From: an uncultured Candidatus Saccharibacteria bacterium | Lineage (GTDB): Bacteria > Patescibacteriota > Saccharimonadia > Saccharimonadales > UBA10212 | DNA: 64,000 bases | Direction: 5' to 3' | NCBI GenBank assembly: GCA_964483315.1 | Contig: CAZAAL010000002.1 | Location: forward strand, 72,689 to 136,688 | Shown: positions 1 through 64,000 of the stretch, in pieces | Layout of the letters: every line of letters starts with the position of its first letter | Position numbering within the stretch: the stretch's first letter is position 1 | Notes under the pieces: model-generated | Seen by the model: the letters and a program-made list of their open reading frames with translations, nothing else | The model's database searches: none | Told to the model about the DNA's origin: nothing | Made by a program: the position numbers and the translations under genes

Positions 1-408
1 ATTGTAATCTGGGACGAAGATCCTAAAAACTACATATCTAACGCCATGAAGCCGGCAAACATTGCCGAGGTAAAACTAGACGAAGCATCAAAAAAAGCCC
101 AAGTAATTGTTGAGGAAGATCAACTTAGCATTGCAATCGGTAAATCTGGTCAAAACGTGCGTCTTGCTAGTAAATTAACTGGTTACGAGCTAGATATCGA
201 AGCCAAAGAATCAGCCAAATCTGACTCTGACGAGACCGCAGTAGCCGATTCTGGTGACGAAAAAGGTGCCACAAAAACCAAAGAGCCAAGTGCCGACACA
301 AAGGTTGAGGCTAAGCCGGTAGTCCAAAAGCTTAAAAAGAAAAGCGAACTAGAAGATTCGCTGCTTTCGGCAATCGAAGAGCACGGAACCGACGAAGACA
401 AAGAGTAA
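1..408 (+). CDS. nusA: Transcription termination/antitermination factor NusA, C-terminal fragment (5' end outside the window)
   Basis: Frame 1 is open from base 1 (IVIWDEDPKNYISNAMKPANIAEV...). KH-domain motif IAIGKSGQNVRLASKLTGYELDI. Acidic, Lys-rich tail. Confidence 0.85.
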   Translation: MVIWDEDPKNYISNAMKPANIAEVKLDEASKKAQVIVEEDQLSIAIGKSGQNVRLASKLTGYELDIEAKESAKSDSDETAVADSGDEKGATKTKEPSADTKVEAKPVVQKLKKKSELEDSLLSAIEEHGTDEDKE

Positions 409-432
409 AATCCAATAATTCTATAACCTATA

Positions 433-472
433 TAAGCACCTTGACACTTCAAGGTGCTTATGCTATATTTTT
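433..472 (+). terminator. Rho-independent terminator after nusA
   Basis: 12-13 bp perfect stem ATAAGCACCTTG / CAAGGTGCTTAT with a short loop, followed by a T-run (468-472). Confidence 0.6.
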
Positions 473-481
473 GAATACAAA

Positions 482-1078
482 ATGAAAATAAAAACTGAAT
501 CTGGCTTTACAGTTCTCGAAATCGCTCTTTCGGTAGTCGTCGTTGGGCTACTGGGCGGGGTAGGCTTTTTAACGTATCAGCGAGTCAATAATCAGGATAA
601 TCGTAACTCAACAGCGTCAGACGTCGAAAAAGCAAAACCGCTCGAGTTGCAGGAAACTGAAGCTGAAGATTCCAAAAAAGTTGATGTCCCAAATACGGAG
701 TCAACTGCTGAACAAAAACAACCATCGCCACCGCCACCACCTTCAACCAAAACAACCGAATCTTCAACAAAAACCGAATCAAAGCCAAGTTATACCAGTA
801 TTTCGCTAACAGCCTATGATGCCGATATTAACGAAAGTCGGGTCAAGTTTAAGGGCGCACTACCAGGTAACTACTCGGGTAAGTGTTACTTTACAATCAA
901 AAACCTAACAACTTCGACTTACGTGTCAAAAGAAGTGTCAGTTAACAATGACGACGAATGTCAGGTTGAGGTGCCAAAATCAGAGCTATCAGCAGGCTCA
1001 TACAAGTACTACATTACATTTAAAAATAACGAATATACCGTAAAAGGTAGTTCCGACTACAAACAATTCAATCTATAA
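482..1078 (+). CDS. Type IV pilin-like protein (prepilin-type N-terminal cleavage/methylation motif)
   Basis: N-terminus MKIKTESG|FTVLEIALSVVVVGLLGG fits the G/FTxxE class III signal plus a hydrophobic helix. A Pro/Ser/Thr-rich linker and a C-terminal Cys pair follow. Confidence 0.6.
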   Translation: MKIKTESGFTVLEIALSVVVVGLLGGVGFLTYQRVNNQDNRNSTASDVEKAKPLELQETEAEDSKKVDVPNTESTAEQKQPSPPPPPSTKTTESSTKTESKPSYTSISLTAYDADINESRVKFKGALPGNYSGKCYFTIKNLTTSTYVSKEVSVNNDDECQVEVPKSELSAGSYKYYITFKNNEYTVKGSSDYKQFNL

Positions 1079-1124
1079 CGCTTAACTTTGCATCAGTTAG
1101 ACCTTTGTTCTATGCTCAGATGTA

Positions 1125-1268
1125 ATGAAGTATTTGGTGCTAATCTCAATTGGTCTAGCGTTTTATTTTATGACAGCCACGCAGATGGTAATGTCTCAGC
1201 TTGACAGCTTAAAAGATACCTATCAAAGTTTTGATGAGCTTTCACAGCAAATAGCTGTCGAAAAGTAA
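1125..1268 (+). CDS. Possible 47-aa small membrane protein (below the ORF-track cutoff)
   Basis: ATG...TAA ORF read by hand: MKYLVLISIGLAFYFMTATQMVMSQLDSLKDTYQSFDELSQQIAVEK. It has a hydrophobic N-terminus. No other support. Confidence 0.25.
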   Translation: MKYLVLISIGLAFYFMTATQMVMSQLDSLKDTYQSFDELSQQIAVEK

Positions 1269-1273
1269 AAAAG

Positions 1274-1675
1274 CTAGGCTGCTTTAGCAAGGGGTGGTCT
1301 TGATTGCCTATAGTCTAAACCATCCACGGCCTGTTCAAAAAGTAATGTCTCGTCAGATCCAAACTCCGCTACATAGTCAGGTATATCGCTAAGTTCAAGA
1401 ATAAACTCAATATCAACTTGTCGCTCGACGGTGTAAAGTTTAATCATTCTAACCACACTGGTTCTAGCGTCTTCAAGTCTTTGTGCTTCGCCTTGATTAA
1501 TAGCATCGGTTTGGGTGGTAACCCTTTCTACTTCAAAAAAAGCAATCTGCTCATCTAATATTTTATTGGCGCAATACACCGCATGTTCGTTATAAGCTGT
1601 TCTTAATGCAGTAGCTTTATCAACTCGCTCACTCATGTCTAAACTATATAACAAAACTGCAATATTTTCTAACAA
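1274..1675 (-). CDS. Hypothetical protein (133 aa)
   Basis: Clean ORF with no competing frame. No motif recognised. Confidence 0.5.
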   Translation of the reverse strand: MLENIAVLLYSLDMSERVDKATALRTAYNEHAVYCANKILDEQIAFFEVERVTTQTDAINQGEAQRLEDARTSVVRMIKLYTVERQVDIEFILELSDIPDYVAEFGSDETLLFEQAVDGLDYRQSRPPLAKAA

Positions 1676-1749
1676 ACCTCAATTTACCCGCTACACGGCT
1701 TTTTCATATATTTAAAGTTTTTTGCTACCTTGGACGGCAAGGTAGCACC

Positions 1750-1895
1750 AACCGCTGGGCTGCGTTTTTTCTTGATTGACTTTACTAGTAAAACCAAACA
1801 ACAGCCTGCGGAGCTCGCTTCGCTAAAGCAGTCCTCGTCTTTTAGTTGTTTGTTTTACATAAACTCATCATGAAAAATCCGATGCCCGAGACCCA
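1750..1895. repeat. Long imperfect-hairpin intergenic element, copy E1 (conserved core CTGCGGAGCTC...GTCCTCG)
   Basis: Arms AAACCAAACAAC (1791-1802) and GTTGTTTGTTTT (1845-1856) flank a core at 1806-1837. Tail CCGATGCCCGAGA at 1879-1891. Related copies lie at 54768-54902, 55502-55636 and 56029-56106. Confidence 0.5.
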
Positions 1896-1951
1896 AATTT
1901 TAAACACAAATACGTTTTCAAACAGATCTTTCAAAGTATAATAACTTAATA

Positions 1952-2614
1952 ATGTCGACAGAATATCAAACCCTAGAGTGGCAGGAGTCAATAAACGGAT
2001 TTGAGCTTAACTGCAAACTTGATATTGCGATTCATATAGCTGACAGTAAAATTATTTTTATGACTGTTCCAGGAGTTGACGGCAGCGTAGATGGCTATAA
2101 AAACAAATATAAAAAAATTGCCGAGGCTATCCAAAAAGATTTTAAAGTAGCAACTGTACGGATATCCAATCCATTTATTTCGTCACATCACTGGCAAAGT
2201 AATTTACGAAGCGCCTTGCATTTTATTGATTTAAATTCAAAAAGTATTTGCGGACATAAAGATTTTGAGCTAAGAATAATGGCTCATTCTGCCGGCGCTT
2301 CGGCGCTCGCCCAAATTGCCTGGGAGTACCCGTTTATTTCTAGAATATTATTAATTAACCCGGCGTCAAAAATCGGTATGGATAAAATCCAAAAGGGAGT
2401 AGATAAATTTGATGGTGAGCAAGTAACCTTATTTGTTGGCTCCAAAGATCCTTCATCCTCAGAATTTAGCCAGTTTAAAACCAGTAGTGAGCCATCAAAC
2501 TTAAAAATTGTCAGAATAGATGGTGCAAATCACCATTTTTCTGGCAAGCATTTTCCCGATTTCCTTAAAGCGCCCAGCAAATATTTATTCGCAAAATCTC
2601 CAAAACAGGGGTAG
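1952..2614 (+). CDS. Alpha/beta-hydrolase fold protein (putative)
   Basis: Nucleophile-elbow-like motif MAHSAGAS (G/A-H-S-x-G), a late conserved His (GANHHF), and ~220 aa size. Confidence 0.5.
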   Translation: MSTEYQTLEWQESINGFELNCKLDIAIHIADSKIIFMTVPGVDGSVDGYKNKYKKIAEAIQKDFKVATVRISNPFISSHHWQSNLRSALHFIDLNSKSICGHKDFELRIMAHSAGASALAQIAWEYPFISRILLINPASKIGMDKIQKGVDKFDGEQVTLFVGSKDPSSSEFSQFKTSSEPSNLKIVRIDGANHHFSGKHFPDFLKAPSKYLFAKSPKQG

Positions 2615-2642
2615 AAAATAAAAACAGAAAGTTTTATTTTAT

Positions 2643-4460
2643 CTATTGCTCAAGAACAAGCTCATCAGACCAAGCGACTACGATCTGTTCAATATTTGTA
2701 ATCCAATCATCAGAATTGTTGAATGAGTTAGCGCTGTTGGCAATATCACTAACTAAACTTTTCAAATTATTGTGCGTGAAATGCTTGTTGTCTTCACGCA
2801 TTTGTTTGAGCGTTTTTAGCAATTCAACGAATTGATTTATTGTGAGAGGTGCAATTTTCTGTTTATTTCCTTTATAGCCCACTGTGTTGGCGATGTGGAA
2901 TGTTTCTGCACTGTCCGTATGAATTGTTGGAGCGATGAAAATACAGTAAGCTTCATTATGTGAGTTCTCAAAATCCCGCAAATGCCGCATAACTGGTTGA
3001 CCCTCGTTGAACCATTGATCACGACCATTCAACATCGTAACTTCACAAATCATATTGAAACTATCATAAAAACACTCAATATCAGCCATACCACCTGGAG
3101 CGGTTGATGTCGGCTTATTATCATCACCTACAGGATAATTTGGCTTAATTTCTAATGCATCATTAAATGAGTGAAGTCCCATTGTTGAAAGATACTCAAG
3201 CATTATAGCCCTATTTTCAAGGTCAAAAATATTTTCCATTTGCTCAATGTATTGAGATATTGATGAAACTGGTTGAGATTTGATATGATTGTCTTTCTCT
3301 TGCAAATCTTTGCGTATTTTTCGCAAATCGTCGATATACGATGTTAAATCGTTTTCAGGCAATAGGGTAATGTCTTTTTTGCTCTCAACTGATAAGCCAA
3401 GATTATTTTGCAATTCAGCGACATCGTCATATACATCGTTGGCAATTTCAGACAATTTTTCTTTTGTCTGCCAAGGTAAGACTGGCAAATTATCATTTGC
3501 CATATATGCTACATACTCATCTTTATCTGCAAAATGTTTTGGCTTATAAAACTCGCTTTCAAATAACGCATCAATTTCAGTATGACGATTTGGCTCTAAA
3601 TCTATATAAAAACCGTTCCCACGGATACGAATAAACTTTGTTAGACGAAAATATCTAATTGCATTATCGCCATAATCTTGCAGATTTTTTAGCAATTTAT
3701 TGATTTCGGTTTGCTTATTTCTGCCAAGAAAGTTTATTGCAAACTGCTTGCGATAGATATCACGGATTTCCTTGCGTTCTTGTTTGTTTTTTCCGATTTG
3801 TAAATCTCGTAATTCAATTATCTTTTTTGCATAGCTTTCAATTTCTGCATATTTGACCAATGACGGAGCAAAAAACGAAAACTCTCGCTTGCTAATTCCT
3901 GCTGGGCTATTTCCACGTTCTAACTCAATTCTATTGACTTCACTAATCAATTTTAGTGTTGCCACAAAAGGCACAACATCATAATCGCCGTTATCGGCAA
4001 AATCATTGTTTGCTGGGTTTGGTATTTGCCATTTGATAAATGATTTTAGAAAAACATCTCCCGTATCTTTTTCGCTGACTATAAGTTTTTTACCAAGTTT
4101 AGTTATTTTAATCACACCACCATCTATAATCACAAAACCAAACTTTGTGAGTGGGTTGATTGATTGGCGACCGCGCATTGCGAAGTCTGTGTAGTTCTTT
4201 AACCTGATAATTTCTTCTATCGTATTGTCATCAATATCGCTATCTGTATCGTTGATAAGATTTATAATGGTCGGAGTTAAACCATTGTAAAATTGCGCGT
4301 TACCAAAACCATATAGACGATTTTTAATCAAAAGTTTTTGATAATTTTCCTGATTTGAATTGTCCCAAGTTTCGTTTTCAAGTGGTTTTAGGGCAACTAA
4401 AAAATCGCGCAGACGCTCTGGGTTTCTAACCGTCGTTGTAATTGACCATGCTTTCAGCAT
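2643..4460 (-). CDS. AlwI/BstNBI/MlyI/PleI-family type IIS restriction (or nicking) endonuclease
   Basis: 605 aa. Blocks recalled from N.BstNBI-type enzymes: NPLTKFGFVIIDGGVIKITKLGKKL, DVFLKSFIKWQIPNP, NAIRYFRLTKFIRIRGNGFYIDL, GGMADIECFYDSFNMICEVT...GQPVMRHL, YCIFIAPTIH, IAPLTINQFVELLK. Confidence 0.85.
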   Translation of the reverse strand: MLKAWSITTTVRNPERLRDFLVALKPLENETWDNSNQENYQKLLIKNRLYGFGNAQFYNGLTPTIINLINDTDSDIDDNTIEEIIRLKNYTDFAMRGRQSINPLTKFGFVIIDGGVIKITKLGKKLIVSEKDTGDVFLKSFIKWQIPNPANNDFADNGDYDVVPFVATLKLISEVNRIELERGNSPAGISKREFSFFAPSLVKYAEIESYAKKIIELRDLQIGKNKQERKEIRDIYRKQFAINFLGRNKQTEINKLLKNLQDYGDNAIRYFRLTKFIRIRGNGFYIDLEPNRHTEIDALFESEFYKPKHFADKDEYVAYMANDNLPVLPWQTKEKLSEIANDVYDDVAELQNNLGLSVESKKDITLLPENDLTSYIDDLRKIRKDLQEKDNHIKSQPVSSISQYIEQMENIFDLENRAIMLEYLSTMGLHSFNDALEIKPNYPVGDDNKPTSTAPGGMADIECFYDSFNMICEVTMLNGRDQWFNEGQPVMRHLRDFENSHNEAYCIFIAPTIHTDSAETFHIANTVGYKGNKQKIAPLTINQFVELLKTLKQMREDNKHFTHNNLKSLVSDIANSANSFNNSDDWITNIEQIVVAWSDELVLEQ

Positions 4461-4481
4461 AGCCTCATTATGCCATTTAAA

Positions 4482-6470
4482 TCAGTAATTTGTAATAAGT
4501 ACCTCTATTGTTCTATTGTTTTTCGCACTAGAGTGATAATTTGAGTTTTTGTAGTGAAAATTTAGTTTATGAACTTTATATCTATATCTTTTAGCCCATT
4601 CTTTCATTATCTCGTTAATTTCGCCTTTATGTTCTATAACATTTGATAGAGCAAATCTAATTCTTTTTCTATCTAATCTTGTTAATAGCGAATATAAATC
4701 TTTCTCATCTTTTTCTGTCCAACCGCCCATTTCGTTATAACTGGCGAGCCCTAATAAATATGGCGGGTCTAAATATAAAAAATCATCTTTTGCCAACGGC
4801 ATTTGCTCAATATCACGAAAATCACAACTCTTAAACGTAATATTTTTCTCATTTGAGATTTGATTAAAGGCGGCAACATTTTTTCTTGAACTGCCGTTAT
4901 AATCTCGCTTGCCAACTGGCAAATTAAACTCTCCCCTTGAATTAAACCTAATTTGATTATTGAAAGAATAAAGAACAAGTACCAACAATAAATCAATTCT
5001 GGTTTTATCATTATTAAACTCACTGCGAAGTTTTAGAAAAGCATTTTTGTTGTATTGCCCAAGACCAGACGAACTATCAACGCCATAATGGTCGTAACCT
5101 TTTATATAGCTTTGACTTAAACCAAAATCTTCTATGATGTCAATTACTTTTTGATTCAAATCTTCAAAATTGTAGTTTTGAATTAGTTTTAGGAGATTTA
5201 CAACATAACGATTTTTTTCAATACAAATTATATTTTTTGCAGTGGCGTTAATGCCAACATTAGCACCACCAGAAAATACATCGTAAAAAGCCTTAATGTC
5301 GTTTGGAAGTAGTTTTGTTATTTGTGGCAATAATTTATGTTTGCCACCAGTGTAATTTAATGGTGATTTTACAAACCCACTTTGAACAGGGTTATTCTTT
5401 GATGCAAAAACCTTCTTATTAGATTTGGTTGCAACATCTATTTTGCACAAAAATATGCGTTCTTTTAGGTCGTTTTTATTGGATTTACCAGTAGTGAACT
5501 GCTTAAAATCTGTTTCATAAATCTGCACATTTCCTCGCCGTTTTAGTGCGGACAGAATCTCGTGGTCGCTTATAGTTGATTGGGATCGGGCGTTGCCCGA
5601 AGCCCCCATATCGTTGTAAGAAACAAGAATATATTTTGCGTCAATACTATCTATTAAATCACCGAAAGCAACGCCCGCAGATTTCATATTGTATTTGCTT
5701 TTTATGTGAGAACGGTCAATTTTTTTGGCAACGCCAAAAACTTTTTCTTTTTTCCAAGTGGCTATATTCTCTAACAAATGATAGGCATCGGAGTATTGTC
5801 TTGAATTATACGGTGGGTCAATATATATAACATCTGCTTTGATTTTTTTAACTAATTCGTTTGCGTCGTCTTTATATATTTCGGTGGGGTACTTTGAGTT
5901 TGTTATATCGAGTGGCAATAGAAATAGCTTTTTGGCAGGAATATCAATTTTTCTATATGCATCATAATGACCAACCGTGTTGGCAATTCTATCAAGTGCG
6001 TAGATAAGTGATGTTAATAAATATGATTTTTCTCTGCTGGTTATTATTTTTTCTTCAAATAACTTTTCAATATCATCTCTGATAATACCTATTCTTTTGG
6101 CATTTTCTGCGTCAAAATAGGTATTTGAAAAGTTCTTGGAAAAATAGTTTTCATTGAACTTCTTTACTTCGATAAGGTTATAATATTTCAATCGTTCTTT
6201 TAGTATTTCTTCTCTGATTTTGTCTTTTCCAAAAAATGCAATGTAAATATGTGAGTTTGATTCTAAAATGTCATTTACGATAATTTTGGAGCGATTGCAG
6301 AAGTGATTGGCGACCGTACCAGTCCCAGCAAATATGTCAGCAAAAGAGTCAAACTGTATTTTTTCTTTTTCGATAATACTATCAATAAATGAAAGTAGCT
6401 TAGTTTTAGAACCAAGATAGCGCCTTTGAGCTATACAAAACTTGTTGTTTCCAAAATATGCATCGTACAT
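4482..6470 (-). CDS. Fused tandem Dam-like (D12 class) N6-adenine DNA methyltransferase, two MTase modules in one 662-aa protein
   Basis: Two sets of motifs. Module 1: YLGSKTKLL, FADIFAGTGTV, IYIDPPYNSRQY. Module 2: LNYTGGKHKLL, FYDVFSGGANVG, LYLDPPYLLGLASYN. It is adjacent to and co-oriented with the endonuclease. Confidence 0.85.
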   Translation of the reverse strand: MYDAYFGNNKFCIAQRRYLGSKTKLLSFIDSIIEKEKIQFDSFADIFAGTGTVANHFCNRSKIIVNDILESNSHIYIAFFGKDKIREEILKERLKYYNLIEVKKFNENYFSKNFSNTYFDAENAKRIGIIRDDIEKLFEEKIITSREKSYLLTSLIYALDRIANTVGHYDAYRKIDIPAKKLFLLPLDITNSKYPTEIYKDDANELVKKIKADVIYIDPPYNSRQYSDAYHLLENIATWKKEKVFGVAKKIDRSHIKSKYNMKSAGVAFGDLIDSIDAKYILVSYNDMGASGNARSQSTISDHEILSALKRRGNVQIYETDFKQFTTGKSNKNDLKERIFLCKIDVATKSNKKVFASKNNPVQSGFVKSPLNYTGGKHKLLPQITKLLPNDIKAFYDVFSGGANVGINATAKNIICIEKNRYVVNLLKLIQNYNFEDLNQKVIDIIEDFGLSQSYIKGYDHYGVDSSSGLGQYNKNAFLKLRSEFNNDKTRIDLLLVLVLYSFNNQIRFNSRGEFNLPVGKRDYNGSSRKNVAAFNQISNEKNITFKSCDFRDIEQMPLAKDDFLYLDPPYLLGLASYNEMGGWTEKDEKDLYSLLTRLDRKRIRFALSNVIEHKGEINEIMKEWAKRYRYKVHKLNFHYKNSNYHSSAKNNRTIEVLITNY

Positions 6471-6767
6471 ATCAATAGAATAGCATATTATCTATGTTCC
6501 TCGTTTATTAGGCAGGGACTTTTGCCGTAGTTAACTCCGAAAGGTGTTATAGTGTATCTCGTTTTCGCCAGCGTACAGCCAGTTAATCCAAAATAAAGTT
6601 GGTGGCTAACTTTTCTTACCAGTCAGCAGTGATTTAGGCAACATCAAAAAAGATAAATAAAATTTACACCCAGACCTACATAAATATCCCAAACTTGTTG
6701 TCTAAGGTTAAACTACATATAACATGCATTTATCTAGTGTTGATATAATTAAAGGGTTAACAATTTA

Positions 6768-6898
6768 AGTATCAAGAGTGTGGCGAGAGTTCTAGCTTAA
6801 TGACCCACCACCAACCCATTTAGTTGGGTGGTACACCTAGCCCGCAAAGGGAAGGATAATTGTACAAAATCCTTTCCACGCGCAGTAAGGATATTTTT
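6768..6898 (+). promoter_or_regulatory. Diverged SAM-I (S-box)-like riboswitch leader, paralogue of the metK leader
   Basis: Shares these blocks with the metK leader at 15582-15757: TATAATTA (6744), GTTAACAATTTAA, TATCAAGAGTG, CCCGCAAAGGGAAGGAT, ATCCTTTCC and AAGGAT-Tn-ATGTCAAAA. The central P2/P3 segment is different. Confidence 0.5.
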
Positions 6899-7222
6899 AT
6901 GTCAAAAAAATTAATCTTCATGATTTCGGCTCATGGAAAAACAAAAGAGCAATTCAAAAAAGAAGTTTTAAGTGAACTGGTTAGGTTCCATGCCAGCCAA
7001 CTTGGGCTAAATAAGTGCGAAAATTGCGGCGAATACAAAGGCACTGCTAAAGAAAAAGGGCATAACATTGAGGTTATTTGCAGCTGCGATGGTATTTTGT
7101 GCGCAAAGTGCAATAAAAGCATTATTCGACGCCCAATGTCTAACCACTTTTCAGGCAAAGACTGCAAAATTTGGCACACGTTTTACTTACTTAACAGCTG
7201 TAAGGACTGCCGCCAAGTTTGA
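6899..7222 (+). CDS. Cys-rich small protein (107 aa), putative zinc-ribbon-like, unknown function
   Basis: ATG at 6899 sits in the same position relative to the leader as the metK ATG. CxxC-type motifs: CENCGEY, CSCDGILCAKCNKS, CKDCRQV. The track start at 6860 is a less likely TTG. Confidence 0.6.
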   Translation: MSKKLIFMISAHGKTKEQFKKEVLSELVRFHASQLGLNKCENCGEYKGTAKEKGHNIEVICSCDGILCAKCNKSIIRRPMSNHFSGKDCKIWHTFYLLNSCKDCRQV

Positions 7223-7315
7223 ATTGAAAATAAAATCCCTAGGCCCTTGCAGCTTCTGATGAATGAACTTTTGTGTCTGGGGATCGGATTTTTTCGTTTG
7301 GGGTATAATTACATT

Positions 7316-7918
7316 ATGAATAAAGCGCTTAAGTTTATATTCGTTTTATTGGTTGTTGTTATTGGTGGAGTAGTGGTTTATCAACAGATGCAGATTAAGC
7401 AGTTAAAAGATGACACGACTGCGATCCAGGCGGAAGTTAAAAAGAATGCCGAAAGTATTGCAGCTACTGATAGGGCGGCATTCTTCTTGCCGTATAGCGC
7501 ATATAGTTTACAGCGAATGGCTTACAATGCCACAACCAATACACTGTATATTCCGGAACTAAAAGTTAAGATTCCTTACAGCGATTTAGCAAGCACTTTG
7601 CTATACTCACCGCGTTTTAATGGAGCAAACGGCTCAGCCGGTGATGTTGATGTGACCACCGATTCTTTTGCACCGCCTCAAGAAACTACTCAACTTAATT
7701 GTACAAATATTATTCGACTTAAAGTTGAAGACAAACCGAATCCCTATAATCCGGCCGAAAAAGCTACCACATACGATCTTGGCGGTGGCAAGAAGTTACA
7801 AGTTTATGTTTTTAGCGGTGAGCTAGAAGGCAATAGCCAGTGCAAAAACGCCTACGAAGCTCAAAAAATAGACACTCAAGAATTTGCCAAAGCCTTCGCC
7901 GGGGCAAGCTCTTACTAA
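7316..7918 (+). CDS. Hypothetical membrane-anchored/secreted protein
   Basis: Start MNKALKFIFVLLVVVIGGVVVY (signal anchor). TATAAT at 7304-7309 lies 6 nt upstream of the ATG. The track start at 7247 is unlikely. Confidence 0.6.
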   Translation: MNKALKFIFVLLVVVIGGVVVYQQMQIKQLKDDTTAIQAEVKKNAESIAATDRAAFFLPYSAYSLQRMAYNATTNTLYIPELKVKIPYSDLASTLLYSPRFNGANGSAGDVDVTTDSFAPPQETTQLNCTNIIRLKVEDKPNPYNPAEKATTYDLGGGKKLQVYVFSGELEGNSQCKNAYEAQKIDTQEFAKAFAGASSY

Positions 7919-8046
7919 AAACCGCTTACTTATATTTATAAACAAAAAAAGCTGATTGATTCGGTCTAGTCGGACGCACTAACAGTTGACGAGACAATGG
8001 GTGGATATTGCAATAAAAGACTAGTTGTGGGATAATATGCAACATT

Positions 8047-8331
8047 ATGTTAGGAAATTTTGAAGGCCAACCGGAGCCTAAGCCGGTTAAAATAATTAAC
8101 GAAATTATTGAAGAAAAACTTATAAAAGATAGCTTACTGCCTGAACCTGTTGAAGAAAAACTTATAAAAGATAGCTTACTGCCTGAACCTGAGGACTCTG
8201 GTAGGAACATGGTCGGTGGGCTGATTGATTTTGCGACTGATGACGAAGCAGCCCGAAAACCAATCGAGCCAAAAGAGCGTGACTTTTTAGGTGGCCTTGA
8301 TTTTAGAGCAGAAGATCCAACCCAAAATTAA
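8047..8331 (+). CDS. Hypothetical acidic protein with an internal 14-aa tandem repeat
   Basis: The ORF contains EEKLIKDSLLPEPV/EEKLIKDSLLPEPE, encoded by a 42-bp tandem duplication. Confidence 0.45.
   Translation: MLGNFEGQPEPKPVKIINEIIEEKLIKDSLLPEPVEEKLIKDSLLPEPEDSGRNMVGGLIDFATDDEAARKPIEPKERDFLGGLDFRAEDPTQN
8110..8191 (+). repeat. 42-bp tandem direct repeat x2 inside a coding region
   Basis: GAAGAAAAACTTATAAAAGATAGCTTACTGCCTGAACCTG occurs twice back to back. Confidence 0.9.
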
Positions 8332-8333
8332 AA

Positions 8334-9026
8334 ATGCCAAATATTTTAGCTCATGTTCACGTAGCCGAACAACTATATGGTTCTGGTGTCAGTGATGTAT
8401 TGCTTGCTAGTGCTATGCCTGATTTTTGGGGTATGCATGGAGATAAAAATTCTGAGAAGAAAGTCAAAGAGTATCTTTCGGATGAAAGTAGATCGGGCAT
8501 ATCGTATTATGGTTACCGAGCGCATAAAGACTTAGACATTGAGTATAATCAGGATCCAAATTACGTAAAAGTTACGTCGCCATTAACAAAAAATCTTATG
8601 CAAGTTGGGCTAGGATACAAGGCCAGTAGGCTAAGCGCTCATTTTATAGCCGATTTGATGCTCGATGGAGCATTGGCTGAAAGAGATACAGCCAGAAATT
8701 CGTATGAGTTTTTAGCATCTGAAGTTTTACTTGGCGAAACATTTCTTAAGCGTGAGTTTGTTTTGGATGGGTTAAGGGCGTATGTTAAGAGATATTTTTC
8801 AAGAGGCTATCCGAACTATTATGCTAACCCGCTTGCAGTTGCAACAATCACGCACGACCGTTTAGTTAGGACTGCACAATCAAAACACCCGGACAATCCA
8901 ACAAAGTATACTTTTCGCCCCGAACAGATTGAGACTGTAGCGGATGTCGTCGACCTACATACTGAGAGAGTTTATGACCTTACAACCAGAGCACTGCAAA
9001 GATCAATCAGAATCATCAAAGTTTAA
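8334..9026 (+). CDS. Hypothetical protein, possibly acyl carrier protein phosphodiesterase (AcpH)-like
   Basis: N-terminus MPNILAHVHVAE...LLASAMPDFWG resembles the AcpH start MNFLAHLHLA...LADF. The family call is weak. Confidence 0.35.
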   Translation: MPNILAHVHVAEQLYGSGVSDVLLASAMPDFWGMHGDKNSEKKVKEYLSDESRSGISYYGYRAHKDLDIEYNQDPNYVKVTSPLTKNLMQVGLGYKASRLSAHFIADLMLDGALAERDTARNSYEFLASEVLLGETFLKREFVLDGLRAYVKRYFSRGYPNYYANPLAVATITHDRLVRTAQSKHPDNPTKYTFRPEQIETVADVVDLHTERVYDLTTRALQRSIRIIKV

Positions 9027-9068
9027 CCAAATGCTTGCAGTGAGCTCAGTATTGGGTAGAATAGTTTA

Positions 9069-9266
9069 ATGAGTGAAGGTTTATCATTTGAAGAGGGCAG
9101 TCCAGACCCTGATGAGCGTGAGGCTCAACGATTCTTTGAATTGTTGCAATCAAGCGGTGACGAAGGCACAACTTTTGTGGGTGATGTAAATAATCCGATT
9201 GTACGTGAATTGTTCGAGACGGCTCGCTTAGCAGGATACATAATTAAGATTCCTGAGGATAACTAA
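9069..9266 (+). CDS. Hypothetical small acidic protein (65 aa)
   Basis: TAGAAT at 9057-9062 lies 6 nt upstream of the ATG. No motif recognised. Confidence 0.4.
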   Translation: MSEGLSFEEGSPDPDEREAQRFFELLQSSGDEGTTFVGDVNNPIVRELFETARLAGYIIKIPEDN

Positions 9267-9300
9267 AGAATGAGAATATTCCCCAGCAAGCAGTTAAAAA

Positions 9301-9498
9301 ATGAACCCAGAACATAATAATCCCGAGCCAGATCAAACGCCTGTTTTACCGGAATGGCACGAATCCAATGGTGAAAAAAGCCTTGCTGGGTTTTTATTGG
9401 GCGAGACGCTAGTGTTTGTTGCTAGCGTGCCAGCTTTGGCATATGTCGGACTAAAAAGTGTAATTTCTAAAGCCAGTAAGAACCCTAAACAACACTAG
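9301..9498 (+). CDS. Hypothetical small membrane protein (65 aa)
   Basis: One hydrophobic segment (LAGFLLGETLVFVASVPALAYVGL). Confidence 0.4.
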   Translation: MNPEHNNPEPDQTPVLPEWHESNGEKSLAGFLLGETLVFVASVPALAYVGLKSVISKASKNPKQH

Positions 9499-9534
9499 GA
9501 GTATAATAAGAACTATAAATAGGGGAGGTGCACT

Positions 9535-9954
9535 ATGGCAATTGATTTAACAGACTTTGGGGCAGACCCATGGGTAGTAGATGTTGAAGCGCTGACCGTT
9601 GAAAACGATAAATTTAGGGTTACCAAATGGACGGGCGAGCACCTGCAAATGACAGTAATGAGCATTCCGGTTGGCGGGCAAGTTGGCCTAGAAGCCCACG
9701 ACGGCATTGATCAATTTTTAAGAATCGAAAAGGGCAGTGCCAAAGTTATGATGGGCAAGACTAAGGATAATCTAGACCAAGAATGGGAGGCCGGTGCGGA
9801 TTTTGCCGTATTTGTACCTGCCGGAACATGGCATAACATTGTAAACACTGGGCAAGACGATTTAAAACTGTACTCAATTTATACACCACCCGAGCATGTC
9901 CACGGCACCGTCCACGAAACTTACGAAGAATCCGAAGCCAGCCACAATCATTAG
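9535..9954 (+). CDS. Cupin-domain protein
   Basis: Cupin motifs GGQVGLEAHDGIDQFLRIEKG and VFVPAGTWHNIVNTG. SD GGGGAGGTG upstream. Confidence 0.7.
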   Translation: MAIDLTDFGADPWVVDVEALTVENDKFRVTKWTGEHLQMTVMSIPVGGQVGLEAHDGIDQFLRIEKGSAKVMMGKTKDNLDQEWEAGADFAVFVPAGTWHNIVNTGQDDLKLYSIYTPPEHVHGTVHETYEESEASHNH

Positions 9955-10004
9955 TGTATGTAAATTTTCCGAATAAGATTTGGTATGGGGTATAATAAAA
10001 CCCT

Positions 10005-10811
10005 GTGAGTAAAATCATAATAAAAGCAGAAAAGGTTGTAAAAAGTTTTGGTAAGACCAAAGCTGTTGATGGTATTGATTTTGAAATTAAAGCCGGCGAA
10101 ATTTTTGCATTTTTAGGTCCAAACGGTGCTGGCAAATCTACCACCATTAAGATGCTAACTACCATGCTTAGGCCGACATCTGGCAAGCTGATCTTAAATG
10201 GACACGATGTTACTAAAAATCAATCCCAGGTGCGAAAATCGTTTGGTATTGTTTTTCAAGACCCCTCACTAGACGAAGAGTTAACCGCAAAAGAAAACCT
10301 TGAGCTGCACGCTGTTTTGTATCATGTTCCAAAAAATCAACAGGCTGATCGGATTGATGAATTGCTAAAGTTAGTTGGACTTTTTGATAGAAAAGATTCA
10401 TATATAAAAACCTTTTCTGGCGGTATGCGACGCCGGCTAGAGATTGCCCGCGGCCTTATGCATCACCCTAAAATTTTATTTTTAGACGAGCCGACACTAG
10501 GACTTGATACACAAACGCGCAACTTGCTATGGGACTATGTCCGAAAGCTGTCTAAGCACGAGGGTATGACAATCTTTTTTACTACTCATTATCTTGATGA
10601 GGCTGAAGAAGTTGCTGGCCGAATCGCAATTATTGACCACGGAAAAATTGTAGCAAGCGGAACAAGCAAAGAACTAGCTAAACAAACTGGCACCAATTCG
10701 CTAGAACAGGCGTATTTAAAACTAACCGGTGATAGTATTCGTGATGAATCAAGCGCTAGCAATGATGGTTTAAATATGCGTACCGCACTTAGGAACAGGA
10801 GCCTACGCTAA
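10005..10811 (+). CDS. ABC transporter ATP-binding protein (ABC-2/DrrA-like exporter)
   Basis: Walker A GPNGAGKST, signature FSGGMRRRL, Walker B ILFLDEPTLGLD. GTG start 8 nt after TATAAT (9991-9996). Confidence 0.9.
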   Translation: MSKIIIKAEKVVKSFGKTKAVDGIDFEIKAGEIFAFLGPNGAGKSTTIKMLTTMLRPTSGKLILNGHDVTKNQSQVRKSFGIVFQDPSLDEELTAKENLELHAVLYHVPKNQQADRIDELLKLVGLFDRKDSYIKTFSGGMRRRLEIARGLMHHPKILFLDEPTLGLDTQTRNLLWDYVRKLSKHEGMTIFFTTHYLDEAEEVAGRIAIIDHGKIVASGTSKELAKQTGTNSLEQAYLKLTGDSIRDESSASNDGLNMRTALRNRSLR

Positions 10812-11557
10812 TGCAAGTAGTACATGTGCTATGGCTTAGGCAAATGCGTCGTTTTACTAGAAGCCGATCAAGGATTTTAGGTTCTATTGGCCAGCCTATG
10901 CTATTTTTAGTTGCGCTTGGCTATGGACTTGGCGCTGTTTATGCAGCTGCTGGCCAGGATAATTATCTGGAATTTTTGGTACCGGGAGTAGTTGTTCAAA
11001 CAATCTTATTCAGTTCGATCTTTTGGGGTACATCAATTATATTTGATAGGCGATTTGGATTTTTATCGGAACTGTTAGTGGCACCGGTATCACGCTTAAG
11101 AATTTTACTAGGTAGTACCTTGGGTGGCGCAACAATCTCATTTATTTTAGCGACAATGTTGTTAATAATTGCCACTATTTTTGGATTTAGGCCATATGAC
11201 TGGATGCTGGTTCCCATTGCATTGTTAATTATGTTAGTTTTTTCTTTGGCGATGACGTTTTTTGGCGCTGGTATCGCCAGTATGGTTGAAGATTTTCAAG
11301 GGTTCCAGGCGATTACTAACTTTTTAGTTATGCCCCTGTTCTTTTTATCGAGTGCACTGTATCCGCTTGATACTGCTCCGAATGTTTTAAAATTTTTAGG
11401 TACCATAAATCCGATTAGCTATGCCGTTGATTTACTTAGGCATGCATTAATTGGGGCCGGTCATTTTGCGATTGCACTAGATGTAGCAGTATTGCTAGTA
11501 ACGCTTTGTGTTGGAATTGTTTTTGCGGTTAGTCGTTTTAACCGAATCCAAATGTAG
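10811..11557 (+). CDS. ABC-2 type transporter permease
   Basis: Six predicted TM segments. Its start overlaps the stop of the ATPase gene (TAATG). Confidence 0.8.
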   Translation: MQVVHVLWLRQMRRFTRSRSRILGSIGQPMLFLVALGYGLGAVYAAAGQDNYLEFLVPGVVVQTILFSSIFWGTSIIFDRRFGFLSELLVAPVSRLRILLGSTLGGATISFILATMLLIIATIFGFRPYDWMLVPIALLIMLVFSLAMTFFGAGIASMVEDFQGFQAITNFLVMPLFFLSSALYPLDTAPNVLKFLGTINPISYAVDLLRHALIGAGHFAIALDVAVLLVTLCVGIVFAVSRFNRIQM

Positions 11558-11570
11558 GTACAATTAGTTT

Positions 11571-12149
11571 ATGGCAAAAAATCAGGATAATGCATTAGGC
11601 GAGTCATTAGTTGCTGATTTTCAAACGGTGTTTTTGTCTGGGGTAGCAGTCGCGACCGCCAAATACGAAGCCGAGCGTTCTGAAGAGTCGGCCGTTAATT
11701 ATTTAGGCTCGATGAGCAGTAGCCAAATACTTAGCCCAAATGCCATACCTGAATATTCGCAAGATGCCGTTGCCAGAGCCAGCCTAGATGCCCATGTAAA
11801 AAAGGTTCAAGCTCAGCAAATGCAAAAGCTTAATGCTGATCAGCTGAATAACCTAATAGCTCAAGATCAAAAAACTTTTAAAGGTAAAAAGGTGCTAGTA
11901 GAGGTTTTGATACCCGAAAAACAACCAATTGAATCACTATGGTTTGATAAATATAAAGGCTACAAAAAAGGCCAGCTTAAAACTAAAAAGATTAGCGGAC
12001 TAATTGAAGACGTTCTACTGGATAAAAATGCCTTAATCTTAAAACCAAAGCTAGCAAAAGGTTTGTTAAATCCAGGACTTAAAAACTATATTGTTTATAT
12101 TACGGACGTTGAATCACTCCAACCAATGGTCAGGCTAACCATTACTTAA
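11571..12149 (+). CDS. Hypothetical protein (192 aa)
   Basis: TACAAT at 11559-11564 lies 6 nt upstream of the ATG. No motif recognised. Confidence 0.55.
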   Translation: MAKNQDNALGESLVADFQTVFLSGVAVATAKYEAERSEESAVNYLGSMSSSQILSPNAIPEYSQDAVARASLDAHVKKVQAQQMQKLNADQLNNLIAQDQKTFKGKKVLVEVLIPEKQPIESLWFDKYKGYKKGQLKTKKISGLIEDVLLDKNALILKPKLAKGLLNPGLKNYIVYITDVESLQPMVRLTIT

Positions 12150-12744
12150 GACATTGATTTTCGCCAGATAAATCGCCAAAACAGTTACCATTTTTATCTA
12201 AAATTACTACCTTATACACTGCGCTAAATTGTTTAAGAGTTTTGGTAATTGTTTCGCTGATCATAGCATCTTCACCTACACCGGCTGTTATAAGATCACG
12301 GCAGAACTTAACCGTTGCTTTACCTGTTGCCGATACCACCAAACTAAAGTCGGCTCCGGAGCAGTTTGAATCACCGCTAAACTTATTTTGAAGTGGCGAA
12401 AATAGTCCGTTAGCTGACTCTTCGCTGGTTGGCCCAGCAATTAATTGCTCAATTGCAAATGTTCCCATATCGATTCGCTCGGTTTTGCGATTAACAGATT
12501 GGGTGTAGGTAAAATCACTATAACTTTCTGGGTTTTTTGAAAAATTAATTCGAACGTCGTAAATATTTGTAGGCTTGCTATCATCTTTTGACGTATCTGG
12601 CTGGGGTTGCTCACTTTTTTGATTTTTTGCATCTGGCGTTATTTGAGGTGAGTTATTTGACTGCCCAAACGCATATATAAAAATACCTAGCAAAACGACT
12701 AGTGAAATACTAAATAGCAACAGATTTGATCGATTGCTTTTCAC
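12142..12744 (-). CDS. Secreted GerMN-like domain protein
   Basis: Signal anchor MKSNRSNLLLFSISLVVLLGIFIYAF. The segment IEQLIAGPTSEESANGLFSPL resembles the GerMN LL.GPT..E...G motif. Confidence 0.45.
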   Translation of the reverse strand: MKSNRSNLLLFSISLVVLLGIFIYAFGQSNNSPQITPDAKNQKSEQPQPDTSKDDSKPTNIYDVRINFSKNPESYSDFTYTQSVNRKTERIDMGTFAIEQLIAGPTSEESANGLFSPLQNKFSGDSNCSGADFSLVVSATGKATVKFCRDLITAGVGEDAMISETITKTLKQFSAVYKVVILDKNGNCFGDLSGENQCLK

Positions 12745-12849
12745 TACTTAATTATAACTCATGCGAAAAATCTATATATTGTGACGCAAATCACGGAAAC
12801 ATTATTTTTAACTTTATATACTAAGATTAACAAAGCATAAATACTATAC

Positions 12850-14196
12850 ATGGTTAACGAAAGTTTAAACGCAGCACGAGTTCTTATGGGCGATAGCCTA
12901 GGGTTCCATATTATCTTTGTGATGTTTGGACTAACTCTTCCTATACTGGTTAGTTGGTTTGAATTTATGGGCATTAGGCGCAAGGACAAACAATTGATAA
13001 ATTTAGCCAAGTTTTGGTCAAAGATTATGTCGTTACTTGTAATTGCCGGAGTTATATCGGGCACAATTATTGCGCTTCAGATGTCACTTGTTTGGCCAGG
13101 AATTTTAAAATTTGGTGGTGAAGTAATCGGTTATCCGTTTTTGTTTGAAACCTATGCGTTTTTGATTGAAGCAGTATTTTTAGCGCTCTACATGCTGACC
13201 TGGAATGCTAAGTGGGTTAGTAAATGGTTGCACTGGGTTTTTGGACTGTTTGTAATTATTGGTAGCACGATGAGCGCTTATGCGATAACTATGGTTAATG
13301 GTTGGATGAATTTGCCAGTTGGTTTTGAATATGTTGATGGCAAAATGGTTAATGTCGACTTGGCAGCAGTGATGTTTTCTAGAACTGGCCTTATTGAATT
13401 TGCGCATTCGATGCCCGGCTATTACTTAGCTTCGGCGCTATTTATTACAAGTATATATTTGTTTAAGATTTTATTTAGTAAGGCCCGCGAAAGATTATCG
13501 GACAAGCATCAGCTGGATTGGTTCATTGTTCAAAAATTGATGGTATTTGCTTTAATTATGTTTGTTTTTTCAGCCATAACAGCTGACATTACTGGAAAAT
13601 ACCTAGCAAAGTACGAACCCACAAAACTAGCAGCTATTGAGCTAAACTATCAAACTCGATCCAATGCACCGTTGCTGGTTGGTGGAGTCGCTGGCGAAGG
13701 CGATACTATTAAGGGTCCACATTTTGAAATCCCAGGTGCACTTAGCTTATTGGCGGGCAATTCCACAGATACCAAAGTTGTCGGGTTACGCGAATTTGAC
13801 CAAAGCGAGCTACCTCCGCTATATGTACATACTTTGTTTGACATTAAAATGACACTTATAACAGCCTTAGTTTTAGTGTTTATTGGCTATTTTGCAATCA
13901 GGCGTTGGCGTCCAAAACTGCAATCAAAAAGTTGGTTTATCTTGCCTATCGCGGTAGTTGGCCTAACTGGCATAGTTATAGTTGAGTTAGGGTGGATGTT
14001 AACCGAAATCGGCCGGCAACCATGGGCTGTGAGAGAGTATGTTACAACTGCCGAGGCACTAACAAAAACCCACGACATTACCAGTTTTGGGTACTTGTTC
14101 CCAATCGCATATCTTGGTTTATTTGTAGTTACACTTTTAGCGCTCATTAAGTTAATAAAAGTTAATTCGTCAAAAAATAAAGGCAAAACCAAATGA
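12850..14196 (+). CDS. cydA: Cytochrome bd-type quinol oxidase subunit I (short Q-loop form)
   Basis: The N-terminal block ARVLMGDSLGFHIIFVMFGLTLP, TKLAAIE and GWMLTEIGRQPWAV (GRQPW motif) match the CydA family. 448 aa. Confidence 0.85.
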   Translation: MVNESLNAARVLMGDSLGFHIIFVMFGLTLPILVSWFEFMGIRRKDKQLINLAKFWSKIMSLLVIAGVISGTIIALQMSLVWPGILKFGGEVIGYPFLFETYAFLIEAVFLALYMLTWNAKWVSKWLHWVFGLFVIIGSTMSAYAITMVNGWMNLPVGFEYVDGKMVNVDLAAVMFSRTGLIEFAHSMPGYYLASALFITSIYLFKILFSKARERLSDKHQLDWFIVQKLMVFALIMFVFSAITADITGKYLAKYEPTKLAAIELNYQTRSNAPLLVGGVAGEGDTIKGPHFEIPGALSLLAGNSTDTKVVGLREFDQSELPPLYVHTLFDIKMTLITALVLVFIGYFAIRRWRPKLQSKSWFILPIAVVGLTGIVIVELGWMLTEIGRQPWAVREYVTTAEALTKTHDITSFGYLFPIAYLGLFVVTLLALIKLIKVNSSKNKGKTK

Positions 14197-14711
14197 TAGT
14201 TGTCTATTTGCTATTTTTACTACCATTAATAATTTTTGTTTTGGCATTTTTGTATGAGACATTGCTTAGTTTTTTAAGGTTAAAGCGCAAAAAAGCCGGT
14301 AAGCAAGGGTATGTAAGCGCAACGTGGGAGGTTACCCATACGCTTTTGATCTTTACGGTAGTCGTATTATTAATGATGTTTTCGAATTCGATTGACGAAA
14401 TTGCTGATGCAATCTTTTTAAGTACCTTTATTGCCGCCTTGGCGCTTTGTGTTAGGGCAATTAGCTATATATACATATTTTACGTGCGTGACGCCAAGGC
14501 TAAAACTAACTGGGTAGATTGGACTTTTGCTTTAAGCCACGTAGTGGCGGCTCTATTCCTAGTTATTACAGTTATTGAAGCCCTTTGGTATCTAATAAAA
14601 AACCGACCCGAGGCAAACGAACAATTTTTGCCCCTATACTTGCCCGGATTATTCTTAGTCCTTGCCTTATGCGCTGTTCCTATTTTTGTGCTTTATAAAA
14701 CCAAAGATTAA
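14193..14711 (+). CDS. Small polytopic membrane protein translationally coupled to cydA (non-canonical subunit II candidate)
   Basis: ATGA overlap with the cydA stop. 172 aa with ~5 TM segments, about half the size of canonical CydB. Confidence 0.5.
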   Translation: MIVVYLLFLLPLIIFVLAFLYETLLSFLRLKRKKAGKQGYVSATWEVTHTLLIFTVVVLLMMFSNSIDEIADAIFLSTFIAALALCVRAISYIYIFYVRDAKAKTNWVDWTFALSHVVAALFLVITVIEALWYLIKNRPEANEQFLPLYLPGLFLVLALCAVPIFVLYKTKD

Positions 14712-15580
14712 ATTAGATATATTACAGCTAACTGGTCATCGGTTTTAAATTTGTTTACTTTGCCAATTTTAATTTCGTCCTTACCTTCGTAATACTCTAC
14801 TTTTTTTACGTGTCCGGAATTTAGAAGATTTTTTACTATATAGTCGCGCTCTTGGTTGGAATCTTTTGATACTGAATGCGCAATTTGAAAAGTAAAGCCC
14901 CTATATCCCAAACCGGTATCTTTAGTAGCTGCACCTAACCATATAAAAGCTTTATCAAGGTTTGGGGTTTGAGCGATATGCCAAATATCACCACGCACTA
15001 AAGAGTTATGAGTATCGACATAGGCCCAGAATCTTACATGGTGACGCTTTCGAGGGCTTTTACCGATAGGTTTTTGAAACCCCATGTCTTGTTTGCGTCC
15101 GAATAAATATAAACTGCTAAATGGAGCTTGGGGGTAATGCCGGTTTAATACAAAATCCCTAACAAGCTTAGAGCCACTTTTTATGTTTAGCTTATCGGCA
15201 ACGTACCATTTTTTTGATGCAAAGGCATCCACCATATTTTCAAGCGAGCCAACAATAATCATGTTTATTGGATCATGGGGTAGTCCCTCAGCAGTTTGAG
15301 TATAACGGGGAATTTTGCGCTTACCGCTCGACCAACTGTAAAATCGAACCGCAATCGGGAACATAATATAGGCTGCAACAAGGTATGTGGCTAAGATAGC
15401 TAGGATTTGATTAGCATTGTCACCAAAAAAAGGGTAGACCTTAAAAAAAGTTACATAAACAATACCAACAATAATGCTGAACGAAACTATTCTAATAATC
15501 GTGCGCTGAAAAAGGGTAGTTCCTGTAGGGTACATATAGCTTATTAATAGTTTAGTGCTATAAATCGTTTTGACCAACAT
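14708..15580 (-). CDS. Membrane protein with LssY C-terminal-like domain (tentative)
   Basis: N-terminal TM helices, then DPINMIIVGS...WYVADKL and RKRHHVRFW, which resemble LssY_C family motifs. Confidence 0.4.
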   Translation of the reverse strand: MLVKTIYSTKLLISYMYPTGTTLFQRTIIRIVSFSIIVGIVYVTFFKVYPFFGDNANQILAILATYLVAAYIMFPIAVRFYSWSSGKRKIPRYTQTAEGLPHDPINMIIVGSLENMVDAFASKKWYVADKLNIKSGSKLVRDFVLNRHYPQAPFSSLYLFGRKQDMGFQKPIGKSPRKRHHVRFWAYVDTHNSLVRGDIWHIAQTPNLDKAFIWLGAATKDTGLGYRGFTFQIAHSVSKDSNQERDYIVKNLLNSGHVKKVEYYEGKDEIKIGKVNKFKTDDQLAVIYLI

Positions 15581-15607
15581 GTATAATTAGTTTTGTTAAC
15601 AATTTAA

Positions 15608-15750
15608 TTTATCAAGAGTGCAACCAAGGGAACGAGCCCGACTTAAGTTGCCAGCAACCAGCCATAATCGGCCCGGTGCTAAATCTCGCCCGCAAAGGGA
15701 AAGATGAGCTAAGTTTCATATCCTTTCCTTGAGCGACGACGAAAGGATTT
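15608..15750 (+). promoter_or_regulatory. SAM-I (S-box) riboswitch with SD-sequestering expression platform
   Basis: TTTATCAAGAGTGCAACCAAGGGAACGAGCCCGA...GTTGCCAGCAACC...GGTGCTAAATCTCGCCCGCAAAGGGAAAGATGAG matches the SAM-I consensus blocks. ATCCTTTCC can pair either with GGGAAAGAT or with GAAAGGAT at the SD. It lies directly upstream of metK. Confidence 0.85.
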
Positions 15751-15754
15751 TTTT

Positions 15755-16714
15755 ATGTCAAAATACCGAAGTGCAGAAAGCGTAAGCCCAAAACATCCAG
15801 ATAAACTCTGCGACCAAATAAGCGATGCTATTCTTGATGCGTATTTAACGGGTGATAGTGCCTCAAGAGTCGCAGTTGAGACAGTCGGTAGTCATGGGCA
15901 AGTTTTTGTAACCGGCGAGGTGACTTCTAACGCTAGTGTAGATGTCGAATCAATTGTAAAAAGATTAGCCGGTGAGGTTGATTTAAAGGTGCACATTGTT
16001 AAACAGAGCCCAGAGATAGCCAACGGAGTTGACACTGGTGGAGCTGGTGATCAGGGCATCATGGTAGGTTATGCAACCAACGAGACGGCCGAACATTTAC
16101 CGCTCGAGACAGTCTTAGCAAGACGCCTTAACCAGTACATATACCAAACCTGGAGCTATGATGGCAAAACTCAAATTACAACTAAGGACGGCAAGATAGA
16201 GGCAGTTGTAGCCAGCTTTCAACATGCACCAAAAAATCAGTTAAATGATCTTGTCGCGCAGTGGTTGAGTGATAAGCCTAAGATTTCAAAACTAAAAATT
16301 CATATTAACCCCTCGGGTGATTGGCAGATGGGCGGATTTGATGCGGATGCCGGGTTGACTGGCCGTAAGTTAGTTGTCGATAATTATGGGCCATCTATTC
16401 CACTGGGCGGAGGTGCTTTTAGCGGTAAGGATCCATCAAAAGTAGATCGATCAGCAGCTTATATGGCCAGACGTGTCGCGGTAGATTATTTAAAAAAGCA
16501 TAGAGCCAAGAATGTTTATTGCTATCTAGCATACGCTATCGGTGTGGCCGAACCGGTAGAGGCAACAGCAATCATAGACGGCAAAACCCAAATTGTAAAA
16601 GATTATGATTTAACACCGCGGGGGATAATTGAGCACCTAGATTTACTAAAGCCCCAGTACGAACCTACGGCACGCTATGGGCATTTTGGCGAAGGTTTTA
16701 AATGGGATAGCTAA
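15755..16714 (+). CDS. metK: S-adenosylmethionine synthetase (compact 319-aa form)
   Basis: SESVSPKHPDKLCDQISDAILD, GAGDQGIMVGYA, GGGAFSGKDPSKVDRSAAYMAR. Confidence 0.9.
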   Translation: MSKYRSAESVSPKHPDKLCDQISDAILDAYLTGDSASRVAVETVGSHGQVFVTGEVTSNASVDVESIVKRLAGEVDLKVHIVKQSPEIANGVDTGGAGDQGIMVGYATNETAEHLPLETVLARRLNQYIYQTWSYDGKTQITTKDGKIEAVVASFQHAPKNQLNDLVAQWLSDKPKISKLKIHINPSGDWQMGGFDADAGLTGRKLVVDNYGPSIPLGGGAFSGKDPSKVDRSAAYMARRVAVDYLKKHRAKNVYCYLAYAIGVAEPVEATAIIDGKTQIVKDYDLTPRGIIEHLDLLKPQYEPTARYGHFGEGFKWDS

Positions 16715-16749
16715 GCCGGTATGAGATAATCTAATCAAAGGAGTAGTCT

Positions 16750-17373
16750 ATGACAAAAATAGGAATAATTGGATCGGGCGAGGTAGGTGTAAGATTAGCT
16801 AATGGTTTAAGCGACCTAGGCTACTCAGTTACAGTCGGCTCAAATACAAAGAAATCAATCGAAGGTTGGCAAGGTAAGGTTGCAACATTTGAACAGGTTG
16901 CCGAGTTAAATGATAATTTGATTTTGGCTGTAAAAGGTTCATCTGCTGAAGCAGTTGTAAAATCGTTAAGCGGTAAGCTGGCCAATAAGATAATTATTGA
17001 TACTACCAACCCTATTGAAGGGCCACCCACGGAAGGTGTACTTAACTACTTTACCGAGTTAGATTTATCATTAATGGAGCGCCTATCTAAGGTGGCTCCA
17101 AAGGCTAAGTTTGCAAAAGCCCTAAACAGCGTGGGTAATAACGTAATGTTTAAACCAGACTATAACGGCGTTAAAGCCACAATGTTTATTTGTGGTGAAG
17201 ACCAGGCAAAAAAATTTACTAACGAGATTTTGACTAAAATTGGCTGGGAGGTAGAAGACCTTGGAGGCTATAGATCAGCTAGATTGATTGAGCCACTTTG
17301 TGCTTTATGGTGTGTGATTGGCTTTAATGGCGGAGGTTGGAACCACGCATTTAAGCTTTTAAAAGCTAATTAA
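16750..17373 (+). CDS. NAD(P)-binding oxidoreductase (NADPH-dependent F420 reductase/NpdG-like family)
   Basis: Rossmann N-terminus KIGIIGSGEVGVRLANGLSDLGYSVTVGS. ~207 aa. SD AAGGAG upstream. Confidence 0.55.
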   Translation: MTKIGIIGSGEVGVRLANGLSDLGYSVTVGSNTKKSIEGWQGKVATFEQVAELNDNLILAVKGSSAEAVVKSLSGKLANKIIIDTTNPIEGPPTEGVLNYFTELDLSLMERLSKVAPKAKFAKALNSVGNNVMFKPDYNGVKATMFICGEDQAKKFTNEILTKIGWEVEDLGGYRSARLIEPLCALWCVIGFNGGGWNHAFKLLKAN

Positions 17374-17863
17374 TTAATGCGTGCGTGCTGCTACCAAATT
17401 CTGAAATTTTGTCTTGGATTTCAGCCAATTGGGCAACTGGGTTATCGATATCTTTTAAAACAATATCTTCCTCAACCTTTGGCATTGCCATGATAATGTC
17501 GCCGTAACCGTTTCTTTTACCCAAATAACCTTGTTCCATTGTTACTTTAACGATTGATTCGTATCGGTACATGGTTTTTGTACGACCGCCAAGCCGGGAG
17601 TTTGTAACGACAATTGCGTGTTTGCCAATGTAGTATTTAGTTGAGTTCCATTTAAGCGACAGAAGAATTGAATATAAAATCCAGGTACCGCCCAAAAAAA
17701 GAATTATAAGAACTTTTAAGGTGCTTTCGGTACTTGGCGCCCAACTTAAAATGATATTCAAAATTACAAACGAAAGCAGTATTACTAAGATTGTAAAAAT
17801 CCCGCTACTTAGAATAATTGACTGTAGTCCTTTTGGGCTTCTGGTAATCGGGATTGCTTCCAT
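17366..17863 (-). CDS. Membrane protein with bacterial PH (bPH_2/YdbS-like) domain
   Basis: Two N-terminal TM helices followed by YYIGKHAIVVTNSRLGGRT...YESIVKVTMEQGYLGKRNGYGDIIM. Confidence 0.45.
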   Translation of the reverse strand: MEAIPITRSPKGLQSIILSSGIFTILVILLSFVILNIILSWAPSTESTLKVLIILFLGGTWILYSILLSLKWNSTKYYIGKHAIVVTNSRLGGRTKTMYRYESIVKVTMEQGYLGKRNGYGDIIMAMPKVEEDIVLKDIDNPVAQLAEIQDKISEFGSSTHALIN

Positions 17864-17962
17864 ACGAAGATTTTATTATCTATCAAGTGTATTAGCAAAT
17901 GGCTTAACTTTGATTTAACACGATAAAGGAGTATTTTAAGAGCATAAGGTTTAAGGAGGGAT

Positions 17963-18439
17963 ATGAAAAACAGTAAAAATTTAGTGACCTACATTTTAGT
18001 GTTTGTGATTCTAGCCATGATTGGCTTGTTATTTTCATTCAAAAACGAGGTAGTAGTGGTTAGGACACCTGACATTTCGAATAACACGACTAGCGATGCT
18101 CTTTTGGACCAGGGTCCCTGGATGTGGCAGAAAGTAACTTACAATGATGGTAATAGTGTAACTGCCAATGACCCAGAAAATTTTATATTAGCTTTTGAAC
18201 CATCGAATCGGCTTAGCTCGACAACTGACTGTAACAACCTAGCGGGAGAGTATAGTGTGGATGGGCAAAACCTTTCAATCACCAACCTAGCTTCGACAAT
18301 GATGTATTGTGACAATTCACAAGAATCTACATACTCACAGATGCTACAAGATGTTAGCCAGTACCAAATTGCATCAGATGGGACTTTGGAGCTAAAGCTC
18401 AAGACAAATGGTGGGGTAGCGGTATTTACTAATTACTAA
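17963..18439 (+). CDS. META domain (HslJ-like) protein
   Basis: Signal anchor plus TDCNNLAGEYSVDGQNLSITNLASTMMYC, typical of META domains. SD AAGGAGGG upstream. Confidence 0.7.
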   Translation: MKNSKNLVTYILVFVILAMIGLLFSFKNEVVVVRTPDISNNTTSDALLDQGPWMWQKVTYNDGNSVTANDPENFILAFEPSNRLSSTTDCNNLAGEYSVDGQNLSITNLASTMMYCDNSQESTYSQMLQDVSQYQIASDGTLELKLKTNGGVAVFTNY

Positions 18440-18499
18440 AATCAAAAATAAATTTATGGTAAAGTATAGCTATAAACATTAGGGTTTTAGGGGGATAAT

Positions 18500-19135
18500 A
18501 TGGACGAAGTCAAAGATACACCGACGCCGGTTTATAACGCGCCGGAACCTAAAAAGCAAAAAAGTTCTACGCTAAAAGTGGTACTATTTTCGTTATTATT
18601 TTTAGTCGTTGGAGCAGCCGGTGGCTACTACTACGCAAATTCGCAGGCTCAAGCCGAACTTGATCAAAAGGCCGAAGAGTTAGCCAAAGTTGAAGCCGAA
18701 AAAGCAAAATTAACCAACGAGCTAGCTGATGCTAAAAAAGCATCAGAAAAATCCACAACAGTTGTTTCAAAAGAGGTAAGTCAGGAACAACTTGATAACA
18801 TAATCGACTCTGTGGGCTCTGGTAACTACTCAGCCCTTAAAAGCTACTTAGCTGATCCGGTCAAAGTAGTGATTGCGGCATCTGAATTCGGCAAAGACCG
18901 CACGCCGACGGAAGCTATTGCCGATCTTAAGTACCTAGACAGTGCTACCGACCCATGGAATTTTGATCTGCCAGCAACCGAGCTAACTGAATATAAAAAC
19001 GGTGACTATAAGCAGTACTTTCCTACTAAAGCTTTAGTCGGAAAATCAAAGGACGGAAAGGTTGTAGTATTTGGTTTTAACTCTGACGCCAAAATCAATT
19101 TGATTTTTATGGCTTCTAGCGCCGATATTTTGTAG
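18500..19135 (+). CDS. Hypothetical membrane-anchored protein with a coiled-coil segment
   Basis: TM segment LKVVLFSLLFLVVGAAGGYYYA, then a Lys/Glu/Ala-rich stretch. Confidence 0.55.
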   Translation: MDEVKDTPTPVYNAPEPKKQKSSTLKVVLFSLLFLVVGAAGGYYYANSQAQAELDQKAEELAKVEAEKAKLTNELADAKKASEKSTTVVSKEVSQEQLDNIIDSVGSGNYSALKSYLADPVKVVIAASEFGKDRTPTEAIADLKYLDSATDPWNFDLPATELTEYKNGDYKQYFPTKALVGKSKDGKVVVFGFNSDAKINLIFMASSADIL

Positions 19136-19858
19136 ATGACTAACTCCCAAAAATTTATCGATGACTTTAAAGCAATAGAGTCATTGCTTCGACGCAGGTA
19201 CGGATCAAAAATGACTTTTAGTAGTTTTTTGCAGGTACTTAAAAAAGCCGAAGAGCAAGATATGACCGTTGCCTATTTTTCGAATGACCTAAGAGAGTAT
19301 GCTGAGCTAAGGAATGCAATATTGCATAATCGATCGCCAGAATCTAACGAAGCAATTGCTGAGCCACATTTTGTTGTTGTAAAGCGAATCGCCGGAATTA
19401 GGGGATATCTGGAAAACCCACCCAAAATTTCGAAAGTTGCCAAAGGGCCAGTATATTCTGCTAAGGGTAGCCATTCGATTTTAGCTACCGCTAGATTGAT
19501 GTTTAACGAGGTCTATACTCATGTGCCGGTATACGATGAAAAGAATAACTTTAAGGGGGTTTTAAGCGAAACAAGCCTGCTAAGGTATGTAGGTAGCCAG
19601 TTAGACAAAGTACTTCATAGCGATGCCATAATTGAAGATATGTATCAGTTTTTAGATAAAAGTGGTGATAAGTTTAATGACCATATATTTTTACCTGAGC
19701 ACTTTGGACTACTTGAAGCACGAGCCAAGTTTGTAGAATCCGCGAATATAGGCACAAGGCTTGGCGCAATCTTTGTTACCCAAAACGGCAGTTCGCAAAA
19801 AACCATTAAAGGTATAATCACTGCATGGGACTTGCCCAGTCTGGAAGTTAAATTTTAA
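19136..19858 (+). CDS. CBS domain-containing protein (tentative)
   Basis: VYTHVPVYDEKNNFKGVLSETSLLRYV and GAIFVTQNGS...IKGIITAWDL look like a CBS pair. Confidence 0.45.
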   Translation: MTNSQKFIDDFKAIESLLRRRYGSKMTFSSFLQVLKKAEEQDMTVAYFSNDLREYAELRNAILHNRSPESNEAIAEPHFVVVKRIAGIRGYLENPPKISKVAKGPVYSAKGSHSILATARLMFNEVYTHVPVYDEKNNFKGVLSETSLLRYVGSQLDKVLHSDAIIEDMYQFLDKSGDKFNDHIFLPEHFGLLEARAKFVESANIGTRLGAIFVTQNGSSQKTIKGIITAWDLPSLEVKF

Positions 19859-19873
19859 TAAAGGAGCACTGTA

Positions 19874-20113
19874 GTGGCAAATGACGAAAAACAGCAACAA
19901 ATTAATTTCGGGATTGATCCGAACATTGTTAAAACCTTATATGTTGATTCCTATCTAATTAGCAACAATCAACACGTAGTAACCTTTAGTTTTGCTCAGG
20001 CTTTACCTGATCCGACCCAGCACAACATTGTTGCAAGAGTTTCGATGACTAAAGCCCAAGCTAAGGAGTTTTTATCAACCCTAAATGAGCATATTGAGAA
20101 GTTTGAGGTATAA
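19874..20113 (+). CDS. Small protein, DUF3467-like (tentative)
   Basis: 79 aa. The pattern YVDSYLIS...VVTFSFAQ...VARVSMTKAQAKEFLSTLNEHIEKFE resembles that family. GTG start. Confidence 0.4.
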   Translation: MANDEKQQQINFGIDPNIVKTLYVDSYLISNNQHVVTFSFAQALPDPTQHNIVARVSMTKAQAKEFLSTLNEHIEKFEV

Positions 20114-20115
20114 AA

Positions 20116-20142
20116 TTAGCACTCTCACTTGACGAGTGCCAA
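20116..20142. promoter_or_regulatory. CIRCE-type inverted repeat (HrcA operator) overlapping the clpC promoter
   Basis: TTAGCACTC-N9-GAGTGCCAA versus consensus TTAGCACTC-N9-GAGTGCTAA. TTGACG (20129-20134) plus an 18-bp spacer plus TACAAT (20153-20158). ATG 7 nt later. Confidence 0.75.
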
Positions 20143-20165
20143 CATAGTGATTTACAATAAAATGT

Positions 20166-22676
20166 ATGAATCCAAATTCACCCGATTTTCAAGATTTTTT
20201 GAACCACCTAACAGATAATGCACTGAGCAGTTTAAAGCATGCTGACCAAATTGCTAGGGTCGGTGGTAACGCTTATGTTGGCACCGAACATTTACTGCTG
20301 GGTGTGCTAGCTCAAGATGGTTCGATGGCATCTAAAATCTTGCAGGACAGTGGCATTACACTTGATAGAGCCAAATTGGCACTGAATTTAACACCTAAAA
20401 CTGTGGTTATGAGCATGGGTTCACGGGGGTTAAACGAAATCGCCAAGCTTACACTTAAAATGGCTTGGGATATTGCCCAAGAGTTTGGTCAAGATTTTTG
20501 CGGAACCGAACATATTTTGTATAGTATCCTTACTCAAAAGAACGCCAGAGCAACCATTTTACTTAAAGACATGAACGTTGATGTTGATCGTTTAATTGGC
20601 GAAATTGAGCAATTTTTAAACCGCCAGCAGTTTGAAGAGAGTGACTCATCTGGACTTCGGGGCTCAAAACTAAAATCCAAGAAGAAAACAACCCTAGAAT
20701 TTTTTGGTACCGACATGACAGCCGAAGCAAGATCAGGCAAGCTTGATCCGGTTATTGGTCGTGAAGCACAAATTAAAAGGGTTATTACTATCCTCAACCG
20801 ACGCACTAAAAATAACCCTGTATTAATTGGCGAACCAGGTGTAGGCAAAACAGCGATTGTAGAGGGCTTGGCTCAACGTATAGTCAACGAAGAGGTGCCC
20901 GACAGTTTAATTGATAAACGTATAATTATGCTGGATTTGGCGGCTATGATTGCCGGTACTAAATATCGTGGCGAGTTTGAAGACAGGCTAAAAAAGGTTA
21001 TGTCAGAGCTTGAGAATGATACAAAAACCATAGTCTTTATTGATGAGTTGCACTTAATAGTTGGCGCTGGTGCCGCCGAAGGCTCAATGGATGCAGGTAA
21101 TATGCTAAAACCAATGCTTGCAAGGGGTAAAATGCAATTAATTGGTGCTACCACTACCAGCGAATACACTAAATATATTGAAAAGGATGCTGCCCTAGAG
21201 CGAAGGTTCCAGCCGGTTCAGGTACCCGAGACAAATGTAGCCGAAACAACTGCAATCCTAAAAGGCTTAAAAAAGCATTACGAAAGCTACCACGGCGTAA
21301 ATATTGCAGACGAAGTTGTTGAAGATACTGTAACATTTGCCAAGCGCTATATTAATGATCGTTACATGCCCGATAAGGCCATAGATCTACTTGATGAAAC
21401 TGCTGCCCATCTAAAAGTTGATAAAGGCAAAACTCCGCCGGCTGTCAGAAACCTACAAAAAGAGATCAAGCTCGTTAATTCGCGGATTGAAGACGCCGTT
21501 GAGGCCGAAAATTATGAAAAAGCTGCCAGCGAAAAACAAAAGGCTAGCCAACTGGAAGCCGAACTTAAAAAACTTTCTGATAAACACAAGGCAGGTAAGT
21601 CGCTTACTATGACCAGCGACGATGTTGCTGAGACGGTTGCCAGAATAACAGGTGTGCCTGTAACCAAAGTCATTAAAAGTGAAGCTAAGTATTTGGCTAA
21701 TCTTGAAAAGAATATGGGTAAATACATAATCGGTCAACCAGAGGCTGTTACCCAAATATCTAAAGCATTAAGACGCAGCAGAACCGGTATTTCAAGTTCA
21801 GAACGGCCAATTGGATCATTCATATTCCTTGGCCCGACCGGAGTTGGCAAAACCGAAATGGCGAGAGTCCTAGCCAAAGAATTTTTTGGTAGCGAATCAG
21901 CGTTAGTAAAAATTGATATGAGCGAATTTGGCGAGCACCACACGGTTAGTCGTCTGGTTGGAGCACCTGCCGGTTATGTAGGGTATGATGATGGCGGCCA
22001 ACTGACCGATAAAATTCGCCGACAACCATACAGTGTTGTGCTTTTTGACGAAATCGAAAAAGCTCACCCCGACGTATTCAACATGTTGCTACAGATTTTA
22101 GAAGATGGTCGTCTAAGCGATGCAAAAGGCCGACCAATTGACTTTACTAATACCGTAGTAATAATGACCAGTAATATTGGCGCTAAAAAATTGCAAAAAG
22201 CCGGTGGTTTTGGCTTTAACCTAGCTGATGATCATAGCTCGGGCGGGTTAGATAGCCTATACGAATCCAATAAAGAAAAAGTCTTGGATGAGCTTAAAAA
22301 GATGATGCGACCAGAGCTTTTAAACCGCATCGATCAGGTAATGGTCTTTAGAACGCTATCAAAAGAAAATGTACTTAGAATTTTAGATATTCAAGTCGAC
22401 GATTTACGAAAACGATTGGTAAAAAGTGGAATTGGCGTTGAGCTGAGCCGACAAGCAAAGAATTATTTAATAGAAAAGGGCTATGACGCAGAAAACGGAG
22501 CTCGCCCTCTAAGGCGACTTATTCAGGACACGCTCGAAGATCAAATCGCTACTGGCTTAATCGACAGCACTTACCAAAAGGGCGATATAATTAAAGTTGG
22601 CGTTAAAGACGATAAGTTAACCTACACTAAACTGAGCGAATCGCCTACCAAACAAGACGCCAAAACAAAGCCTTAA
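20166..22676 (+). CDS. clpC: ATP-dependent Clp protease ATP-binding subunit ClpC (class I AAA+)
   Basis: Two Clp_N repeats ([20 protein letters not shown]). Two Walker A sites ([18 protein letters not shown]). UVR-like middle segment [21 protein letters not shown]. Confidence 0.9.
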
Positions 22677-22697
22677 TGCTATACTTTTTAAGACGTT

Positions 22698-23669
22698 ATG
22701 AGCGCCTTTAAAAAGATTCTAAAATTTAGTTTGATAGGTGTACTTTTAGTACTCCCCTTTGTTATTTATCTGAATTTACAAAACATCAGTGATTGGTGGC
22801 GTCTTAGCAACTACCAGCCAAGTGCTCAAATTAGCTCGATAGCTAACGATACAACAATGACTGATTACGGTAAAAAACTGTTCTATGTAAATCAACCGCA
22901 ACTGCTTGATAAAGCAACTTTTAGGCAAAACTGCACTAATGCCGAGCAATCTATCGTTTTGGGTTGCTATATTGAGGGTCAAGGTATCTACATATTTAAT
23001 GTTACCGACGAAAGGCTAGACGGAGTGCACGAGGTCACATCGGCTCATGAGATGTTGCATTCGGCCTACGATAGGCTATCTGACGAAGAAAGAGCCAAAG
23101 TCGATAGCATGATTGCCGACAATTTTGCCAGAGTAAAAAACCAACGCGTTTTAGATACAGTTGAGCAATATCGTTCAAAGGATCCATCGGTTGTGCCAAA
23201 CGAGCTACATTCAATTTTAGGTACTGAGGTTAGAGAGCTAACCCCGGATCTTGAGCAGTACTATAAAAAATACTTTCTTAACCGTCTGGCAGTTGTCGAA
23301 ATATCCGAAAAGTACGAAAAGGTTTTTACCGAGCGGGAAAACCAAATTAAATCCTATGATGAGCGTCTTAAAACATTAAAAAAACAGATTGATGATCAAC
23401 AAACCAGCCTTGAGACTCAATCTAAGCAATTAGCTGAGCGTCGAGCGGTCTTAGAATCTTTACTTAATTCGAACAAAACAGATGAGTATAATGCAGCAGT
23501 GCCCGGTTTTAATGCTTTTGTAGCAAGCTATAACAATGGGGTCAAACAAGTGAAAGTATTAATTGGCGAATACAACACAATTGTCGCCCAGCGCAACAGC
23601 ATCGCAAGTGAAGAGCAAGAGCTTATTAACGCCATCGATACACGACTTAGCCCCCAAGCAACCGAATAA
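22698..23669 (+). CDS. Membrane-anchored protein with HExxH motif and coiled-coil tail (putative metallopeptidase-like)
   Basis: TM anchor ILKFSLIGVLLVLPFVIYL, VTSAHEMLHSAY, and a C-terminal heptad-rich region. Confidence 0.5.
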   Translation: MSAFKKILKFSLIGVLLVLPFVIYLNLQNISDWWRLSNYQPSAQISSIANDTTMTDYGKKLFYVNQPQLLDKATFRQNCTNAEQSIVLGCYIEGQGIYIFNVTDERLDGVHEVTSAHEMLHSAYDRLSDEERAKVDSMIADNFARVKNQRVLDTVEQYRSKDPSVVPNELHSILGTEVRELTPDLEQYYKKYFLNRLAVVEISEKYEKVFTERENQIKSYDERLKTLKKQIDDQQTSLETQSKQLAERRAVLESLLNSNKTDEYNAAVPGFNAFVASYNNGVKQVKVLIGEYNTIVAQRNSIASEEQELINAIDTRLSPQATE

Positions 23670-23689
23670 TCTGATAAACTAATTCTAAT

Positions 23690-25039
23690 ATGGCAAAAAA
23701 AAGTGCGGTTAAGTTTGTTTGTAGCAGTTGTGGGGCGTTTTATTCGGCCTGGACAGGCAAATGTAACAACTGTGGTGAATGGAATACTTTAGTTGAGCAA
23801 TTGGACGTGTCTGAGCAATCAGCCTTAAAAAGCGGCCATCAACTTAAAGCCCAAAAAATCTCCGATGTTTTAACCGCTAAGCCGGCAACTAGGATTGATA
23901 CTGGGCTAAGTGAAGTCGATGCCGTTTTGGGTGGTGGTTTTGTGCCAGGCAGTGTTAATCTGCTGGCTGGTCAGCCCGGTATTGGTAAAAGCACGCTTAT
24001 CCTGCAAATCGCGAACCATATCGCCCAAAAAGAACCGGTTTTATACGTAACTGGCGAAGAGTCAGAGCAGCAAATCGGACTTAGAGCTTCGAGGCTTGGT
24101 GTGAAAGCAAAAAATCTGAGTCTGGCAACCAGTACAAGCGCAAATGACATTGCTCTAACAATATCTGGTGGTGACTATAAATTAGTAATCGTTGATTCGA
24201 TTCAAACAATGGCTGTATCCGAAATAGCGTCGGCTCCTGGTAGCGTCAGTCAAATAACAAATTCTACACAACTTTTAGGTGTATCAGCAAAATCTAGTGG
24301 TACGGTTATGGTGTTAATCGGTCATGTAACAAAAGAAGGCCACGTTGCTGGCCCTAAAGTCTTAGAACATGTTGTGGATGTTGTTTTACAACTGGAAGGC
24401 GACAGATATGGTGGTTTTAAGGTTTTAAGAAGCCAAAAGAACCGGTTTGGCTCAACCGCTGAGGCCGGAATTTTTGAGATGAACGAACAGGGCATGAGTC
24501 AGGTGGCTAATCCATCTCAGGCGCTTTTAGCTGAACGCCAAATATCGAGTGGCTCGATTGTGCTGGCAACACTTGAAGGTATGCGACCAGTTTTAGTTGA
24601 GGTTCAGGCTTTAGTAAATCGTACTAGCTATGGATATCCTAAACGTACGGCCAGCGGGTTTGACTTAAACCGACTTAATTTGTTGTGTGCCATGCTAGAG
24701 CAAAGAACCAAGCTAAAACTTGGCGACAAAGATATTTTTATCAATATAGTGGGTGGCATAAAACTTGACGATCCTGCAACTGATTTAGCGGTTTGTATGG
24801 CTATCGCAAGCGCCGAAAAGGACATGTTGCTAAAAAAGAATGCGGTAGTTTTTGGTGAGGTAGGTCTATCGGGTGAGGTCAGGCATGTTCCATTAATCGA
24901 AAAACGAATAGCTGAGGCTAAAAAACTTGGCTTTGATTCGGCAATTGGGCCAAAAATGCGCGCAGGCAAAAGCCCTAGCTTTTTGCAAAGCGTGCCTGAT
25001 GTTCGAACAGCCCTAAATTCATTTTTAGAAAAAGACTAA
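23690..25039 (+). CDS. radA: DNA repair protein RadA
   Basis: Zinc finger CSSCGAFYSAWTGKCNNCGEWNT, Walker A GQPGIGKST, KNRFG motif and a Lon-like C-terminal domain. Confidence 0.92.
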   Translation: MAKKSAVKFVCSSCGAFYSAWTGKCNNCGEWNTLVEQLDVSEQSALKSGHQLKAQKISDVLTAKPATRIDTGLSEVDAVLGGGFVPGSVNLLAGQPGIGKSTLILQIANHIAQKEPVLYVTGEESEQQIGLRASRLGVKAKNLSLATSTSANDIALTISGGDYKLVIVDSIQTMAVSEIASAPGSVSQITNSTQLLGVSAKSSGTVMVLIGHVTKEGHVAGPKVLEHVVDVVLQLEGDRYGGFKVLRSQKNRFGSTAEAGIFEMNEQGMSQVANPSQALLAERQISSGSIVLATLEGMRPVLVEVQALVNRTSYGYPKRTASGFDLNRLNLLCAMLEQRTKLKLGDKDIFINIVGGIKLDDPATDLAVCMAIASAEKDMLLKKNAVVFGEVGLSGEVRHVPLIEKRIAEAKKLGFDSAIGPKMRAGKSPSFLQSVPDVRTALNSFLEKD

Positions 25040-25044
25040 ATGGT

Positions 25045-28000
25045 TTAATCAACTTCTCTAGTGTCAGAGTTGCCATCATTGTCTTCAACTCTTACTGTTA
25101 CACCGTTTGGCAAGTTGCCACCTGTGCATGATAGGGAATTGGTTGGTCCACATTGGGCAACCGCACCAAAGTAAACAGTGTAAGGACCCGTTCCCCCGCT
25201 CCACGAATATTCAACTTGTCCGCCACTTTTATCGGCTTTATTGAATGACAGACCACCGCCACCACCACTTAAGTTGACGCTGATTGAATTTGAGCCATCG
25301 TAAAGTACACTGTCGACAACTACCGCACTAATCGTCTTAGAGCCGTTGTAGCTCGAGTTAAAGCTAACATTGTAGGTTCCTGGTCCGTTAATTTCGATCG
25401 AACAACCTGATACAGCTGAGCCACCATAAGAACAACCTGATAGTGGCTGGCCATCAATGCTAAAGCTTAGATTACCTCTAAACTGTGGGCTAGATATGGC
25501 ATGTGTACCTTGTGATACATTGGCTGTAATTGTATAACTACCACCGGAACCGCCAATACTAAACGAAACAGACGGTTTAATATCATCACATTTATGAACA
25601 TCGTCTTTTTCTTCGCCATTTGTACCGCCCGGTCTTAAGGTATCGCCAGAGAAGCTTTCGGCATCACCTTCAGTGACTTCTTGCTTGGCCCGGTCTGGCG
25701 TACAATCGGTTGCTAACTTGTTACTGACTCTGTCGATAGTTTTCTTTTTGTTCGATGAGGCGCCTTTTTTCTTATACCAAGCCGGGAATAAGTCTTGGGC
25801 TGGGCTTGGTTCTTGCGAGCCGACACCAACGTGCGTTCTAACAACATAGGCTGGAAGCGTTTGTACACCGGCGGGTTTTTGGCGTTCTTCAGGTTGAAGA
25901 TTGTCATGAACTCGTCTCATCCACCCCGACCAAATTGGTTCCGTCATGTTTTCCATAAAACCGGTCATTTCGACATTACCAGTATGATGACCAACCCATA
26001 CACCGGCAGCATACTGAGTTGAAAAGCCCATCAACCAACCGTCTTTTGCATCGTTAGTCGTACCGGTTTTTAGTCCAAACTTATGGCCCTTATAAACGTG
26101 TGGTTTACGGCTAAAGTAGCTAGCACGCGGGTCGCTCATCATATCGGACACAATATAAGCTGTATCAGCCCTCACAGCTTGTTCACCTTGGGTGGGCTTC
26201 CATTCGTCAATAGTTTTTCCACCAGCGTCCTCAATCTTAAGGATGTATGTCTGTGGTAGTTTAACACCGTTTCGACTAAGGGTTCCGTAGGCGTGAACGT
26301 GCTCATCCAGGCGCAAATAAGCTCCATCACCAATAGCTGAGCTAGAATAGCACTGTGTTTCGTTTTCTTTTACCCCAACAGGCTTGCCAGGTTCGTAACA
26401 TTTATAGCCACTTTTAAGCCCAAGGCTTTCAGCAGTTTGTATAGTCTTATCAACTCCGGCAATAAGCATTGCTTTTACAGCTGGTACATTTCGTGAACCG
26501 CCCAGCGAATATCTTAGAGTAATTGGTCCTGGATACCTAAAATCATAGTCAAATAAACAGTTTCCACCTTGCTTTGGTCTAGCTTTGTTAGTGCAAGGAT
26601 AGCCTTCAAGCGGGCTCTGGGTGTCGTAAAGTACTGAGCCAGCCCCAAAACTGTCCGTATGTTCGATCAAGGCCGCGTAATCATAAGGCTTAAAGCTCGA
26701 ACCTGGTGGTAACGGTCTGGTAGCAAAATTAACCTCGCCAGCTTTAGTTTTGTCATTAAAATCCGGGCCTCCTACCAGCGCAACAACTTGGCCGGTTTTA
26801 ACGTCTTCGGCAACAAATGCCGCTTTATTGCCTCGTTGGCGCTCGACTTGTCGCATACCTTTTGCAAGTTCGTCTTCAGCGATGGCTTGAAGATTTAAAT
26901 CAAGTGTTGTGGTAACTTTCCAGCCACCAATTTTAGCTGAACCCTCGCCATCACTTGGAACATACTTTTCAACTAATTGATCTTTGGCAGCTAACACAAA
27001 ATAGGGAGCTTTTATACCGTCATACTTGGCTAGTCGCGGTTTTACTTTAGCAACTGTATCAACCTTTTTGGCCTCATCACGCTCTTGGGCAGTTATGGTG
27101 CCCATTTCAGCCATGACATCTAAAACATAGTGCTGTCGGCCTATAAAGGCAGGTCTGTCAAAGTCAGGGCTGTATGGCGAATAATATCTTGGTGATTTTG
27201 GAATTGCCGCCAAAAAGGCTGACTCATCCAGGGTTAAGTCTTTAGCGCTTTTATTAAAGTAGTTTTGGGCAGCTGCTTCTACCCCATATTCTATTCCGCC
27301 ATAGGGAGCAACGTTTAAGTATCCAGTTAAAATTTCGTTTTTTGAATAACTACGTTCAAGCTCAACAGAAAGAATAAGCTCTTTAACCTTGCGTTTATAT
27401 GAACGGTCTTTTGTCCAATCTTGGGTTAACTTAACTAATTGTTGAGTGATTGTAGAGCCACCTTGTGTACTGCCACTACTACCGAATGCGTTATTCAGGC
27501 CTGCGCGGAATATACCTTTGGTGTTAAAACCTCTGTGGCTGTAGAATTCACGGTCTTCAATGGCGATTGTGGCATCTTTAACGTCTTGAGATATATCGTC
27601 ATACGGAACTGGTATACGCTTTACGGCTCCGTAATCTTCCCACAATAATACCTTGCCGGTTTTATCATAATAACGAATACTTCCACCGATGTTACCGCCG
27701 GAGATATCTTTTAGGTTAGGTAAATCCTTCCTAAAATAAGCAAAAACACCAAGAGTTGATAAGAAAAATACAATAATGCCAATCCCAACAATCTTAAGAG
27801 CCATCAAACGGCCGTCTTTAGAGCTCCAGTAAGCCCAAAGTCGTTTTGGTTGTAAGCGCCAAGCAATACGTTTTAAGCGTGATTTTGGCATGCCCCGCAG
27901 ACGTTCTGCTTTTCGGCGAGCTTTGGCATCAGCCTTTTCTTTATAGCGGTCTCTAAAAGATTGTTTAGCTTTAATAACGTTACCCGAACGGGTAGTAATA

Positions 28001-28071
28001 AACTTACTATTTGGGCGCCTTGGTTGTTGGTTCGATTTTGATTTAGAACCTGATTTAAGGGGCGATTTCAT
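25045..28071 (-). CDS. Class A penicillin-binding protein (transglycosylase/transpeptidase) with a long Gly/Ser-rich C-terminal extension
   Basis: GT51 motif EDREFYSHRGF. Transpeptidase SSFKP (SxxK) and KTGTTND. 1008 aa. Confidence 0.9.
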   Translation of the reverse strand: MKSPLKSGSKSKSNQQPRRPNSKFITTRSGNVIKAKQSFRDRYKEKADAKARRKAERLRGMPKSRLKRIAWRLQPKRLWAYWSSKDGRLMALKIVGIGIIVFFLSTLGVFAYFRKDLPNLKDISGGNIGGSIRYYDKTGKVLLWEDYGAVKRIPVPYDDISQDVKDATIAIEDREFYSHRGFNTKGIFRAGLNNAFGSSGSTQGGSTITQQLVKLTQDWTKDRSYKRKVKELILSVELERSYSKNEILTGYLNVAPYGGIEYGVEAAAQNYFNKSAKDLTLDESAFLAAIPKSPRYYSPYSPDFDRPAFIGRQHYVLDVMAEMGTITAQERDEAKKVDTVAKVKPRLAKYDGIKAPYFVLAAKDQLVEKYVPSDGEGSAKIGGWKVTTTLDLNLQAIAEDELAKGMRQVERQRGNKAAFVAEDVKTGQVVALVGGPDFNDKTKAGEVNFATRPLPPGSSFKPYDYAALIEHTDSFGAGSVLYDTQSPLEGYPCTNKARPKQGGNCLFDYDFRYPGPITLRYSLGGSRNVPAVKAMLIAGVDKTIQTAESLGLKSGYKCYEPGKPVGVKENETQCYSSSAIGDGAYLRLDEHVHAYGTLSRNGVKLPQTYILKIEDAGGKTIDEWKPTQGEQAVRADTAYIVSDMMSDPRASYFSRKPHVYKGHKFGLKTGTTNDAKDGWLMGFSTQYAAGVWVGHHTGNVEMTGFMENMTEPIWSGWMRRVHDNLQPEERQKPAGVQTLPAYVVRTHVGVGSQEPSPAQDLFPAWYKKKGASSNKKKTIDRVSNKLATDCTPDRAKQEVTEGDAESFSGDTLRPGGTNGEEKDDVHKCDDIKPSVSFSIGGSGGSYTITANVSQGTHAISSPQFRGNLSFSIDGQPLSGCSYGGSAVSGCSIEINGPGTYNVSFNSSYNGSKTISAVVVDSVLYDGSNSISVNLSGGGGGLSFNKADKSGGQVEYSWSGGTGPYTVYFGAVAQCGPTNSLSCTGGNLPNGVTVRVEDNDGNSDTREVD

Positions 28072-28203
28072 ATAGAACTTGGTACCTACTCTCCGTAAAA
28101 TAAAGCCTACTAATTATATCAAAAAACTAACAAAAATCATCAATAAAAATAAGCATTATTAGCCACAGCTTTAATTGTAGTAAACTAATAGCAAGAGCAT
28201 AAG

Positions 28204-29448
28204 ATGACATTATCTGAAGATTTAATTTGGCGGGGATTGATAAAAGATAAAACTTTTGGCGATTTGGCGTGGCTAGACGAACCAAAAACTTTTTATCATG
28301 GTGTGGATTGCTCAAGCGATAGCCTAACGGTTGGCAACTTAGCAGCGTTAATGCTTGCTAAAAGATTTATTAGCTATGGTTGGAAAGCTGTAATTTTAGT
28401 TGGTGGTGCAACCAGCCTTGTTGGCGACCCAGGTGGTAAGAGCCAAGAACGCGATTTAAAAGATAAAGCCCAAATCGAACAAAATGTAACAGCAATCAAA
28501 AAACAGATTGAGTTTTTGTTTGAAGGGCAGCCAGTTGAGTTTGTTAACAACATTGACTGGTTTAGCCAGATTGGCTACTTAGATTTTTTAAGGGACATCG
28601 GTAAGCATTACTCAATGACCGAACTAACCCAGCGCGACTATATTGCCGAGCGAATGGGCGAAGGCGGCAGTGGTATCAGTTATGCCGAGTTTAGCTATAC
28701 CTTAATACAAGGTTACGATTTTTGGCATCTGTTTAAGTCTAAAGGGGTTGTATTGCAGATTGGTGGCTCAGATCAGTGGGGAAATATGTTAAGTGGAGTA
28801 CCCCTAATTCGTAAAAAAGAGAATGCCGAAGCCCATGTTATGACAATGCCCTTGGTAATCGATAAAAATACTGGCCAAAAATTCGGTAAAAGCGAAGCAG
28901 GTGCAATATGGCTTGATCCTAAGGGCACTACTCCATATCAGTTCTATCAGTTTTGGTTAAACTCAACCGACGAAGATGTTCTTGACTATTTAAAAATTTA
29001 TACATCAGTAGATAGCAATCAAATTGCTGAGCTAGTTGAAGATTTAAAACAAGCTCCTGGCGAGCGTAATGCTCAAAAAACACTAGCCTACCAAGTAACT
29101 AAACTTGTGCACGGTAACGATATTGCCGAAAGTGTGCAAAAGATAACCAACGTTCTATTCGGGGGTCACGATTATCATCAGTTGGTCGAGTCAGACTTTA
29201 ACCTACTTAAGTCTGAGCTACCTATTACAAGAGCAGGTGTGGGGGCTGATTTGGTTGACATACTTGTGAAGACTGGTTTGTCGGCTTCTAATACCGAGGC
29301 TCGTCGGTTTTTATCTGAAAGCGCTATCTATGTAAATGGCCAACAATTTTCGTTAAATAAAACTAAGCTGGATGAAGCAGATTTTATATCTAACCATGCT
29401 TTAATTAGACGTGGTAAAAATGCACAGGCAGTCATAGAAAGGCAATAA
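28204..29448 (+). CDS. tyrS: Tyrosyl-tRNA synthetase
   Basis: YHGVDCSSDSLTVGNL (HIGH-region equivalent), KFGKS (KMSKS equivalent) and a C-terminal S4-like domain. Confidence 0.9.
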   Translation: MTLSEDLIWRGLIKDKTFGDLAWLDEPKTFYHGVDCSSDSLTVGNLAALMLAKRFISYGWKAVILVGGATSLVGDPGGKSQERDLKDKAQIEQNVTAIKKQIEFLFEGQPVEFVNNIDWFSQIGYLDFLRDIGKHYSMTELTQRDYIAERMGEGGSGISYAEFSYTLIQGYDFWHLFKSKGVVLQIGGSDQWGNMLSGVPLIRKKENAEAHVMTMPLVIDKNTGQKFGKSEAGAIWLDPKGTTPYQFYQFWLNSTDEDVLDYLKIYTSVDSNQIAELVEDLKQAPGERNAQKTLAYQVTKLVHGNDIAESVQKITNVLFGGHDYHQLVESDFNLLKSELPITRAGVGADLVDILVKTGLSASNTEARRFLSESAIYVNGQQFSLNKTKLDEADFISNHALIRRGKNAQAVIERQ

Positions 29449-30209
29449 TGGCAAAGGTTGTAAGAAAAGCCGATCAGTACAACGATCCAAAGCACAATTA
29501 TAAAAAATACTGGGATGGACGCGAATACGAACATGCAGCCGAAGAGCTGGCGATTAAGCGACTGTTACGCGGTAAGCATTTTAAGCAAGCAGTAGACGTT
29601 GGTGGTGGCTATGGTCGCCTTAGTAAATTTTTAGTCAATTTTGCCGACAAGGTCATACTCGCCGAGCCCAGCCAGCAACAACTTGATATTGCTAAAGACT
29701 TTTTGAAAGATACGCCTGAAGTTGAGCAAAAGTTATTACAAGCTAGCGATTTAAAACTAAAGGATCAAAGCGTTGATTTGGTAATGATCGTTCGAGTTTT
29801 GCATCATATTCCAGACCCAAGCCCAGAGTTTGAAGAAATATCAAGAATTTTAGAGCCAGGCGGGACTTTCTTGTTAGAGTTTGCTAATAACGCTCATGGA
29901 CTAAACCGTATTAGGTATGCTGTAAAAGGCAAAAAAGTGCCATCCGATCCAGTTGACATCCGTAGCGAGGAACACAAAAAAGAGTCTGAGATTCCGTTTG
30001 TGAATCATCACCCCAAAACAATTATCAAAAAACTAGATTCTGCAGGTTTTGAGCTTGAGGCAGTATTGAGTGGCTCCAATCTACGCTCAACCCGATTAAA
30101 GAAGATGCTTTCAAAAAATACCATGCTATATCTTGAAAAGGTTTTGCAACCCGCTCTTGCACCACTTTATTTTGGCCCAAGTGTTTGGCTAAGGCTAAAA
30201 AAGAAGTAA
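29448..30209 (+). CDS. Class I SAM-dependent methyltransferase
   Basis: Motif I VDVGGGYGRLS. Post-I/II motifs DLVMIVRVLHHIPDP and LEPGGTFLLE. Start overlaps the tyrS stop (TAATG). Confidence 0.75.
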   Translation: MAKVVRKADQYNDPKHNYKKYWDGREYEHAAEELAIKRLLRGKHFKQAVDVGGGYGRLSKFLVNFADKVILAEPSQQQLDIAKDFLKDTPEVEQKLLQASDLKLKDQSVDLVMIVRVLHHIPDPSPEFEEISRILEPGGTFLLEFANNAHGLNRIRYAVKGKKVPSDPVDIRSEEHKKESEIPFVNHHPKTIIKKLDSAGFELEAVLSGSNLRSTRLKKMLSKNTMLYLEKVLQPALAPLYFGPSVWLRLKKK

Positions 30210-30227
30210 ATTGCTAAACTAGACTAA

Positions 30228-32264
30228 GTGAAGCTATCAGACTCTGTATCAGAAATTAAAGGGGTTGGGGTTGAACTTGCCAAAAAACTTGAGCAGGTTG
30301 GTGTTAAGAATGTCGCAGACCTAGTTGACTACTTACCAAGACGTTACGAGGACTATTCAAATTTAGTTCCCATAGCAAAATTAGCCCCTGGCCAAGTAAG
30401 TATCCAAGCCAAAATCGAACATGCAGTTGGGCGGTATGTCAGGCGGGGTATGCATATTACCGAGGCAATCGCTAGCGATGAAAGTGGTAGCTTAAGGCTA
30501 GTGTGGTTTAACCAGCCTTACCGCGCAAATGCATTAAAAAGTGGTCAACAATACTTTATATCTGGAGACTATGCATTAAGACGAGGACGCTTTAGCCTTG
30601 TAAATCCAAGTGTCGAGCTAGCAAGCGATTTTCCGGTGAATACAGCCAGAATAGTCCCAGTTTACAGGCAAACAAGTGGTTTGAATTCTTTTCAACTCAG
30701 GAAAGCACTCCGCGAGGTCTTAACGGCTATTGATAAATTGGGCGAGACTTTACCCAGCTTAGTAATAAAATCAAATTCACTTATCAGCTATGATCAAGCA
30801 GTTCGCGAAATGCACTTTCCGTCATCTGTTGAAAGTTTAAATCAAGCTAAAAAACGACTTGGGTTTGAGGAGGTTTTTCAGCTTACACTAGCCAGTTTGC
30901 TCAATAAATACGAACTCTATCAAGATAAGGCAGTAGCAGTGCCGTTTAATGTTGAGCTTGCTCGGCAGTTTGTAGCACACTTGCCATATAAACTTACTGA
31001 TGCGCAGCGCAAAGTAATTTGGCAAATCTATCAAGATATGGCTAAGACCCAACCAATGAATCGACTTGTTGAAGGCGATGTTGGCTCTGGTAAAACAGTT
31101 GTAGCAGTAATGGCAAGCTTAATGGCTATTGAACAGGGTTATCAAGTTGCCCTAATGGCTCCCACCGAGATACTTGCTAATCAACATGCCGATTCTATCC
31201 AAAAGATGCTTGACAGTGTTGGTTTTGGCGACAAAGTTGGACTTTTAACAAGCTCCGTAAAAAAGCCTTCCAAAGAGCTTCTTAAAAAGCAGATAAAAGC
31301 CGGCGAAGTTAAATTTGTTGTGGGAACACATGCACTAATACAAGAAGATATAAAAATGGATAATCTTGGTTTAGTGATTGTTGATGAACAACATCGCTTT
31401 GGTGTCGAGCAACGTAAAGCCCTACAAAAAAAGGCTGGATTTATGCCCCATGTATTACACATGACAGCTACGCCAATACCCCGGAGCCTAGCATTAACCT
31501 TGTATGGTGAGCTTGATATATCGTTAATTGATGCAATGCCTGAGTCACGTGCCCAGGTTGCAACCAAGCTATGTTCGCCCAACTCGAGAAAGCAAGTTTA
31601 CGATCAAATCAATAAAAGGCTTGATAATGGCGAACAGCTATTTGTGGTGTGCCCCTTGATTGTCGCCAGCGAGAAGGTTCCATCTTATTCAGCCGAACAA
31701 GTTTACAAACAACTTTCCGAGCACGAGTTCAAAAGTCGCAAAATTGGTTTAATGCACGGCAAGCTTCCTGCCGAACAAAAGCAAAAAGTTATGGCCGATT
31801 TTGTAGATGGCAAACTAGACATTTTAGTTTCCACCACAGTTATTGAGGTAGGTGTTCATGTACCTGGTGCTACTATGATTTTAATCGAAGGAGCTGAAAG
31901 GTTTGGCCTTGCCCAAATCCACCAGCTTCGGGGCAGAGTTGGCCGTGAGGGCAAAGAGGGATTTTGTTATCTTATGCCGTCTGATTCAAAACAACCAACT
32001 GATAGATTGCGAGCACTACAAACTACATCGGATGGTTTCAAGCTAGCCGAACTTGATTTAGAGTTAAGAGGACCAGGTGCAATTTATGGCCAAGCACAAA
32101 GTGGTCTGCTTGACCTAAGAGTAGCAAGTTTAACGGATGTAAAACTAATATCAGAAGCTCGAAAATCGGCACAAGAATTTATTGATTCAAAAGAAAGCCT
32201 AAAAAAATATGCAAGTTTATATAAAAAAGTTTCTGAATTAAGAAAGATAACTAGTTTAAACTAG
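30228..32264 (+). CDS. recG: ATP-dependent DNA helicase RecG
   Basis: Wedge-domain N-terminus. Helicase motifs GDVGSGKT, DEQHRFG, TATPIPR, QLRGRVGR. GTG start 7 nt after TAAACT. Confidence 0.9.
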   Translation: MKLSDSVSEIKGVGVELAKKLEQVGVKNVADLVDYLPRRYEDYSNLVPIAKLAPGQVSIQAKIEHAVGRYVRRGMHITEAIASDESGSLRLVWFNQPYRANALKSGQQYFISGDYALRRGRFSLVNPSVELASDFPVNTARIVPVYRQTSGLNSFQLRKALREVLTAIDKLGETLPSLVIKSNSLISYDQAVREMHFPSSVESLNQAKKRLGFEEVFQLTLASLLNKYELYQDKAVAVPFNVELARQFVAHLPYKLTDAQRKVIWQIYQDMAKTQPMNRLVEGDVGSGKTVVAVMASLMAIEQGYQVALMAPTEILANQHADSIQKMLDSVGFGDKVGLLTSSVKKPSKELLKKQIKAGEVKFVVGTHALIQEDIKMDNLGLVIVDEQHRFGVEQRKALQKKAGFMPHVLHMTATPIPRSLALTLYGELDISLIDAMPESRAQVATKLCSPNSRKQVYDQINKRLDNGEQLFVVCPLIVASEKVPSYSAEQVYKQLSEHEFKSRKIGLMHGKLPAEQKQKVMADFVDGKLDILVSTTVIEVGVHVPGATMILIEGAERFGLAQIHQLRGRVGREGKEGFCYLMPSDSKQPTDRLRALQTTSDGFKLAELDLELRGPGAIYGQAQSGLLDLRVASLTDVKLISEARKSAQEFIDSKESLKKYASLYKKVSELRKITSLN

Positions 32265-32268
32265 AAGT

Positions 32269-32799
32269 ATGAGAATAATTGCTGGACAGCTTGCTAGTCG
32301 AACTTTTGATTCACCAAAAGGCCACAAAACGCACCCGATGAGTGATAAAATTCGTGGCGCACTTTTTAATGTACTTGGTGACATCGAGGGGCTTACTGTG
32401 TTTGATGCCTTTTCTGGCAGTGGTGCGCTTTGTTTTGAGGCGGTGAGCCGAGGTGCAAAATCAGCACTCGCGACAGATAACGATAAATCAGCTCACCAGA
32501 CAATTAAAAAAAATATCGAGACTCTTGGTCTTGAAAAACGCGTAAAAGCCGTTAGAGCCAATGCAAGTGGCTGGAGCGATAATAACCCCAAAGCCTTGTT
32601 TGATATTTTACTGCTTGATCCACCTTATGATGATTTGCAACTAACACTACTGCAAAAACTGACAAAACACGTTAAATACGGCGGTTTGTGTGTTTTATCG
32701 TTTCCTGGCAATCTTGAACCAGCAGACTTTAGTGGTCTGGAAAAAGTTGAGCAAAAAAACTACGGCGACAGCCAGCTAATCTTTTACCGAAAAACCTAA
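32269..32799 (+). CDS. rsmD: 16S rRNA (guanine966-N2)-methyltransferase RsmD
   Basis: MRIIAGQL...RGALFNVLG, DAFSGSGALCFEAVSRGA, LLDPPY. Confidence 0.85.
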   Translation: MRIIAGQLASRTFDSPKGHKTHPMSDKIRGALFNVLGDIEGLTVFDAFSGSGALCFEAVSRGAKSALATDNDKSAHQTIKKNIETLGLEKRVKAVRANASGWSDNNPKALFDILLLDPPYDDLQLTLLQKLTKHVKYGGLCVLSFPGNLEPADFSGLEKVEQKNYGDSQLIFYRKT

Positions 32800-33497
32800 G
32801 ATTTGGCGTTTTTGATTTCTTGGTATCTAACAGCAGGTGCGTATCCGTAAACTGTCGTAAAGACAAATGATACAACTTGACCAAGAACTGGGATAAAACC
32901 TACAATCCAACCTGCAACTTGGACTAAAAAGGATACTCCCATCAAACCCCAGATTGGCCCAGAGTAAACTTTAGATGCATCTTTAGATTGTCGCATTGCC
33001 TCAAAAACTTTTAGGTCTTTGTCGATCAAAAAGTAAACCGACAACCAGTATCTTTTTATCATAAACAACCCCGGTATTATAAATAAGATTAACCCAACGA
33101 TCACTATTAAGCCTACAATCAAGCAAAGTACAAAAACTCGTGGGAATAACTTAAAGGAATCTTTTATTGTTTGCTCAACACCTACTTTTTTACCCTGTGC
33201 GCCCGCCAGCTGTAAATAAAAAGTTGCTGGGAGCACAACTAATAAAAAGAATAGTATTGCCAGTAGCCCAAACACCAAAGTAAAGGTGTTAAGTACAACA
33301 TTATCGCCTGCGTCGCCTCTGATAAATGATGCTGAAATCATGAGCACCGCCAATAAGCCAAGTACAAATGCAGGCACAAACGCCACGCATATTAATGGGA
33401 CAATATTAAGCCATAAAGCTCTAAAGCTTGGCCCAAACAATGTAAACGCACTTGGTAGTTTTGGTGCTTCAGCAGTGTTGTCGGTACTGTTTGCCAT
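32796..33497 (-). CDS. Polytopic membrane protein, unknown function
   Basis: 5-6 hydrophobic helices. No catalytic motif recognised. Confidence 0.6.
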   Translation of the reverse strand: MANSTDNTAEAPKLPSAFTLFGPSFRALWLNIVPLICVAFVPAFVLGLLAVLMISASFIRGDAGDNVVLNTFTLVFGLLAILFFLLVVLPATFYLQLAGAQGKKVGVEQTIKDSFKLFPRVFVLCLIVGLIVIVGLILFIIPGLFMIKRYWLSVYFLIDKDLKVFEAMRQSKDASKVYSGPIWGLMGVSFLVQVAGWIVGFIPVLGQVVSFVFTTVYGYAPAVRYQEIKNAKS

Positions 33498-33630
33498 TAA
33501 TTAACTCCATTGTTACTTACTGTATTTAATCACTGTATTATTACAAACTCAATATGGATAGCTCTTACATCAAGTATACCTAGCAATTTATAGGCATTAC
33601 TTAAGATTATGCAACTTTAAACTAAACAGT

Positions 33631-34071
33631 TTATGTGCTCTTAAGACTTACAAACCCTCTACTTGTAACAAACGTGTTAGGCATAACTGGAGCGTTGTCA
33701 GCGGTCATTTCATCGATACCCTGATCTTGCATAAAAACTGTACCGATTTTTTTGACAGCTTCTTCTAATGTAAGCCCTTCTTCAACCATCACTCTACCAA
33801 TAATCTCTTCACTTTCAAGGTCTAGCATTAACCCCATTTTTTGCCCTGGATAACCAAAACCCGATCTACCTTGTCGTTCGGGTAAATCCTTAAGTTCATC
33901 AAGTCTTAATCGTTTGTAATCATCGGCTAAGTCAGTATCATACCAAGCTATCCCAGCCATCAACACATCATGCTCTGTTGTTTTTTTGTGTGATGCAATA
34001 ACGCCTAAGTTGGCAATAAATTCTTGGCTAATCGGGAACATTATTCCCTCGGGTTCAGCTAATTGGTCCAT
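33631..34071 (-). CDS. Hypothetical protein (146 aa)
   Basis: SD AGGAG 8 nt upstream of the ATG. Its upstream region runs straight into the GC-rich block. Confidence 0.55.
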   Translation of the reverse strand: MDQLAEPEGIMFPISQEFIANLGVIASHKKTTEHDVLMAGIAWYDTDLADDYKRLRLDELKDLPERQGRSGFGYPGQKMGLMLDLESEEIIGRVMVEEGLTLEEAVKKIGTVFMQDQGIDEMTADNAPVMPNTFVTSRGFVSLKST

Positions 34072-34090
34072 CTAAAAACTCCTGTTTAAT

Positions 34091-34462
34091 TTGGTGGAGG
34101 AAAACGGGGCACGTTTGAACCGGGTGTCCGAGCTCGTGGCCCAGCTCCACAACAGGGGTGCTAGGAAGGCCTCCCCACCCGCCAAGCCCCGGGCCGGGGA
34201 CATCAAGGTGGCTGTGGTGCAGACATTGGAGCTGTCAGCCGAGCCGATGAGCCTCCGAGATGTCCACGTGGCCTGCGAAACGCTACTGGGGCGGCAAGTG
34301 CCGTACAACACGGTCAAGGACTGTGTTCATAAGCACTCTAGAGGCAAGGCACCGATCTTCAAGCGGGTTTGCAGAGGTTTGTATCAGGCTGATGCTGACA
34401 AACCTTCGACAGCCCTACTGCTTCAGAGGAGACGGCATCCAGGGTCAGGTGGCAACACCTAA
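34091..34462 (+). CDS. Hypothetical protein in the GC-rich block (possibly 5'-truncated; winged-helix-like C-terminus)
   Basis: TTG start right at the composition junction. The ORF is followed by two hairpins: GGCAACACC/GGTGTTGCC and CCAGG/CCTGG. Confidence 0.35.
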   Translation: MVEENGARLNRVSELVAQLHNRGARKASPPAKPRAGDIKVAVVQTLELSAEPMSLRDVHVACETLLGRQVPYNTVKDCVHKHSRGKAPIFKRVCRGLYQADADKPSTALLLQRRRHPGSGGNT

Positions 34463-34551
34463 GAATACGAACTTGTTCATATACTCAGGTGTTGCCCCAG
34501 GATTAACGCACCTGGGTGTTACAGACCTTGCGGTCTTGCGGCCCGTTAGGG

Positions 34552-34953
34552 CTATTCCTCTTCTTCTCCGGCCATCTCTTCACTGGCGAAGTACCCCATC
34601 TCACCAAGATGCAGTGAAACAGAGAACGACACAACAGTGAGCTTCTCAGGACGTCGGCTGAACCGGATCGTCTCTTCGATTGCCGTAGCAATCGCTTCGG
34701 CCAGTTCGTCCGACTGCTTGACACGCTCCTCGTCGGCGTGAGCCAGGATGATCACCTGAATGTCGTGGATCAAACTGTCCCACTTGCGTGCCTGAAGGAA
34801 CATGAACGAGAAGTCGTTCTGCGTCAGAGGGCGATGTTCCACACTCAGAAAGACCGCGAGTGGTCCCCTCAGACGCTTGCGAAGGCTGCCGAGGAAGAAG
34901 CCACCGTCAAGCTTTGCAACCTCTTTGGTGTGCTGCACGATGACGTGTGGCAT
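34552..34953 (-). CDS. Tautomerase-superfamily protein, 5-carboxymethyl-2-hydroxymuconate isomerase-like (tentative)
   Basis: N-terminus MPHVIVQHT resembles CHMI MPHFIVECS (catalytic Pro1). ~130 aa. A 1-nt overlap couples it to the upstream ORF. Confidence 0.4.
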   Translation of the reverse strand: MPHVIVQHTKEVAKLDGGFFLGSLRKRLRGPLAVFLSVEHRPLTQNDFSFMFLQARKWDSLIHDIQVIILAHADEERVKQSDELAEAIATAIEETIRFSRRPEKLTVVSFSVSLHLGEMGYFASEEMAGEEEE

Positions 34954-35447
34954 CAGATACCACCGCGACCATGCTCCAGCACAGCGAGCATTGCTCGGAT
35001 GCGGCGATCTGTGAGATCGTCCTCGGGCCCGCTGTCGACGAGGATGGCATGGCCATCCGGGAAAAGGAGTCCGAAGACTTCTCCGCCTGGATCGCGGTCG
35101 TAGCGCTTCCGCTCGAGAACGACGGCTTCGAACATCTTGCAGTGAGGTCTCTCGCGGAACGAATCACCTACCTCGCCGATGCCCATATCGCCGGTCTCCC
35201 AGTCGTCGATGGTGGTAACACCACCCTCGACGTTGAAGAGCCGGAGCATGCACCAGAGAGGTTTCTCGCCCTCATCAGGCTCCTCACCAGTGAGGATGAG
35301 CAGCTGGCCAGACTTGATCGAGCTGTACTCGCCGTCGAACCTGCAGAGGTCGTTGTTCATCTGGAGGGCGAGTCTAATCTCGGCCTCAGTCAGATGCATG
35401 TTCCCTGCCAGTTCCGCGGGATGATACTGAGCAGTGCCCACAGCCAC
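34953..35447 (-). CDS. Hypothetical protein in the GC-rich block (164 aa; alternative GTG start at 35441)
   Basis: GTG start(s) preceded by GGAAGGAG. Coupled to the downstream tautomerase-like gene. Confidence 0.5.
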   Translation of the reverse strand: MAVGTAQYHPAELAGNMHLTEAEIRLALQMNNDLCRFDGEYSSIKSGQLLILTGEEPDEGEKPLWCMLRLFNVEGGVTTIDDWETGDMGIGEVGDSFRERPHCKMFEAVVLERKRYDRDPGGEVFGLLFPDGHAILVDSGPEDDLTDRRIRAMLAVLEHGRGGI

Positions 35448-35618
35448 TCCTTCCAGCGATCTTGACTAGAAATAAAAAGGACGTTCGGAAAGCCTCTGGC
35501 TCTCCCAGAGGCCCTCAACAAACAGGCTTACTTTATCATAATTTGTCTGTTTAGACAACCGTTGTTACTTCATCAACGCAACAAAACGAACATTGAATCA
35601 TCGACCTTTTAATAACAG

Positions 35619-35648
35619 ATAGAAAATGCTTATCCGGTGGATAAGCAT
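35619..35648 (-). terminator. Hairpin terminator downstream of tRNA-Leu
   Basis: ATGCTTATCC-GGT-GGATAAGCAT (35626-35648), followed on the minus strand by TTTCT. Confidence 0.5.
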
Positions 35649-35656
35649 AAGCTATA

Positions 35657-35741
35657 TGGTGGGCGAGAAAGGACTTGAACCTTCACGTCTTGCGACACTA
35701 GTTCCTAAGACTAGCGTGTCTACCAATTCCACCACTCGCCC
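35657..35741 (-). tRNA. tRNA-Leu (anticodon UAG), type II with long variable arm, CCA encoded
   Basis: Folded by hand. Acceptor GGGCGAG/CTCGCCC. D stem GTG/CAC. Anticodon stem CTAGT/ACTAG with loop CTTAGGA. Variable arm GTC-GCAA-GAC. T arm GAAGG-TTCAAGT-CCTTT. Discriminator A then CCA. Confidence 0.9.
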
Positions 35742-35831
35742 AAGATTTTTACAGATGTAAATTATATACACATTTTAGCATTTTAACCATACTTTTTTAC
35801 TAAGTAAGCTTTTGCTCTATAATTACCCTTA

Positions 35832-37157
35832 ATGAAACTACCTACCCAACCATATAAAGGCGCGCGCGATTTTTATCCAGAGGATAAGCGTCTTCAAAAG
35901 TATGTTTTTAGCGTGCTAAGAAAAGTAGTTGAGGGCTATGGCTACCAAGAATATGACGCACCAATAGTTGAGCCAGTTGAATTATATCTTTCTAAAACCA
36001 GTGATGAAATTGTCAACGAACAAACCTACTCTTTTAAGGATCGCGGTGACCGAAATGTTACCCTCAGGCCAGAAATGACTCCATCGGTTAGCCGTATGGT
36101 GGCTGGTAGACGACAGGAACTTGTATATCCGCTTCGTTGGTATTCTATCCCTAATTTGTGGCGGTATGAACGCCCACAAAAAGGCAGACTACGTGAGCAC
36201 TATCAGTTAAATGTTGATTTATTTGGTGTCGGCTCAATAGAGGGCGATCACGAGGTTATTAGTATTGCTGATTCGATTATGCAGGCATTTGGCGCAAAGC
36301 GTACATCCTACACAATTAGGCTAAACAGCCGAAAACTCATGAATCATATTTGGCACGATTTCTTTAAGCTTGATACGACACAAAGTGCCACACTCATAAA
36401 GCTAATCGATAAAAAGGCAAAACTGCCGGAGGCCGAGTTTATTACTATGGTTGATGCAATCTTATCGCCTGCCGAACGTGGCGACGACAAGTTACTAGAC
36501 GCAATCCTAGATATCTTAAAAGTTAAAAGTTTAGCCGAACTCCCAACAGAGGTTCAAAATCACCCTAGTGCCAAAGAACTAACAAAAATAAATGAGCTTC
36601 TTTTAGACAGTGGTATATCTAACGCACATTTTGATATAACCCTAATGCGGGGTTTTGACTACTATACAGACATTGTTTTTGAGGTGTTTGACACGCACCC
36701 TGACAACAACCGTTCAATGTTTGGTGGCGGTCGATACGACGGCTTAGTAGCCCAATTTGGTGTTGAGCCTTTACCTACAGTCGGTTTTGGCATGGGTGAT
36801 GTCACGCTTATAAACTTTTTAGAATCGCATAGTTTATTACCTGTTTTAAGGCCTGAAACAGATGTAGTGGTTATCTTGATTGGCGATGTATATTCAGATG
36901 CTCAAAAAGTTTTAACCGAGCTCCGTCAGGAGCATGTACGGGTAGCGGTTGATTTAACTGATAAAAAGCTCGATAAAAAAATTACCTCAACAGCAAAAGC
37001 TGGGGTGAGGTACGTGCTCTTTATTGGCAAAGACGAGCTAAGCTCAGGCCAATTTAAACTAAAAGATTTACTTAAAAAAACAGAGGAAGAACACAGCCTA
37101 GAACGCATCATCAGCATTTTAGCTGGCAACCACCAAATTAAAGAAAACGAGATTTAA
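35832..37157 (+). CDS. hisS: Histidyl-tRNA synthetase
   Basis: KGARDFYPED, LRPEMTPSVSR, RYERPQKGRLREHYQ, MRGFDYYT, GGGRYDGL. Confidence 0.9.
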   Translation: MKLPTQPYKGARDFYPEDKRLQKYVFSVLRKVVEGYGYQEYDAPIVEPVELYLSKTSDEIVNEQTYSFKDRGDRNVTLRPEMTPSVSRMVAGRRQELVYPLRWYSIPNLWRYERPQKGRLREHYQLNVDLFGVGSIEGDHEVISIADSIMQAFGAKRTSYTIRLNSRKLMNHIWHDFFKLDTTQSATLIKLIDKKAKLPEAEFITMVDAILSPAERGDDKLLDAILDILKVKSLAELPTEVQNHPSAKELTKINELLLDSGISNAHFDITLMRGFDYYTDIVFEVFDTHPDNNRSMFGGGRYDGLVAQFGVEPLPTVGFGMGDVTLINFLESHSLLPVLRPETDVVVILIGDVYSDAQKVLTELRQEHVRVAVDLTDKKLDKKITSTAKAGVRYVLFIGKDELSSGQFKLKDLLKKTEEEHSLERIISILAGNHQIKENEI

Positions 37158-37194
37158 GTTTTAAAATTAGCTTTCATCTGTATAATTGCTATAC

Positions 37195-38472
37195 GTGAAA
37201 GTAAGTAAAACCGAGTTATCAGAAACAAAAGTAAAGTTGGTGATTTCTGCTGAAACCGCTGACCTTGCTCCTATTAAGAATAAAGTACTAAAGCACTTAG
37301 CAAAGCATACTAAGGTGGCTGGATTCCGCGAAGGCAAGGCACCCCTAAGTGTGGTAGAAAAGCACGCCGATCAAAACAGACTCCAAACAGAGTTTTTGGA
37401 TGAGTCGATCAATCACCTTTATGTTGAAACTATTAAAGAACAAGATTTGCGCCCCATTGATCATCCGCAAATCGAACTTAAGAAGTTTGTTCCTTATAAC
37501 GAGATTGAATTCAGTGCCGAGGTTGAGGTAGTTGGCAAGATTACACTACCCGATTACACCAAAATCAAAGTTCCCCTAATGCCAAAGGCAGTTGGCGAAA
37601 ATGAAATAAACGAAGTGCTAAATCGACTCAGCATCCAATCTGCTAAAAAAACCGAAGTTAAACGGCCAGCCAAAGAAACCGATGAGGCCTGGATTGATTT
37701 TTCTGGTAAAGATAAAGATGGCAAGCCAGTATCGGGGGCCGATGGTAAAGACTATCCACTCGTGCTTGGCAGTAATACATTTATACCCGGATTTGAAGAA
37801 AATTTAGTAGGCCTAAAAACCGGAGACGAAAAATCATTTGATGTAACTTTCCCTAAAGATTATGGTGTAAGCACTCTACAATCTAAAAAAGTTACCTTTA
37901 CAGTTAAAATAAACAAAATCAACCAGGTTGATAAACCAAAAATAGATCAGAATTTCGCAGAAAGTATTGGCCCGTTTAAGTCGGTAGATGAACTAAAGGA
38001 TGATATCCGTAAAAACATCCTAGCCGAGCGGTCAAATCAGGCCCGTCGTGAACAAGAAAACACAATAGTTCAAAAAATTGCCGAAAAAACTACAGTTACG
38101 ATTCCGGATGTCATGATAGAGGAGCAAATTACGGCTTTTGAGGATGAAGAAAAACGTAACCTAGCCTATCGTGGACAAACCTGGCAAGAACATTTAGACG
38201 AAGAAGGCATAACCGAACAAGAACACCGCGAACGCAAACGAGAATCAGCCATAAATCGCGTCAAAGGTGGCTTGATACTAAGCGAGGTTGCTAAAAAAGA
38301 GGGTATTTCAGTAACACCCGAGGAGTTAGAGATCCGCATCCAAATTTTAAAAGGCCAATATCAAGACCCAGCAATGCAAGCCGAGTTAAATAAACTAGAA
38401 AACCGCCGTGATATCGAAGCCCAAATCCTAACCGAAAAGACACTTTCAAAACTTGTAGAATATTCAAGTTAA
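37195..38472 (+). CDS. tig: Trigger factor
   Basis: VKVSKTELSETKVKL start. Ribosome-binding signature GFREGKAP. FKBP-like middle domain. GTG 8 nt after TATAAT (37181-37186); the track start at 37186 (TTG) lies inside the -10 box. Confidence 0.85.
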   Translation: MKVSKTELSETKVKLVISAETADLAPIKNKVLKHLAKHTKVAGFREGKAPLSVVEKHADQNRLQTEFLDESINHLYVETIKEQDLRPIDHPQIELKKFVPYNEIEFSAEVEVVGKITLPDYTKIKVPLMPKAVGENEINEVLNRLSIQSAKKTEVKRPAKETDEAWIDFSGKDKDGKPVSGADGKDYPLVLGSNTFIPGFEENLVGLKTGDEKSFDVTFPKDYGVSTLQSKKVTFTVKINKINQVDKPKIDQNFAESIGPFKSVDELKDDIRKNILAERSNQARREQENTIVQKIAEKTTVTIPDVMIEEQITAFEDEEKRNLAYRGQTWQEHLDEEGITEQEHRERKRESAINRVKGGLILSEVAKKEGISVTPEELEIRIQILKGQYQDPAMQAELNKLENRRDIEAQILTEKTLSKLVEYSS

Positions 38473-38473
38473 A

Positions 38474-38920
38474 ATGAAGGTTTACTTTGCCGGTTCGATA
38501 AGGGGTGGTAGAAACGATCAACCAATTTATAACGAACTCATTGAGCATATTAAAAGTCGTGGAGTTGATGTGCTTTGCGAACACGTCGGGTACAAAGAAT
38601 TAACCGATCAAGGTCAAAACCAAGATCCAAAATTCATTCATGACAGAGATATAGGCTGGATCGACGAAGTATCTGCCGTAATCGCAAAGGTTACAAACCC
38701 AAGTCTCGGCGTAGGTTACGAAATTAGGTATGCAATTGATGGCTATAAACCAGTGCTAGCTTTATTTGCTGGCCAATCCGATAAAAAGTTATCAGCAATG
38801 ATAGAAGGCTCGAGAGCACAGGTTTTCGAGTATGAAAGAACTGCTGGGGGATTAGTTCTTGCTAAAACCGCCATTACCGAATTTTTACACAACTGTGAAT
38901 ACAAAGATTTGAGAAATTAG
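38474..38920 (+). CDS. 2'-deoxynucleoside 5'-phosphate N-hydrolase (DNPH1/Rcl-like, nucleoside 2-deoxyribosyltransferase fold)
   Basis: MKVYFAGSIRGGRNDQPIYNELIEHIKSRG...LCEHV parallels DNPH1 YFCGSIRGGREDRTLY...LTEHV. Confidence 0.7.
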   Translation: MKVYFAGSIRGGRNDQPIYNELIEHIKSRGVDVLCEHVGYKELTDQGQNQDPKFIHDRDIGWIDEVSAVIAKVTNPSLGVGYEIRYAIDGYKPVLALFAGQSDKKLSAMIEGSRAQVFEYERTAGGLVLAKTAITEFLHNCEYKDLRN

Positions 38921-38943
38921 CACTCTAGCTTGACGAGTGCCAA
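38917..38943. promoter_or_regulatory. CIRCE-type inverted repeat (HrcA operator) overlapping the clpP promoter
   Basis: TTAGCACTC-N9-GAGTGCCAA. TTGACG (38930-38935) plus an 18-bp spacer plus TAAAAT (38954-38959). ATG 6 nt later. The left arm overlaps the stop codon of the upstream gene. Confidence 0.75.
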
Positions 38944-38965
38944 TTGTTTGTTCTAAAATAATTAC

Positions 38966-39562
38966 ATGAATGATAATTCTTCAATTTTAGTTCCAACCGT
39001 AATCGAACAAGAGGGTCGCTATGAGCGTGCATTCGATATTTATAGTCGCCTATTACGTGACAGGGTTATATTTTTAGGTGATCAGGTTAATGAACACACT
39101 GCCAATTTAGTTGTAGCCCAGATGTTGTTCCTAGAAAACCAAGATGATAAAAAGGATATAATTTTTTATATAAACAGCCCGGGCGGTAGCGTAAGCGACG
39201 GCTTGGCCATTTACGACACGATGCAATACGTCAAATGTGATGTTCAAACAGTTGGCATAGGCCTGCAAGCGTCAATGGGAGCCTTTTTACTGAGTTCCGG
39301 AACTAAAGGCAAACGTACAATCCTACCAAATAGTCGTGTAATGATTCATCAGGTCAGTTCTGGTACACAGGGTCGGGTTTCAGATATGGAAATTGACCTA
39401 AAAGAATCGATAAGACTAAAAAACCTATTAAACGAAATCTTATCTAAGAATACCGGCCAGCCACTTAAAAAGATTCAAGCTGATGTAGAACGTGATTTTT
39501 GGATGACAGCCGAAGAAGCTAAAAAATATGGCGTAGTCGACAAAATAATCAATAAAAAATAA
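38966..39562 (+). CDS. clpP: ATP-dependent Clp protease proteolytic subunit
   Basis: [60 protein letters not shown]. Confidence 0.93.
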
Positions 39563-39756
39563 TTGCATACAATTCTACAACACTTTTTTCTAACAATACC
39601 TTGATAATCTAAAGCCTAATCTGTTATTGTAGTTGCAAGAAGTAGTGTACTTTGGCATTTTTGTGTTTGCATGCAAAATTTTATTATCGCCAGATGTAGT
39701 GGGCTTCGCCAAGAAGACATCAATTTTAATAAACAAAGGTAGGAGTATTGCTTTTT

Positions 39757-42700
39757 ATGGCAAAAACCACTGTTACTGCGCCGTCGCGCACGTACTTTAC
39801 CAAGTCGGACGACATTATAGATCTACCAAATTTGGTTGATCACCAAAACAAATCATTCCAATGGTTTGTCGAGGAAGGTCTGGGTGAATTATTAGCCGAA
39901 ATCAGCCCAATCGATGATTACACCGGCCAAAAACTAAGTATAAAATTTAAAGATTATCATTTTGACGATCCAAAACTAACCGAAAATGAGGCTCGCGAGA
40001 ACAACGTTAGTTTTGAGGCTCCGCTTAAAGCCACAATTGAGCTAACAAACAAAGTAACAGGCGAAGTTAAAGACCAAGAAATTTATCTTGGTGATTACCC
40101 GTGGATGACTAGCCGTGGAACTTTTGTAATAAATGGTGCTGAACGTGTAGTTGTAAGCCAACTAATCCGAAGCGCCGGTGTCTTCTTTACATCTGATCAA
40201 CATGGCGCAACCAGGCTTTATGGTGCCAAAGTAATTCCTGGTCGTGGCGCTTGGCTCGAATTTGAAACAGCCGCCAATGGTGCACTTTACGTAAAAATTG
40301 ATCGTAAGCGAAAAATCCCAGTTACTACACTCTTAAGGGCTTTAGGTATGACCGAAGCTCAGATGAAGGATGCATTTAAACATGTCGATACCGGCAAGCT
40401 TAGCCATATCGAAACAACCATCGAAAAAGATCCTGCCAAAGCCAATAACGAAGCCTTAATTGAAGTTTACAGGCGCCTAAGACCAGGCGACCTAGCAACC
40501 GTCGATAACGCCCGAAGCTTGCTAGAAAACATGTTCTATAACTTCAAACGATTCGATTTTAGTCGAGTTGGTCGATATAAAATCAATAAACGCTTAAATC
40601 TAGATGTCCCAAACACTATTGATAATCGTGTTATGCGTCTTGATGATCTGATTGCAATTATTGCTGAAGTTATCAGACTAAATGTAACCCAAGATCCGGC
40701 AGACGATATTGATAGCTTAGCTAACCGACGCGTTAAGCTAGTTGGCGAACTTGTACAAAGGCAGTTTAGGATTGGCTTATTAAGAATGGAACGCAATGCC
40801 AAGGATCGAATGAGCATGAGCGAAATCGAAACTGTTACACCAAGCCAATTAATTAATGCTAGGCCAGTTGTAGCTGCAGTTCGCGAATTCTTTGCCAGCT
40901 CGCAACTTAGCCAGTTTATGGATCAAATTAACCCGATATCAGAGCTTGCGCACAAAAGACGCCTTAGTTCGATGGGTCCTGGTGGTTTGTCACGCGAGCG
41001 AGCCGGTTTTGAGGTTCGTGACGCTCACGCCACCCACTATGGTCGTATTTGCCCGGTAGAAACTCCCGAAGGTGCCAACATTGGACTAGTTTTAAACTTG
41101 GCTAGCTATGCCCGAATTAACGAGTATGGGTTTGTAGAAACACCTTATAGAAAAGTAATTAACTCAGTTACTGCAAAAGATTCAGTTGGCCACATAGCCA
41201 GTGTTGATCTCGAAGATGCTAAAGGCAAAGTTATTGTTAAAGCAGGTAAAACGATTACCTCGGCAGATGCTAAAAAATTGGCCACCATAAAAGAACAAGT
41301 TACTTGGCCAGTTAAAGCTAAAGTTACCAACGATATCGTTTATCTTGACGCTGCGGAAGAAGAACAGTCTGTAATCGCTGGTGCTGGTAACGAGGTAGAC
41401 AGCAATGGCTATTTTGTAGAAGAAAGAATTAGCGTACGTAGCCGACTAACCGCTGGTGAAACTGATGCCAACGATGTCACTTTAATGGATGCTAGCCGAA
41501 GCCAAACAATTGGCTCGAGCGCTGGCTTGATTCCATTTATTGAAAAGAACTATGTATACCGCTCACTGATGGGTGCTAACCAGCAACGTCAAGCCGTACC
41601 GTTAATTAAGCCAGAAAGCCCACTTGTCGGTACTGGTATAGAGCATGTAGTCGCCAAAAATAGTGGTCAGGTTGTTTTGGCCGAAGGCCCCGGCCAAGTC
41701 TTATCTGCTAGTGCCGATGCTGTAGTTGTTAAGTACAAAAATGTTACAAAAACCTATCAGCCTATGCACTTTATTCGCAGTAATGAAGGCACATCAATCA
41801 ACCAGTTTGTAGTTGTATCAACTGGCGATAAGGTCAAAGAAGGCGATGTATTAATCGAGGGTATGAGCATACAGGGTGGCGAGCTTGCTCTAGGTAAAGA
41901 CCTTTTAACGGCCTTTATGCCATGGGGTGGCTACAACTTTGAGGATGCGATTATTTTAAGTCAAAGGTTAGTACAAGACGACACCTTAACTAGTATTCAT
42001 ATTGTTGATTACATGACCGAAGTCCGCGAGACTAAGCTGGGGCCAGAAATCGTAACCCGAGATATTCCAAACGTATCTGAGGAAGCCTTAAGGCATCTTG
42101 ATGAAGATGGAATAGTTCGAATCGGTGCCGAAGTTCACCCAGGCGATATATTGGTTGGAAAAATCACTCCTAAAGGCGAGCAAGAGCTTTCTAGCGAAGA
42201 AAGGCTATTAAGAGCAATCTTTGGTGAAAAAGCTAAAGAAGTTCGTGACACTAGCCAACGAATGAGCAATGGTAAGCATGGTAAAGTTGTTGGCGTTAAA
42301 GTATTCTCGCGCCAAGGTGGGCACGAGCTAAAAGCTGGTGTAATAATGCAAATCCAAGTTTTTGTGGCTCAAATGCGCAAGATATCTGTCGGCGACAAGC
42401 TCGGTGGACGCCACGGTAACAAGGGTGTTGTAGCCAGAATCCTGCCAGTTGAGGATATGCCATTTACGCAGGACGGTACACCAATCGACATTGTTCTTAA
42501 CCCACTAGGTGTGCCATCACGTATGAACATCGGACAGTTGTTCGAAACTCACCTAGGCATGGCTGCAAAAGCTTTAGGTATAAAAGTTGTTAGCCCAGCC
42601 TTTAACGGAGTACCGATTGCAAAAATTCGCGATCTTCTAAAAGAATCTGGTTTGCCTGAAGACGGCAAGCAACAACTCTTTGATGGACGCACTGGCGAAG

Positions 42701-43314
42701 CCTTTAAAGAGCGTACTACTGTTGGTCAAATGTACATGATTAAGTTAAATCACATGGTTAGCGATAAGATACACGCCCGTTCAACTGGCCCGTACACTAT
42801 GGTTACACAGCAACCACTTGGTGGTAAGGCACAAAATGGTGGCCAAAGGTTTGGTGAGATGGAAGTCTGGGCACTCGAAGCCTATGGCGCTGCCCATACT
42901 CTTCAAGAAATGCTAACCATTAAATCTGATGATGTATATGGTCGCGCTAAGGCCTACGAATCAATCATTAAAGGAACCGAAATTCAAGGTCCTAAAGTCC
43001 CAGAAAGCTTTAACGTTCTTGTAAAAGAACTCCAAGGTCTTGGGCTAAAAGTAGATTTAATTGCAAACGATCAAACGATTGACGCCGAAGAAGTTTTAGC
43101 CGAACGCATTAAAGCTGAAGCTGAAGCTCCAGCCGACGAGGCATCAAAATCTGCAACCACAAGTATACCGCTGACCGAAGATGATATTTCTGACGATTTT
43201 ATGCTTGTTGGCGATTCAGACGATGAACTATCGGTCGCAGGCGACGAAACCGAAATCATAATTGAAGAAGACGTGGCCCTTGCCACCGATGATTCAGAAG
43301 GGGAGGAGGCCTAA
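39757..43314 (+). CDS. rpoB: DNA-directed RNA polymerase subunit beta
   Basis: ATG at 39757 follows SD AGGAG. Conserved blocks GTFVINGAERVVVSQL, RLSSMGPGGLSRERAG, GRHGNKGVV, NPLGVPSRMNIGQ. Confidence 0.95.
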   Translation: MAKTTVTAPSRTYFTKSDDIIDLPNLVDHQNKSFQWFVEEGLGELLAEISPIDDYTGQKLSIKFKDYHFDDPKLTENEARENNVSFEAPLKATIELTNKVTGEVKDQEIYLGDYPWMTSRGTFVINGAERVVVSQLIRSAGVFFTSDQHGATRLYGAKVIPGRGAWLEFETAANGALYVKIDRKRKIPVTTLLRALGMTEAQMKDAFKHVDTGKLSHIETTIEKDPAKANNEALIEVYRRLRPGDLATVDNARSLLENMFYNFKRFDFSRVGRYKINKRLNLDVPNTIDNRVMRLDDLIAIIAEVIRLNVTQDPADDIDSLANRRVKLVGELVQRQFRIGLLRMERNAKDRMSMSEIETVTPSQLINARPVVAAVREFFASSQLSQFMDQINPISELAHKRRLSSMGPGGLSRERAGFEVRDAHATHYGRICPVETPEGANIGLVLNLASYARINEYGFVETPYRKVINSVTAKDSVGHIASVDLEDAKGKVIVKAGKTITSADAKKLATIKEQVTWPVKAKVTNDIVYLDAAEEEQSVIAGAGNEVDSNGYFVEERISVRSRLTAGETDANDVTLMDASRSQTIGSSAGLIPFIEKNYVYRSLMGANQQRQAVPLIKPESPLVGTGIEHVVAKNSGQVVLAEGPGQVLSASADAVVVKYKNVTKTYQPMHFIRSNEGTSINQFVVVSTGDKVKEGDVLIEGMSIQGGELALGKDLLTAFMPWGGYNFEDAIILSQRLVQDDTLTSIHIVDYMTEVRETKLGPEIVTRDIPNVSEEALRHLDEDGIVRIGAEVHPGDILVGKITPKGEQELSSEERLLRAIFGEKAKEVRDTSQRMSNGKHGKVVGVKVFSRQGGHELKAGVIMQIQVFVAQMRKISVGDKLGGRHGNKGVVARILPVEDMPFTQDGTPIDIVLNPLGVPSRMNIGQLFETHLGMAAKALGIKVVSPAFNGVPIAKIRDLLKESGLPEDGKQQLFDGRTGEAFKERTTVGQMYMIKLNHMVSDKIHARSTGPYTMVTQQPLGGKAQNGGQRFGEMEVWALEAYGAAHTLQEMLTIKSDDVYGRAKAYESIIKGTEIQGPKVPESFNVLVKELQGLGLKVDLIANDQTIDAEEVLAERIKAEAEAPADEASKSATTSIPLTEDDISDDFMLVGDSDDELSVAGDETEIIIEEDVALATDDSEGEEA

Positions 43315-43315
43315 G

Positions 43316-46300
43316 ATGCGCCGATATAATTCAGGAACAAACATATCAGACTTTGATGCTGTAAGGTTGGCTGTTGCTAGCCCAGAAGACATCCTAGACT
43401 GGAGCCACGGCGAAGTTACAAAGCCAGAGACCATCAACTATCGAACCCAAAAACCAGAGCGAGACGGCCTGTTTTGTGAGCGTATTTTTGGACCAGTTAA
43501 AGACATTAATCCGCACGACGCAAAATACAAAGGCGTTCGTAGCCGTGAGGCGGCTGTTGATAAAAACGGTGAATTGGTTACTAAATCAATTGTCCGTCGT
43601 GAGCGTATGGGTCACATTAACCTAGCCAGCCCTGTTGCTCACATTTGGTTCTTACGTGGAACTCCTAGCGCAATCGGGCTTTTACTAGGCATGACCGTAA
43701 AAAGCCTTGAGCGAGTTGCATATTTTGCGAGTTATATCGTAAAAAGTGTCGACATTGAAAAGCGCGATCAAATGCTTGCCGACAAAGAAGCCGAATTCGC
43801 GGCAGCCGAGCAAGCTATTAAAGCCAGATACGAAGATGAATCTAAAAAAGACGGTGCTAACTTAAAAGCCTTAGCCGAAATGCAAACCAAAGAACTCGAA
43901 GAGTTGGGTGTAGAGTTCGAAACGTTTAAAACTCAAATAGATAGCCTAGAGCGCTTAAGACTAATGAGCGAGTCTGATTACCGTAACCTAACTGATGAAA
44001 TGCAAGATATTATCGAGGTAGGCATGGGCGGAACTGCCCTTAAAGAGCTTCTTGAGCAAGTCGACCTAGAAAAATTGATTAGCGACCTAAACGAAGAAGC
44101 CGAAGCCGCCAAAGGCCAACGTAAAAAGAAAATAATGAAGCGTCTAAGGCTTTTAGAAAGCATGCATCGGGCTGGCATTAAGCCAAGCTCAATGTGCGTA
44201 AGTGTATTGCCGGTAATTCCACCCGATCTACGCCCAATGGTTCAGCTAACTGGTGGACGCTTTGCTACAAGCGATCTAAACGACCTATACCGTCGCGTAA
44301 TCAACCGTAATAACCGACTCAAAAAACTAATTGACTTAAACGCACCCGAAGTTATCCGCCGCAACGAACAGCGAATGCTACAAGAGGCAGTCGATGCCCT
44401 AATCGACAACAACAGCGCTCGGAGCGGCCGAGCAGTCGCAGCAACTGGGCAGCGACGCCGACTAAAAAGCCTAAGCGATATGCTTAAAGGCAAACAGGGT
44501 CGATTCCGACAAAACCTACTCGGTAAGCGAGTCGACTATTCTGGCCGTAGCGTAATCGTGTCTGGACCTGATCTTAAAATGTTCCAGTGTGGATTGCCAA
44601 AAATGATGGCTCTGGAACTATTCAAGCCATTTGTAATTGGAAGATTAATCGAGCAAGAATTTGCGCACAACATTCGTAGTGCTACCAGAATGATAGAAAT
44701 GGGCGAAAGCGAAGTCTGGGATGCCCTAGACGAAGTAATTAAGGGCAAATACGTGCTACTAAACCGAGCACCAAGTCTTCACCGCCTTTCAATACAGGCT
44801 TTTCAGCCAGTGCTTATCGAAGGTAAGGCTATCCAGCTTCACCCTTTGGTATGTAAAGGCTTTAACGCCGACTTCGACGGCGACCAAATGGCCGTTCACT
44901 TGCCATTATCTGATTCGGCACAAGCTGAAGCCAAAGACATAATGGCTGCTAACAAAAACCTTCTAAAACCAGCCGATGGCTCGCCAATTTTACACGTCGA
45001 GCAAGATATTGTTCTTGGCTGTTACTACCTTACCTACGAACGACCGGGTACAGAAGAAGCAACTGCTAAACCATACTCTAGTCTTGATGAAGCTCACCTA
45101 GCATACGAAGCAGGTGCCATAAGCCTGCAGACCAAAATCAGCGTGCCATTTAGAGGCGAAAACCGTAACACTACACTTGGTCGACTATTGTTCAACGAAG
45201 TCTTCCCTGAAGATTTTCCGTTCCAAAACGAAGCCATGGCTAAAAAGAAACTAGCCGGAGTTATGGCTCTTGCTTACAGCATGTACGGTCAAGACCAAAC
45301 TGCCGAAATAGCCGACGAACTTAAAAATGTAGGCTTTTACTTTGCGACGTTATCCGGACTTTCAATGGGTATGAGCGACTTCTCTGACATGAAAGATCTT
45401 GACAAACTTGTTACAGCCGGCGAGCAACGTGCAACCGAAATTTCAAAACAATACGATGCCGGATTCATAAATGATGACGAACGATACCGATTAACTGTTG
45501 AAACATGGTTTGATACCAACGCCAAAGTGCAAGAATCTTTAGCCGAGCAATTCAAGGGCGAAGACACAACCATGTCCATTGCTGTTGCCTCAGGTGCCCG
45601 TGGAAACATCTCGCAAATGAAAGACAGTGTCGGAATGCTTGGTGTCATGGTGGACACCACAGGTCGCTCAATTGAGCTACCAGTTCGTAGCAACTATAAA
45701 CAAGGGCTTAGTCCTCTTGAATATTTCACAGCCACACGTGGTACACGCAAAGCCTTGATTGATATTGCACTTAGAACAGCCGACTCAGGATACTTAACGC
45801 GTCGCTTAGTTGATGTTGCTCAAGATGTCTTTACAACTACAGAAGAAGCCGAAGACCCAGGTTTTCCAGTCTATCGAAGCGATTCTAAATTGATTGGTGT
45901 AACACTTGGTAGTCGTCTTGAAGGTCGCTATATCGCCCAAGCTGTTAAGCCACACGCTAAAAAAGGTCAGCTAATTACTAAAAAAATTGCTGATGCGATT
46001 GATGCCGATGAGTCTATTGAATCTGTACGGATTAAAAGTGCGCTAAGTTGCACATCTGTGCGCGGTGTAAGTAAAGAAAGTTACGGTGTTGATCTTGCAA
46101 CTGGCGAAGTAGTTGCTGAATCGTATCCTATCGGTGTTATTGCTGCCCAAAGTATCGGTGAGCCCGGAACACAGCTTAGTCTAGACTCAAAACACCGTTC
46201 AGGTGGCTCAATCGTAACTGATGACGTAACAAAAGGGTTGCCTCGTGTTGAAGAGCTTTTAGAAGTTCGTACACCAAAAGGTCAAGCCTATTTAACTGAC

Positions 46301-47143
46301 ATTAACGGTGTAGCCAATGTATGGGAAGAAGGTGATCATTATGTTATTCAGGTAACTGCCGATGAACAAAAAACCATTAAATTTACGCTTGGAACAAGAG
46401 TCGCTAAAGTTGCCGATGGCAGTGATGTTGCAATTGGTGATGTAGTTGCATCGAATGAAGATGGCTCCGAACCACAAGTTTCGCCAATGGCCGGCAAGGT
46501 TTCGGTTACTGGTAGCCAAATTAAAATTGTACCTAGCGCCAAAAGTCTTGTCAGATACGAAATACCTGGCTATAAACAATTACTTGTAAAAGACGGCGAA
46601 CATGTTGAGGCTGGTCAACGTCTAACCAGCGGTTCGATTAACTTGCATGAGCTTATGCGCCTGCAAGGTGTTGAAGCAACTCAAAGATACATCATGACCG
46701 AAATTCTTTACATCTTTGCTAGCCAAGGTCAAAATATCGCCGACAAGCATCTTGAAGTAATTGTCAGACAAATGTTCAGTCGCGTCCAGATCGAAGAATC
46801 AGGCGATAGCGAATTTGTAACAGGTGACATTGTTAGCAAGCTAGCGGTTGTCGAAGCTAACGAGCGCTTAGCTGAAGAAGGCAAGCAATTAGCCAAATAT
46901 AACCAGTTACTGCTAGGAATAACCAAGGCAAGTCTATCAACCGATTCATTCCTTTCTGCAGCAAGCTTCCAAGACACAACAAGAGTATTGATTGCCGCTT
47001 CTACTAGCGGTAAAGTCGATCATCTGTTTGGTCTAAAAGAAAACGTGATTCTTGGTCGACGAATCCCAGTGGGAACCGGTGCTATTGACCCGGATGAACA
47101 GTCCGAAGAAGTTGACGAATCGGCCGAAGTTGTGGTAGAGTAA
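43316..47143 (+). CDS. rpoC: DNA-directed RNA polymerase subunit beta'
   Basis: ATG at 43316 follows SD GGGAGGAGG, 1 nt after the rpoB stop. [12 protein letters not shown] catalytic motif. The track start at 43262 lies inside rpoB. Confidence 0.95.
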
Positions 47144-47263
47144 ACAAGCTAAATATTAGGAGTAACGGCGTCGCCTAAAAATGTAAGGACGCATTAATAT
47201 CAGCAGGTGTTTGGTAACAGGCATAAAACCATACACTCGAGATAAAATCTTTAAGGAGTAAAT

Positions 47264-47680
47264 GTGCCAACAATTAACCAATTAGTTCGTAAACCGCGTA
47301 AAAGCGCCAGCTCAAAAAGCAAATCACCGGCTCTTCAACGTGTTACAAACAATCTAAAAACTAAAAGTTACGAAAAGGCATCGCCATTTAAGCGCGGTGT
47401 TTGTATTAGGGTAACTACAAAAACTCCTAAAAAGCCAAACTCGGCTTTGCGCAAAGTTGCCCGTGTTCGTTTAACCAATGGCTACGAAGTTTGGGCATAC
47501 ATTGGTGGCGAAGGTCACAACTTGCAAGAACACGCCGTTGTATTGGTCCGTGGTGGTCGTGTAAAAGACCTCCCTGGTGTTAGGTATCACATCGTTCGTG
47601 GCTCTCTTGATCTTCAAGGAGTACAAAACCGCAAACGTGGACGAAGCAAATACGGCGCCAAAAAAGAAGGGAGCAAATAA
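47264..47680 (+). CDS. rpsL: 30S ribosomal protein S12
   Basis: [12 protein letters not shown]...[27 protein letters not shown] upstream. GTG start. Confidence 0.95.
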
Positions 47681-47922
47681 TGTCTGAATTCGCACACACC
47701 CCAGATATGGGCGAAGAGTTTTTACCCGGTCAAGAGGTTCCTGAAAATATTAGGCATCTGATCGAGGATAGTGTAAGAGACGGCGCAACAGACACTCAGC
47801 TTTATGCAGCGTTTGGCAAAAAAACTGTCGCAAGGGTTGCTCAAAGACATCCTGATCTCTTTGATGTGCCCGGCACTGGTCCAGATATTTACAGAAATTT
47901 AACTACAACGAGGGGTAATTAA
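47680..47922 (+). CDS. Hypothetical acidic 80-aa protein inserted between rpsL and rpsG
   Basis: TAATG overlap with the rpsL stop. SD GAAGGGAG 7 nt upstream. Its stop lies 1 nt before the rpsG ATG, and the rpsG SD (GAGGGG) is inside its 3' end. Confidence 0.6.
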   Translation: MSEFAHTPDMGEEFLPGQEVPENIRHLIEDSVRDGATDTQLYAAFGKKTVARVAQRHPDLFDVPGTGPDIYRNLTTTRGN

Positions 47923-47923
47923 A

Positions 47924-48403
47924 ATGCCTCGAAAAACCACAAAATCTTTAGTACGTGAAGTTCAACCGGATCGCATATACGGTAGCAAACAAGTTACTAA
48001 ACTTATAAATCGCGTCATGCAAAACGGTAAAAAGCAAATTGCCGAGCGTCTAGTTTACGGCGGAATGCAAGAAGCTGCCGATAAACTTAAAGTTCAAAAT
48101 CCACTAGAGGTTTTTGAGCAAGCTATGAAAAATATCCAACCAAGCGTAGAGACTCGGTCACGACGTGTTGGTGGCGCTAACTATCAAATCCCGTTCGAGG
48201 TTAAAGGCCAACGCCAGCAACACCTTACAACTATGTGGTTTGTTGAGGCTGCCAGGGCTCGAAAAGGTATGAGCATGAAGAGTCGAATTGCCCTTGAGTT
48301 GATTGACGCTTACGGTGGCACAGGCTCAGCTGTTAAAAAGCGTGAAGATGCTCACAAGATGGCTGAGGCTAACCGAGCTTTTGCTCACTTCGCCCGTACT
48401 TAA
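47924..48403 (+). CDS. rpsG: 30S ribosomal protein S7
   Basis: MPRK...GKKQIAERLVY...ETRSRRVGGANYQIPFEV...KREDAHKMAEANRAFAHF. Confidence 0.95.
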   Translation: MPRKTTKSLVREVQPDRIYGSKQVTKLINRVMQNGKKQIAERLVYGGMQEAADKLKVQNPLEVFEQAMKNIQPSVETRSRRVGGANYQIPFEVKGQRQQHLTTMWFVEAARARKGMSMKSRIALELIDAYGGTGSAVKKREDAHKMAEANRAFAHFART

Positions 48404-48522
48404 CGGCCAACATCTGGAGCGAACTACTTCGTCAGTTTTTCCGTTGCTCCTTCGGAGTATGTAAAATACACCTTAGTGCGCTACTCAAAACTTCCTTGTA
48501 TTTCATCGCCAGATATCGCCCT
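48404..48522. repeat. Long imperfect inverted repeat immediately after rpsG (possibly related to the E-element family)
   Basis: Left arm GGCCAACATCTGGAGCGAA and right arm TTCATCGCCAGATATCGCC are roughly complementary. Apex GCTCCTTCGGAGTA. It shares TAAC(C)GGCCAAC and ACTCAAAAC with the element after rpsJ. Confidence 0.3.
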
Positions 48523-48593
48523 TAGAAAACTAACAACTATTTACTAAATACTAAATCAGGTGTATATATGAGGGTGGAAGGAGGCAACTCGCA

Positions 48594-48854
48594 ATGCCTA
48601 ACACTTTATTAGAACTAAATGATTTGCCAGACGGCGATCCAGCGCTCGGCGCTTTGGTGCAACAAAATAAACTATATGAATCCTCTGAACTATGGGAAGA
48701 GGGTGTAAAAAGTATAGAAGCAACTCCTCATCAAACGATTTTTGGGGGCATAAAAGAGGTGGTAAACAACCATCTAAAAGTAAGTGCTTTAGTTTTTGGC
48801 GCAGGCTCAGTGTTAATCGGCGCGGCGGCTGGTAAAAGAGTTGTAGCTAGATAA
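48594..48854 (+). CDS. Hypothetical 86-aa protein with a C-terminal hydrophobic segment
   Basis: SD GGAAGGAGG 8-10 nt upstream of the ATG. C-terminus VSALVFGAGSVLIGAAAG. Confidence 0.5.
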   Translation: MPNTLLELNDLPDGDPALGALVQQNKLYESSELWEEGVKSIEATPHQTIFGGIKEVVNNHLKVSALVFGAGSVLIGAAAGKRVVAR

Positions 48855-48940
48855 ACCAGTTTAATCTGGAAAAATAATTAACATTACTGTATAATCATTC
48901 ACGAATCGAAAAGTGTTAATTAACTAAGGACTGATTTTTT

Positions 48941-51028
48941 ATGGCCGAGAAAAAATATGAACTAAAAGATGTGCGTAATATTGGTATTATTGCCCATATT
49001 GACGCTGGTAAGACCACTACAACCGAAGGTATTTTGTACCGAACTGGTCTAAAGCACAAAATTGGTGCCGTGCACGAGGGCGAGACAACTACCGACTGGA
49101 TGGCCCAAGAAAAAGAACGTGGCATCACCATTACAGCCGCTGCTGTTACTTGTTATTGGAAAGATCATAAAATCAATATTATTGATACTCCCGGCCACAT
49201 CGACTTCACTGTCGAGGTAGAACGCTCGTTGCGTGTTCTAGACGGCGCTGTAACCGTTTTTGACGGCAAAATGGGTGTAGAGAGCCAGTCCGAGACCGTA
49301 TGGCGCCAGGCCGACAAATACGGCGTTCCAAGAATCTGTTTTATTAACAAAATCAACCAAACAGGTGGCGATTTTTACAAAAGCCTCGAAAGCATCCATA
49401 ACCGCCTAAACAAGCGTGCGTTTCCAATCCATCTACCAATTGGCTTTGAGCAGTCAGTCAACGGAATTGTTGATCTTATAAGCATGAAAAGTTACACCTA
49501 CAAGGAATTTACCGATAAAGAGCTTGTAGAGGGCGATGTTCCAGCCGATATGCTCGATCAAGCCAAAAAATACAGAAGCCTACTAATTGAAAACGCTGTT
49601 GCCGAAGACGAGTCAATGCTCGAAAAATTCTTTGAGGTTGGCGAGGATGGTCTATCCGAGGATGAGATTAAGCAAGCTATCCGAACAGCTACGCTAACAG
49701 GTAACTTCTTTGCTGTTACAGGTGGCGATGGTCGTGGTGTTATTGTCGAAAAGCTTCTAGATGCAGTTGTTGATTTCTTACCGACTCCTCTTGATAGAGG
49801 CAGTAGCTGGGGTACAAATCCAAAAACTGGTGACGAGATCGAACGCAAGCCTTCAGCTAGCGAGCCAATGTCGGCACTTGCATTTAAGATTGCAACTGAC
49901 CCATTTGTTGGTAAACTAGCCTTCTTTAGGGTCTATTCAGGCAAATTAACCGCTGGTAGCTATATCCTAAACAGCTCAACTGGCGAAAAAGAGCGAGTTG
50001 GCCGTATTGTTCGAATGCAGGCCGATAAGCGTGAAGATGTTGATTCAGTTGAGGCTGGTGATATCGCAGCCATAGTTGGTCTTAAGGGTACAACTACTGG
50101 TAACACACTTTGTGATCCAAACAGTCCAATTATTCTCGAAAGCATTACCTTCCCAGAACCACCGGTTAGTATCGCTATTGAGCCAAAAACCAAAGCCGAC
50201 CAAGAAAAGATGAGCCTAGCTCTTCAACGACTTGCCGAAGAAGATCCAACCTTTAGGGTAAAAGTCGACCACGAAACTGGCCAAACCATAATTAGCGGTA
50301 TGGGTGAGCTTCACCTTGAGATTATCGTTGATCGCATGAAGCGCGAGTTTAGTGTCGAGGCCAACATTGGCCAACCACAGGTTGCCTACCGCGAAACTAT
50401 TCGCAAAGATGCCGTAGAGGTAGAGGGTAAGTTTATCCGCCAAAGTGGTGGTCGTGGTCAGTACGGACACGTTTGGCTAAGACTTAGTCAAAATGAATCA
50501 GGCAAAGGTTTTGAATTTATCGACAGCATTAAAGGTGGCGTTGTGCCCAGCGAGTACATTACCCCTGTTAAAAACGGTATCGAAGAGGCTATGGCAAATG
50601 GTGTTCTTGCTGGCTACCCAGTAGTTGATGTTAAGGCCGAACTTTACGATGGTAGTTACCACGATGTTGACTCATCCGAGATGGCCTTTAAAATTGCCGG
50701 TTCAATGGCTCTGCAAGAAGGTGTTAAAAAAGCTAGCCCCGTGCTGCTCGAACCTATCATGAAGGTAGTTGTAGTAACCCCAGAATCATCTATGGGTGAT
50801 GTAATCGGTGATCTAAACGCCAAGCGTGGCCGAGTCGAATCTATGGAAGACCTTCAAAACGGCATCAAGCAAATCACTGCATTTGTACCTTTGGGTGAAA
50901 TGTTTGGTTATACCACTAATCTTCGTAGCATGACCCAAGGTCGTGCTAGCTCTTCAATGGAGCTAGATCACTACGCCGACGTACCAAACAACGTCACCGA
51001 AGCAATCATCGCTAAATCCTCAAAATAA
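48941..51028 (+). CDS. fusA: Elongation factor G
   Basis: [35 protein letters not shown] and the full five-domain length (695 aa). Confidence 0.95.
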
Positions 51029-51030
51029 AA

Positions 51031-51471
51031 ATGCCAGATCAAAGCCTTGAACACGGGGTGAGGAATATCCCGATAGGTTTAGAGTTGTTAAATGTTCTAG
51101 CAAACCGTAGATCAGCCTTAAAGAATGTCGAAAATGTATCCAAATGGGTACCAAATTCAATGACTGAATATGAAATCAAAGTATTTAGTCAGCGCGTACG
51201 AGCTGATTTTGCATATAGCCCAAATTCACCAGACCATTTAATTGTTCTAAACGAAAGTTTGGCAGACGTTAAAGCTCAAAAAGTAGTCCGAAACCTCGGT
51301 TCTATTTGTATCAGAGTGGGTGACTTTACTACCGCAGATTCATGCTTAAGGACACTAGACGGCATGGACTTAACCTTAACGCCTGCCTTTGGGGTGTATT
51401 TTGCAAGTTTAATCAGTCAAAAAGCTAGAGTTGAGTTGTTAAGGCGTGAGTTAGAAAGTTCTTTAAGATAG
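51031..51471 (+). CDS. Hypothetical protein (146 aa) coupled to fusA
   Basis: The ATG lies 2 nt after the fusA stop. No motif recognised. Confidence 0.55.
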   Translation: MPDQSLEHGVRNIPIGLELLNVLANRRSALKNVENVSKWVPNSMTEYEIKVFSQRVRADFAYSPNSPDHLIVLNESLADVKAQKVVRNLGSICIRVGDFTTADSCLRTLDGMDLTLTPAFGVYFASLISQKARVELLRRELESSLR

Positions 51472-51487
51472 GTATACTATAAATGTT

Positions 51488-51775
51488 ATGTCAGTAGAGC
51501 AAAATATCAATCCATTTATGCAAAGAGTTTCTATGGGCATCATTAATGAGGAACCCTTAATCAACGGATTAGTTCATCTTGTTCCAGAAGTATGCCGACC
51601 AACCTTTACAAGCGAGATATCTGGCAAGCCAATGATTGGTTGCTTAAAGATGACTGCAATTATCGGTAAAACAGCACTTGAGGTCGATACTGGATTGTAT
51701 TCACCTGAAGAGGCTCTAAGAGTCACAAAAAAACTCAATACTTGTGACAAGTGCCCGCTAAAAACCTTCGAGTAG
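51488..51775 (+). CDS. Hypothetical protein (95 aa)
   Basis: Clean ORF in the same orientation. C-terminal CDKC pair. Confidence 0.5.
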   Translation: MSVEQNINPFMQRVSMGIINEEPLINGLVHLVPEVCRPTFTSEISGKPMIGCLKMTAIIGKTALEVDTGLYSPEEALRVTKKLNTCDKCPLKTFE

Positions 51776-51798
51776 TAAACTGATATAATATCCACAAA

Positions 51799-52713
51799 AT
51801 GAGCAATCAAGCCGAGGTCGAAAAAATAGCCCATGTGTTTCCGGGTCAAGGTAGCCAATATGTTGGAATGGGAAAAGAATTATTTAAAAAATATGATTCT
51901 GCTAGAACGGTTTTTGCTACAGCAGAGGACGTGCTTGGTGTGCCTGTTAAAAAATGGTGTTTTGAAGGGCCCCAAGATTTACAAAACGATACACGCATAA
52001 CCCAACCAGCAATTTTTGTTACTAGTATTGCGCACTATATGGCACTTATGGATCACGGCTTTGAGCCAGATATTGTTGCTGGGCATAGCTTAGGGGAATA
52101 TTCAGCGTTAGTTGCTTCTGGAACAACATCATTTGAAGATGGGTTAAGATTAGTTGATTCTAGAGCCAAATTCATGGCTGAGGCTGGCCAGAAAAACCCA
52201 GGTGCAATGGCTGCGGTTCAAAATATAGCAATTGATAGCTTGACTCGAATTTGTAGGTCTACTGGTGCCTACATTGCAAACTACAATACGCCTAAACAAA
52301 CTGTAATTTCTGGTGCTAAAAATGCAATTTCGGCAACCGTTGAGTACGTACAGTTAAATCAAAATCTTAAGGCTGTAGCAAAGCGCCTACCAATAAGCAT
52401 TGCGGCCCATTCACCCCTTATGCAAGATGCATCAGATAAGTTAAAGACGGTAGTTGCTAAAACAAATATGCGAATCCCATCTATAAATATAATCTCTAAT
52501 TCAACAGCAGAGCTTTTTGCCGGTCCGGACGATATTCGTCAAAGCCTTCCAGATCAGCTCACAAAAGGTGTTCTTTGGTGGCAGACAATTGAAAAAATGC
52601 TTTCTATGGGGGTGGTTGAAATCAAAGAAGTTGGACCGAAAAATGTTTTGTCAAAAATGATAGGCAGGGCGCTTGCTGGAAGCTCAGTTAAAATTACGGC
52701 CGTAGACACTTAA
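51799..52713 (+). CDS. fabD: Malonyl-CoA:ACP transacylase
   Basis: FPGQGSQYVGMG, active-site GHSLGEYSALVASG, AAHSPLM. Confidence 0.85.
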   Translation: MSNQAEVEKIAHVFPGQGSQYVGMGKELFKKYDSARTVFATAEDVLGVPVKKWCFEGPQDLQNDTRITQPAIFVTSIAHYMALMDHGFEPDIVAGHSLGEYSALVASGTTSFEDGLRLVDSRAKFMAEAGQKNPGAMAAVQNIAIDSLTRICRSTGAYIANYNTPKQTVISGAKNAISATVEYVQLNQNLKAVAKRLPISIAAHSPLMQDASDKLKTVVAKTNMRIPSINIISNSTAELFAGPDDIRQSLPDQLTKGVLWWQTIEKMLSMGVVEIKEVGPKNVLSKMIGRALAGSSVKITAVDT

Positions 52714-52720
52714 AAAACTC

Positions 52721-52749
52721 TTTACAATATCCTTATTCTTGCTTATACT
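52721..52749 (+). promoter_or_regulatory. Sigma70-type promoter for tuf
   Basis: TTTACA (52721-52726), a 17-bp spacer, TATACT (52744-52749). A ~78-nt leader with SD AGGAG follows. Confidence 0.5.
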
Positions 52750-52827
52750 ATAGCGGTATTAAGCGTGGATGGCTTTGCTCATGCATGCAAAAATCACTTA
52801 AATAACAATAGTAGGAGAACATAATAA

Positions 52828-54009
52828 ATGGCAGATTTCGATCGCTCAAAGCCCCACGTAAACGTTGGTACTATGGGTCACGTTGACCACGGTAAGACCA
52901 GCCTTACTGCGGCTATTACAATGACACTTTCTAAAAAGCTTCCAAGCGAAGTTAACAAGCCGGTTGCTTACGACCAAATCGACAACGCACCTGAAGAGAA
53001 AGCTCGTGGTATAACCATCGCTACTTCTCACCAAGAGTACGAAAGCGAAAAAAGGCACTATGCACACGTTGACATGCCTGGTCACGCCGACTACATCAAG
53101 AACATGATCACCGGTGCTGCTCAAATCGACGGCGCTATCTTGGTTGTATCTGCAGCCGATGGCCCTATGCCTCAAACTCGTGAGCACGTTCTACTTGCTA
53201 AGCAAGTGGGTGTTCCTTCAATCCTAGTATTTATGAACAAGATGGACCTTGCTGACGCCGACCTAGTCGAGCTAGTCGAAGAGGACATCCGTGACCTACT
53301 AGCAAAATACGAGTTTGATCGAGACTGCCCAATCGTTAAGGGTTCTGCTACTAAAGCTATCGAAGGCGACGAAGAGTCAATGAACGCAATCATGGAGCTT
53401 GTAAAAGCTATGGATGATTACATCCCAGAGCCAAAGCGCGATCTAGACAAGCCATTCCTAATGCCTGTTGAGGATGTTTTCTCAATCAAGGGTCGTGGTA
53501 CTGTTGCAACCGGTCGTGTTGAACAAGGTATCGTAAAAGTTAACGAAGAAGTCGAAATCTCAGGTATTCGTCCAACAACTAAAAGCGTTGTAACTGGTGT
53601 TGAGATGTTCAAAAAGAACCTAGATCAAGGTCAAGCTGGCGACAACGTTGGTATCTTGCTGAGAGGTATCGAGCGCGATGATATCGAGCGTGGTCAAGTT
53701 TTAGCAAAACCAGGCAGTATTACTCCTCACACCGAGTTTGACGCCGAGGTTTATATCTTAACAAAAGAAGAAGGTGGTCGACACACTCCATTCTTTAAGG
53801 GCTACAAGCCACAATTCTACTTCCGAACAACCGACGTAACTGGCGAAGTCGAGCTACCAGCCGACAAAGAAATGGTTATGCCTGGTGATACAGTTACCTT
53901 TAAAGTTAAGCTTCTTGCACCAATTGCTATGGATCAAGGTCTTCGCTTCGCTATCCGCGAAGGTGGCCGAACCGTAGGTGCAGGTGTTGTTACCAAGATC
54001 AATAAGTAA
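52828..54009 (+). CDS. tuf: Elongation factor Tu
   Basis: [47 protein letters not shown], full length 393 aa. Confidence 0.97.
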
Positions 54010-54011
54010 AG

Positions 54012-54317
54012 ATGACTAAAGCAAGAGTAGAACTAGGCGAAGTAGTAGCTACCGATAAGGGCGCTATTCTAAGGCCTGTGACCGAAGCTAACTTTAGGAT
54101 CTCAGGAGTTTTATCAGTAGATTCAGATTCAAGCAATGTCGTTTTTAGTTGGCTGGAAGGGTCTCAAAATGATTTGATAGCTCAACGCGCTATCGTATGT
54201 GAGTCTCACAAGGTTGCATATACAACTGTTGAAGAGGACGAGCTTGCAAAGCAAGCCCTAGTCTCAGTTTTAAGACCACTTGTTAATGCATCATATGATG
54301 AATTGGTTGGGGTATAA
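54012..54317 (+). CDS. Hypothetical protein (101 aa) wedged between tuf and rpsJ
   Basis: The ATG lies 2 nt after the tuf stop. Its stop lies 1 nt before the rpsJ ATG. Confidence 0.55.
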
Positions 54318-54318
54318 A

Positions 54319-54687
54319 ATGGCTGAAGATAAGAAAACTCCAACACCAAAAGCCGGCGCACAAGCACCGGTTGAGGCTCCTCTAAAGCAGAGGATTCGCA
54401 TTAGGCTAAAAGCCTATGACCACAAAGTCATAGATCAATCGGCTAAGCAAATTGTTGATACTGCTTTAAGAACTGGCGCAAACATTGCTGGGCCAATCCC
54501 TTTGCCAACTCGAAAAAGTACATTTACAGTTGTAAAAAGCCCGCATGTTTACAAAAAAGGTCGCGAGCAGTTTGAAATGCGCGTTCACAAACGCTTAATT
54601 GATATTACCGAGCCAACACCTAAGACGATTGATAGTCTTATGAACCTAAGCCTACCGGCTGGGTGTGATGCCGAAATAAAAATGTAA
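54319..54687 (+). CDS. rpsJ: 30S ribosomal protein S10
   Basis: [26 protein letters not shown]...GPIPLPT...[28 protein letters not shown]. Start chosen at MAEDKK; the track start at 54280 overlaps the upstream ORF. Confidence 0.93.
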
Positions 54688-54690
54688 AAA

Positions 54691-54712
54691 AGCGCCGAAA
54701 GGCGCTTTTTTT
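54691..54712 (+). terminator. Rho-independent terminator after rpsJ
   Basis: AGCGCC-GAAA-GGCGCT followed by T7. Confidence 0.85.
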
Positions 54713-54902
54713 ATAAGCTTCCAGCTTAACCGGCCAACTTTGTACCGACAAAGTTGGACAAAACTCCCAGCACAGAACTCAAAAACCATATTTAATTTAT
54801 TTCATTCACAATAAGTGAATCTGCGGAGCTCACTATCGTTCAAGCAAGTCCTCGATTCTGCTTATTGCTCATTCATAAATTAATCTGTTTCCCGAGAGTG
54901 CT
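54692..54902 (+). repeat. Direct repeat copy A (terminator plus hairpin element E2)
   Basis: Near-identical to 55402-55636, apart from one substitution, a 24-bp indel and a diverged last ~12 bp. Confidence 0.9.
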
Positions 54903-54976
54903 GGATAAGATGTCTATTGACAAACAGGTCGATTAGGAGTATAATATTGTATTAAATTAACGGGGGAGGCTTGATT

Positions 54977-55396
54977 ATGGCGTTCGATCAAACTGAATGC
55001 ATGTATCGCGTGTCGGCAAAGGCACTTATTAAAAACTCACAAGGTGAGTTATTTTTTGTAGATGAAAACGAAGGGCACGGACTAAATTTACCGGGTGGTG
55101 GTATCGATAATGGCGAAACACCCCAAGACACTTTAAAACGTGAAATTCACGAAGAGGTTGGCCTTGATGTCATATCCGTAGCAGATCATCCAAGGTTTGC
55201 ATGGCTAATTAACAGTGAAGTCGTATGGTTAGTTTACGAAACAGAAGTTTCTGACACGGCCGAAGCTAAGACTACACATCATGTTGCAGGGTTTGAATGG
55301 GCAAAGCCAGGCTCAGAAGATATAAAAAGCAAATGGGGTTATGTATCTAAGCTTTTCATGCAAGATTTAATCGATTATGTTAAAATCAATAGTTAA
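54977..55396 (+). CDS. NUDIX hydrolase
   Basis: Perfect Nudix box GGIDNGETPQDTLKREIHEEVGL (Gx5Ex7REUxEExGU). SD GGGGGAGG 7 nt upstream. Own GGAGTATAAT promoter. Confidence 0.85.
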   Translation: MAFDQTECMYRVSAKALIKNSQGELFFVDENEGHGLNLPGGGIDNGETPQDTLKREIHEEVGLDVISVADHPRFAWLINSEVVWLVYETEVSDTAEAKTTHHVAGFEWAKPGSEDIKSKWGYVSKLFMQDLIDYVKINS

Positions 55397-55400
55397 TTAA

Positions 55401-55422
55401 GGCGCCGAAAGGCGCTTTTTTT
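55401..55422 (+). terminator. Rho-independent terminator after the NUDIX gene (duplicate of the rpsJ terminator)
   Basis: GGCGCC-GAAA-GGCGCT followed by T7. Confidence 0.85.
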
Positions 55423-55636
55423 ATAAGCTTTCAGCTTAACCGGCCAAATTGTCTTACGCAGACGGCGCCAACTTTGTACCGACAAAGTTGGACAAAACTC
55501 CCAGCACAGAACTCAAAAACCATATTTAATTTATTTCATTCACAATAAGTGAATCTGCGGAGCTCACTATCGTTCAAGCAAGTCCTCGATTCTGCTTATT
55601 GCTCATTCATAAATTAATCTGTTTTTGATAGTGCTT
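55402..55636 (+). repeat. Direct repeat copy B (terminator plus hairpin element E2)
   Basis: See copy A. It carries an extra ATTGTCTTACGCAGACGGCGCCAA after CCGGCCAA. Confidence 0.9.
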
Positions 55637-55760
55637 TTGTAGTCTGAATTGGTATGTATTCAGAGTCTGAATCAGATACTACTTTTACAGAAAAGAATAC
55701 AACATTAATTATTTTTTATAGAAGATGTATACTAAAGTAAATATTAAGTGAGGTAAAATT

Positions 55761-56009
55761 TTGAAAAGGGAAAACGCTTTCCCTGAATGGATAGAGGGAG
55801 ACAAGGGCTTAACCTTATTTTTAGGTATAGCTTGTGTTGTAGCGATAACTATTATTTTGAATGCAGTCTATGTTGCTCATAAAAACAAAAAAAATGTAGA
55901 TTGGGGCGATGTTATTATATCGGCCTGGGACAGTCTAGGGATAACCGTCATACTTTGCATAATTGTAACTATGCTTATATTTGGGATAAAATATTTTATA
56001 TATAACTAG
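55761..56009 (+). CDS. Hypothetical small 2-TM membrane protein (TTG start)
   Basis: SD GTGAGGT ~7 nt upstream. Two hydrophobic helices. Confidence 0.4.
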   Translation: MKRENAFPEWIEGDKGLTLFLGIACVVAITIILNAVYVAHKNKKNVDWGDVIISAWDSLGITVILCIIVTMLIFGIKYFIYN

Positions 56010-56028
56010 TTAGTAGTCTTGCGAAACT

Positions 56029-56106
56029 GGTTTCACTCAAACAGCCCTCGCCCTAGAAGTTGTTTTGTTGGCGTGAAACCCTTATGAATAAGCCGATGCC
56101 CAGATC
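56029..56106. repeat. Shortened copy (E3) of the hairpin element family
   Basis: GGTTTCAC...GTGAAACC outer stem. CAAACAGCC-CTCG-..AGTTGTTTTG aligns to E1 with the core deleted. Tail CCGATGCCCAGA (56093-56104). Confidence 0.4.
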
Positions 56107-56131
56107 AGAACTTATCAGGAAGTTTGAAACC

Positions 56132-56923
56132 CTAATTAAATTCACGTTTCAATACTGCCAGTACATCGCCAAATGTTTCTCTAATATTACCTGTAGCGAA
56201 TTGGACATAAGTGATTCCTTGAATATTTGAAGGGATTTTTGTATCCTTCTCAATCAAAACTATTGCCTTAGAAAAGCCTAATTTTCCTTGGAATAACCCC
56301 ATTTCGTGTATAACGTTTTGTCTAGCTAGTAAACTACCGTCCTCGAGTTTATCCTCCCCGGTCATTACTAAAATTGCAAAGGATGCACCTTGAACCATTC
56401 TTTCTAGAACATCCCTGACAGCATGCCCTGTCCTTGAACCTACTTCATACGCATCGATTTTATAATTATGCTGGTCAGCAAGATGATCTTTTAATTTCCT
56501 CCACTGTTCGTTTTGGCCATGACCAATAAAAATAGTTGGTGGTTCAACGGGGGGTGTATTTTCTTTATAAATAGAACTCTTCTTAGCTTGCTCAAAAATC
56601 TCAAAAACCTCTTCAATTGTTTGCCTTTGCGGGGCCCCAATACCAATTTCGGAAGTATTACCTCTAAAATTTAGCTCTAAAGAGCCCTTGCCGTGACTAA
56701 AACTTTTACTAAAATGGGCAAACTTACAATTTTTCCTATAGTCAGAAAAAAACTCCGTATCATTATCGTGTTGCCAGGAATTATTATCTTGTATGTCAAT
56801 CGTAAGATAACTTGAAGTATTTTTTTTATGTTCCCGAGGAAGTTTTTTAACTAGTGTTTTTTCAGCTAAAGCTATAGTCTCAGGATTAAACTTTGTGGTT
56901 AAATAGATCCTTGTATTTTTCAT
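56132..56923 (-). CDS. TIR-like domain protein of the CAP12/PycTIR type (COG4271-like) with an uncharacterised ~125-aa N-terminal domain
   Basis: The C-terminal half carries the family signature: TIFIGHGQNEQW, SFAILVMTGED, ARQNVIHEMGLFQGKLG, PSNIQGITYV. Own GGAGTATACT promoter. Confidence 0.75.
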   Translation of the reverse strand: MKNTRIYLTTKFNPETIALAEKTLVKKLPREHKKNTSSYLTIDIQDNNSWQHDNDTEFFSDYRKNCKFAHFSKSFSHGKGSLELNFRGNTSEIGIGAPQRQTIEEVFEIFEQAKKSSIYKENTPPVEPPTIFIGHGQNEQWRKLKDHLADQHNYKIDAYEVGSRTGHAVRDVLERMVQGASFAILVMTGEDKLEDGSLLARQNVIHEMGLFQGKLGFSKAIVLIEKDTKIPSNIQGITYVQFATGNIRETFGDVLAVLKREFN

Positions 56924-56985
56924 AAACTCATTCTTTAACTTCAGTATACTCCTTCAGAGGGAATAAAAAAATGGAGCTTTTCGTG

Positions 56986-57219
56986 CTAGGTTCGGTTGGG
57001 GTTGAGGAAGTTGGATAAAACTTCTTCTGGGTCTAGGCCGGCTTGAGTTAGGTAGCTAAAGGCAGTTTCAAAAGCATCATCAAAAGGCATGCGGGCAATT
57101 TCATCGCATGTTTCAGGGTCAAACCCAAGCTCTTCGCCAACAGATCTTAACTCATCAGCGATTTTCTGGCTTTCGGTTTTAGCCTCTGGTCCTTGTTCGA
57201 TGTGAAGATGATCTTCCAT
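56986..57219 (-). CDS. Hypothetical acidic protein (77 aa), leaderless unit
   Basis: ATG at 57219 lies 6 nt downstream of TATAAT (rc of 57226-57231). The track TTG start at 57225 abuts the -10 box. Confidence 0.45.
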   Translation of the reverse strand: MEDHLHIEQGPEAKTESQKIADELRSVGEELGFDPETCDEIARMPFDDAFETAFSYLTQAGLDPEEVLSNFLNPNRT

Positions 57220-57265
57220 ACACAAATTATACGCTTTTTGAGCAAATCCTACATTTTGTAGTGTT

Positions 57266-57559
57266 TTAGGGTGCGTCGGGTTGGTTTAAGGCGTTTGGCG
57301 GGAGTCCATAATCCAGTGGTAGTCCATTTTTGGCATTTAATTCGATTCTAGCTATTGTAGCAATTGGTCCATCTGCACTCGGTACACCAGAAACAGGGCT
57401 TGGGCGGTCATTAAGTGGCCTAAATGAAAGTGTGTCTAGATGCCAATCTGGATTAGTCTTTCGAGGGAAAATTGCCCTAACTAACCCTTTAATCGAGATT
57501 CTGTTAGATGGGTCATGAGACTTTGATGCCTCAGGCTCAAAATCAAACATTTCACTCAT
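57266..57559 (-). CDS. Hypothetical Pro-rich protein (97 aa), leaderless unit
   Basis: ATG 6 nt downstream of TATAAT (rc of 57566-57571). Confidence 0.45.
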   Translation of the reverse strand: MSEMFDFEPEASKSHDPSNRISIKGLVRAIFPRKTNPDWHLDTLSFRPLNDRPSPVSGVPSADGPIATIARIELNAKNGLPLDYGLPPNALNQPDAP

Positions 57560-57588
57560 AAATTTATTATACGCCCTGGTGGATTGAT

Positions 57589-58032
57589 TTAGGAAGTTGG
57601 GGTTGAGTCCAGCTCTTGCGCGACTCTTTCTTCAAATGCTTTTTGATCATACGGTATGGGTCTATCAAATAAGTAGGCTCTAGTTGATGACGGATACACG
57701 GCGTTGCCTATATAGACCCATGGCTGTTCGTGATTGTCACTTGGCATGGTCACGTCGTTTAAAATTGATCCGTTGTTTGTGAAATCGTTGTTTTTTAAAT
57801 GCCAATATACGACCCTTTTTGGTGAATTGGGCATACTAAAGGTCATTTCTGGTTCGTTACCGAGCAAAAATAGTGGGAAAGGCCACTTATCATAGTTTGG
57901 GCCGTCGGCATATTCTTCCCAATCCACAAAGCCAGCAATGCTAATTTTGCCAAGATCAAGTATGGTTTTTTTGTATTCAGGACCTAAGTCTAAAAACACT
58001 TCGGTCGGTAATTGATAATCTATTTCACGCAT
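57589..58032 (-). CDS. Hypothetical protein (147 aa), leaderless unit
   Basis: ATG at 58032 lies 6 nt downstream of TATAAT (rc of 58039-58044). Confidence 0.5.
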   Translation of the reverse strand: MREIDYQLPTEVFLDLGPEYKKTILDLGKISIAGFVDWEEYADGPNYDKWPFPLFLLGNEPEMTFSMPNSPKRVVYWHLKNNDFTNNGSILNDVTMPSDNHEQPWVYIGNAVYPSSTRAYLFDRPIPYDQKAFEERVAQELDSTPTS

Positions 58033-58101
58033 ATCCAAATTATATCCTTACCTAATCCAACTGCATATTGCTTGTGTATTATTTGATGTCGGGGTATTTG
58101 T

Positions 58102-58602
58102 TTATGCTCGGTTCAATGGTGACAGCTCTAGCTTGCCAGCTTTGCCTAAAATTTCTGCAATATCTGAAAATTCTAAATATCGTGTGCCATCACCAAAATA
58201 CACTAGTGGAATGTTATCTACTTGGTATCTAAGCATTCTTTCGGACTTTAGGATAAGAGACTCACCAGGATTTATTGGGTATCTCTTAAGTGGCCTTACT
58301 CTTATGTAGTCATAAGCACCTTTGTCAAAAACACTTGCCACTACTGCTTCTTCATCTTCAGGAACGACCACCCTTAGATCTTTGCCATTAGTTGGTGCAA
58401 GAAAAATAGCATTACTTAAACAAAGAGTTGCTTGTCGGTGTTCAGTTTTGCGCATGTCTTGCCGATTTGCACTATCGGAGTTTCGAGAGTTATACCATGA
58501 ATTGATTAAAAATGAAGCTTCATCGACATATCTTTGCAAATTGAGCATTGACTCAGATTTTTCATCCAAACTTTCCTGGCTACCATGACTTCTTTCACTC
58601 AT
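58102..58602 (-). CDS. Hypothetical protein (166 aa), leaderless unit
   Basis: ATG 7 nt downstream of TATAAT (rc of 58610-58615). Confidence 0.5.
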   Translation of the reverse strand: MSERSHGSQESLDEKSESMLNLQRYVDEASFLINSWYNSRNSDSANRQDMRKTEHRQATLCLSNAIFLAPTNGKDLRVVVPEDEEAVVASVFDKGAYDYIRVRPLKRYPINPGESLILKSERMLRYQVDNIPLVYFGDGTRYLEFSDIAEILGKAGKLELSPLNRA

Positions 58603-58660
58603 AGTTTTAATTATATCTTCGTTAACTAATCAACAAAATTGCTTGTGGTATTTTGATATG

Positions 58661-58713
58661 AAAATGCGCCCCATCTCAGGGGCGCTAGGACGGGAGCCAG
58701 ATTGCTCCCGTCC
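58661..58713 (-). terminator. Tandem GC-rich hairpin terminators after the GC-rich membrane-protein gene
   Basis: GGACGGGAGC-N6-GCTCCCGTCC (58688-58713) and GCGCCCC-N6-GGGGCGC (58666-58685), followed on the minus strand by ATTTT. Confidence 0.6.
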
Positions 58714-58726
58714 TTATTGAGGGTTT

Positions 58727-59158
58727 TTACCCCCAGTCTGTCCACTCGAGGATCCACCACCCGATGGCGCAGATGAGTATCCCGGTAATGCCGATGAACT
58801 CCGTCACCATCCATGCAGTCGTGTTAGGCTCTTGGGCCTCATTTGCAGTGAAGCTGAGAGCGAGCATGCTGTTCAATCCGCTCCAGAAGATCGTCATGCC
58901 GATGAAGAACCCCCAGGCTTTAAGGGTGCTCACCGTAGCCACACCTTGCCTGTATTTGACGTGGTAGGTGTTGGACTCCCATTCCAGGGAGTGATACCCG
59001 ACCCGGGTCTCTCTCGGCTGACTATAGCTGTCCCAGCGAGCCTTATAGCGTCGCTTCAGCTTGATGCTGTAGTAGAGCCAGGCGATGAGCGCGAACAGCG
59101 GTGGGAACACCAACGCCACACCCACGACTACAGCGTAAAAGATAGCTACCGTCTGCAT
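58727..59158 (-). CDS. GC-rich 144-aa membrane protein (3-4 TM), foreign composition
   Basis: Start MQTVAIFYAVVVGVALVF with SD AAGGAG 6 nt upstream. ~57% GC in a ~33% GC neighbourhood. The track start at 59215 is unlikely. Confidence 0.6.
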   Translation of the reverse strand: MQTVAIFYAVVVGVALVFPPLFALIAWLYYSIKLKRRYKARWDSYSQPRETRVGYHSLEWESNTYHVKYRQGVATVSTLKAWGFFIGMTIFWSGLNSMLALSFTANEAQEPNTTAWMVTEFIGITGILICAIGWWILEWTDWG

Positions 59159-59280
59159 CTCGACTCCTTTTGTGGTGCATCTTTGACATTGCCAAAAACT
59201 AGAAATATTGTGCACTAAAAAATATAATTTGCAAGCTCAAGCATCTCTTCAGATATAAAAGAATACTCGTTATGGTTTTA

Positions 59281-59820
59281 CTAAAGTGGTTTGGCGTGGT
59301 TGATAAGTTTGTGTCTTATGTCTAGAAAACTTGAAATGTCATCTGAGTCTTTATAGTAAAAGGTTTGAGTTTGCATTTTACCCATATCGTCATAACTATT
59401 TATAGCTACGGTTGTTTCATCAAAAATCATTAAGTCGCCCTTTGGTAATTTAATGTCATCTACATCTAATTTGTTTATTATGTAAACTTTCTCTTTGCAG
59501 AGTGGAATATTTATAACTTTATAATGCTCAAATTCCCACTCAAGATATTTGGTTAATGGATAGTCAACTACGTGTAGTCTGATAAGTTCCACGCCGTTAT
59601 CGCTTAAGCTTTGACACGACTTTATCCAGTCTTTACTGACCAGATCTTTCATTAATTTTCTACTTAATGATTTATCACCTTTAAGCCAAGCATCTAATGA
59701 TGGCCCTGTATCTTCGCCTGAGTAATCTTGGAGAACCTCAAGCTTAAACCACTCACTTTTTAAAGAATCCCAATGTTTTTCAAACTCTTTAAAGCTTTCA
59801 TCTCGACCAAAAACCTTCAT
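59281..59820 (-). CDS. Hypothetical protein (179 aa); vague resemblance to DUF6879-type proteins, unverified
   Basis: ATG 6 nt downstream of TATGCT (rc of 59827-59832). Trp/Glu-rich segments WFKLEVLQDY and YLEWEFEHY. Confidence 0.5.
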   Translation of the reverse strand: MKVFGRDESFKEFEKHWDSLKSEWFKLEVLQDYSGEDTGPSLDAWLKGDKSLSRKLMKDLVSKDWIKSCQSLSDNGVELIRLHVVDYPLTKYLEWEFEHYKVINIPLCKEKVYIINKLDVDDIKLPKGDLMIFDETTVAINSYDDMGKMQTQTFYYKDSDDISSFLDIRHKLINHAKPL

Positions 59821-59872
59821 AACAAAAGCATACTCCTAAAAATGGCGATGTTATTGGGCGATTTGTAAAGTT

Positions 59873-60175
59873 CTAATAACCCAATGTACTTAATTTATCC
59901 GCATTTTCATGTAATAGCGCTGATTTTTTTACAAGTTTACGCCTTTTTAGTTCAGCGGCTACAGTTGCGCTTATAGCAAGCCCGAACCCTGCTATATTAA
60001 ACTGTAGTTGCTCTACTGGTGGCAACGTATTGATGTTATCGGCAAAATTTGCAAGAGCCGTAGCCCCAATAAGTGAAACTCCCACTACATTACGAATATC
60101 GCGGTATCCTTTGGCCTCTTCGCAAGCTTCTTCTGCCTGAAACCTTCTGAATTCTGAAAGCGTTGAATAATCCAT
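59873..60175 (-). CDS. Hypothetical 2-TM protein (100 aa), leaderless unit
   Basis: ATG 8 nt downstream of GGGGTATAAT (rc of 60184-60193). Confidence 0.45.
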   Translation of the reverse strand: MDYSTLSEFRRFQAEEACEEAKGYRDIRNVVGVSLIGATALANFADNINTLPPVEQLQFNIAGFGLAISATVAAELKRRKLVKKSALLHENADKLSTLGY

Positions 60176-60220
60176 TAAGCAAGATTATACCCCCACTAGT
60201 AACAAATATTTAATTTTAGT

Positions 60221-60478
60221 TTATTTTTTTATAGATTTGTAACTAAAAATTAACACTATCATAACGCTTATAAGCCAAGTAAAAGTCGTTAACGCTAAAA
60301 CAAACGGCAGGCCAATAGGTGCACCTACAATACAGTTCGACTCATCAACTTGCGACTGTGAGTAGTTGTCGGGGCATTGTTCGGGCTGGTTTAATAAAAT
60401 AACCAATAATAACAAGTACAAAATTGTTAGGATAAATAATACCAGCTTTGTTTTTGTGCCAAATTTTTTTGCAACCAT
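60221..60478 (-). CDS. Hypothetical small membrane protein (85 aa)
   Basis: Two hydrophobic helices flank a Cys-containing loop. Confidence 0.45.
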   Translation of the reverse strand: MVAKKFGTKTKLVLFILTILYLLLLVILLNQPEQCPDNYSQSQVDESNCIVGAPIGLPFVLALTTFTWLISVMIVLIFSYKSIKK

Positions 60479-60554
60479 TTAGTTATTTTAGCAGGAATAA
60501 GTTAGCATTATCTAAATTGATAAAATAATACACTTATGCTATAATATATCTGTA

Positions 60555-61130
60555 ATGAGGCGGAGTTTGCGAGTACATAGCAAATTTTTATTTGCATTGC
60601 TTAGCGGGATAATATTATTTATCCCGGCTTATATTTGGATTCCGGTGTTTGCAGGCGACGCAAGCCAGCCAAAAGTTGCTGGCTACTTTGCAGTTGCACC
60701 ATCTACCGAACTTGCACAAAGCAAAACTAACATCGATTTAAGCGAACTTTTAACCCAAACCAACCAAGAACGAGCTAGTGTGGGCGTTGGACCACTCTCT
60801 CCAGATCAGAACCTTTACTTATCGGCTAACGCTAAGTGTAATGATATGGTTTTAAATCATTATTGGGGTCATTATTCACCTAGTGGCCAAAGTGGGCTTA
60901 GTTTTATTGAGTCAATATATCCAAAGTATGCAAAAATTAGCGAAAATTTAGCTGCTGGGTTCAATAACTCAACAGAAGTTGTGGCCGGTTGGATGCAAAG
61001 TCCAAGCCATAAAAAAGCTCTTCTAGATAGTTCGTACCAATATGTTGGTTTTAGCGTTTGCGAGGGTGATATTGGCGATGGCAATGGTAGTAGCCTAGCT
61101 GTGGTTCAACACTTTATGGCGGTAAGATAA
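60555..61130 (+). CDS. Secreted CAP/SCP (PR-1, YkwD-like) domain protein
   Basis: Signal anchor, then NQERASVGVGPL, HYWGHYSP, ENLAAGF, VAGWMQSPSHKKALL, YVGFSV. Confidence 0.75.
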   Translation: MRRSLRVHSKFLFALLSGIILFIPAYIWIPVFAGDASQPKVAGYFAVAPSTELAQSKTNIDLSELLTQTNQERASVGVGPLSPDQNLYLSANAKCNDMVLNHYWGHYSPSGQSGLSFIESIYPKYAKISENLAAGFNNSTEVVAGWMQSPSHKKALLDSSYQYVGFSVCEGDIGDGNGSSLAVVQHFMAVR

Positions 61131-61342
61131 TGCTAGAAACTAAAGAAAAACAAATTGCCTATGCGCTTCGCGGTAAAGAAATTGCTGAGCTTGAAACTAG
61201 TTTATGGAATAACTTAACGGCAGAACAAAGAACTCTTAGAGCATATTTAAGTTGTCATAAGGTAGCTGTATACTGTGTTGATACAGACGAGGTAGATAAG
61301 GCCGAACAGATATTAAATGATAATCTAACGCTAGAGGGATAA
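61130..61342 (+). CDS. Hypothetical protein (70 aa)
   Basis: TAATG overlap with the upstream CAP gene. Confidence 0.4.
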   Translation: MLETKEKQIAYALRGKEIAELETSLWNNLTAEQRTLRAYLSCHKVAVYCVDTDEVDKAEQILNDNLTLEG

Positions 61343-61349
61343 GTTAATA

Positions 61350-61703
61350 ATGTCGATAGAATCGCACGCAATTAAAGCCAATTTTGCTACTGTAACGAAA
61401 AACTTACGTCGAGCTATTCCAGTAGGCTGTGAGGGGTGTAAAACGCCTAATAAAGTAGCAGAGGAACTTCCGAAAAGGGCCGCAACATTAGGGATCGAAC
61501 TACAATATTTAATTGAACCTTCAGCAGAAGTATTCGGAGAATGTCAGGACGGCCAAATTGAACTTGATTACCCAGAATGCCAAGCTAGATGCTCAAACCC
61601 TAATCTAGACGTCGACAGCCCTGTATTATTAAGTGAACAAATGATTGTAAGAATTTTAGATAAAGCTGATTGGGCACAAAATCACGGTAAAGGAGACATG
61701 TAG
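61350..61703 (+). CDS. Hypothetical Cys-containing protein (117 aa)
   Basis: CEGC, ECQDG and ECQARC motifs. Tightly packed with its neighbours. Confidence 0.45.
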   Translation: MSIESHAIKANFATVTKNLRRAIPVGCEGCKTPNKVAEELPKRAATLGIELQYLIEPSAEVFGECQDGQIELDYPECQARCSNPNLDVDSPVLLSEQMIVRILDKADWAQNHGKGDM

Positions 61704-62009
61704 ATGGGTCAATTATCGGAACAAGGCAAAATGACAGACGAGATTATGCGTGATGTGCAAGAGCGTTGCAAAGAATGCCCACAAGCACGGCTTACGGCTT
61801 TGTTTATGGCCGAAAAAGTTTTAGCAGGTGAGGTAACACTTGAGCAATGCATAGAAACACACGCCCGAGAAATTGCTGATAATTGTAATGGCGGGAAAAA
61901 ACTGCAAGACGGCAGTACAAAGTGTATTAAAGGTTTAAAAACTGGTCCTCTGCCGCCACCTCATATAAGGGATGAATTAAACATATGGGAGGATACGACT
62001 TATGCGTAG
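61704..62009 (+). CDS. Hypothetical Cys-containing protein (101 aa)
   Basis: The ATG directly abuts the previous stop. CKEC and other Cys residues. Confidence 0.45.
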   Translation: MGQLSEQGKMTDEIMRDVQERCKECPQARLTALFMAEKVLAGEVTLEQCIETHAREIADNCNGGKKLQDGSTKCIKGLKTGPLPPPHIRDELNIWEDTTYA

Positions 62010-62391
62010 CGGACATGGCTGGAAGTGCGGAAATTTCGAAGACATCCCACCACTTAAAGACGGTTGGACACCTGGTTGGCACTCTGTGCGTCATCACATG
62101 GGCGTCACTGCTTTTGGGATTAATGCCGTAACTGCCCAAAAAGCTGGCGATTTGATTATAAAAGAACATGATGAGTCAGGCTCTAACCAGCAAGAGGTAT
62201 TTTTTGTGCATAGTGGTGAATGTGAATTCATGATTGATGGCGAAAAATGTATTGCCAAGGCTGGTACATTTGTTGCCATTGAGCCCGAATGCAAAAGAAG
62301 CGTGACGGCAATACAGGCTGGGAGCCAGTTAATCGTGATAGGCGCACCCAAAGACAAACAATATCAAGTTCCCAAGTGGGATACGCTTTAA
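62002..62391 (+). CDS. Cupin-domain protein
   Basis: EVFFVHSGECEFMIDGEKCIAKAGTFVAIEP is a cupin beta-barrel motif. 8-nt overlap with the upstream ORF. Confidence 0.6.
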   Translation: MRSGHGWKCGNFEDIPPLKDGWTPGWHSVRHHMGVTAFGINAVTAQKAGDLIIKEHDESGSNQQEVFFVHSGECEFMIDGEKCIAKAGTFVAIEPECKRSVTAIQAGSQLIVIGAPKDKQYQVPKWDTL

Positions 62392-62412
62392 ATATTTGCT
62401 ACAATAACGCTA

Positions 62413-62694
62413 ATGGCTAAAAAAAGGCGGGTTGGCGCCAAGACTACTCAAAAAGCAGAACTGGATAGTGTCTATTTACTAAAATTAGCGATTTATATGG
62501 TTTTAGGCTCGTTTTGGGTAAGAATCAACTTAGACTCGGGATTTGAGCTACCACTGCCAGTTGGTGCACTGATTGGCTTAATTTATGCAAGTCATGATCA
62601 TTTTGCGATAGACAGAAAAATTGAGTACGCCATACTTTTAGTGGCAATGTTTATTGGTTTTTGGCTGCCAATTGGCATGACAATTTCATTGTAG
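62413..62694 (+). CDS. Hypothetical small 3-TM membrane protein (93 aa)
   Basis: A basic N-terminus followed by three hydrophobic helices. Confidence 0.45.
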   Translation: MAKKRRVGAKTTQKAELDSVYLLKLAIYMVLGSFWVRINLDSGFELPLPVGALIGLIYASHDHFAIDRKIEYAILLVAMFIGFWLPIGMTISL

Positions 62695-62707
62695 AATTAT
62701 CAACATA

Positions 62708-62737
62708 TTGACAGATGTCAGCTTAACGTGGTAATCT
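62708..62737 (+). promoter_or_regulatory. Candidate promoter re-starting the S10 operon at rplC
   Basis: TTGACA (62708-62713), an 18-bp spacer, TG-G-TAATCT (62729-62737). A ~140-nt leader contains hairpin AATGCGT/ACGCATT. Confidence 0.4.
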
Positions 62738-62878
62738 GTTATTTGTATTAATTAATTCGGTGTACTTGGATCATCAGTAAGTCGCCATCTAACAGAGGTA
62801 GAAACTGCTTTTGACCAAGCTTTTTTAATGCGTGTCGCCTATCAATACGCATTAATTACCACTAAACAGCGAGGCTCA

Positions 62879-63487
62879 GTGAAAGCTCTATTAACTAGAA
62901 AACTTGGTATGACGACTATCATTAGTGACAACGGCACTGCAAGTGCTGTAACTTTGCTTTCTGCTGATCCAATTGTTGTTACTCAAGTTAAATCTACTGA
63001 TGTTGATGGTTACAACGCGATTCAAGTAGGCGCTGGAGAAGATAAAAAACCATCCAAAAGTCATGCTGGGCATGTCAAAGCTTCGGGCTCTGTTCCAAAA
63101 GTCCTTAAAGAGTTTAGGGTTGACGAACTTGGCGAGTTAAAAGTTGGCGACAAAATTACAGCTGAAAATTTTGAACTTGGTGATAGTGTCCATGTAACAG
63201 CTATATCCAAGGGTAAAGGCTGGGCCGGCACAATTAAACGACATAATTTTCATCGAGGCCGAAAAACCCATGGGGGTCAAAGTTACAGACGCCCTGGCTC
63301 TATCGGTTCGATGTATCCACAGCGTATATTCCCCGGTAAAAAGATGGCCGGCCAAATGGGCTACGAGCAAGTTACAGTCAAAAATCTTAAAATAGCCTTA
63401 ATTGACAACGAACTTAGCGTAATTGGTGTTTTTGGCGCTGTGCCTGGGCCTAAAAAAGGCTTAGTTGTTTTAAAGGGAGCTAAGTAA
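62879..63487 (+). CDS. rplC: 50S ribosomal protein L3
   Basis: GTG start giving VKALLTRKLGMTTI (the canonical L3 N-terminus), with SD GAGGCT upstream. KGKGWAGTIKRHNF. The track start at 62828 adds a non-homologous extension. Confidence 0.9.
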   Translation: MKALLTRKLGMTTIISDNGTASAVTLLSADPIVVTQVKSTDVDGYNAIQVGAGEDKKPSKSHAGHVKASGSVPKVLKEFRVDELGELKVGDKITAENFELGDSVHVTAISKGKGWAGTIKRHNFHRGRKTHGGQSYRRPGSIGSMYPQRIFPGKKMAGQMGYEQVTVKNLKIALIDNELSVIGVFGAVPGPKKGLVVLKGAK

Positions 63488-64000
63488 TGGCCACAGCTAC
63501 CTATACAAAATCAGGAACAAAGTCTACGACTCCCGCCAAGCTAGACGCAAAAGTGTTCGGCGTTGAAGTTAAAGACCATAATCTTATAAAGCAGGCTTAT
63601 ACAACATACTTAGCTAATGGTCGTGAAAACTTTGCCAAAACATTAAAAAGAGGCGAAGTCAGTGGTGGTGGTAAAAAACCATGGCGACAAAAAGGTACTG
63701 GTCGGGCTAGGTTCGGATCTTCAAGGAATCCAATCTGGCGAGGCGGTGGTATCGCTTTTGGCCCAACCGGAAACGAAAACTACTCAAAAAAACTAAATAC
63801 ACAGTCTAAAAAGCTAGCAATCAAGCAAGCTCTTTCGCTTACCAGCGGTAAGGTTATTGTTATCGAATCATTTGATATTAAATCTGCAAAAACCAAAGAT
63901 GCCTTGTCTTTACTTGAAAAAATTGGTGCCAAAGGTAATATTTTACTTGTTATTAGCTCTAAATCGCCAGAAGTCGTAAGAGCAACCAACAATCTTGAGA
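63487..64000 (+). CDS. rplD: 50S ribosomal protein L4 (3' end outside the window)
   Basis: TAATG overlap with rplC. Hand translation gives MATATYTKSG...GGGKKPWRQKGTGRARFGSSRNPIWRGGGIAFGP. The frame is open to the end of the window, so it is absent from the ORF track. Confidence 0.9.
   Translation, partial: MATATYTKSGTKSTTPAKLDAKVFGVEVKDHNLIKQAYTTYLANGRENFAKTLKRGEVSGGGKKPWRQKGTGRARFGSSRNPIWRGGGIAFGPTGNENYSKKLNTQSKKLAIKQALSLTSGKVIVIESFDIKSAKTKDALSLLEKIGAKGNILLVISSKSPEVVRATNNLE

Follow-up and report, generated by a model that had tools for sequence, protein, structure and literature searches.

Intergenic hairpin elements with a nearly invariant 30-base apex in a Saccharibacteria genome, metagenome contigs and Ralstonia megaplasmids

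Locus and copies of the element

The window, by which we mean the whole 64,000-nucleotide stretch of DNA analysed, is part of a Saccharibacteria (TM7) chromosome and carries nusA, rpoB/C, rpsL/G, fusA, tuf and rpsJ among its genes. The S10 protein encoded in it matched Saccharibacteria MAGs only, the best at ~95% identity. The spacer between rpsJ and rplC contains genes for a NUDIX protein, a small membrane ORF, a TIR protein (CAP12/Pycsar type), DUF6879, CAP and cupin proteins. Four copies of an intergenic hairpin element, E1–E4, are present in the window; E2 and E3 are direct copies that bracket the NUDIX gene (54971-55396), and E4 separates the small membrane ORF from the TIR gene. The features are as follows (R1 is the covariance model described below).

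1725..1747, minus strand: hp1 of E1, a 9-bp perfect hairpin reading GCTACCTTG-ccgtc-CAAGGTAGC on the minus strand, where it lies 3' of the long hairpin
1755..1893, minus strand: E1 long imperfect hairpin (LH), located by folding; R1 match 1797-1846(-), 46.9 bits, E 9e-12
1806-1837, minus strand: E1 apex, minus-strand reading CGAGGACTGCTTTAGCGAAGCGAGCTCCGCAG
54689..54754, minus strand: E2 proximal module, a bidirectional terminator-like hairpin (54689-54712) plus hp1 (54731-54754)
54767..54905, minus strand: E2 long hairpin with apex 54821-54854; R1 match 54812-54863(-), 40.4 bits
55399..55639, minus strand: E3, second complete copy and direct repeat of E2; R1 match 55546-55597(-), 40.4 bits
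Within E3: terminator-like hairpin, 24-nt insertion, hp1 55465-55488, LH 55501-55639, apex 55555-55588
56010..56106, minus strand: E4, a decayed one-armed copy; R1 match 56010-56059(-), 32.7 bits, E 5e-7
Within E4: apex 56019-56050, arm 56058-56071, tail CCGATGCCCAGA 56093-56104

All sequences quoted in a preliminary description of this DNA were found where it had placed them, namely the arms (1791-1802 and 1845-1856), core (1806-1837) and tail (1879-1891) of E1, the cores of E2 and E3 (54821-54854 and 55555-55588) and the tail of E4 (56093-56104). The recurrent core pattern, CTGCGGAGCTC-N(5-20)-GTCCTCG, occurs three times in the window, with 0 occurrences expected from 100 shuffles. Three full copies had been counted on this basis; the three cores exist, but E2 and E3 share one 100% identical repeat, and since both lie in this 158-nt direct repeat only two independent full sequences are available. 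E4 had been regarded as shortened. It does have an E1-like arm and the tail, but a diverged apex is retained, which aligns with the E1 core without gaps (23/32 identical, the differences being mostly transitions).

The arms of E1 and E2 had been described as different in sequence and still self-complementary. Self-complementary they are, but they are diverged homologues of ~60–65% identity, including the motifs CATAAAYT and CCCGAGA, and the similarity between the two copies reaches into the downstream promoters. The four copies are best explained as two sub-lineages, E1/E4 and E2/E3.

Compared with shuffled sequences, the fold of E1 gave z values of -3.4 (+) and -2.7 (-) and that of E2 gave -4.3 (+) and -6.0 (-). 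Both long hairpins fold clearly better than the shuffles, and better on the minus strand (for E2, -50.1 kcal/mol versus -34.7 kcal/mol on the plus strand). For E4 alone there was no gain over shuffles (z about -0.5 to -0.7). The perfect hairpin hp1 (9–10 bp) accompanies E1, E2 and E3 at 1725-1747, 54731-54754 and 55465-55488, respectively. Neither the LH nor hp1 is followed by a T-run. The separate hairpin at 54689-54712, directly after the rpsJ stop codon, is a bidirectional terminator and belongs to the repeated unit; read on the minus strand, E2 ends in a good intrinsic terminator (54711-54686).

Members of the family outside the window

The strict core pattern, which is exact in E1 and E2, gave 0 matches in the genome, metagenome and viral collections. 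A relaxed pattern, TGCGRARCTNNNT(N)TCRYTMAARCA(N)GYCCTCG, was then defined by choosing the variable core positions from the decayed copy E4; its chance expectation is well below 1 and it matched at least 120 metagenome contigs. The relaxation guided by E4 thus revealed the family beyond the source genome, to which the strict pattern had made it look private.

Among the 123 matches listed, 85 share an identical 31-mer, TGCGGAACTCGCTTCGCTCAAACAGTCCTCG, or CGAGGACTGTTTGAGCGAAGCGAGTTCCGCA as read on the window minus strand. In every case the 31-mer is placed at the tip of a hairpin with locus-specific, self-complementary arms; for the matches listed, the arms form 67 clusters without detectable mutual similarity and the loci span GC contents of 0.34–0.63. 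A variant apex, GGAGG-CTGTCTGAGCGAAGCGAGTTTG-CCTCC, was found on megaplasmids of the Ralstonia solanacearum complex (2–13 copies each), including the finished GMI1000 replicon.

Copies within one genome can have arms in common, as for E1 and E4, and such arms also occur in the Saccharibacteria-like contig L204. This contig contains a 23S rRNA gene that gave a weak match to a group I intron, and L204 and L003 have one hotspot gene in common. The L204 element combines the consensus apex with E1/E4-type arms, the same 5' foot as E1 and E4 (GGTCTGGGCATCGG) and an E1-type hp1; this makes the window copies members, in slightly decayed form, of a Saccharibacteria sub-lineage.

When blastn, a fuzzy regular expression and nhmmer were run with the window copies, nothing new appeared in the window or in 80 Saccharibacteria loci, and only terminator-like fragments were obtained against phage and plasmid collections. 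The exact 31-mer was not matched in E. coli genomes (distant search), in plasmids (28-nt-word search) or in viral contigs; phages gave short partial matches only. Rfam 15 was searched with the window, 16 + 6 metagenome loci and two Ralstonia loci in gathering and E-value modes; no match to the element resulted, the only overlaps being spurious miRNA-hairpin matches. The element does not match a known REP or terminator family either. An identity resembling tRNA, SRP, 6S or hammerhead RNA was rejected because no such Rfam match appeared, even in E-value mode. A literature search found no description of the element and no 13–16-mers of the apex or hp1. We could not find this cross-phylum family of ORF-less multi-hairpin intergenic repeats annotated anywhere and, as far as these searches reach, it may be undescribed.

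Apex structure and covariation

The unit is an imperfect hairpin of 130–200 nt with lineage-specific arms and a nearly invariant apex of ~30 bases. In the minus-strand reading of the window the apex consensus is GAGGAC-UGUUU-GA-GC-GAA-GC-GA-GUUCC-GCA, with C before and G after it. Its tip is the heptamer GCGAAGC, which forms two pairs and a GAA loop, is flanked by tandem G/A and is closed by GGA/UCC. A peptide-coding reading of the core was ruled out by a 2-nt indel and stop codons.

The covariance model R1, comprising the apex and closing stem, was built from 92 metagenome members only, the window being left out. The model was used to scan for copies in the window, in 80 other Saccharibacteria rpsJ loci (1.3 Mb) and in Ralstonia. 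All four window copies were scored on the minus strand, as were the Ralstonia copies; the next match in the window or the Saccharibacteria set reached 14.2 bits (E 0.79), and otherwise nothing exceeded 15.3 bits in 1.39 Mb. The 80 other rpsJ loci contained no copy of the element by this model.

At the three pairs that close the apex, both sides are changed in 49, 38 and 34 of the 92 sequences, one column pair reading GC19/CG18/UA18/AU10. The covariation score was 0.315, compared with 0.125 in shuffles (0/500 reached the observed value) and at most 0.131 in slid controls. With covariation in the closing stem and recovery of the four window copies by a model built from metagenome members, the proposed family, in which the apex is conserved and the arms compensate, is upheld. 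The preliminary description had named an absence of further copies, an absence of covariation and membership of a known REP or terminator family as findings that would count against it; none of the three was obtained.

Compensation extends into the mini-hairpin at the tip. A GC pair is replaced by AU in L162, L181, L163 and window E2, a CG pair is replaced by UA in L138 and window E4 (which reads GTGAAAC), and L108 holds a G·U intermediate, GAGCGAAGTGAG. The loop varies between GAA, GATA, GACA and GAAA, with G...A retained in all. Compensatory changes in a stem of two base pairs indicate selection on fine structure.

Two explanations are made improbable by these data. The first is an artefact, either an adapter or chimeric fold-back in the assemblies or chance similarity; a constant centre between inverted flanks does resemble an unremoved hairpin adapter. 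The element is, however, present in finished Ralstonia replicons such as that of GMI1000, the arms are imperfect with mismatches conserved within lineages, the hp1/hp2 modules beside them are non-palindromic, the apex variants are compensatory and 0 chance matches are expected in the window, so that we hold an artefact to be very improbable indeed.

The second is a passive structural element (terminator, insulator or selfish palindrome) that has no specific partner and whose apex is shared by ancestry only. Enrichment between convergent genes and after gene ends (27 convergent versus 11 divergent spacers) would suit such an element, as would the position of E2 and E3 after stop codons. A crude genome-wide palindrome scan, which is not discriminating, also showed unrelated long hairpins in the spacers of other Saccharibacteria, as a passive element would lead one to expect. 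This explanation is nevertheless unlikely: the LH lacks a T-run, the mini-hairpin carries compensatory changes, and the identity of the 31-mer in 85 of the 123 listed copies, on arms diverged into 67 clusters, is incompatible with neutral ancestry. Conservation of one motif on completely diverged stems points instead to a specific and widespread molecular partner.

Hairpin modules, strand preference and nature of the element

The layout of the unit is polar. On the favoured strand (that which reads GCGAAGC), a perfect hairpin (8 bp or longer) is located ~10 nt 3' of the LH in 25/91 elements, compared with 4/91 on the 5' side. In a large subclass this module reads CTTTTCTTTGG-TTACTTTCTTTTG-loop-CAAAAGAAAGTAA-CTCG and a third hairpin, the loop of which is CGAAA, comes after it. 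The window hp1 aligns with the module of the large subclass. A U-rich tract precedes hp1. The conservation of hp1 across the family rules out that it is mere flanking DNA. The unit often includes the third hairpin (hp2) or a terminator; most family members have no terminator after hp2.

Folding was better on the favoured strand for 97/110 elements. When the core was swapped for a neutral loop, 77/100 still favoured this strand (mean -5.5 kcal/mol, Wilcoxon p 6e-10), and G·U pairs number 275 on it against 199 on the other strand, a modest excess. Strand-biased folding of this kind implies that selection has acted on the element as a single strand with a defined polarity. The favoured strand has a negative GC skew in 56/81 loci (p 8e-4) and is mostly the leading-strand template; this is an orientation bias relative to replication and gene direction. 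The downstream gene is opposite in 70 cases and in the same orientation in 36. Promoters resembling those of sigma-70 are not enriched beside the hairpin on either strand (4/91 versus 2/91 sites scoring at least 9 of 12), which rules out a dedicated promoter for the element across the family; by eye, -10-like hexamers are seen 4–6 nt before the hairpin foot in E1, E4, L204 and L083.

Two readings of this single strand deserve serious consideration. According to one, the element is a structured noncoding RNA transcribed from the minus strand of the window, either a small RNA or a cis-acting module, and the copies are paralogous RNA genes; the LH would present the invariant apex, with its k-turn/loop-E-like tandem G·A and GAA-capped helix, to a universal RNA-binding partner or RNA, and hp1 with hp2 or a terminator would constitute the 3' end. 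The asymmetric folding with more G·U on one strand, the G·U intermediate of L108, the polar arrangement of several hairpins, the CGAAA loops of hp2 and the U-rich tract before hp1 are all as expected of an RNA. So are the intrinsic terminator of E2 on the minus strand and the -10-like hexamers by the hairpin foot, and covariation of this quality is usually read as evidence of RNA. On the other hand, promoters are not enriched across the family and most members lack a terminator after hp2. The elements are mostly convergent with or antisense to their neighbours (70 versus 36) and run against the GC skew, which is unusual for an expressed RNA gene; A·C mismatches are nearly as frequent as G·U pairs (199 versus 275); close strains have gained and lost copies, and some copies are paired, on one strand or inverted; and the element is absent from Rfam 15. 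We regard the RNA reading as a serious but rather doubtful candidate.

According to the other, the element is a non-autonomous hairpin of single-stranded DNA whose apex is recognized in trans. It would function as a single-stranded hairpin, the apex being the sequence-specific recognition site of a factor encoded elsewhere, and would multiply as non-autonomous DNA in the manner of REP/REPIN, most probably via a single-stranded DNA intermediate. The heptamer d(GCGAAGC) is said to be an extraordinarily stable DNA mini-hairpin (attributed to Hirao et al.) and has reportedly been seen in phage origins and a few genes. The G...A loop series of the apex is closer to the d(GNA)/d(GNNA) DNA mini-hairpins than to RNA GNRA loops. 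The modest G·U excess, the skew bias of the favoured strand, the repeat-like behaviour of the copies (below) and the lack of a linked gene or adjacent promoter are likewise counted in favour of this reading. Several observations speak against DNA. No transposase, recombinase or HUH gene was seen near any copy and no target-site duplication was found; the Ralstonia variants (below) are explained more simply by deletions than by insertion; and tolerance of G·U, the U-rich tract, the GAAA-type loops of hp2 and the tandem G·A are classic RNA features. Invariance of the 30-mer from phylum to phylum speaks for a universal partner, and no hairpin-specific mobilizing enzyme is known to be so universal. 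The favoured strand is, moreover, mostly on the leading-strand template, a placement opposite to that reported for IS200/IS605 and REP elements. With these points set against each other, we lean slightly towards a DNA-level (single-stranded DNA) element rather than an RNA, and the trans-recognized DNA hairpin is a reading that we adopt tentatively, at little short of an even chance.

Repeat behaviour and differences between strains

Besides the four copies in the 64-kb window, same-strand pairs 193–425 nt apart were found in L085, L129 and L153 and a head-to-head pair in GMI1000. Two cases of presence/absence differences between close strains were found. The Logan contig L083 is 98.7% identical to window positions 1-1655 and retains both flanks of E1, but has a filler of 8–9 nt in place of the long hairpin; the segment 1686-1758 including hp1 (93%) and the far flank GACCCAAA are retained, and a different promoter-bearing cassette is located elsewhere in the spacer.

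In the Ralstonia glgB-glgX spacer three forms occur within flanks of ~99% identity: GMI1000 has two complete elements, SL3755 has hp2-hp1-hp2' only and RS639 has a single hp2. Deletion between repeated, palindromic hp1 or hp2 arms accounts for these forms more simply than insertion does. Neither the E1/L083 nor the Ralstonia junctions show a target-site duplication or a clean insertion junction.

The element has no linked gene. A neighbour conserved across loci was ruled out, since the largest neighbour cluster covers 8/120 loci (for the contigs listed) and the Pfam families of the neighbours are of the housekeeping kind only (tRNA synthetases, SecA, PFK, aconitase, FlhB and similar). No transposase, recombinase, integrase or HUH gene was found near any copy, and the first 25 of the 73 Pfam families of other window ORFs include no transposase, recombinase or HUH protein.

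Direct repeat, NUDIX gene and rpsJ-rplC hotspot

The segments 54733-54890 and 55467-55624 are a 158-nt direct repeat of 100% identity. It is preceded by 52 nt that match at 94% (54689-54740 and 55399-55450), and apart from a 24-nt indel the whole block 54689-54890 is repeated at 55399-55624. E2 and E3 differ only in these left 52 nt and in the last 14 nt of the right arm; the identity stops inside the right arm directly after ...CTGTTT, and the last 14 nt of E3 are unlike those of E2 with the pairing kept. A Logan contig identical through rpsJ ends exactly within the repeat, as expected of assemblies at repeats. The NUDIX gene, for which no close homologue was found, has a promoter (TTGACA-17-TATAAT at 54917-54945) that agrees with the sigma-70 consensus at 12/12 positions.

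The NUDIX unit may have been gained by a single crossover in which a small circle bearing the gene and one copy of the element recombined with a resident copy, and it could be excised in the same way. The pattern of E2/E3 differences fits such a crossover, which suggests, as far as can be judged from the sequence, that the window copies at least serve as portable homology for the gain and loss of cassettes.

The rpsJ-rplC distance is 8.1 kb in the window and varies from 138 bp to 7.6 kb in 70 other Saccharibacteria, and this variability marks the spacer as an insertion hotspot. The other rpsJ-rplC islands examined had no flanking repeats. The observation that each copy borders an accessory gene is correct within the window, but elsewhere the neighbours of the family are ordinary housekeeping genes; the association is local to the window, probably through tolerance of repeats or recombination between copies, and not a rule of the family.

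The preliminary description had named a DNA-hairpin recombination site as one possibility, which implies an attC-like reading. In an integron-like form of this reading, a tyrosine recombinase would insert and excise promoter-bearing gene cassettes through a folded single-strand analogue of attC, rpsJ-rplC being one such hotspot. The arrangement of the NUDIX gene between direct copies is in keeping with this, as are the end of the identity inside the right arm with pairing kept beyond it, the position of E1, E2/E3 and E4 at the borders of accessory genes and the hypervariability of rpsJ-rplC in Saccharibacteria. One strand folds better, like the bottom strands of attC sites, and a favoured strand that is mostly on the leading-strand template is the situation in sedentary chromosomal integrons. 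The defining features of attC are lacking, however: there are no RYYYAAC/GTTRRRY boxes, the conservation is inverted, the cassettes have their own promoter and no integrase was seen among the window ORFs. The family neighbours housekeeping genes and the other hotspots examined have neither flanking repeats nor copies. The implied attC-like site thus fails, and we consider an integron-like system improbable.

Significance and comparison with known systems

Taken together, the element may be a new cross-phylum single-stranded element with an ultraconserved 30-nt apex, a freely evolving stem and a partner common to Saccharibacteria and Ralstonia, and would then be either a widespread noncoding RNA or part of a hairpin-recognizing mobilization or recombination system that shuffles accessory genes with no linked transposase. 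We put this forward as possible, in the awareness that it could more readily prove wrong than right. Should the element indeed be undescribed, it would be a rare instance of near base-for-base conservation of a short motif among widely differing bacteria, one of them an ultra-small parasitic Saccharibacterium. It offers a handle on how gene-poor CPR genomes with hardly any visible mobile-element genes gain and lose accessory and defence genes, as at rpsJ-rplC, and on whether hairpin repeats are able to spread, or to be used, with no linked enzyme. Members of the family can readily be annotated with the covariance model and the 31-mer.

REP/REPIN sequences, which are mobilized by RAYT (a Y1 HUH enzyme), resemble the element in being ORF-less, intergenic, multi-copy hairpins that are often paired on one strand or inverted, in their enrichment at gene ends, in mobilization in trans as single-stranded hairpins and in differing between close strains. 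REPs are 20–40 nt in length with a conserved 5' GTAG, are species-specific over their whole sequence and usually number hundreds of copies, whereas the present element is 130–200 nt in length, is conserved across phyla at the apex only, has no GTAG at the foot and is present in few copies. No RAYT gene was seen in the 64-kb window.

The attC sites of integrons are likewise imperfect hairpins (~60–140 nt) which are used as a folded single strand with a strand preference, conserve structure over sequence and border accessory genes. They have conserved ends (the R''/R' boxes) and a variable centre, whereas here the centre is invariant and the ends are variable; RYYYAAC/GTTRRRY boxes are absent from E1, E2 and E4, the ends of which differ between copies. 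Integrons combine an IntI integrase with promoterless cassettes, in contrast to the promoter-bearing NUDIX unit, and no integron integrase was found among the window ORFs scanned.

MITEs such as Correia/NEMIS, ERIC, RUP and BOX are also non-autonomous, of 100–250 nt, form long hairpins in spacers and may carry promoters or terminators. Conserved terminal inverted repeats and target-site duplications characterize MITEs, which are restricted to a genus or family; the termini of the present element vary (E1 versus E2), no duplications are seen and its range of GC content and phyla is wide.

The heptamer of the mini-hairpin d(GCGAAGC) is found at the apex tip on the favoured strand, and the variants keep the G...A loop and two closing pairs. 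It is a physical motif and not a repeat family, and here it forms part of an invariant 30-nt sequence carried by a long stem with covariation. The STAXI, sbcC, ssNA-helicase and radC motifs of the Breaker-laboratory surveys are similarly hairpins supported by covariation, the function and DNA or RNA nature of which are undecided; they are in Rfam and tied to particular neighbouring genes, neither of which holds for the present element. By analogy, its nearest functional counterparts would be REP/REPIN and the single-stranded DNA-or-RNA candidate motifs of such comparative surveys.

Variable spacers in the window and its relatives

The distance between rpsJ and rplC ranged from 138 bp to 7.6 kb across 70 loci of other Saccharibacteria (from L001-L080) and was 8.1 kb in the window. 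The interval is hypervariable in Saccharibacteria and forms an insertion hotspot. Its contents in the window are defence-like and accessory, and the TIR protein is of the CAP12/Pycsar type (PADLOC matches PDC-S35/PycTIR).

Window 54687-62828: rpsJ-rplC spacer, containing NUDIX, TIR protein, DUF6879, CAP and cupin

Near E1, one of the window's copies of the element, variation was assessed against L083, a Logan contig from a close relative (98.7% identity over window 1-1655).

Window 2643-6470, minus strand: AlwI-family restriction endonuclease adjoining a large fused D12-class adenine methyltransferase
L083 190-730 (Logan SRR12262946), between a 120-aa gene and hp1: cassette with no counterpart in the window

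The restriction-modification block may be strain-specific, because the sequence past the E1 site in L083 is not that of the window. In the L083 cassette a membrane ORF of 90 aa, seemingly GC-rich relative to its genome, is accompanied by a consensus promoter and a terminator-like hairpin. The presence of this extra promoter-bearing cassette in so similar a strain means that the spacer holding the E1 site and hp1 (the short perfect hairpin of the element) is a mosaic of small cassettes bearing promoters.

Element copies outside the window

L205 2240-2660, L207 and L208: series of nested palindromes that differs among strains, in the glgB-glgX spacer of Ralstonia
L204 5366-10937: 5.1-kb 23S rRNA gene plus 5S rRNA, on a Saccharibacteria-like contig with the consensus element

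Between Ralstonia strains the glgB-glgX spacer takes the forms, in series, of two head-to-head elements, hp2-hp1-hp2' (hp2 being the third hairpin) and a lone hp2, and this nested series suggests stepwise deletion between palindromic sub-hairpins. In L204 the element lies ~650 nt past the 5S gene, and the 23S rRNA gene gave a weak group I intron match. In an element subclass (e.g. the metagenome loci L161, L094 and L109) the pyrimidine arm of hp1 is mirrored by a U-rich tract before hp1 (CTTTTCTTT / CTTTCTTTT with AAAAGAAAG); this is the layout that an intramolecular triple helix or an alternative pairing switch would require.

Long spacer hairpins unrelated to the element, with arms of low-complexity AT-rich repeats, occur in other Saccharibacteria, at least one of them immediately upstream of rpsL, and one strand is favoured in their folding (e.g. 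-48 versus -29 kcal/mol).

L011 2894-3063: unrelated long hairpin
L054 3756-3925 and 1678-1847: unrelated long hairpins
L002 10302-10471: unrelated long hairpin just past rpsJ
L002 2364-2533: unrelated long hairpin immediately upstream of rpsL

Other features of the window

Window 35657-35741, minus strand: tRNA-Leu
Window 8101-8184, within overlapping ORFs: 42-nt unit present twice in tandem (93% identity between the copies)
Window 15606-15710: clear SAM riboswitch
Window 6766-6862, plus strand, 5' of ORF 6860-7222: second SAM-I riboswitch-like site (41.4 bits; gathering score 44.4)
Window 20113-20160 and 38914-38961: 48-nt repeat, 79% identity between copies

At window 34000-36000 the GC content is 0.52, compared with ~0.40 in the remainder, and long ORFs overlap on both strands beside the tRNA-Leu. 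Rfam gave nothing further there at the gathering score. Foreign origin, or an RNA gene missing from the annotation, could account for this stretch.

The two copies of the 48-nt repeat lie upstream of ORFs 20166-22676 and 38966-39562, respectively, the former probably being the Clp-type AAA ATPase found by the Pfam scan. Inside the repeat is a CIRCE-like inverted repeat, TTAGCACTC-N9-GAGTGCCAA, and its position upstream of both ORFs suggests their heat-shock control of the HrcA type.

Follow-up and report, generated by a model that had tools for sequence, protein, structure and literature searches.

The window analysed here is a 64-kb stretch of DNA from a genome of the Saccharibacteria (TM7, Patescibacteria), in which the genes for ribosomal proteins S10 (rpsJ) and L3 (rplC) are separated by 8,191 bp, from the rpsJ stop at 54687 to the rplC start at 62879. 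Both genes are confirmed, and the split of about 8 kb described in a previous, sequence-only reading of this DNA is real. On the left, tuf (EF-Tu; 52828-54009, plus strand) is the conserved anchor, with 84-92% identity to the tuf genes of relatives; it is followed on the same strand by orf101 (54012-54317) and rpsJ (54319-54687; Pfam Ribosomal_S10, 1.2e-35), the three genes being spaced by only 2 nt and 1 nt. The likely rpsJ start at 54319 yields the N-terminus MAEDKKTP common to relatives. The lineage-specific orf101 has no Pfam, NCBIfam or PADLOC match and no homologue in the other fetched loci; it is also called in an independent assembly (L168). The three genes probably form one transcription unit, of which rpsJ would be the final gene. 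Directly 3' of the rpsJ stop codon lies a bidirectional intrinsic terminator (54686-54711), a perfect 11-bp stem (AAAAAAGCGCC-GAAA-GGCGCTTTTTT) with A and T runs on its flanks, which bears out the strong terminator proposed earlier; like all promoter and terminator calls in this work, it is a pattern match only. On the right, the conserved anchor is rplC (62879-63487, plus strand; Pfam Ribosomal_L3), the first gene of a tight S10/spc block, with a GTG start at 62879 placed by homologue alignment.

Between these anchors lie 17 ORFs of 70 aa or more; the earlier description of many unrelated genes stands, while its count of about 19 does not. Five of the genes are confirmed by Pfam (NUDIX, TIR, DUF6879, CAP and Cupin_2), including the TIR-like, CAP-domain and cupin proteins named before. 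The island has a GC content of 39.7% (whole window, 41.3%), and single genes range from 34% to 46% with one exception (56%); the one GC-rich outlier reported earlier is therefore present, while the remaining composition figures were only roughly right.

The first gene after rpsJ encodes a NUDIX hydrolase (54977-55396, plus strand; Pfam NUDIX, 9.5e-15) with an intact Nudix box, GGGIDNGETPQDTLKREIHEEVGL, preceded on the same strand by a consensus promoter-like site, TTGACA-17-TATAAT (54917-54945; 12/12 matches, pattern only). As the sequence-only reading had noted, the gene is flanked by direct repeats of about 200 bp: copy A (54689-54890, 202 nt, plus strand), which includes a 10-bp palindrome (54734-54757) and a small hairpin besides the terminator, and copy B (55399-55624, 226 nt, plus strand), which carries a 24-nt insertion relative to copy A. 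The copies agree without any difference over 158 nt and, on the other side of the indel, at 94% identity over 52 nt; in total they differ by 3 substitutions and the 24-nt indel, which lies in the first part and has the short repeat GCCAA at its borders. The terminator hairpin opens both repeats, right after the stop codons of rpsJ (A) and NUDIX (B). Neither the window nor any fetched locus has a third copy. A recurrent NUDIX family is present in the interval of 10 other loci, and the window NUDIX shows only ~28% identity to it. The repeat-flanked cassette is absent from the other loci; it is a one-off of this genome and not a general signature of the slot.

An 82-aa membrane protein follows (55761-56009, plus strand; an ORF also called in the independent contig L081), and then nine consecutive genes on the minus strand. 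At 56132-56923 lies a TIR-domain protein (Pfam PF10137, 2.4e-26), in which an N-terminal domain of ~130 aa with no assignment precedes a CAP12/Pycsar-type TIR domain; compared with the CAP12 structure 7un8, a glutamate is kept, and the motif reads NVIHEMG in the window against NVVFEFG in CAP12. It is matched by the PADLOC models for TIR effector and PDC-S35 (1e-16 to 1e-17). Four small genes (79, 97, 149 and 166 aa; 56986-58602) have no match in Pfam, PADLOC or PHROGs, and three of them are also called in contig L081. The GC-rich cassette (58666-59158) consists of a 143-aa membrane-protein ORFan (58727-59158) and two hairpins at its 3' end (58666-58685 and 58687-58714); with a GC content of 56% and a GC3 of 76%, compared with 34-46% GC in its neighbours, the ORFan is the one true outlier of the island, and among 5.8 billion proteins searched it matched none but itself. 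The block ends with a DUF6879 protein (59281-59820; Pfam PF21806, 2.2e-30) and two small genes for a 100-aa protein and an 85-aa membrane protein (59873-60478).

In the 76-bp divergent region that comes next, a promoter-like TTGATA-17-TATAAT with TG extension (60517-60545, plus strand; pattern match only) sits ahead of a tightly packed plus-strand block of five genes whose starts and stops overlap or abut (60555-62391). These encode a CAP/YkwD-like protein whose N-terminus has a hydrophobic segment (60555-61130; Pfam CAP 2.6e-16, NCBIfam TIGR02909 YkwD 1.9e-21), a 70-aa ORF, two Cys-rich proteins of 117 and 101 aa, and a cupin (62002-62391; Pfam Cupin_2, 1.6e-7). About 10 independent assemblies contain this block at 99.4-100% identity. 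The last gene of the interval, conserved in about half of the loci, encodes a 93-aa membrane protein, here called SMP (62413-62694, plus strand), which has no Pfam or NCBIfam family. Promoter-like sites are not in excess, with 24 found and 24.2 expected in shuffled sequence. The intergenic hairpins comprise the terminator and the 10-bp palindrome, each in two copies, and the two GC-rich hairpins (58666-58714), which are unrelated; the earlier idea of a hairpin family at cassette borders has weak support. As for the suggestion of defence or host-interaction genes, any enrichment is weak: PADLOC is confident on the island for the TIR protein only, the NUDIX match is weaker, the cupin has marginal matches to TIR effector models (E about 1e-3), and the cargo of relatives is mostly ordinary enzymes, such as pyrG, gdh, HAD hydrolases, beta-lactamase-fold proteins and adenosine deaminase. 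The TIR protein appears to be the only defence-like gene of the window interval. The presence of core genes such as pyrG in some intervals suggests that part of the variability may stem from ordinary gene-order rearrangement and not from horizontal capture.

Between SMP and rplC, the new promoter proposed earlier is supported by a TTGACA at 62709 and a -10-like block (promoter region 62709-62760, plus strand), which reads TGGTATATC in relatives and forms conserved columns upstream of the leader in the alignment; from this we infer the placement of the transcription start. It is followed by a structured leader RNA (62762-62829, plus strand; covariance model 57.2 bits, E 3e-10) of nested helices P1-P4 closed by a U-run, in the shape of an attenuator. 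This is the only match of the model in the 64-kb window, and among 153 sources we find 115 matches, one per source and all on the plus strand, lying 21-277 nt upstream of rplC with a median of 50 nt (87 matches of the first search). Covariation supports the helices: 88.9% of cells pair, against 48% or less after sliding of the partners, and both sides have changed in 14 of 18 pairs. Rfam gives no match at E <= 1. The leader is a previously undescribed regulatory RNA, and it forms the right boundary of the slot; by analogy with the S10 leader of E. coli, its ligand is probably L4.

The best 80 genome matches to rpsJ are all Saccharibacteria or Saccharimonadales MAGs. The junction had been presented as universally conserved and its break as very unusual, which does not hold within this clade: in ~119 Saccharibacteria loci (up to 145 in the junction statistics as a whole) the median gap between rpsJ and rplC is 1210 bp, with 87% of the loci above 300 bp and 58% above 1 kb, and the genes from rplC through rplD to rplE follow each other with gaps of ~0 in 84-145 loci. 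The 8.2 kb of the window is the maximum in these gap statistics, and interval lengths span about 0.1 kb to over 10 kb. Most Saccharibacteria carry such a gene-swapping slot, and that of the window is the largest example found in this work. In relatives at a greater distance (L151-L160, with an rplC identity of at most 50%) the gap is -1 to 36 bp, and 135 bp in one, and the leader is absent. Terminator-like hairpins occur after rpsJ in 36 of 127 loci and after tuf in 60 of 104; for seven other genes there were none after five, one after rpsC, and 8 in 77 after fusA. In cyanobacteria, plastids and archaea, rpsJ accompanies tuf rather than rplC.

The content of the interval turns over across the clade. 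The interval proteins of 71 species-level relatives fall into 150 clusters, 130 of them singletons, in agreement with the earlier proposal of a hotspot of gene gain and loss; for 15 of the 17 window proteins, none of the other fetched loci has a homologue, and the relatives do not all carry the same gene set. In species pairs with 82-89% rplC DNA identity, content is largely replaced, with only 0-35% of the interval aligning (up to 68% in one pair), and in a pair at 95% the interval is identical. These figures count against a fixed, lineage-specific operon extension with vertically inherited, translation-linked residents, in which the variation would reflect slow divergence and loss; so do the nine window genes on the opposite strand, the compositionally foreign gene and the strong terminator 3' of rpsJ. 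What such an extension would account for is a set of conserved residents that diverge roughly in step with the flanking genes: SMP (76 tblastn matches among the loci; an HMM finds it in 35 of 71 intervals, in each case on the plus strand), the NUDIX family of 10 loci (14 of 135 interval proteins of relatives have a NUDIX domain), and the cupins, with homologues in the same interval of two loci (L089 and L076). It would also fit the shared orientation of 81% of interval ORFs with the ribosomal genes, and the identity of the right-hand part of the window interval in ~10 samples. Taken together, we consider this explanation unlikely. The designation as an accessory island is apt for the cargo, but not for SMP, the promoter and the leader, which are conserved, nor for the recurrent NUDIX and cupin genes.

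The ~200-nt repeats begin exactly at the rpsJ stop codon, the TIR protein matches the phage-derived family phrog_16442 (PHROGs, 6e-32), and one cassette is of foreign composition; all this would be in line with a site-specific mobile element that targets the 3' end of rpsJ and of which the island is what remains, be it an integron-like cassette array, an integrative element or a degraded prophage. We hold this to be highly improbable, as the domain searches find no integrase or transposase in the window, as already stated in the sequence-only reading, and no phage structural or replication domain; integrases and transposases are also missing among the Pfam families listed for the 135 interval proteins of relatives. 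Att-like repeats were not found, the A/B repeats being far longer than typical att duplications and containing a terminator, and no repeat family is common to the cassettes or the loci. Relatives of the TIR and DUF6879 proteins were not found in viral contigs, and the insertion point varies, with inserts on both sides of the SMP gene. A partial assembly artefact, in which the NUDIX gene was looped in between the repeat copies or the contig is chimeric at 54.7 kb, is in our view very improbable as well. It would explain why short-read contigs of SRR14271336 break inside both repeats, one running from tuf through rpsJ and ending 72 nt into repeat A and a second beginning inside repeat B and reaching 58347, and why the NUDIX segment and its protein are found in no independent assembly. 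However, the repeat copies are not identical, and the repeat sequence on the independent rpsJ contig is of the copy-A type (100% identity to A, 94% to B), as expected of a true duplication; de Bruijn assemblers normally break contigs at repeats. The island interior and the right junction (Cys-rich genes, cupin, SMP, leader, rplC and rplD) are independently confirmed at 99.4-100% identity, the latter in assemblies of ~10 sequencing runs, so that both junction regions have support from independent assemblies, and large intervals are the rule in relatives, including the complete long-read chromosomes L003, L012, L035 and L072.

We thus favour, as the likely explanation, an integrase-free hotspot flanked by core genes at the boundary of the S10 operon. 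In Saccharibacteria, rpsJ would stand outside this operon and close the tuf-side unit, in the window with a terminator after it; rplC, which has a promoter of its own and lies behind a conserved leader in the shape of an attenuator, would be the start of the S10 operon, and the slot would coincide with the operon boundary. Extra DNA between two such units would leave ribosomal-protein expression undisturbed, so that unrelated genes could be gained and lost across the clade without a dedicated recombinase. SMP, whose gene lies directly ahead of the rplC leader, and in many cases a NUDIX gene appear to be the ancestral residents, and all other content would be lineage-specific cargo; in the window, the load is the largest seen and comprises the NUDIX cassette with its own promoter, the small membrane-protein gene, the nine-gene minus-strand block and the five-gene plus-strand block.

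Saccharibacteria are naturally competent, and linear DNA integrates through arms of about 1 kb (PMC10633639). Natural transformation probably brings DNA in, and homologous recombination would anchor in the very conserved flanking translation genes, the other end sometimes being joined by an illegitimate or microhomology event. A recent event of this kind seems to have given rise to the repeat-flanked NUDIX cassette: one copy of the post-rpsJ sequence may have arrived with the donor fragment, or a circular intermediate may have integrated by a single crossover, and the observed difference between the copies is the pattern expected of either route. Exchange through the flanks has left no direct trace, as no interval gene was markedly closer between two sampled species than their rplC. 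No close relative of the window genome was found, the best rplC identity being 70%, and a single short variant contig, L167, gives the only direct view of recent gain or loss at this very locus. One strain-level variant of the window interval has its breakpoint exactly at the cupin start codon. The junctions upstream, rpsG-fusA, fusA-tuf (median 576 bp) and tuf-rpsJ (median 438 bp), are also open, to a lesser degree than rpsJ-rplC.

The window carries, in order, rpoB, rpoC, rpsL, rpsG, fusA, orf146, fabD, tuf (52828-54009), orf101 (54012-54317) and rpsJ (54319-54687), then an interval of 8,191 bp, and then rplC (62879-63487) and rplD. The best 80 genome matches of the window rpsJ are all Saccharibacteria or Saccharimonadales MAGs, and its stop codon is followed by a predicted terminator with a perfect 11-bp stem. 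The interval contains 17 ORFs of at least 70 aa, confirming the observation in the sequence-only reading that unrelated genes separate rpsJ from rplC. These include a NUDIX gene (54977-55396) whose Nudix box is intact; a membrane protein of 82 aa; nine genes in a block on the minus strand, made up of a TIR protein of the CAP12/Pycsar type, four unknowns, a GC-rich membrane ORFan, a DUF6879 protein and two small ORFs; a tightly packed plus-strand block encoding a CAP/YkwD-like protein, a 70-aa ORF, two Cys-rich proteins and a cupin; and, as the last gene, a 93-aa membrane protein (62413-62694, plus strand) without a Pfam or NCBIfam family, called the small membrane protein below. At 39.7% GC the island is close to the window (41.3%); its sole compositionally foreign segment lies at 58727-59158 on the minus strand (GC 56%, GC3 76%), and a search of 5.8 billion proteins with the GC-rich ORF returned only the ORF itself. 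Exact-protein look-ups of rpsJ and NUDIX (each with two start codons) and of the DUF6879 protein gave no protein on record.

Both junction regions are recovered in independent assemblies. The stretch from the Cys-rich genes through rplD (61295-63876) is found at 99.4-100% identity in independent per-run assemblies from about ten runs, and further contigs from independent assemblies match 55546-58347 and 53088-54759 at 100%. Among the other assemblies there was no independent recovery of the NUDIX segment, which lies between two direct repeats (copy A, 54689-54890; copy B, 55399-55624); two SRR14271336 contigs end within copies A and B, as expected of short-read assembly. The one of these two that includes rpsJ has the copy-A version of the repeat, which argues for a true duplication. 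Such breaking of contigs by repeats at the rpsJ-rplC site matters for genome binning and phylogenomics. One further contig (L167, from SRR20718483) matches the window at 100% identity rightwards from the cupin start codon, while its positions 1-249, aligned to 61750-62001 of the window, hold a divergent, shorter version of the gene for the 101-aa Cys-rich protein; the motifs NCNGG and PPH(I/L)R are common to both versions. The pattern suggests mosaicism among strains, with the breakpoint falling on a gene boundary. Genome and metagenome scans for close relatives returned nothing above 70% rplC identity.

To place the split in its clade, every junction from rpoC to rplE was measured in up to 145 related loci. 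The rpsJ-rplC gap (n = 119) has a median of 1210 bp, exceeding 300 bp in 87% and 1 kb in 58% of loci, and the window provides the maximum. The 11 junctions from rplC-rplD on to rplE have medians of about 0, with 0-12% of gaps at each exceeding 300 bp; an apparent 200-bp gap at rplP-rpsQ is rpmC, which had been left out of the queries. Compared with these junctions the rpsJ-rplC gap is thus clearly in excess, though three upstream junctions are also often wide, with gaps above 300 bp in 73% of loci for fusA-tuf (median 576 bp), 56% for tuf-rpsJ (median 438 bp) and 57% for rpsG-fusA (median 333 bp). Throughout the 119 loci, rpsJ and rplC share one strand and keep their order, and so form the syntenic core-gene flanks that characterize a hotspot of horizontal gene transfer. 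At more distant loci with rplC identity of 50% or less (L151-L160) the spacing is -1 to 36 bp, or 135 bp in one. Given the wide gaps in relatives and the near-adjacency in these distant loci, the split is a clade trait, not a particularity of the window genome, and the rpsJ-rplC junction, which had been described as universally conserved, should not be treated as such. This ribosomal-protein block is often assumed to be contiguous in work on candidate phyla; here rpsJ is routinely 1-8 kb away. We also note a locus (L066:10375-20300) with rplC more than 10 kb from rpsJ, where three tandem genes come first in the interval, each about 850 aa long and lacking any Pfam domain.

What lies between the two genes changes from lineage to lineage. 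Interval proteins from 71 species fall into 150 clusters, 130 of them singletons, and the 135 interval proteins of relatives represent 44 Pfam families, mostly of ordinary enzymes: NUDIX (14 proteins), CTP synthase, beta-lactamase-fold proteins, HAD hydrolases, adenosine deaminase and glutamate dehydrogenase are among them, and no recombinase is found among the 25 of these 44 families that were listed. Between species pairs at 82-89% rplC DNA identity, 0-35% of the interval aligns (up to 68% in one pair) and interval lengths differ several-fold; only in a pair at 95% rplC identity is the interval identical. Clusters, Pfam families and replacement of content all show the many families expected of a hotspot, and the cargo is a miscellany of genes, with 81% of interval ORFs co-oriented with the ribosomal genes. 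Some genes nonetheless recur as residents. The small membrane protein family is present in 35 of 71 intervals by HMM and gave 76 tblastn hits, on the plus strand throughout, with inserts found on either side of the gene; in about half of Saccharibacteria loci it sits directly upstream of the rplC leader described below. A recurrent NUDIX family occurs in the interval of 10 loci, to which the window NUDIX is only ~28% identical, and cupin homologues occur in two other loci. The divergence of the conserved residents roughly matches that of the flanks, and a comparison of interval-protein with flank identity for exchange via the flanks identified no gene clearly above rplC (the greatest excess was 11.6 points, for one NUDIX pair); the comparison therefore gives no direct trace of exchange among the species sampled.

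Several known kinds of element could in principle produce such an interval, and each makes predictions about genes or borders. An integron or cassette array, to which the repeat-flanked NUDIX gene might point, should have an IntI-type tyrosine recombinase nearby and attC-like inverted repeats at the cassette borders; no integrase domain was found in any island protein, such borders are absent, the two-copy direct repeat is the sole repeated element, and the other hairpins in the interval are unrelated in sequence, which makes this explanation unlikely. A classical genomic island or prophage is likewise unlikely: Pfam and PHROG searches of the island proteins yielded no integrase, transposase, phage structural domain, or other phage or conjugation gene, and the nearest tRNA is 35.7 kb away. 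A viral origin finds no support either for the TIR and DUF6879 proteins, with which scans of viral contigs were empty. The suggestion that the island might serve defence has the TIR protein in its favor, this being the sole confident PADLOC match among the 17 island proteins; the NUDIX match is weaker (PDC-S07, 2.8e-9), the cupin matches to TIR effector models are marginal (E ~1e-3), and the other 14 proteins have no match. With one confident defence match, and with the cargo of relatives consisting mainly of metabolic enzymes, a defence island is ruled out.

The TIR protein itself is the only plausibly defensive gene of the cargo, as judged from its domain matches (PF10137 at 2.4e-26; PDC-S35 and TIR effector models in PADLOC). 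Aligned with the CAP12 structure 7un8 it retains the glutamate (NVIHEMG vs NVVFEFG) that we take to be the catalytic residue. It thus resembles the standalone TIR defence candidates (PDC-S35), CAP12 and PycTIR in having a PF10137-type TIR domain with the conserved glutamate. It differs from CBASS and Pycsar effectors in lacking a cyclase, SAVED or STING partner or domain, and among the neighboring genes we found no CBASS/Pycsar cyclase, Thoeris ThsA or other sensor partner. Unlike CAP12 and PycTIR, its N-terminal domain of ~130 aa belongs to no family, and an anti-phage role is only a candidate one.

The direct repeats around the NUDIX gene share 158 identical nucleotides and, at 94% identity, another 52 nt, and differ by a 24-nt indel whose edges are the short repeat GCCAA. 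Both copies open with the terminator hairpin abutting a stop codon: copy A follows that of rpsJ and copy B that of NUDIX. A promoter-like consensus site (TTGACA-17-TATAAT) and the NUDIX gene occupy the space between them. No further copy was found in the window or any fetched locus, and comparable flanking repeats are absent from 115 other loci, two short unrelated cases apart. A repeat-flanked cassette is thus ruled out as a general signature of the mechanism, and from its uniqueness to the window the NUDIX cassette would appear to be a single recent event. The position of NUDIX between two slightly different post-rpsJ copies would fit entry by recombination in the flanks or single-crossover integration of a circle.

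We suggest that the explanation lies in how the operons are divided. A terminator-like hairpin stands behind tuf in 60 of 104 loci and behind rpsJ in 36 of 127, whereas the other tested genes seldom or never have one. The S10 operon of Saccharibacteria would then start at rplC, with rpsJ as a tuf-side or solitary gene, and the space between them would be an operon boundary between two highly conserved units, so that DNA could be added there without polar effects. The TM7x rpsJ promoter has been employed elsewhere as a strong promoter in its own right (PMC10633639). Natural competence, with integration of linear DNA through homologous recombination, is documented for Saccharibacteria (PMC10633639); from this we infer that cargo would come and go through recombination within the conserved flanks, and through illegitimate joining where there is no homology. 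The interpretation of the interval as an accessory hotspot therefore survives in part: it is an integrase-free, core-gene-flanked hotspot of gene turnover, but one that is the norm of its clade, has conserved residents, probably marks an operon boundary and is not a defence island.

The last feature of the interval is a structured RNA. Aligning rplC-upstream sequences revealed a conserved motif, with its copy in the window at 62762-62829 (plus strand); a -10-like block and TTGACA (at 62709) lie ahead of it. The RNA fold consists of nested helices P1 (CUUGGU pairing with ACCAAG), P2 (variable in sequence), P3 (GGU with ACC) and P4 (CUACC with GGUAG, with a loop that includes UAACAGAGG), and a U-run follows the structure. 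RNAalifold predicted no pairs on the first, gap-rich MAFFT alignment of leaders; a length-homogeneous subset and alignment by covariance model were needed. In a MAFFT alignment of 43 leaders, 84% of cells pair, whereas sliding the partners leaves no more than 48% paired, and both sides vary in 12 pairs. The covariance model built from it was searched against 153 sources (~2 Mb, both strands) and gave 115 hits, one per source, all on the plus strand and none elsewhere; these are the single copy in the window and those of 114 fetched loci. For the 87 hits of the first search the distance to the downstream rplC is 21-277 nt (median 50), and the model had no hit in those distant loci in which rpsJ is directly next to rplC. 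In the model-based alignment 88.9% of cells pair (slid controls, at most 48%) and both sides vary in 14 of 18 pairs, values reached by 0 of 500 shuffles; the pair 25-111, for example, is GC in 67 sequences, AU in 17 and unpaired in none. A search of Rfam 15 over 54000-63600 (E <= 1) returned two chance-level sRNA matches only and left the leader unmatched. With the position and the compensatory changes expected of a ribosomal-protein leader, the motif is a well-supported new candidate for such an RNA.

Structured RNAs at comparable positions have been described: in most cyanobacteria one is conserved upstream of rplC (PMC12873609), in Archaeoglobi a candidate L4 leader lies upstream of rplC (PMC7247131), and in E. 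coli the S10 leader mediates transcription attenuation and translational repression by L4 (PMC3616713). The likeness to the E. coli and Archaeoglobi leaders is that of a structured 5' leader directly at the head of the L3-L4-L23-L2 operon, and the long hairpin followed by a U-run resembles the E. coli S10 attenuator. The E. coli leader, however, precedes rpsJ whereas that of Saccharibacteria precedes rplC, and the latter resembles no known leader, either in sequence or by covariance model. By analogy with these systems, the leader may respond to L4. As a simpler alternative it may act as a mere terminator or insulator of upstream transcription; we favor the leader role because the loop is invariant, the distance to rplC is fixed and the motif is also present in loci without the small membrane protein. 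Hardly any cis-regulatory RNAs have been described in the phylum, and this one offers a testable handle on how ribosomal proteins are feedback-controlled in organisms with reduced ribosomes.

Two known arrangements are instructive here. Integrase-lacking hotspots flanked by core genes are a concept drawn from bacterial pangenome studies on a large scale, reportedly including Oliveira et al. 2017; the Saccharibacteria slot resembles them in having two persistent flanks with content that differs in almost every lineage, in lacking tRNA, integrase and att sites, and in the presumed role of homologous recombination in the flanks. It differs in that its flanking genes are ribosomal and, in most bacteria, neighbors on one transcript, that it spans a class-level clade rather than one species (turnover being measured here between species, not strains), and that it has conserved resident genes and a dedicated regulatory RNA at its edge. 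The second is the str operon of cyanobacteria and plastids, rpsL-rpsG-fusA-tufA-rpsJ, which has an archaeal equivalent and is accompanied by a separate operon that begins with rplC. As in that arrangement, rpsJ goes with tuf rather than with rplC, which starts its own unit behind a conserved structured leader; in Saccharibacteria, by contrast, the two units stay neighbors with a slot of variable genes between them, rpsJ is often apart from tuf too (the median gap being the 438 bp already mentioned), and the rplC leader matches no Rfam family.

Given the tiny genomes of Saccharibacteria and their scarcity of mobile elements, we can tentatively imagine, at somewhat less than even chances, that a few integrase-free slots, with rpsJ-rplC as the main one, hold much of the flexible gene pool, refilled by transformation and insulated by a probably L4-sensing attenuator. 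The conserved genes might then perhaps serve as universal homology arms and the attenuator redefine where the S10 operon of this clade begins, a joint proposal that we put forward with equal reserve. We found no earlier description of the hotspot or the leader in Saccharibacteria, in literature that covers subscription journals incompletely. In most Saccharibacteria, rpsJ and rplC, which rank among the most conserved genes in biology, enclose a hypervariable region; with primers placed in them, strains could be typed and their accessory genes recovered straight from communities, and the slot is a candidate neutral insertion site for the new genetic tools in these epibionts.

Other observations in the window concern neighboring and more distant genes. 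The extra genes at the fusA-tuf and tuf-rpsJ junctions (orf146 and fabD at 51031-52713, orf101 at 54012-54317) include a bona fide fabD (TIGR00128, 272 bits, above cutoff), unexpected in a lineage that is generally thought to lack fatty-acid synthesis; one relative (L002) has a distant fabD-like match at the same position, and orf146 and orf101 have no homologue among the other loci. A 48-nt element occurs twice, at 20113-20160 before a ClpC/ClpB-type ATPase gene (20166-22676) and at 38914-38961 before clpP (38966-39562); it contains TTAGCACTC-N9-GAGTGCCAA, presumably a match to the CIRCE (HrcA) operator consensus. CIRCE usually governs groE and dnaK, not clp genes. At 8101-8184 there is a 42-nt tandem duplication (93% identity). 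Finally, two SAM-I riboswitch matches are found on the plus strand (6766-6862 and 15606-15710), the one upstream of metK scoring 44.5 bits, at the gathering score, and the second 41.4 bits, just under it, upstream of a 120-aa ORF that belongs to no family.

Follow-up and report, generated by a model that had tools for sequence, protein, structure and literature searches.

A NUDIX hydrolase gene between near-identical copies of an intergenic hairpin module downstream of rpsJ in a Saccharimonadales genome

Results

Genes of the rpsJ-rplC interval

The DNA analyzed here, referred to as the window, is a 64-kb stretch of a Saccharimonadales genome. Its EF-Tu clusters with proteins named Candidatus Saccharimonadales. 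The window represents a housekeeping region containing rpoB/C, rpsL, rpsG, fusA, tuf and rpsJ, and its Rfam matches are one tRNA-Leu and one SAM riboswitch. Between rpsJ and rplC lies an accessory island of 8.1 kb (Table 1) with non-ribosomal content: a NUDIX hydrolase gene, the gene of a predicted 82-aa membrane protein, a gene for a TIR/Cap12/PycTIR-like protein, which is encoded on the opposite strand to the former two, genes for DUF6879, CAP and cupin proteins, and several unknowns. The local order is rpsJ, repeat copy A (E2A) with a promoter, NUDIX, repeat copy B (E2B), the 82-aa gene, a repeat relic (E3) and the TIR gene. For the 82-aa protein, Pfam yielded weak sub-threshold matches only. 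In 44 related metagenomic loci containing both rpsJ and rplC, the spacer between the two genes measured ~0.16 to 4.8 kb and varied in its content; therefore, this interval is a hotspot within the order. The NUDIX gene of the window was present in none of the 44 loci.

Membership of the 139-aa NUDIX product in the Nudix hydrolase superfamily is evident from the PF00293 match and from the Nudix box GGIDNGETPQDTLKREIHEEVGL (residues 41 to 63), an exact fit to G-x5-E-x7-REUxEExGU. NCBIfam and PADLOC (PDC-S07) returned generic Nudix matches and no equivalog-level assignment. The gene is native-like in composition, with a GC content of 0.40 and a GC3 of 0.32 as in the rest of the genome. Only two closest homologues were detected, both distant (45 to 52% identity); the neighbors of these genes (loci L054 and L055) are unrelated to those in the window, and no repeat of the type described below was found there.

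Table 1. Features of the window discussed in the text (position 1 is the first nucleotide of the window)
Feature	Position	Strand	Evidence
E1, diverged full copy	1724-1957	+	BLAST, pattern, alignment, profile, fold
E1, short hairpin P1	1724-1746
E1, long hairpin	1756-1888
E1, core	1806-1837
E1, block 2	1876-1891
E1, promoter block	1919-1942
rpsJ (ribosomal protein S10), upstream of copy A	54319-54687	+	PF00338 9.3e-36; identical protein on Logan contig L056
Accessory island, rpsJ to rplC, 8.1 kb	54688-62827	.	Pfam and PADLOC
E2A, repeat copy A	54689-54904	+	Repeat finder, BLAST, base-by-base alignment
E2A, terminator	54692-54712
E2A, short perfect hairpin P1	54734-54757
E2A, long hairpin	54767-54904
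Conserved apical core CTGCGGAGCTCACTATCGTTCAAGCAAGTCCTCG of long hairpin	54821-54854	+	Pattern and BLAST
Block 2 AATCTGTTTCCCGAGA, 3' base of hairpin, common to E1	54882-54897	+	Alignment
Predicted sigma-70-type promoter of NUDIX, TTGACA-17-TATAAT	54917-54945	+	12/12 consensus match
NUDIX hydrolase gene, 139 aa	54977-55396	+	PF00293 9e-15 (9.1e-15); exact Nudix box
E2B, repeat copy B	55399-55636	+	Repeat finder, BLAST, base-by-base alignment
E2B, terminator	55402-55422
E2B, 24-nt insertion	55443-55466
E2B, short hairpin P1	55468-55491
E2B, long hairpin	55503-55635
E2B, core	55555-55588
82-aa predicted membrane protein gene, second gene bounded by E copies	55761-56009	+	ORF list; exact protein also in Logan assembly
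E3, decayed copy; core and block 2 recognizable	56006-56113	+	nhmmer, E1+E2A profile
rplC	62828-63487

Repeat copies A and B

The original prediction that near-identical direct repeats including the rpsJ terminator bracket the NUDIX gene was borne out by a repeat finder, BLAST and a base-by-base alignment, the repeats being ~210 to 240 bp long. Both copies start exactly at the terminator, 2 to 4 nt past a stop codon, and their sharp ends coincide with structural boundaries, from the start of the terminator to the base of the long hairpin. Throughout the window, 54692 and 55402 are the only positions of the terminator GCGCCGAAAGGCGC-T7, and the linker ATAAGCTTYCAGCTTAACCGG is confined to 54713 and 55423. 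Each copy possesses the features of a Rho-independent terminator, a GCGCC-GAAA-GGCGC stem-loop and T7. A terminator scan flagged copy A on the minus strand, where the A run ahead of the stem made the terminator read as bidirectional, and copy B on the plus strand.

The repeat finder revealed an exact block of 158 nt common to both copies (54733-54890 = 55467-55624, 100%) and left parts (54689-54740 and 55399-55450) with 94% identity. A BLAST comparison of copy B with the window recovered copy A over 226 aligned positions (88.5% including the indel, E = 3e-86). By base-by-base alignment, the one substitution previously counted between the copies was recovered (C/T at 54721/55431), but a second one exists (A/G at 54691/55401), which lies just outside the repeat start assumed at that time. 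The insertion of 24 bp in copy B is present as predicted; its placement is ambiguous, with a flanking GCCAA direct repeat. The last ~14 nt at the 3' end have diverged, reading CCCGAGAGTGCTGG in copy A versus TTTGATAGTGCTTT in copy B. Between the copies there is nothing but the promoter, which matches the consensus at 12 of 12 positions, and the PF00293 reading frame with its exact Nudix box, in agreement with the original prediction.

A family of related modules

The repeats belong to a module, termed E, which consists of a terminator, a perfect hairpin of 9 to 10 bp (P1) and an imperfect long hairpin of ~140 nt with a conserved apex. Complete copies add a conserved 3' block and a predicted outward-facing sigma-70 promoter. 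At least four copies, all of them intergenic and from a single genome, exist in the 64-kb window (E1, E2A, E2B and the relic E3). As an imperfect palindrome occurring between genes in several diverged copies, E falls into the family of intergenic palindromic repeats (REP/ERIC-like in a loose sense).

E1 borders an accessory block, next to the restriction-modification pair AlwI/D12 methylase and directly upstream of an ORF (1952-2614) for a 220-aa protein unrelated to NUDIX, which its putative promoter block may drive. The alignment of E1 and E2A disclosed colinear homology over ~250 nt including the core, block 2 and the promoter block, and within the long hairpin 88 of the 121 alignable positions are identical. 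The short hairpin of E1 is perfect, but its sequence differs from P1 of E2A. The core pattern was found three times in the window versus zero occurrences expected, and E2A and E1 share 85% of the core over 34 nt by BLAST (E = 0.003). The shared form of block 2 in E1 and E2A comprises 16 nt, AATCYGWTKCCCGAGA. The degenerate pattern for this block was derived from E1 and E2A and matches both exactly, while ~2 chance matches are expected at three mismatches, so that the block is supported by its colinearity with the other blocks.

The NUDIX promoter is homologous to the promoter block of E1, and CAAACAGRTC..AGTATAAT is present at these two sites only. Because E1 and copy A are colinear through this motif, the predicted promoter is the right-hand part of the full module and not a separate item next to the repeat, as it had originally been listed. 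E2B contains neither block 2 nor the promoter block.

E3, located directly after the 82-aa gene, was detected by the E1+E2A profile (nhmmer) with 15.8 bits (E = 0.0038), the best score in 60 dinucleotide-shuffled windows being 11.7 bits. It showed no significant fold; its hairpin is lost. Within the 64 kb, the 82-aa gene, between E2B and the E3 relic, is a second gene flanked by the element.

Occurrence outside the window

The exact core pattern gave 53 matches in GTDB representative genomes, all of which are chance matches in high-GC coding DNA, none in JGI metagenome contigs and two in IMG/VR, both again due to chance. BLAST searches in phage and plasmid collections yielded no match, and neither a tolerant regular expression nor a profile HMM found E in 80 related Saccharimonadales rpsJ loci (~700 kb). 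Against Rfam 15, E hit no family at the gathering score; there were only chance-level matches to terminator-containing models. The closest relatives in the searchable collections are only 75 to 80% identical in tuf and fusA. For a 101-aa ORF serving as lineage marker, no homologue was found in the collections searched, and exact look-ups of the NUDIX and S10 proteins pointed to no other assembly. Judging from these searches, E appears to be lineage-specific, known from one Saccharimonadales genome with four copies. Within the broad class of intergenic palindromic repeats, it represents a new member with a narrow distribution. Other families of long-hairpin repeats were observed between ribosomal protein genes of a related genome (L067).

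Folding of the hairpins

The long hairpins of E1, E2A and E2B fold far better than dinucleotide shuffles, with z values between -3.8 and -6.6. For E2A, z was -4.0 on the plus and -6.6 on the minus strand, for E2B -4.4 and -6.2, respectively. The minus strand of E2 folds much better than the plus strand (-49.6 vs -33.5 kcal/mol). By contrast, the two strands of E1 are about equal (-43.2 vs -39.4 kcal/mol) and, therefore, any inference on the functional strand is weak.

The last ~12 bp of copy B had been regarded as degraded. This view has to be revised, since the 3' base of E2B (TTTTTGA) pairs with TCAAAAA of the 5' arm and thus is a pairing-competent variant rather than the result of decay. 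Where copy B has TTT, copy A has CCC, which forms G-U pairs with the 5' arm on the minus strand only, while the pairs of copy B are of the Watson-Crick type. Hence, two pairing-competent variants of the hairpin base flank the identical 158-nt tract, which suggests that two older variants existed and argues against a single simple duplication. E1 and E2 were further compared by a MAFFT/RNAalifold alignment and by sequence-guided pair mapping. No pairs changed on both sides were seen, but indels bring these alignments out of structural register and, for this reason, no claim on compensatory changes is made. Inspection of the apex by eye gave no consistent match to a K-turn, a tRNA T-arm, SRP, 6S or ssoA-type structures, and none of them gained Rfam support.

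It is conceivable that E is a structured non-coding RNA gene or a cis-acting RNA (a minus-strand sRNA or an RNase III processing or stability element), whose copies were homogenized by gene conversion and beside which NUDIX lies only incidentally. Very stable folds, with z down to -6.6 on the E2 minus strand, an apex kept between diverged copies and the bidirectional terminator of copy A would be in line with such a role, as would the CCC/TTT difference, which turns G-U into A-U pairs on the minus strand and preserves the helix. On the other hand, neither strand carries a promoter or terminator that is consistent across E1, E2A and E2B, E1 does not share the strand preference of E2, the sequence-based alignment contains no pairs changed on both sides, and the hairpin has disappeared from E3. 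Moreover, E corresponds to no Rfam family, and searches of public collections and of the ~700 kb of DNA from related Saccharimonadales encountered nothing similar. An RNA as the primary identity of E is therefore unlikely. A minus-strand sRNA in particular was rejected on account of the inconsistent promoters and terminators and of a strand bias in folding that is absent from E1.

Assembly evidence

Logan contigs of SRR14271336, which are independent of the assembly of the window, were used as a proxy for reads; they are fragmented into pieces of roughly 2 kb. They are 100% identical to the window at both outer junctions but end inside the repeats, leaving the NUDIX-side junctions uncovered. 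One contig covers the stretch from tuf to rpsJ and reaches 27 nt into the shared block, to 54759. The second, which begins at 58347 on the other side of NUDIX, terminates 79 nt into copy B, at 55546. A third contig continues without a break through the hairpin of E1, which is single-copy, so the hairpin alone does not break that assembly. The Logan protein set includes S10, the products of the 101-aa and 82-aa ORFs and the TIR protein, but not the NUDIX protein.

An assembly artefact or a mixed population would account for these data if the true chromosome had the order rpsJ-E-82-aa gene, and if NUDIX and one E came from another locus, another strain or a ~734-bp circle and were threaded in via the 158-nt block. 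The identical block exceeds usual assembly k-mers and is hard for short reads to span, so that an assembler could mis-thread it. The two contig ends within the repeats, the lack of the NUDIX protein beside its neighbors and the passage through the E1 hairpin agree with this explanation. However, the NUDIX, S10, EF-Tu, 82-aa and 101-aa proteins are recorded on one NCBI contig of 187 kb, presumably the source of the window; hence, that assembly spans the locus. In addition, copy-specific differences are present on both sides, and the Logan contigs do not end at the positions predicted by a strict k = 31 branch; with that assembly being so fragmented, low coverage explains the ends as well. The Logan pattern as such is compatible with two copies, a mixed population or low coverage. 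Taken together, an artefact or mixture is quite improbable.

Discussion

Proposed homologous recombination at E

The arrangement around NUDIX is likely a product of recombination in a hypervariable spot of the S10 operon. As the best reading, to which about an even chance is given, NUDIX was placed or kept between the E copies by homologous recombination at a lineage-specific intergenic palindromic repeat. Regarding the route of recombination, the direction of gain, the timing and the function of the hairpins, the following can be inferred. E would serve recombination of the RecA type as portable homology. One possibility is that a DNA of ~734 bp, either circular or incoming, carried E, the promoter, NUDIX and the terminator and crossed over with a resident E just downstream of rpsJ (Campbell-type integration), the outcome being rpsJ-E-NUDIX-E. 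An unequal exchange or a gene conversion between older E copies would be equivalent. The identical 158-nt tract may then mark a recent exchange, and the diverged left and right edges may be remnants of two older E variants. As to the hairpins, they probably are terminator- or insulator-type structures or RNA processing sites and not sites of a recombinase.

A single clean Campbell event between diverged copies is at odds with 158 nt of full identity beside a 14-nt end with six differences. To explain this mosaic of identity and divergence, a conversion step must be added. The recent event by duplication and capture or by insertion, as originally put forward, remains plausible in this respect, but gene conversion would explain the mosaic as well as insertion would. 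No integrase, transposase or reverse transcriptase gene was revealed when practically every ORF of 90 aa or more in the 64-kb window was scanned with Pfam. Natural competence and the integration of DNA by homologous recombination are known from Saccharibacteria (PMC10633639), so that recombination events at E are plausible. With a third copy, now decayed, behind the next gene, the locus looks as if it had grown by serial accretion in the rpsJ-rplC hotspot; the E3 relic and the hypervariable spacer suggest that events occurred repeatedly at this site. In the opposite direction, a crossover between the direct repeats would remove NUDIX, with a single hybrid E left behind, a loss that can soundly be expected from the sequence of the repeats. 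With four copies from one genome, E may be mobile, selected or just duplicated spacer DNA.

Precedents of the Campbell type are the single crossover of plasmids and the amplification or loss of segments between IS or rrn repeats. What they have in common with the E locus is a segment between direct repeats of shared homology and the reversibility of the process. Unlike them, the homology is provided by an intergenic module of 0.2 kb and not by an IS, an rrn operon or a cloned fragment, and a circular form is proposed only.

Comparison with integron cassettes

In attC sites, the boxes R'' (RYYYAAC) and R' (GTTRRRY) pair at the base of the recombination hairpin and are 57 to 141 nt apart. Integron cassettes are usually promoterless and expressed from Pc. 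The E locus resembles cassettes with attC sites, including integrase-less CALIN arrays, in that imperfect hairpin sites lie on both sides of a short gene, genes alternate with sites, a unit of ~0.7 kb could form a circle and E2 has one strand with the better fold. An identity of E with attC, which the original prediction had brought up, is nevertheless not supported by the features of the window. RYYYAAC/GTTRRRY boxes exist only around P1 of E2, where they pair poorly and span 36 nt in copy A and 60 nt in copy B, the latter only through the 24-nt insert; none was detected at the base of the long hairpin or in E1. The conserved part of E is the apex and not the base. While attC sites are heterogeneous, the sites flanking NUDIX are near-identical over more than 200 nt. 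Furthermore, NUDIX has its own promoter with full consensus and follows a strong terminator, and the window contains no IntI gene.

The same observations bear on a dedicated system of site-specific recombination recognizing hairpins, be it integron- or CALIN-like or of the HUH/Y1 single-strand type, for which E would be the recombination site and which would have built a cassette array beside rpsJ by ordered insertion. Such a system would agree with the array-like succession of short genes and E copies, of which the newest-looking pair is closest to rpsJ, with the cassette-like size of the ~734-bp unit, with the long imperfect hairpins whose bottom strand is better folded in E2, and with the position of E1, which likewise borders an accessory block, beside restriction-modification genes. 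Against it stand the lack of a tyrosine or serine recombinase, transposase or HUH gene in the 64 kb, boxes that are restricted to the E2 short hairpin and too close together in copy A, the conservation of the apex, the promoter of NUDIX and the balanced folding of the E1 strands. Besides, the identity covers the terminator and 158 nt, far above what a site-specific crossover needs. This explanation has, accordingly, a small probability. Of similarly small probability is its more specific form, that E hairpins are the sites of an undescribed cassette-capture system of Patescibacteria which lacks an integron integrase, is served by an enzyme encoded elsewhere in the genome and stacks promoter-bearing accessory or defense genes after rpsJ.

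Comparison with dispersed palindromic repeats

ERIC/IRU, Correia/NEMIS, BOX/RUP and REP/BIME are dispersed intergenic palindromic repeats of bacteria, ~100 to 150 nt long and present in several diverged copies per genome. Like E, they are imperfect palindromes that can carry or create promoters and terminators and are substrates for homologous recombination, duplication and deletion. Unlike these repeats, E is a single module made up of a terminator, two hairpins (one short and one long) and a promoter, is best conserved at the hairpin apex and in the 3' block instead of at its termini, has no recognized target duplications and is not accompanied by a cognate transposase or RAYT gene in the window.

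The latter differences also weigh on the assumption that E is a classical non-autonomous transposable element (MITE), two copies of which landed in separate events to the left and right of a NUDIX gene already in place. Its palindromic structure, its intergenic location and the number of copies in 64 kb are reminiscent of a MITE, and the repeat families in L067 might be counted in favor as well. But both copies begin exactly at a terminator 2 to 4 nt after a stop codon and share this terminator. E1 and E2 lack conserved terminal inverted repeats; the 5' bases of their hairpins differ, and conservation is confined to the apex and the 3' block. By inspection, no target-site duplication was recognized at E1, E2A or E2B, where the ends of the element are ill-defined with four copies, and the window harbors no transposase gene. 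Two MITE insertions are, thus, rather improbable.

Implications

On the preferred reading, homologous recombination at E, the NUDIX/E locus is a local curiosity, known from one genome with four copies, and not a new kind of system. Patescibacteria possess small, streamlined genomes, and the gain and loss of their accessory genes is poorly known. In this respect, the locus is a concrete and testable example of accessory gene flux in this group, in which a short intergenic module brings along a terminator, a promoter and 0.2 kb of portable homology, and in which a defense-flavored island has grown inside the normally compact S10 operon. The long hairpins would be candidate signals of RNA processing or insulation. 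Were E copies to accompany many accessory genes genome-wide, they would constitute a simple, recombination-based route of gene flux in a naturally competent lineage.

The rpsJ-rplC junction and its surroundings

In bacteria, the junction between rpsJ and rplC is normally tight. In the window, the two genes are separated by 8.1 kb, and the gap ranged from 0.16 to 4.8 kb in 44 related Saccharimonadales loci (from the set L061-L136), among which the contents of the spacer also differed. Two other Nudix-family genes were detected in the spacer of one of these relatives (L102), while a conserved membrane protein of approximately 93 aa immediately precedes rplC in 28 related loci. The junction is thus a hypervariable insertion hotspot in Saccharimonadales. 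Non-ribosomal genes are also inserted at fusA/tuf and tuf/rpsJ; for the 101-aa ORF at the latter position, no homologue was found among 5.8 billion proteins.

The island occupying the gap looks defence-related, as it combines a TIR effector, DUF6879 and the NUDIX gene, which gave a weak match to PDC-S07. The TIR protein matched PF10137 (2e-26) and, in PADLOC, PDC-S35/PycTIR; no cyclase gene was evident beside it. Between two minus-strand island genes lies a cluster of perfect GC-rich hairpins, probably stacked terminators; no other 150-nt segment of the window folds as strongly (z of about -5).

Coordinates of features in the window and in the related contig L067
Feature	Position	Strand	Remarks
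AlwI-family restriction endonuclease, fused D12-class adenine methyltransferase	2643-6470	minus	GC 32-36%
SAM riboswitch	15606-15710		score just at Rfam gathering score
S-adenosylmethionine synthetase gene	15755-16714		
48-nt repeat	20113-20160		immediately upstream of clpB (20166)
GC-rich segment	34050-35500		1.4 kb
tRNA-Leu	35657-35741	minus	
48-nt repeat	38914-38961		immediately upstream of clpP (38966)
146-aa ORF, 95-aa ORF, fabD-like acyltransferase	51031-52713		between fusA and tuf
101-aa ORF	54012-54317		between tuf and rpsJ
rpsJ-rplC gap	54688-62827		
263-aa protein	56132-56923	minus	CAP12/Pycsar-type TIR effector domain
Hairpin cluster	58601-58750		
L067 long hairpins	3431-3562, 7059-7218, 9821-9979, 10367-10513; also 4584-4684, 6335-6435		

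Other features of the window

The restriction-modification genes, whose GC content lies below the window average, are located directly downstream of the ORF driven by E1, a diverged full copy of the lineage-specific intergenic hairpin module. Adjoining tRNA-Leu, the GC-rich segment (55-65% versus 41% for the genome) is strongly structured and carries ORFs on both strands, all of which overlap. It matched nothing in Pfam or Rfam; foreign DNA inserted here, or a large RNA that has escaped recognition, could account for it.

Both copies of the 48-nt repeat (79% identity) contain TTAGCACTC-N9-GAGTGCCAA, a motif that fits the CIRCE/HrcA operator consensus. The SAM riboswitch precedes the S-adenosylmethionine synthetase gene, an ordinary arrangement.

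Long hairpins in a related contig

Two other long-hairpin families, each hairpin 100-150 nt in length, were found in L067, a related Saccharimonadales contig. Their stems are made up of short tandem units such as GGTTACA, and they are placed between ribosomal protein genes, each immediately 5′ of the ribosome-binding site of the next gene. Intergenic repeats of the long-hairpin type may be common in the order Saccharimonadales.
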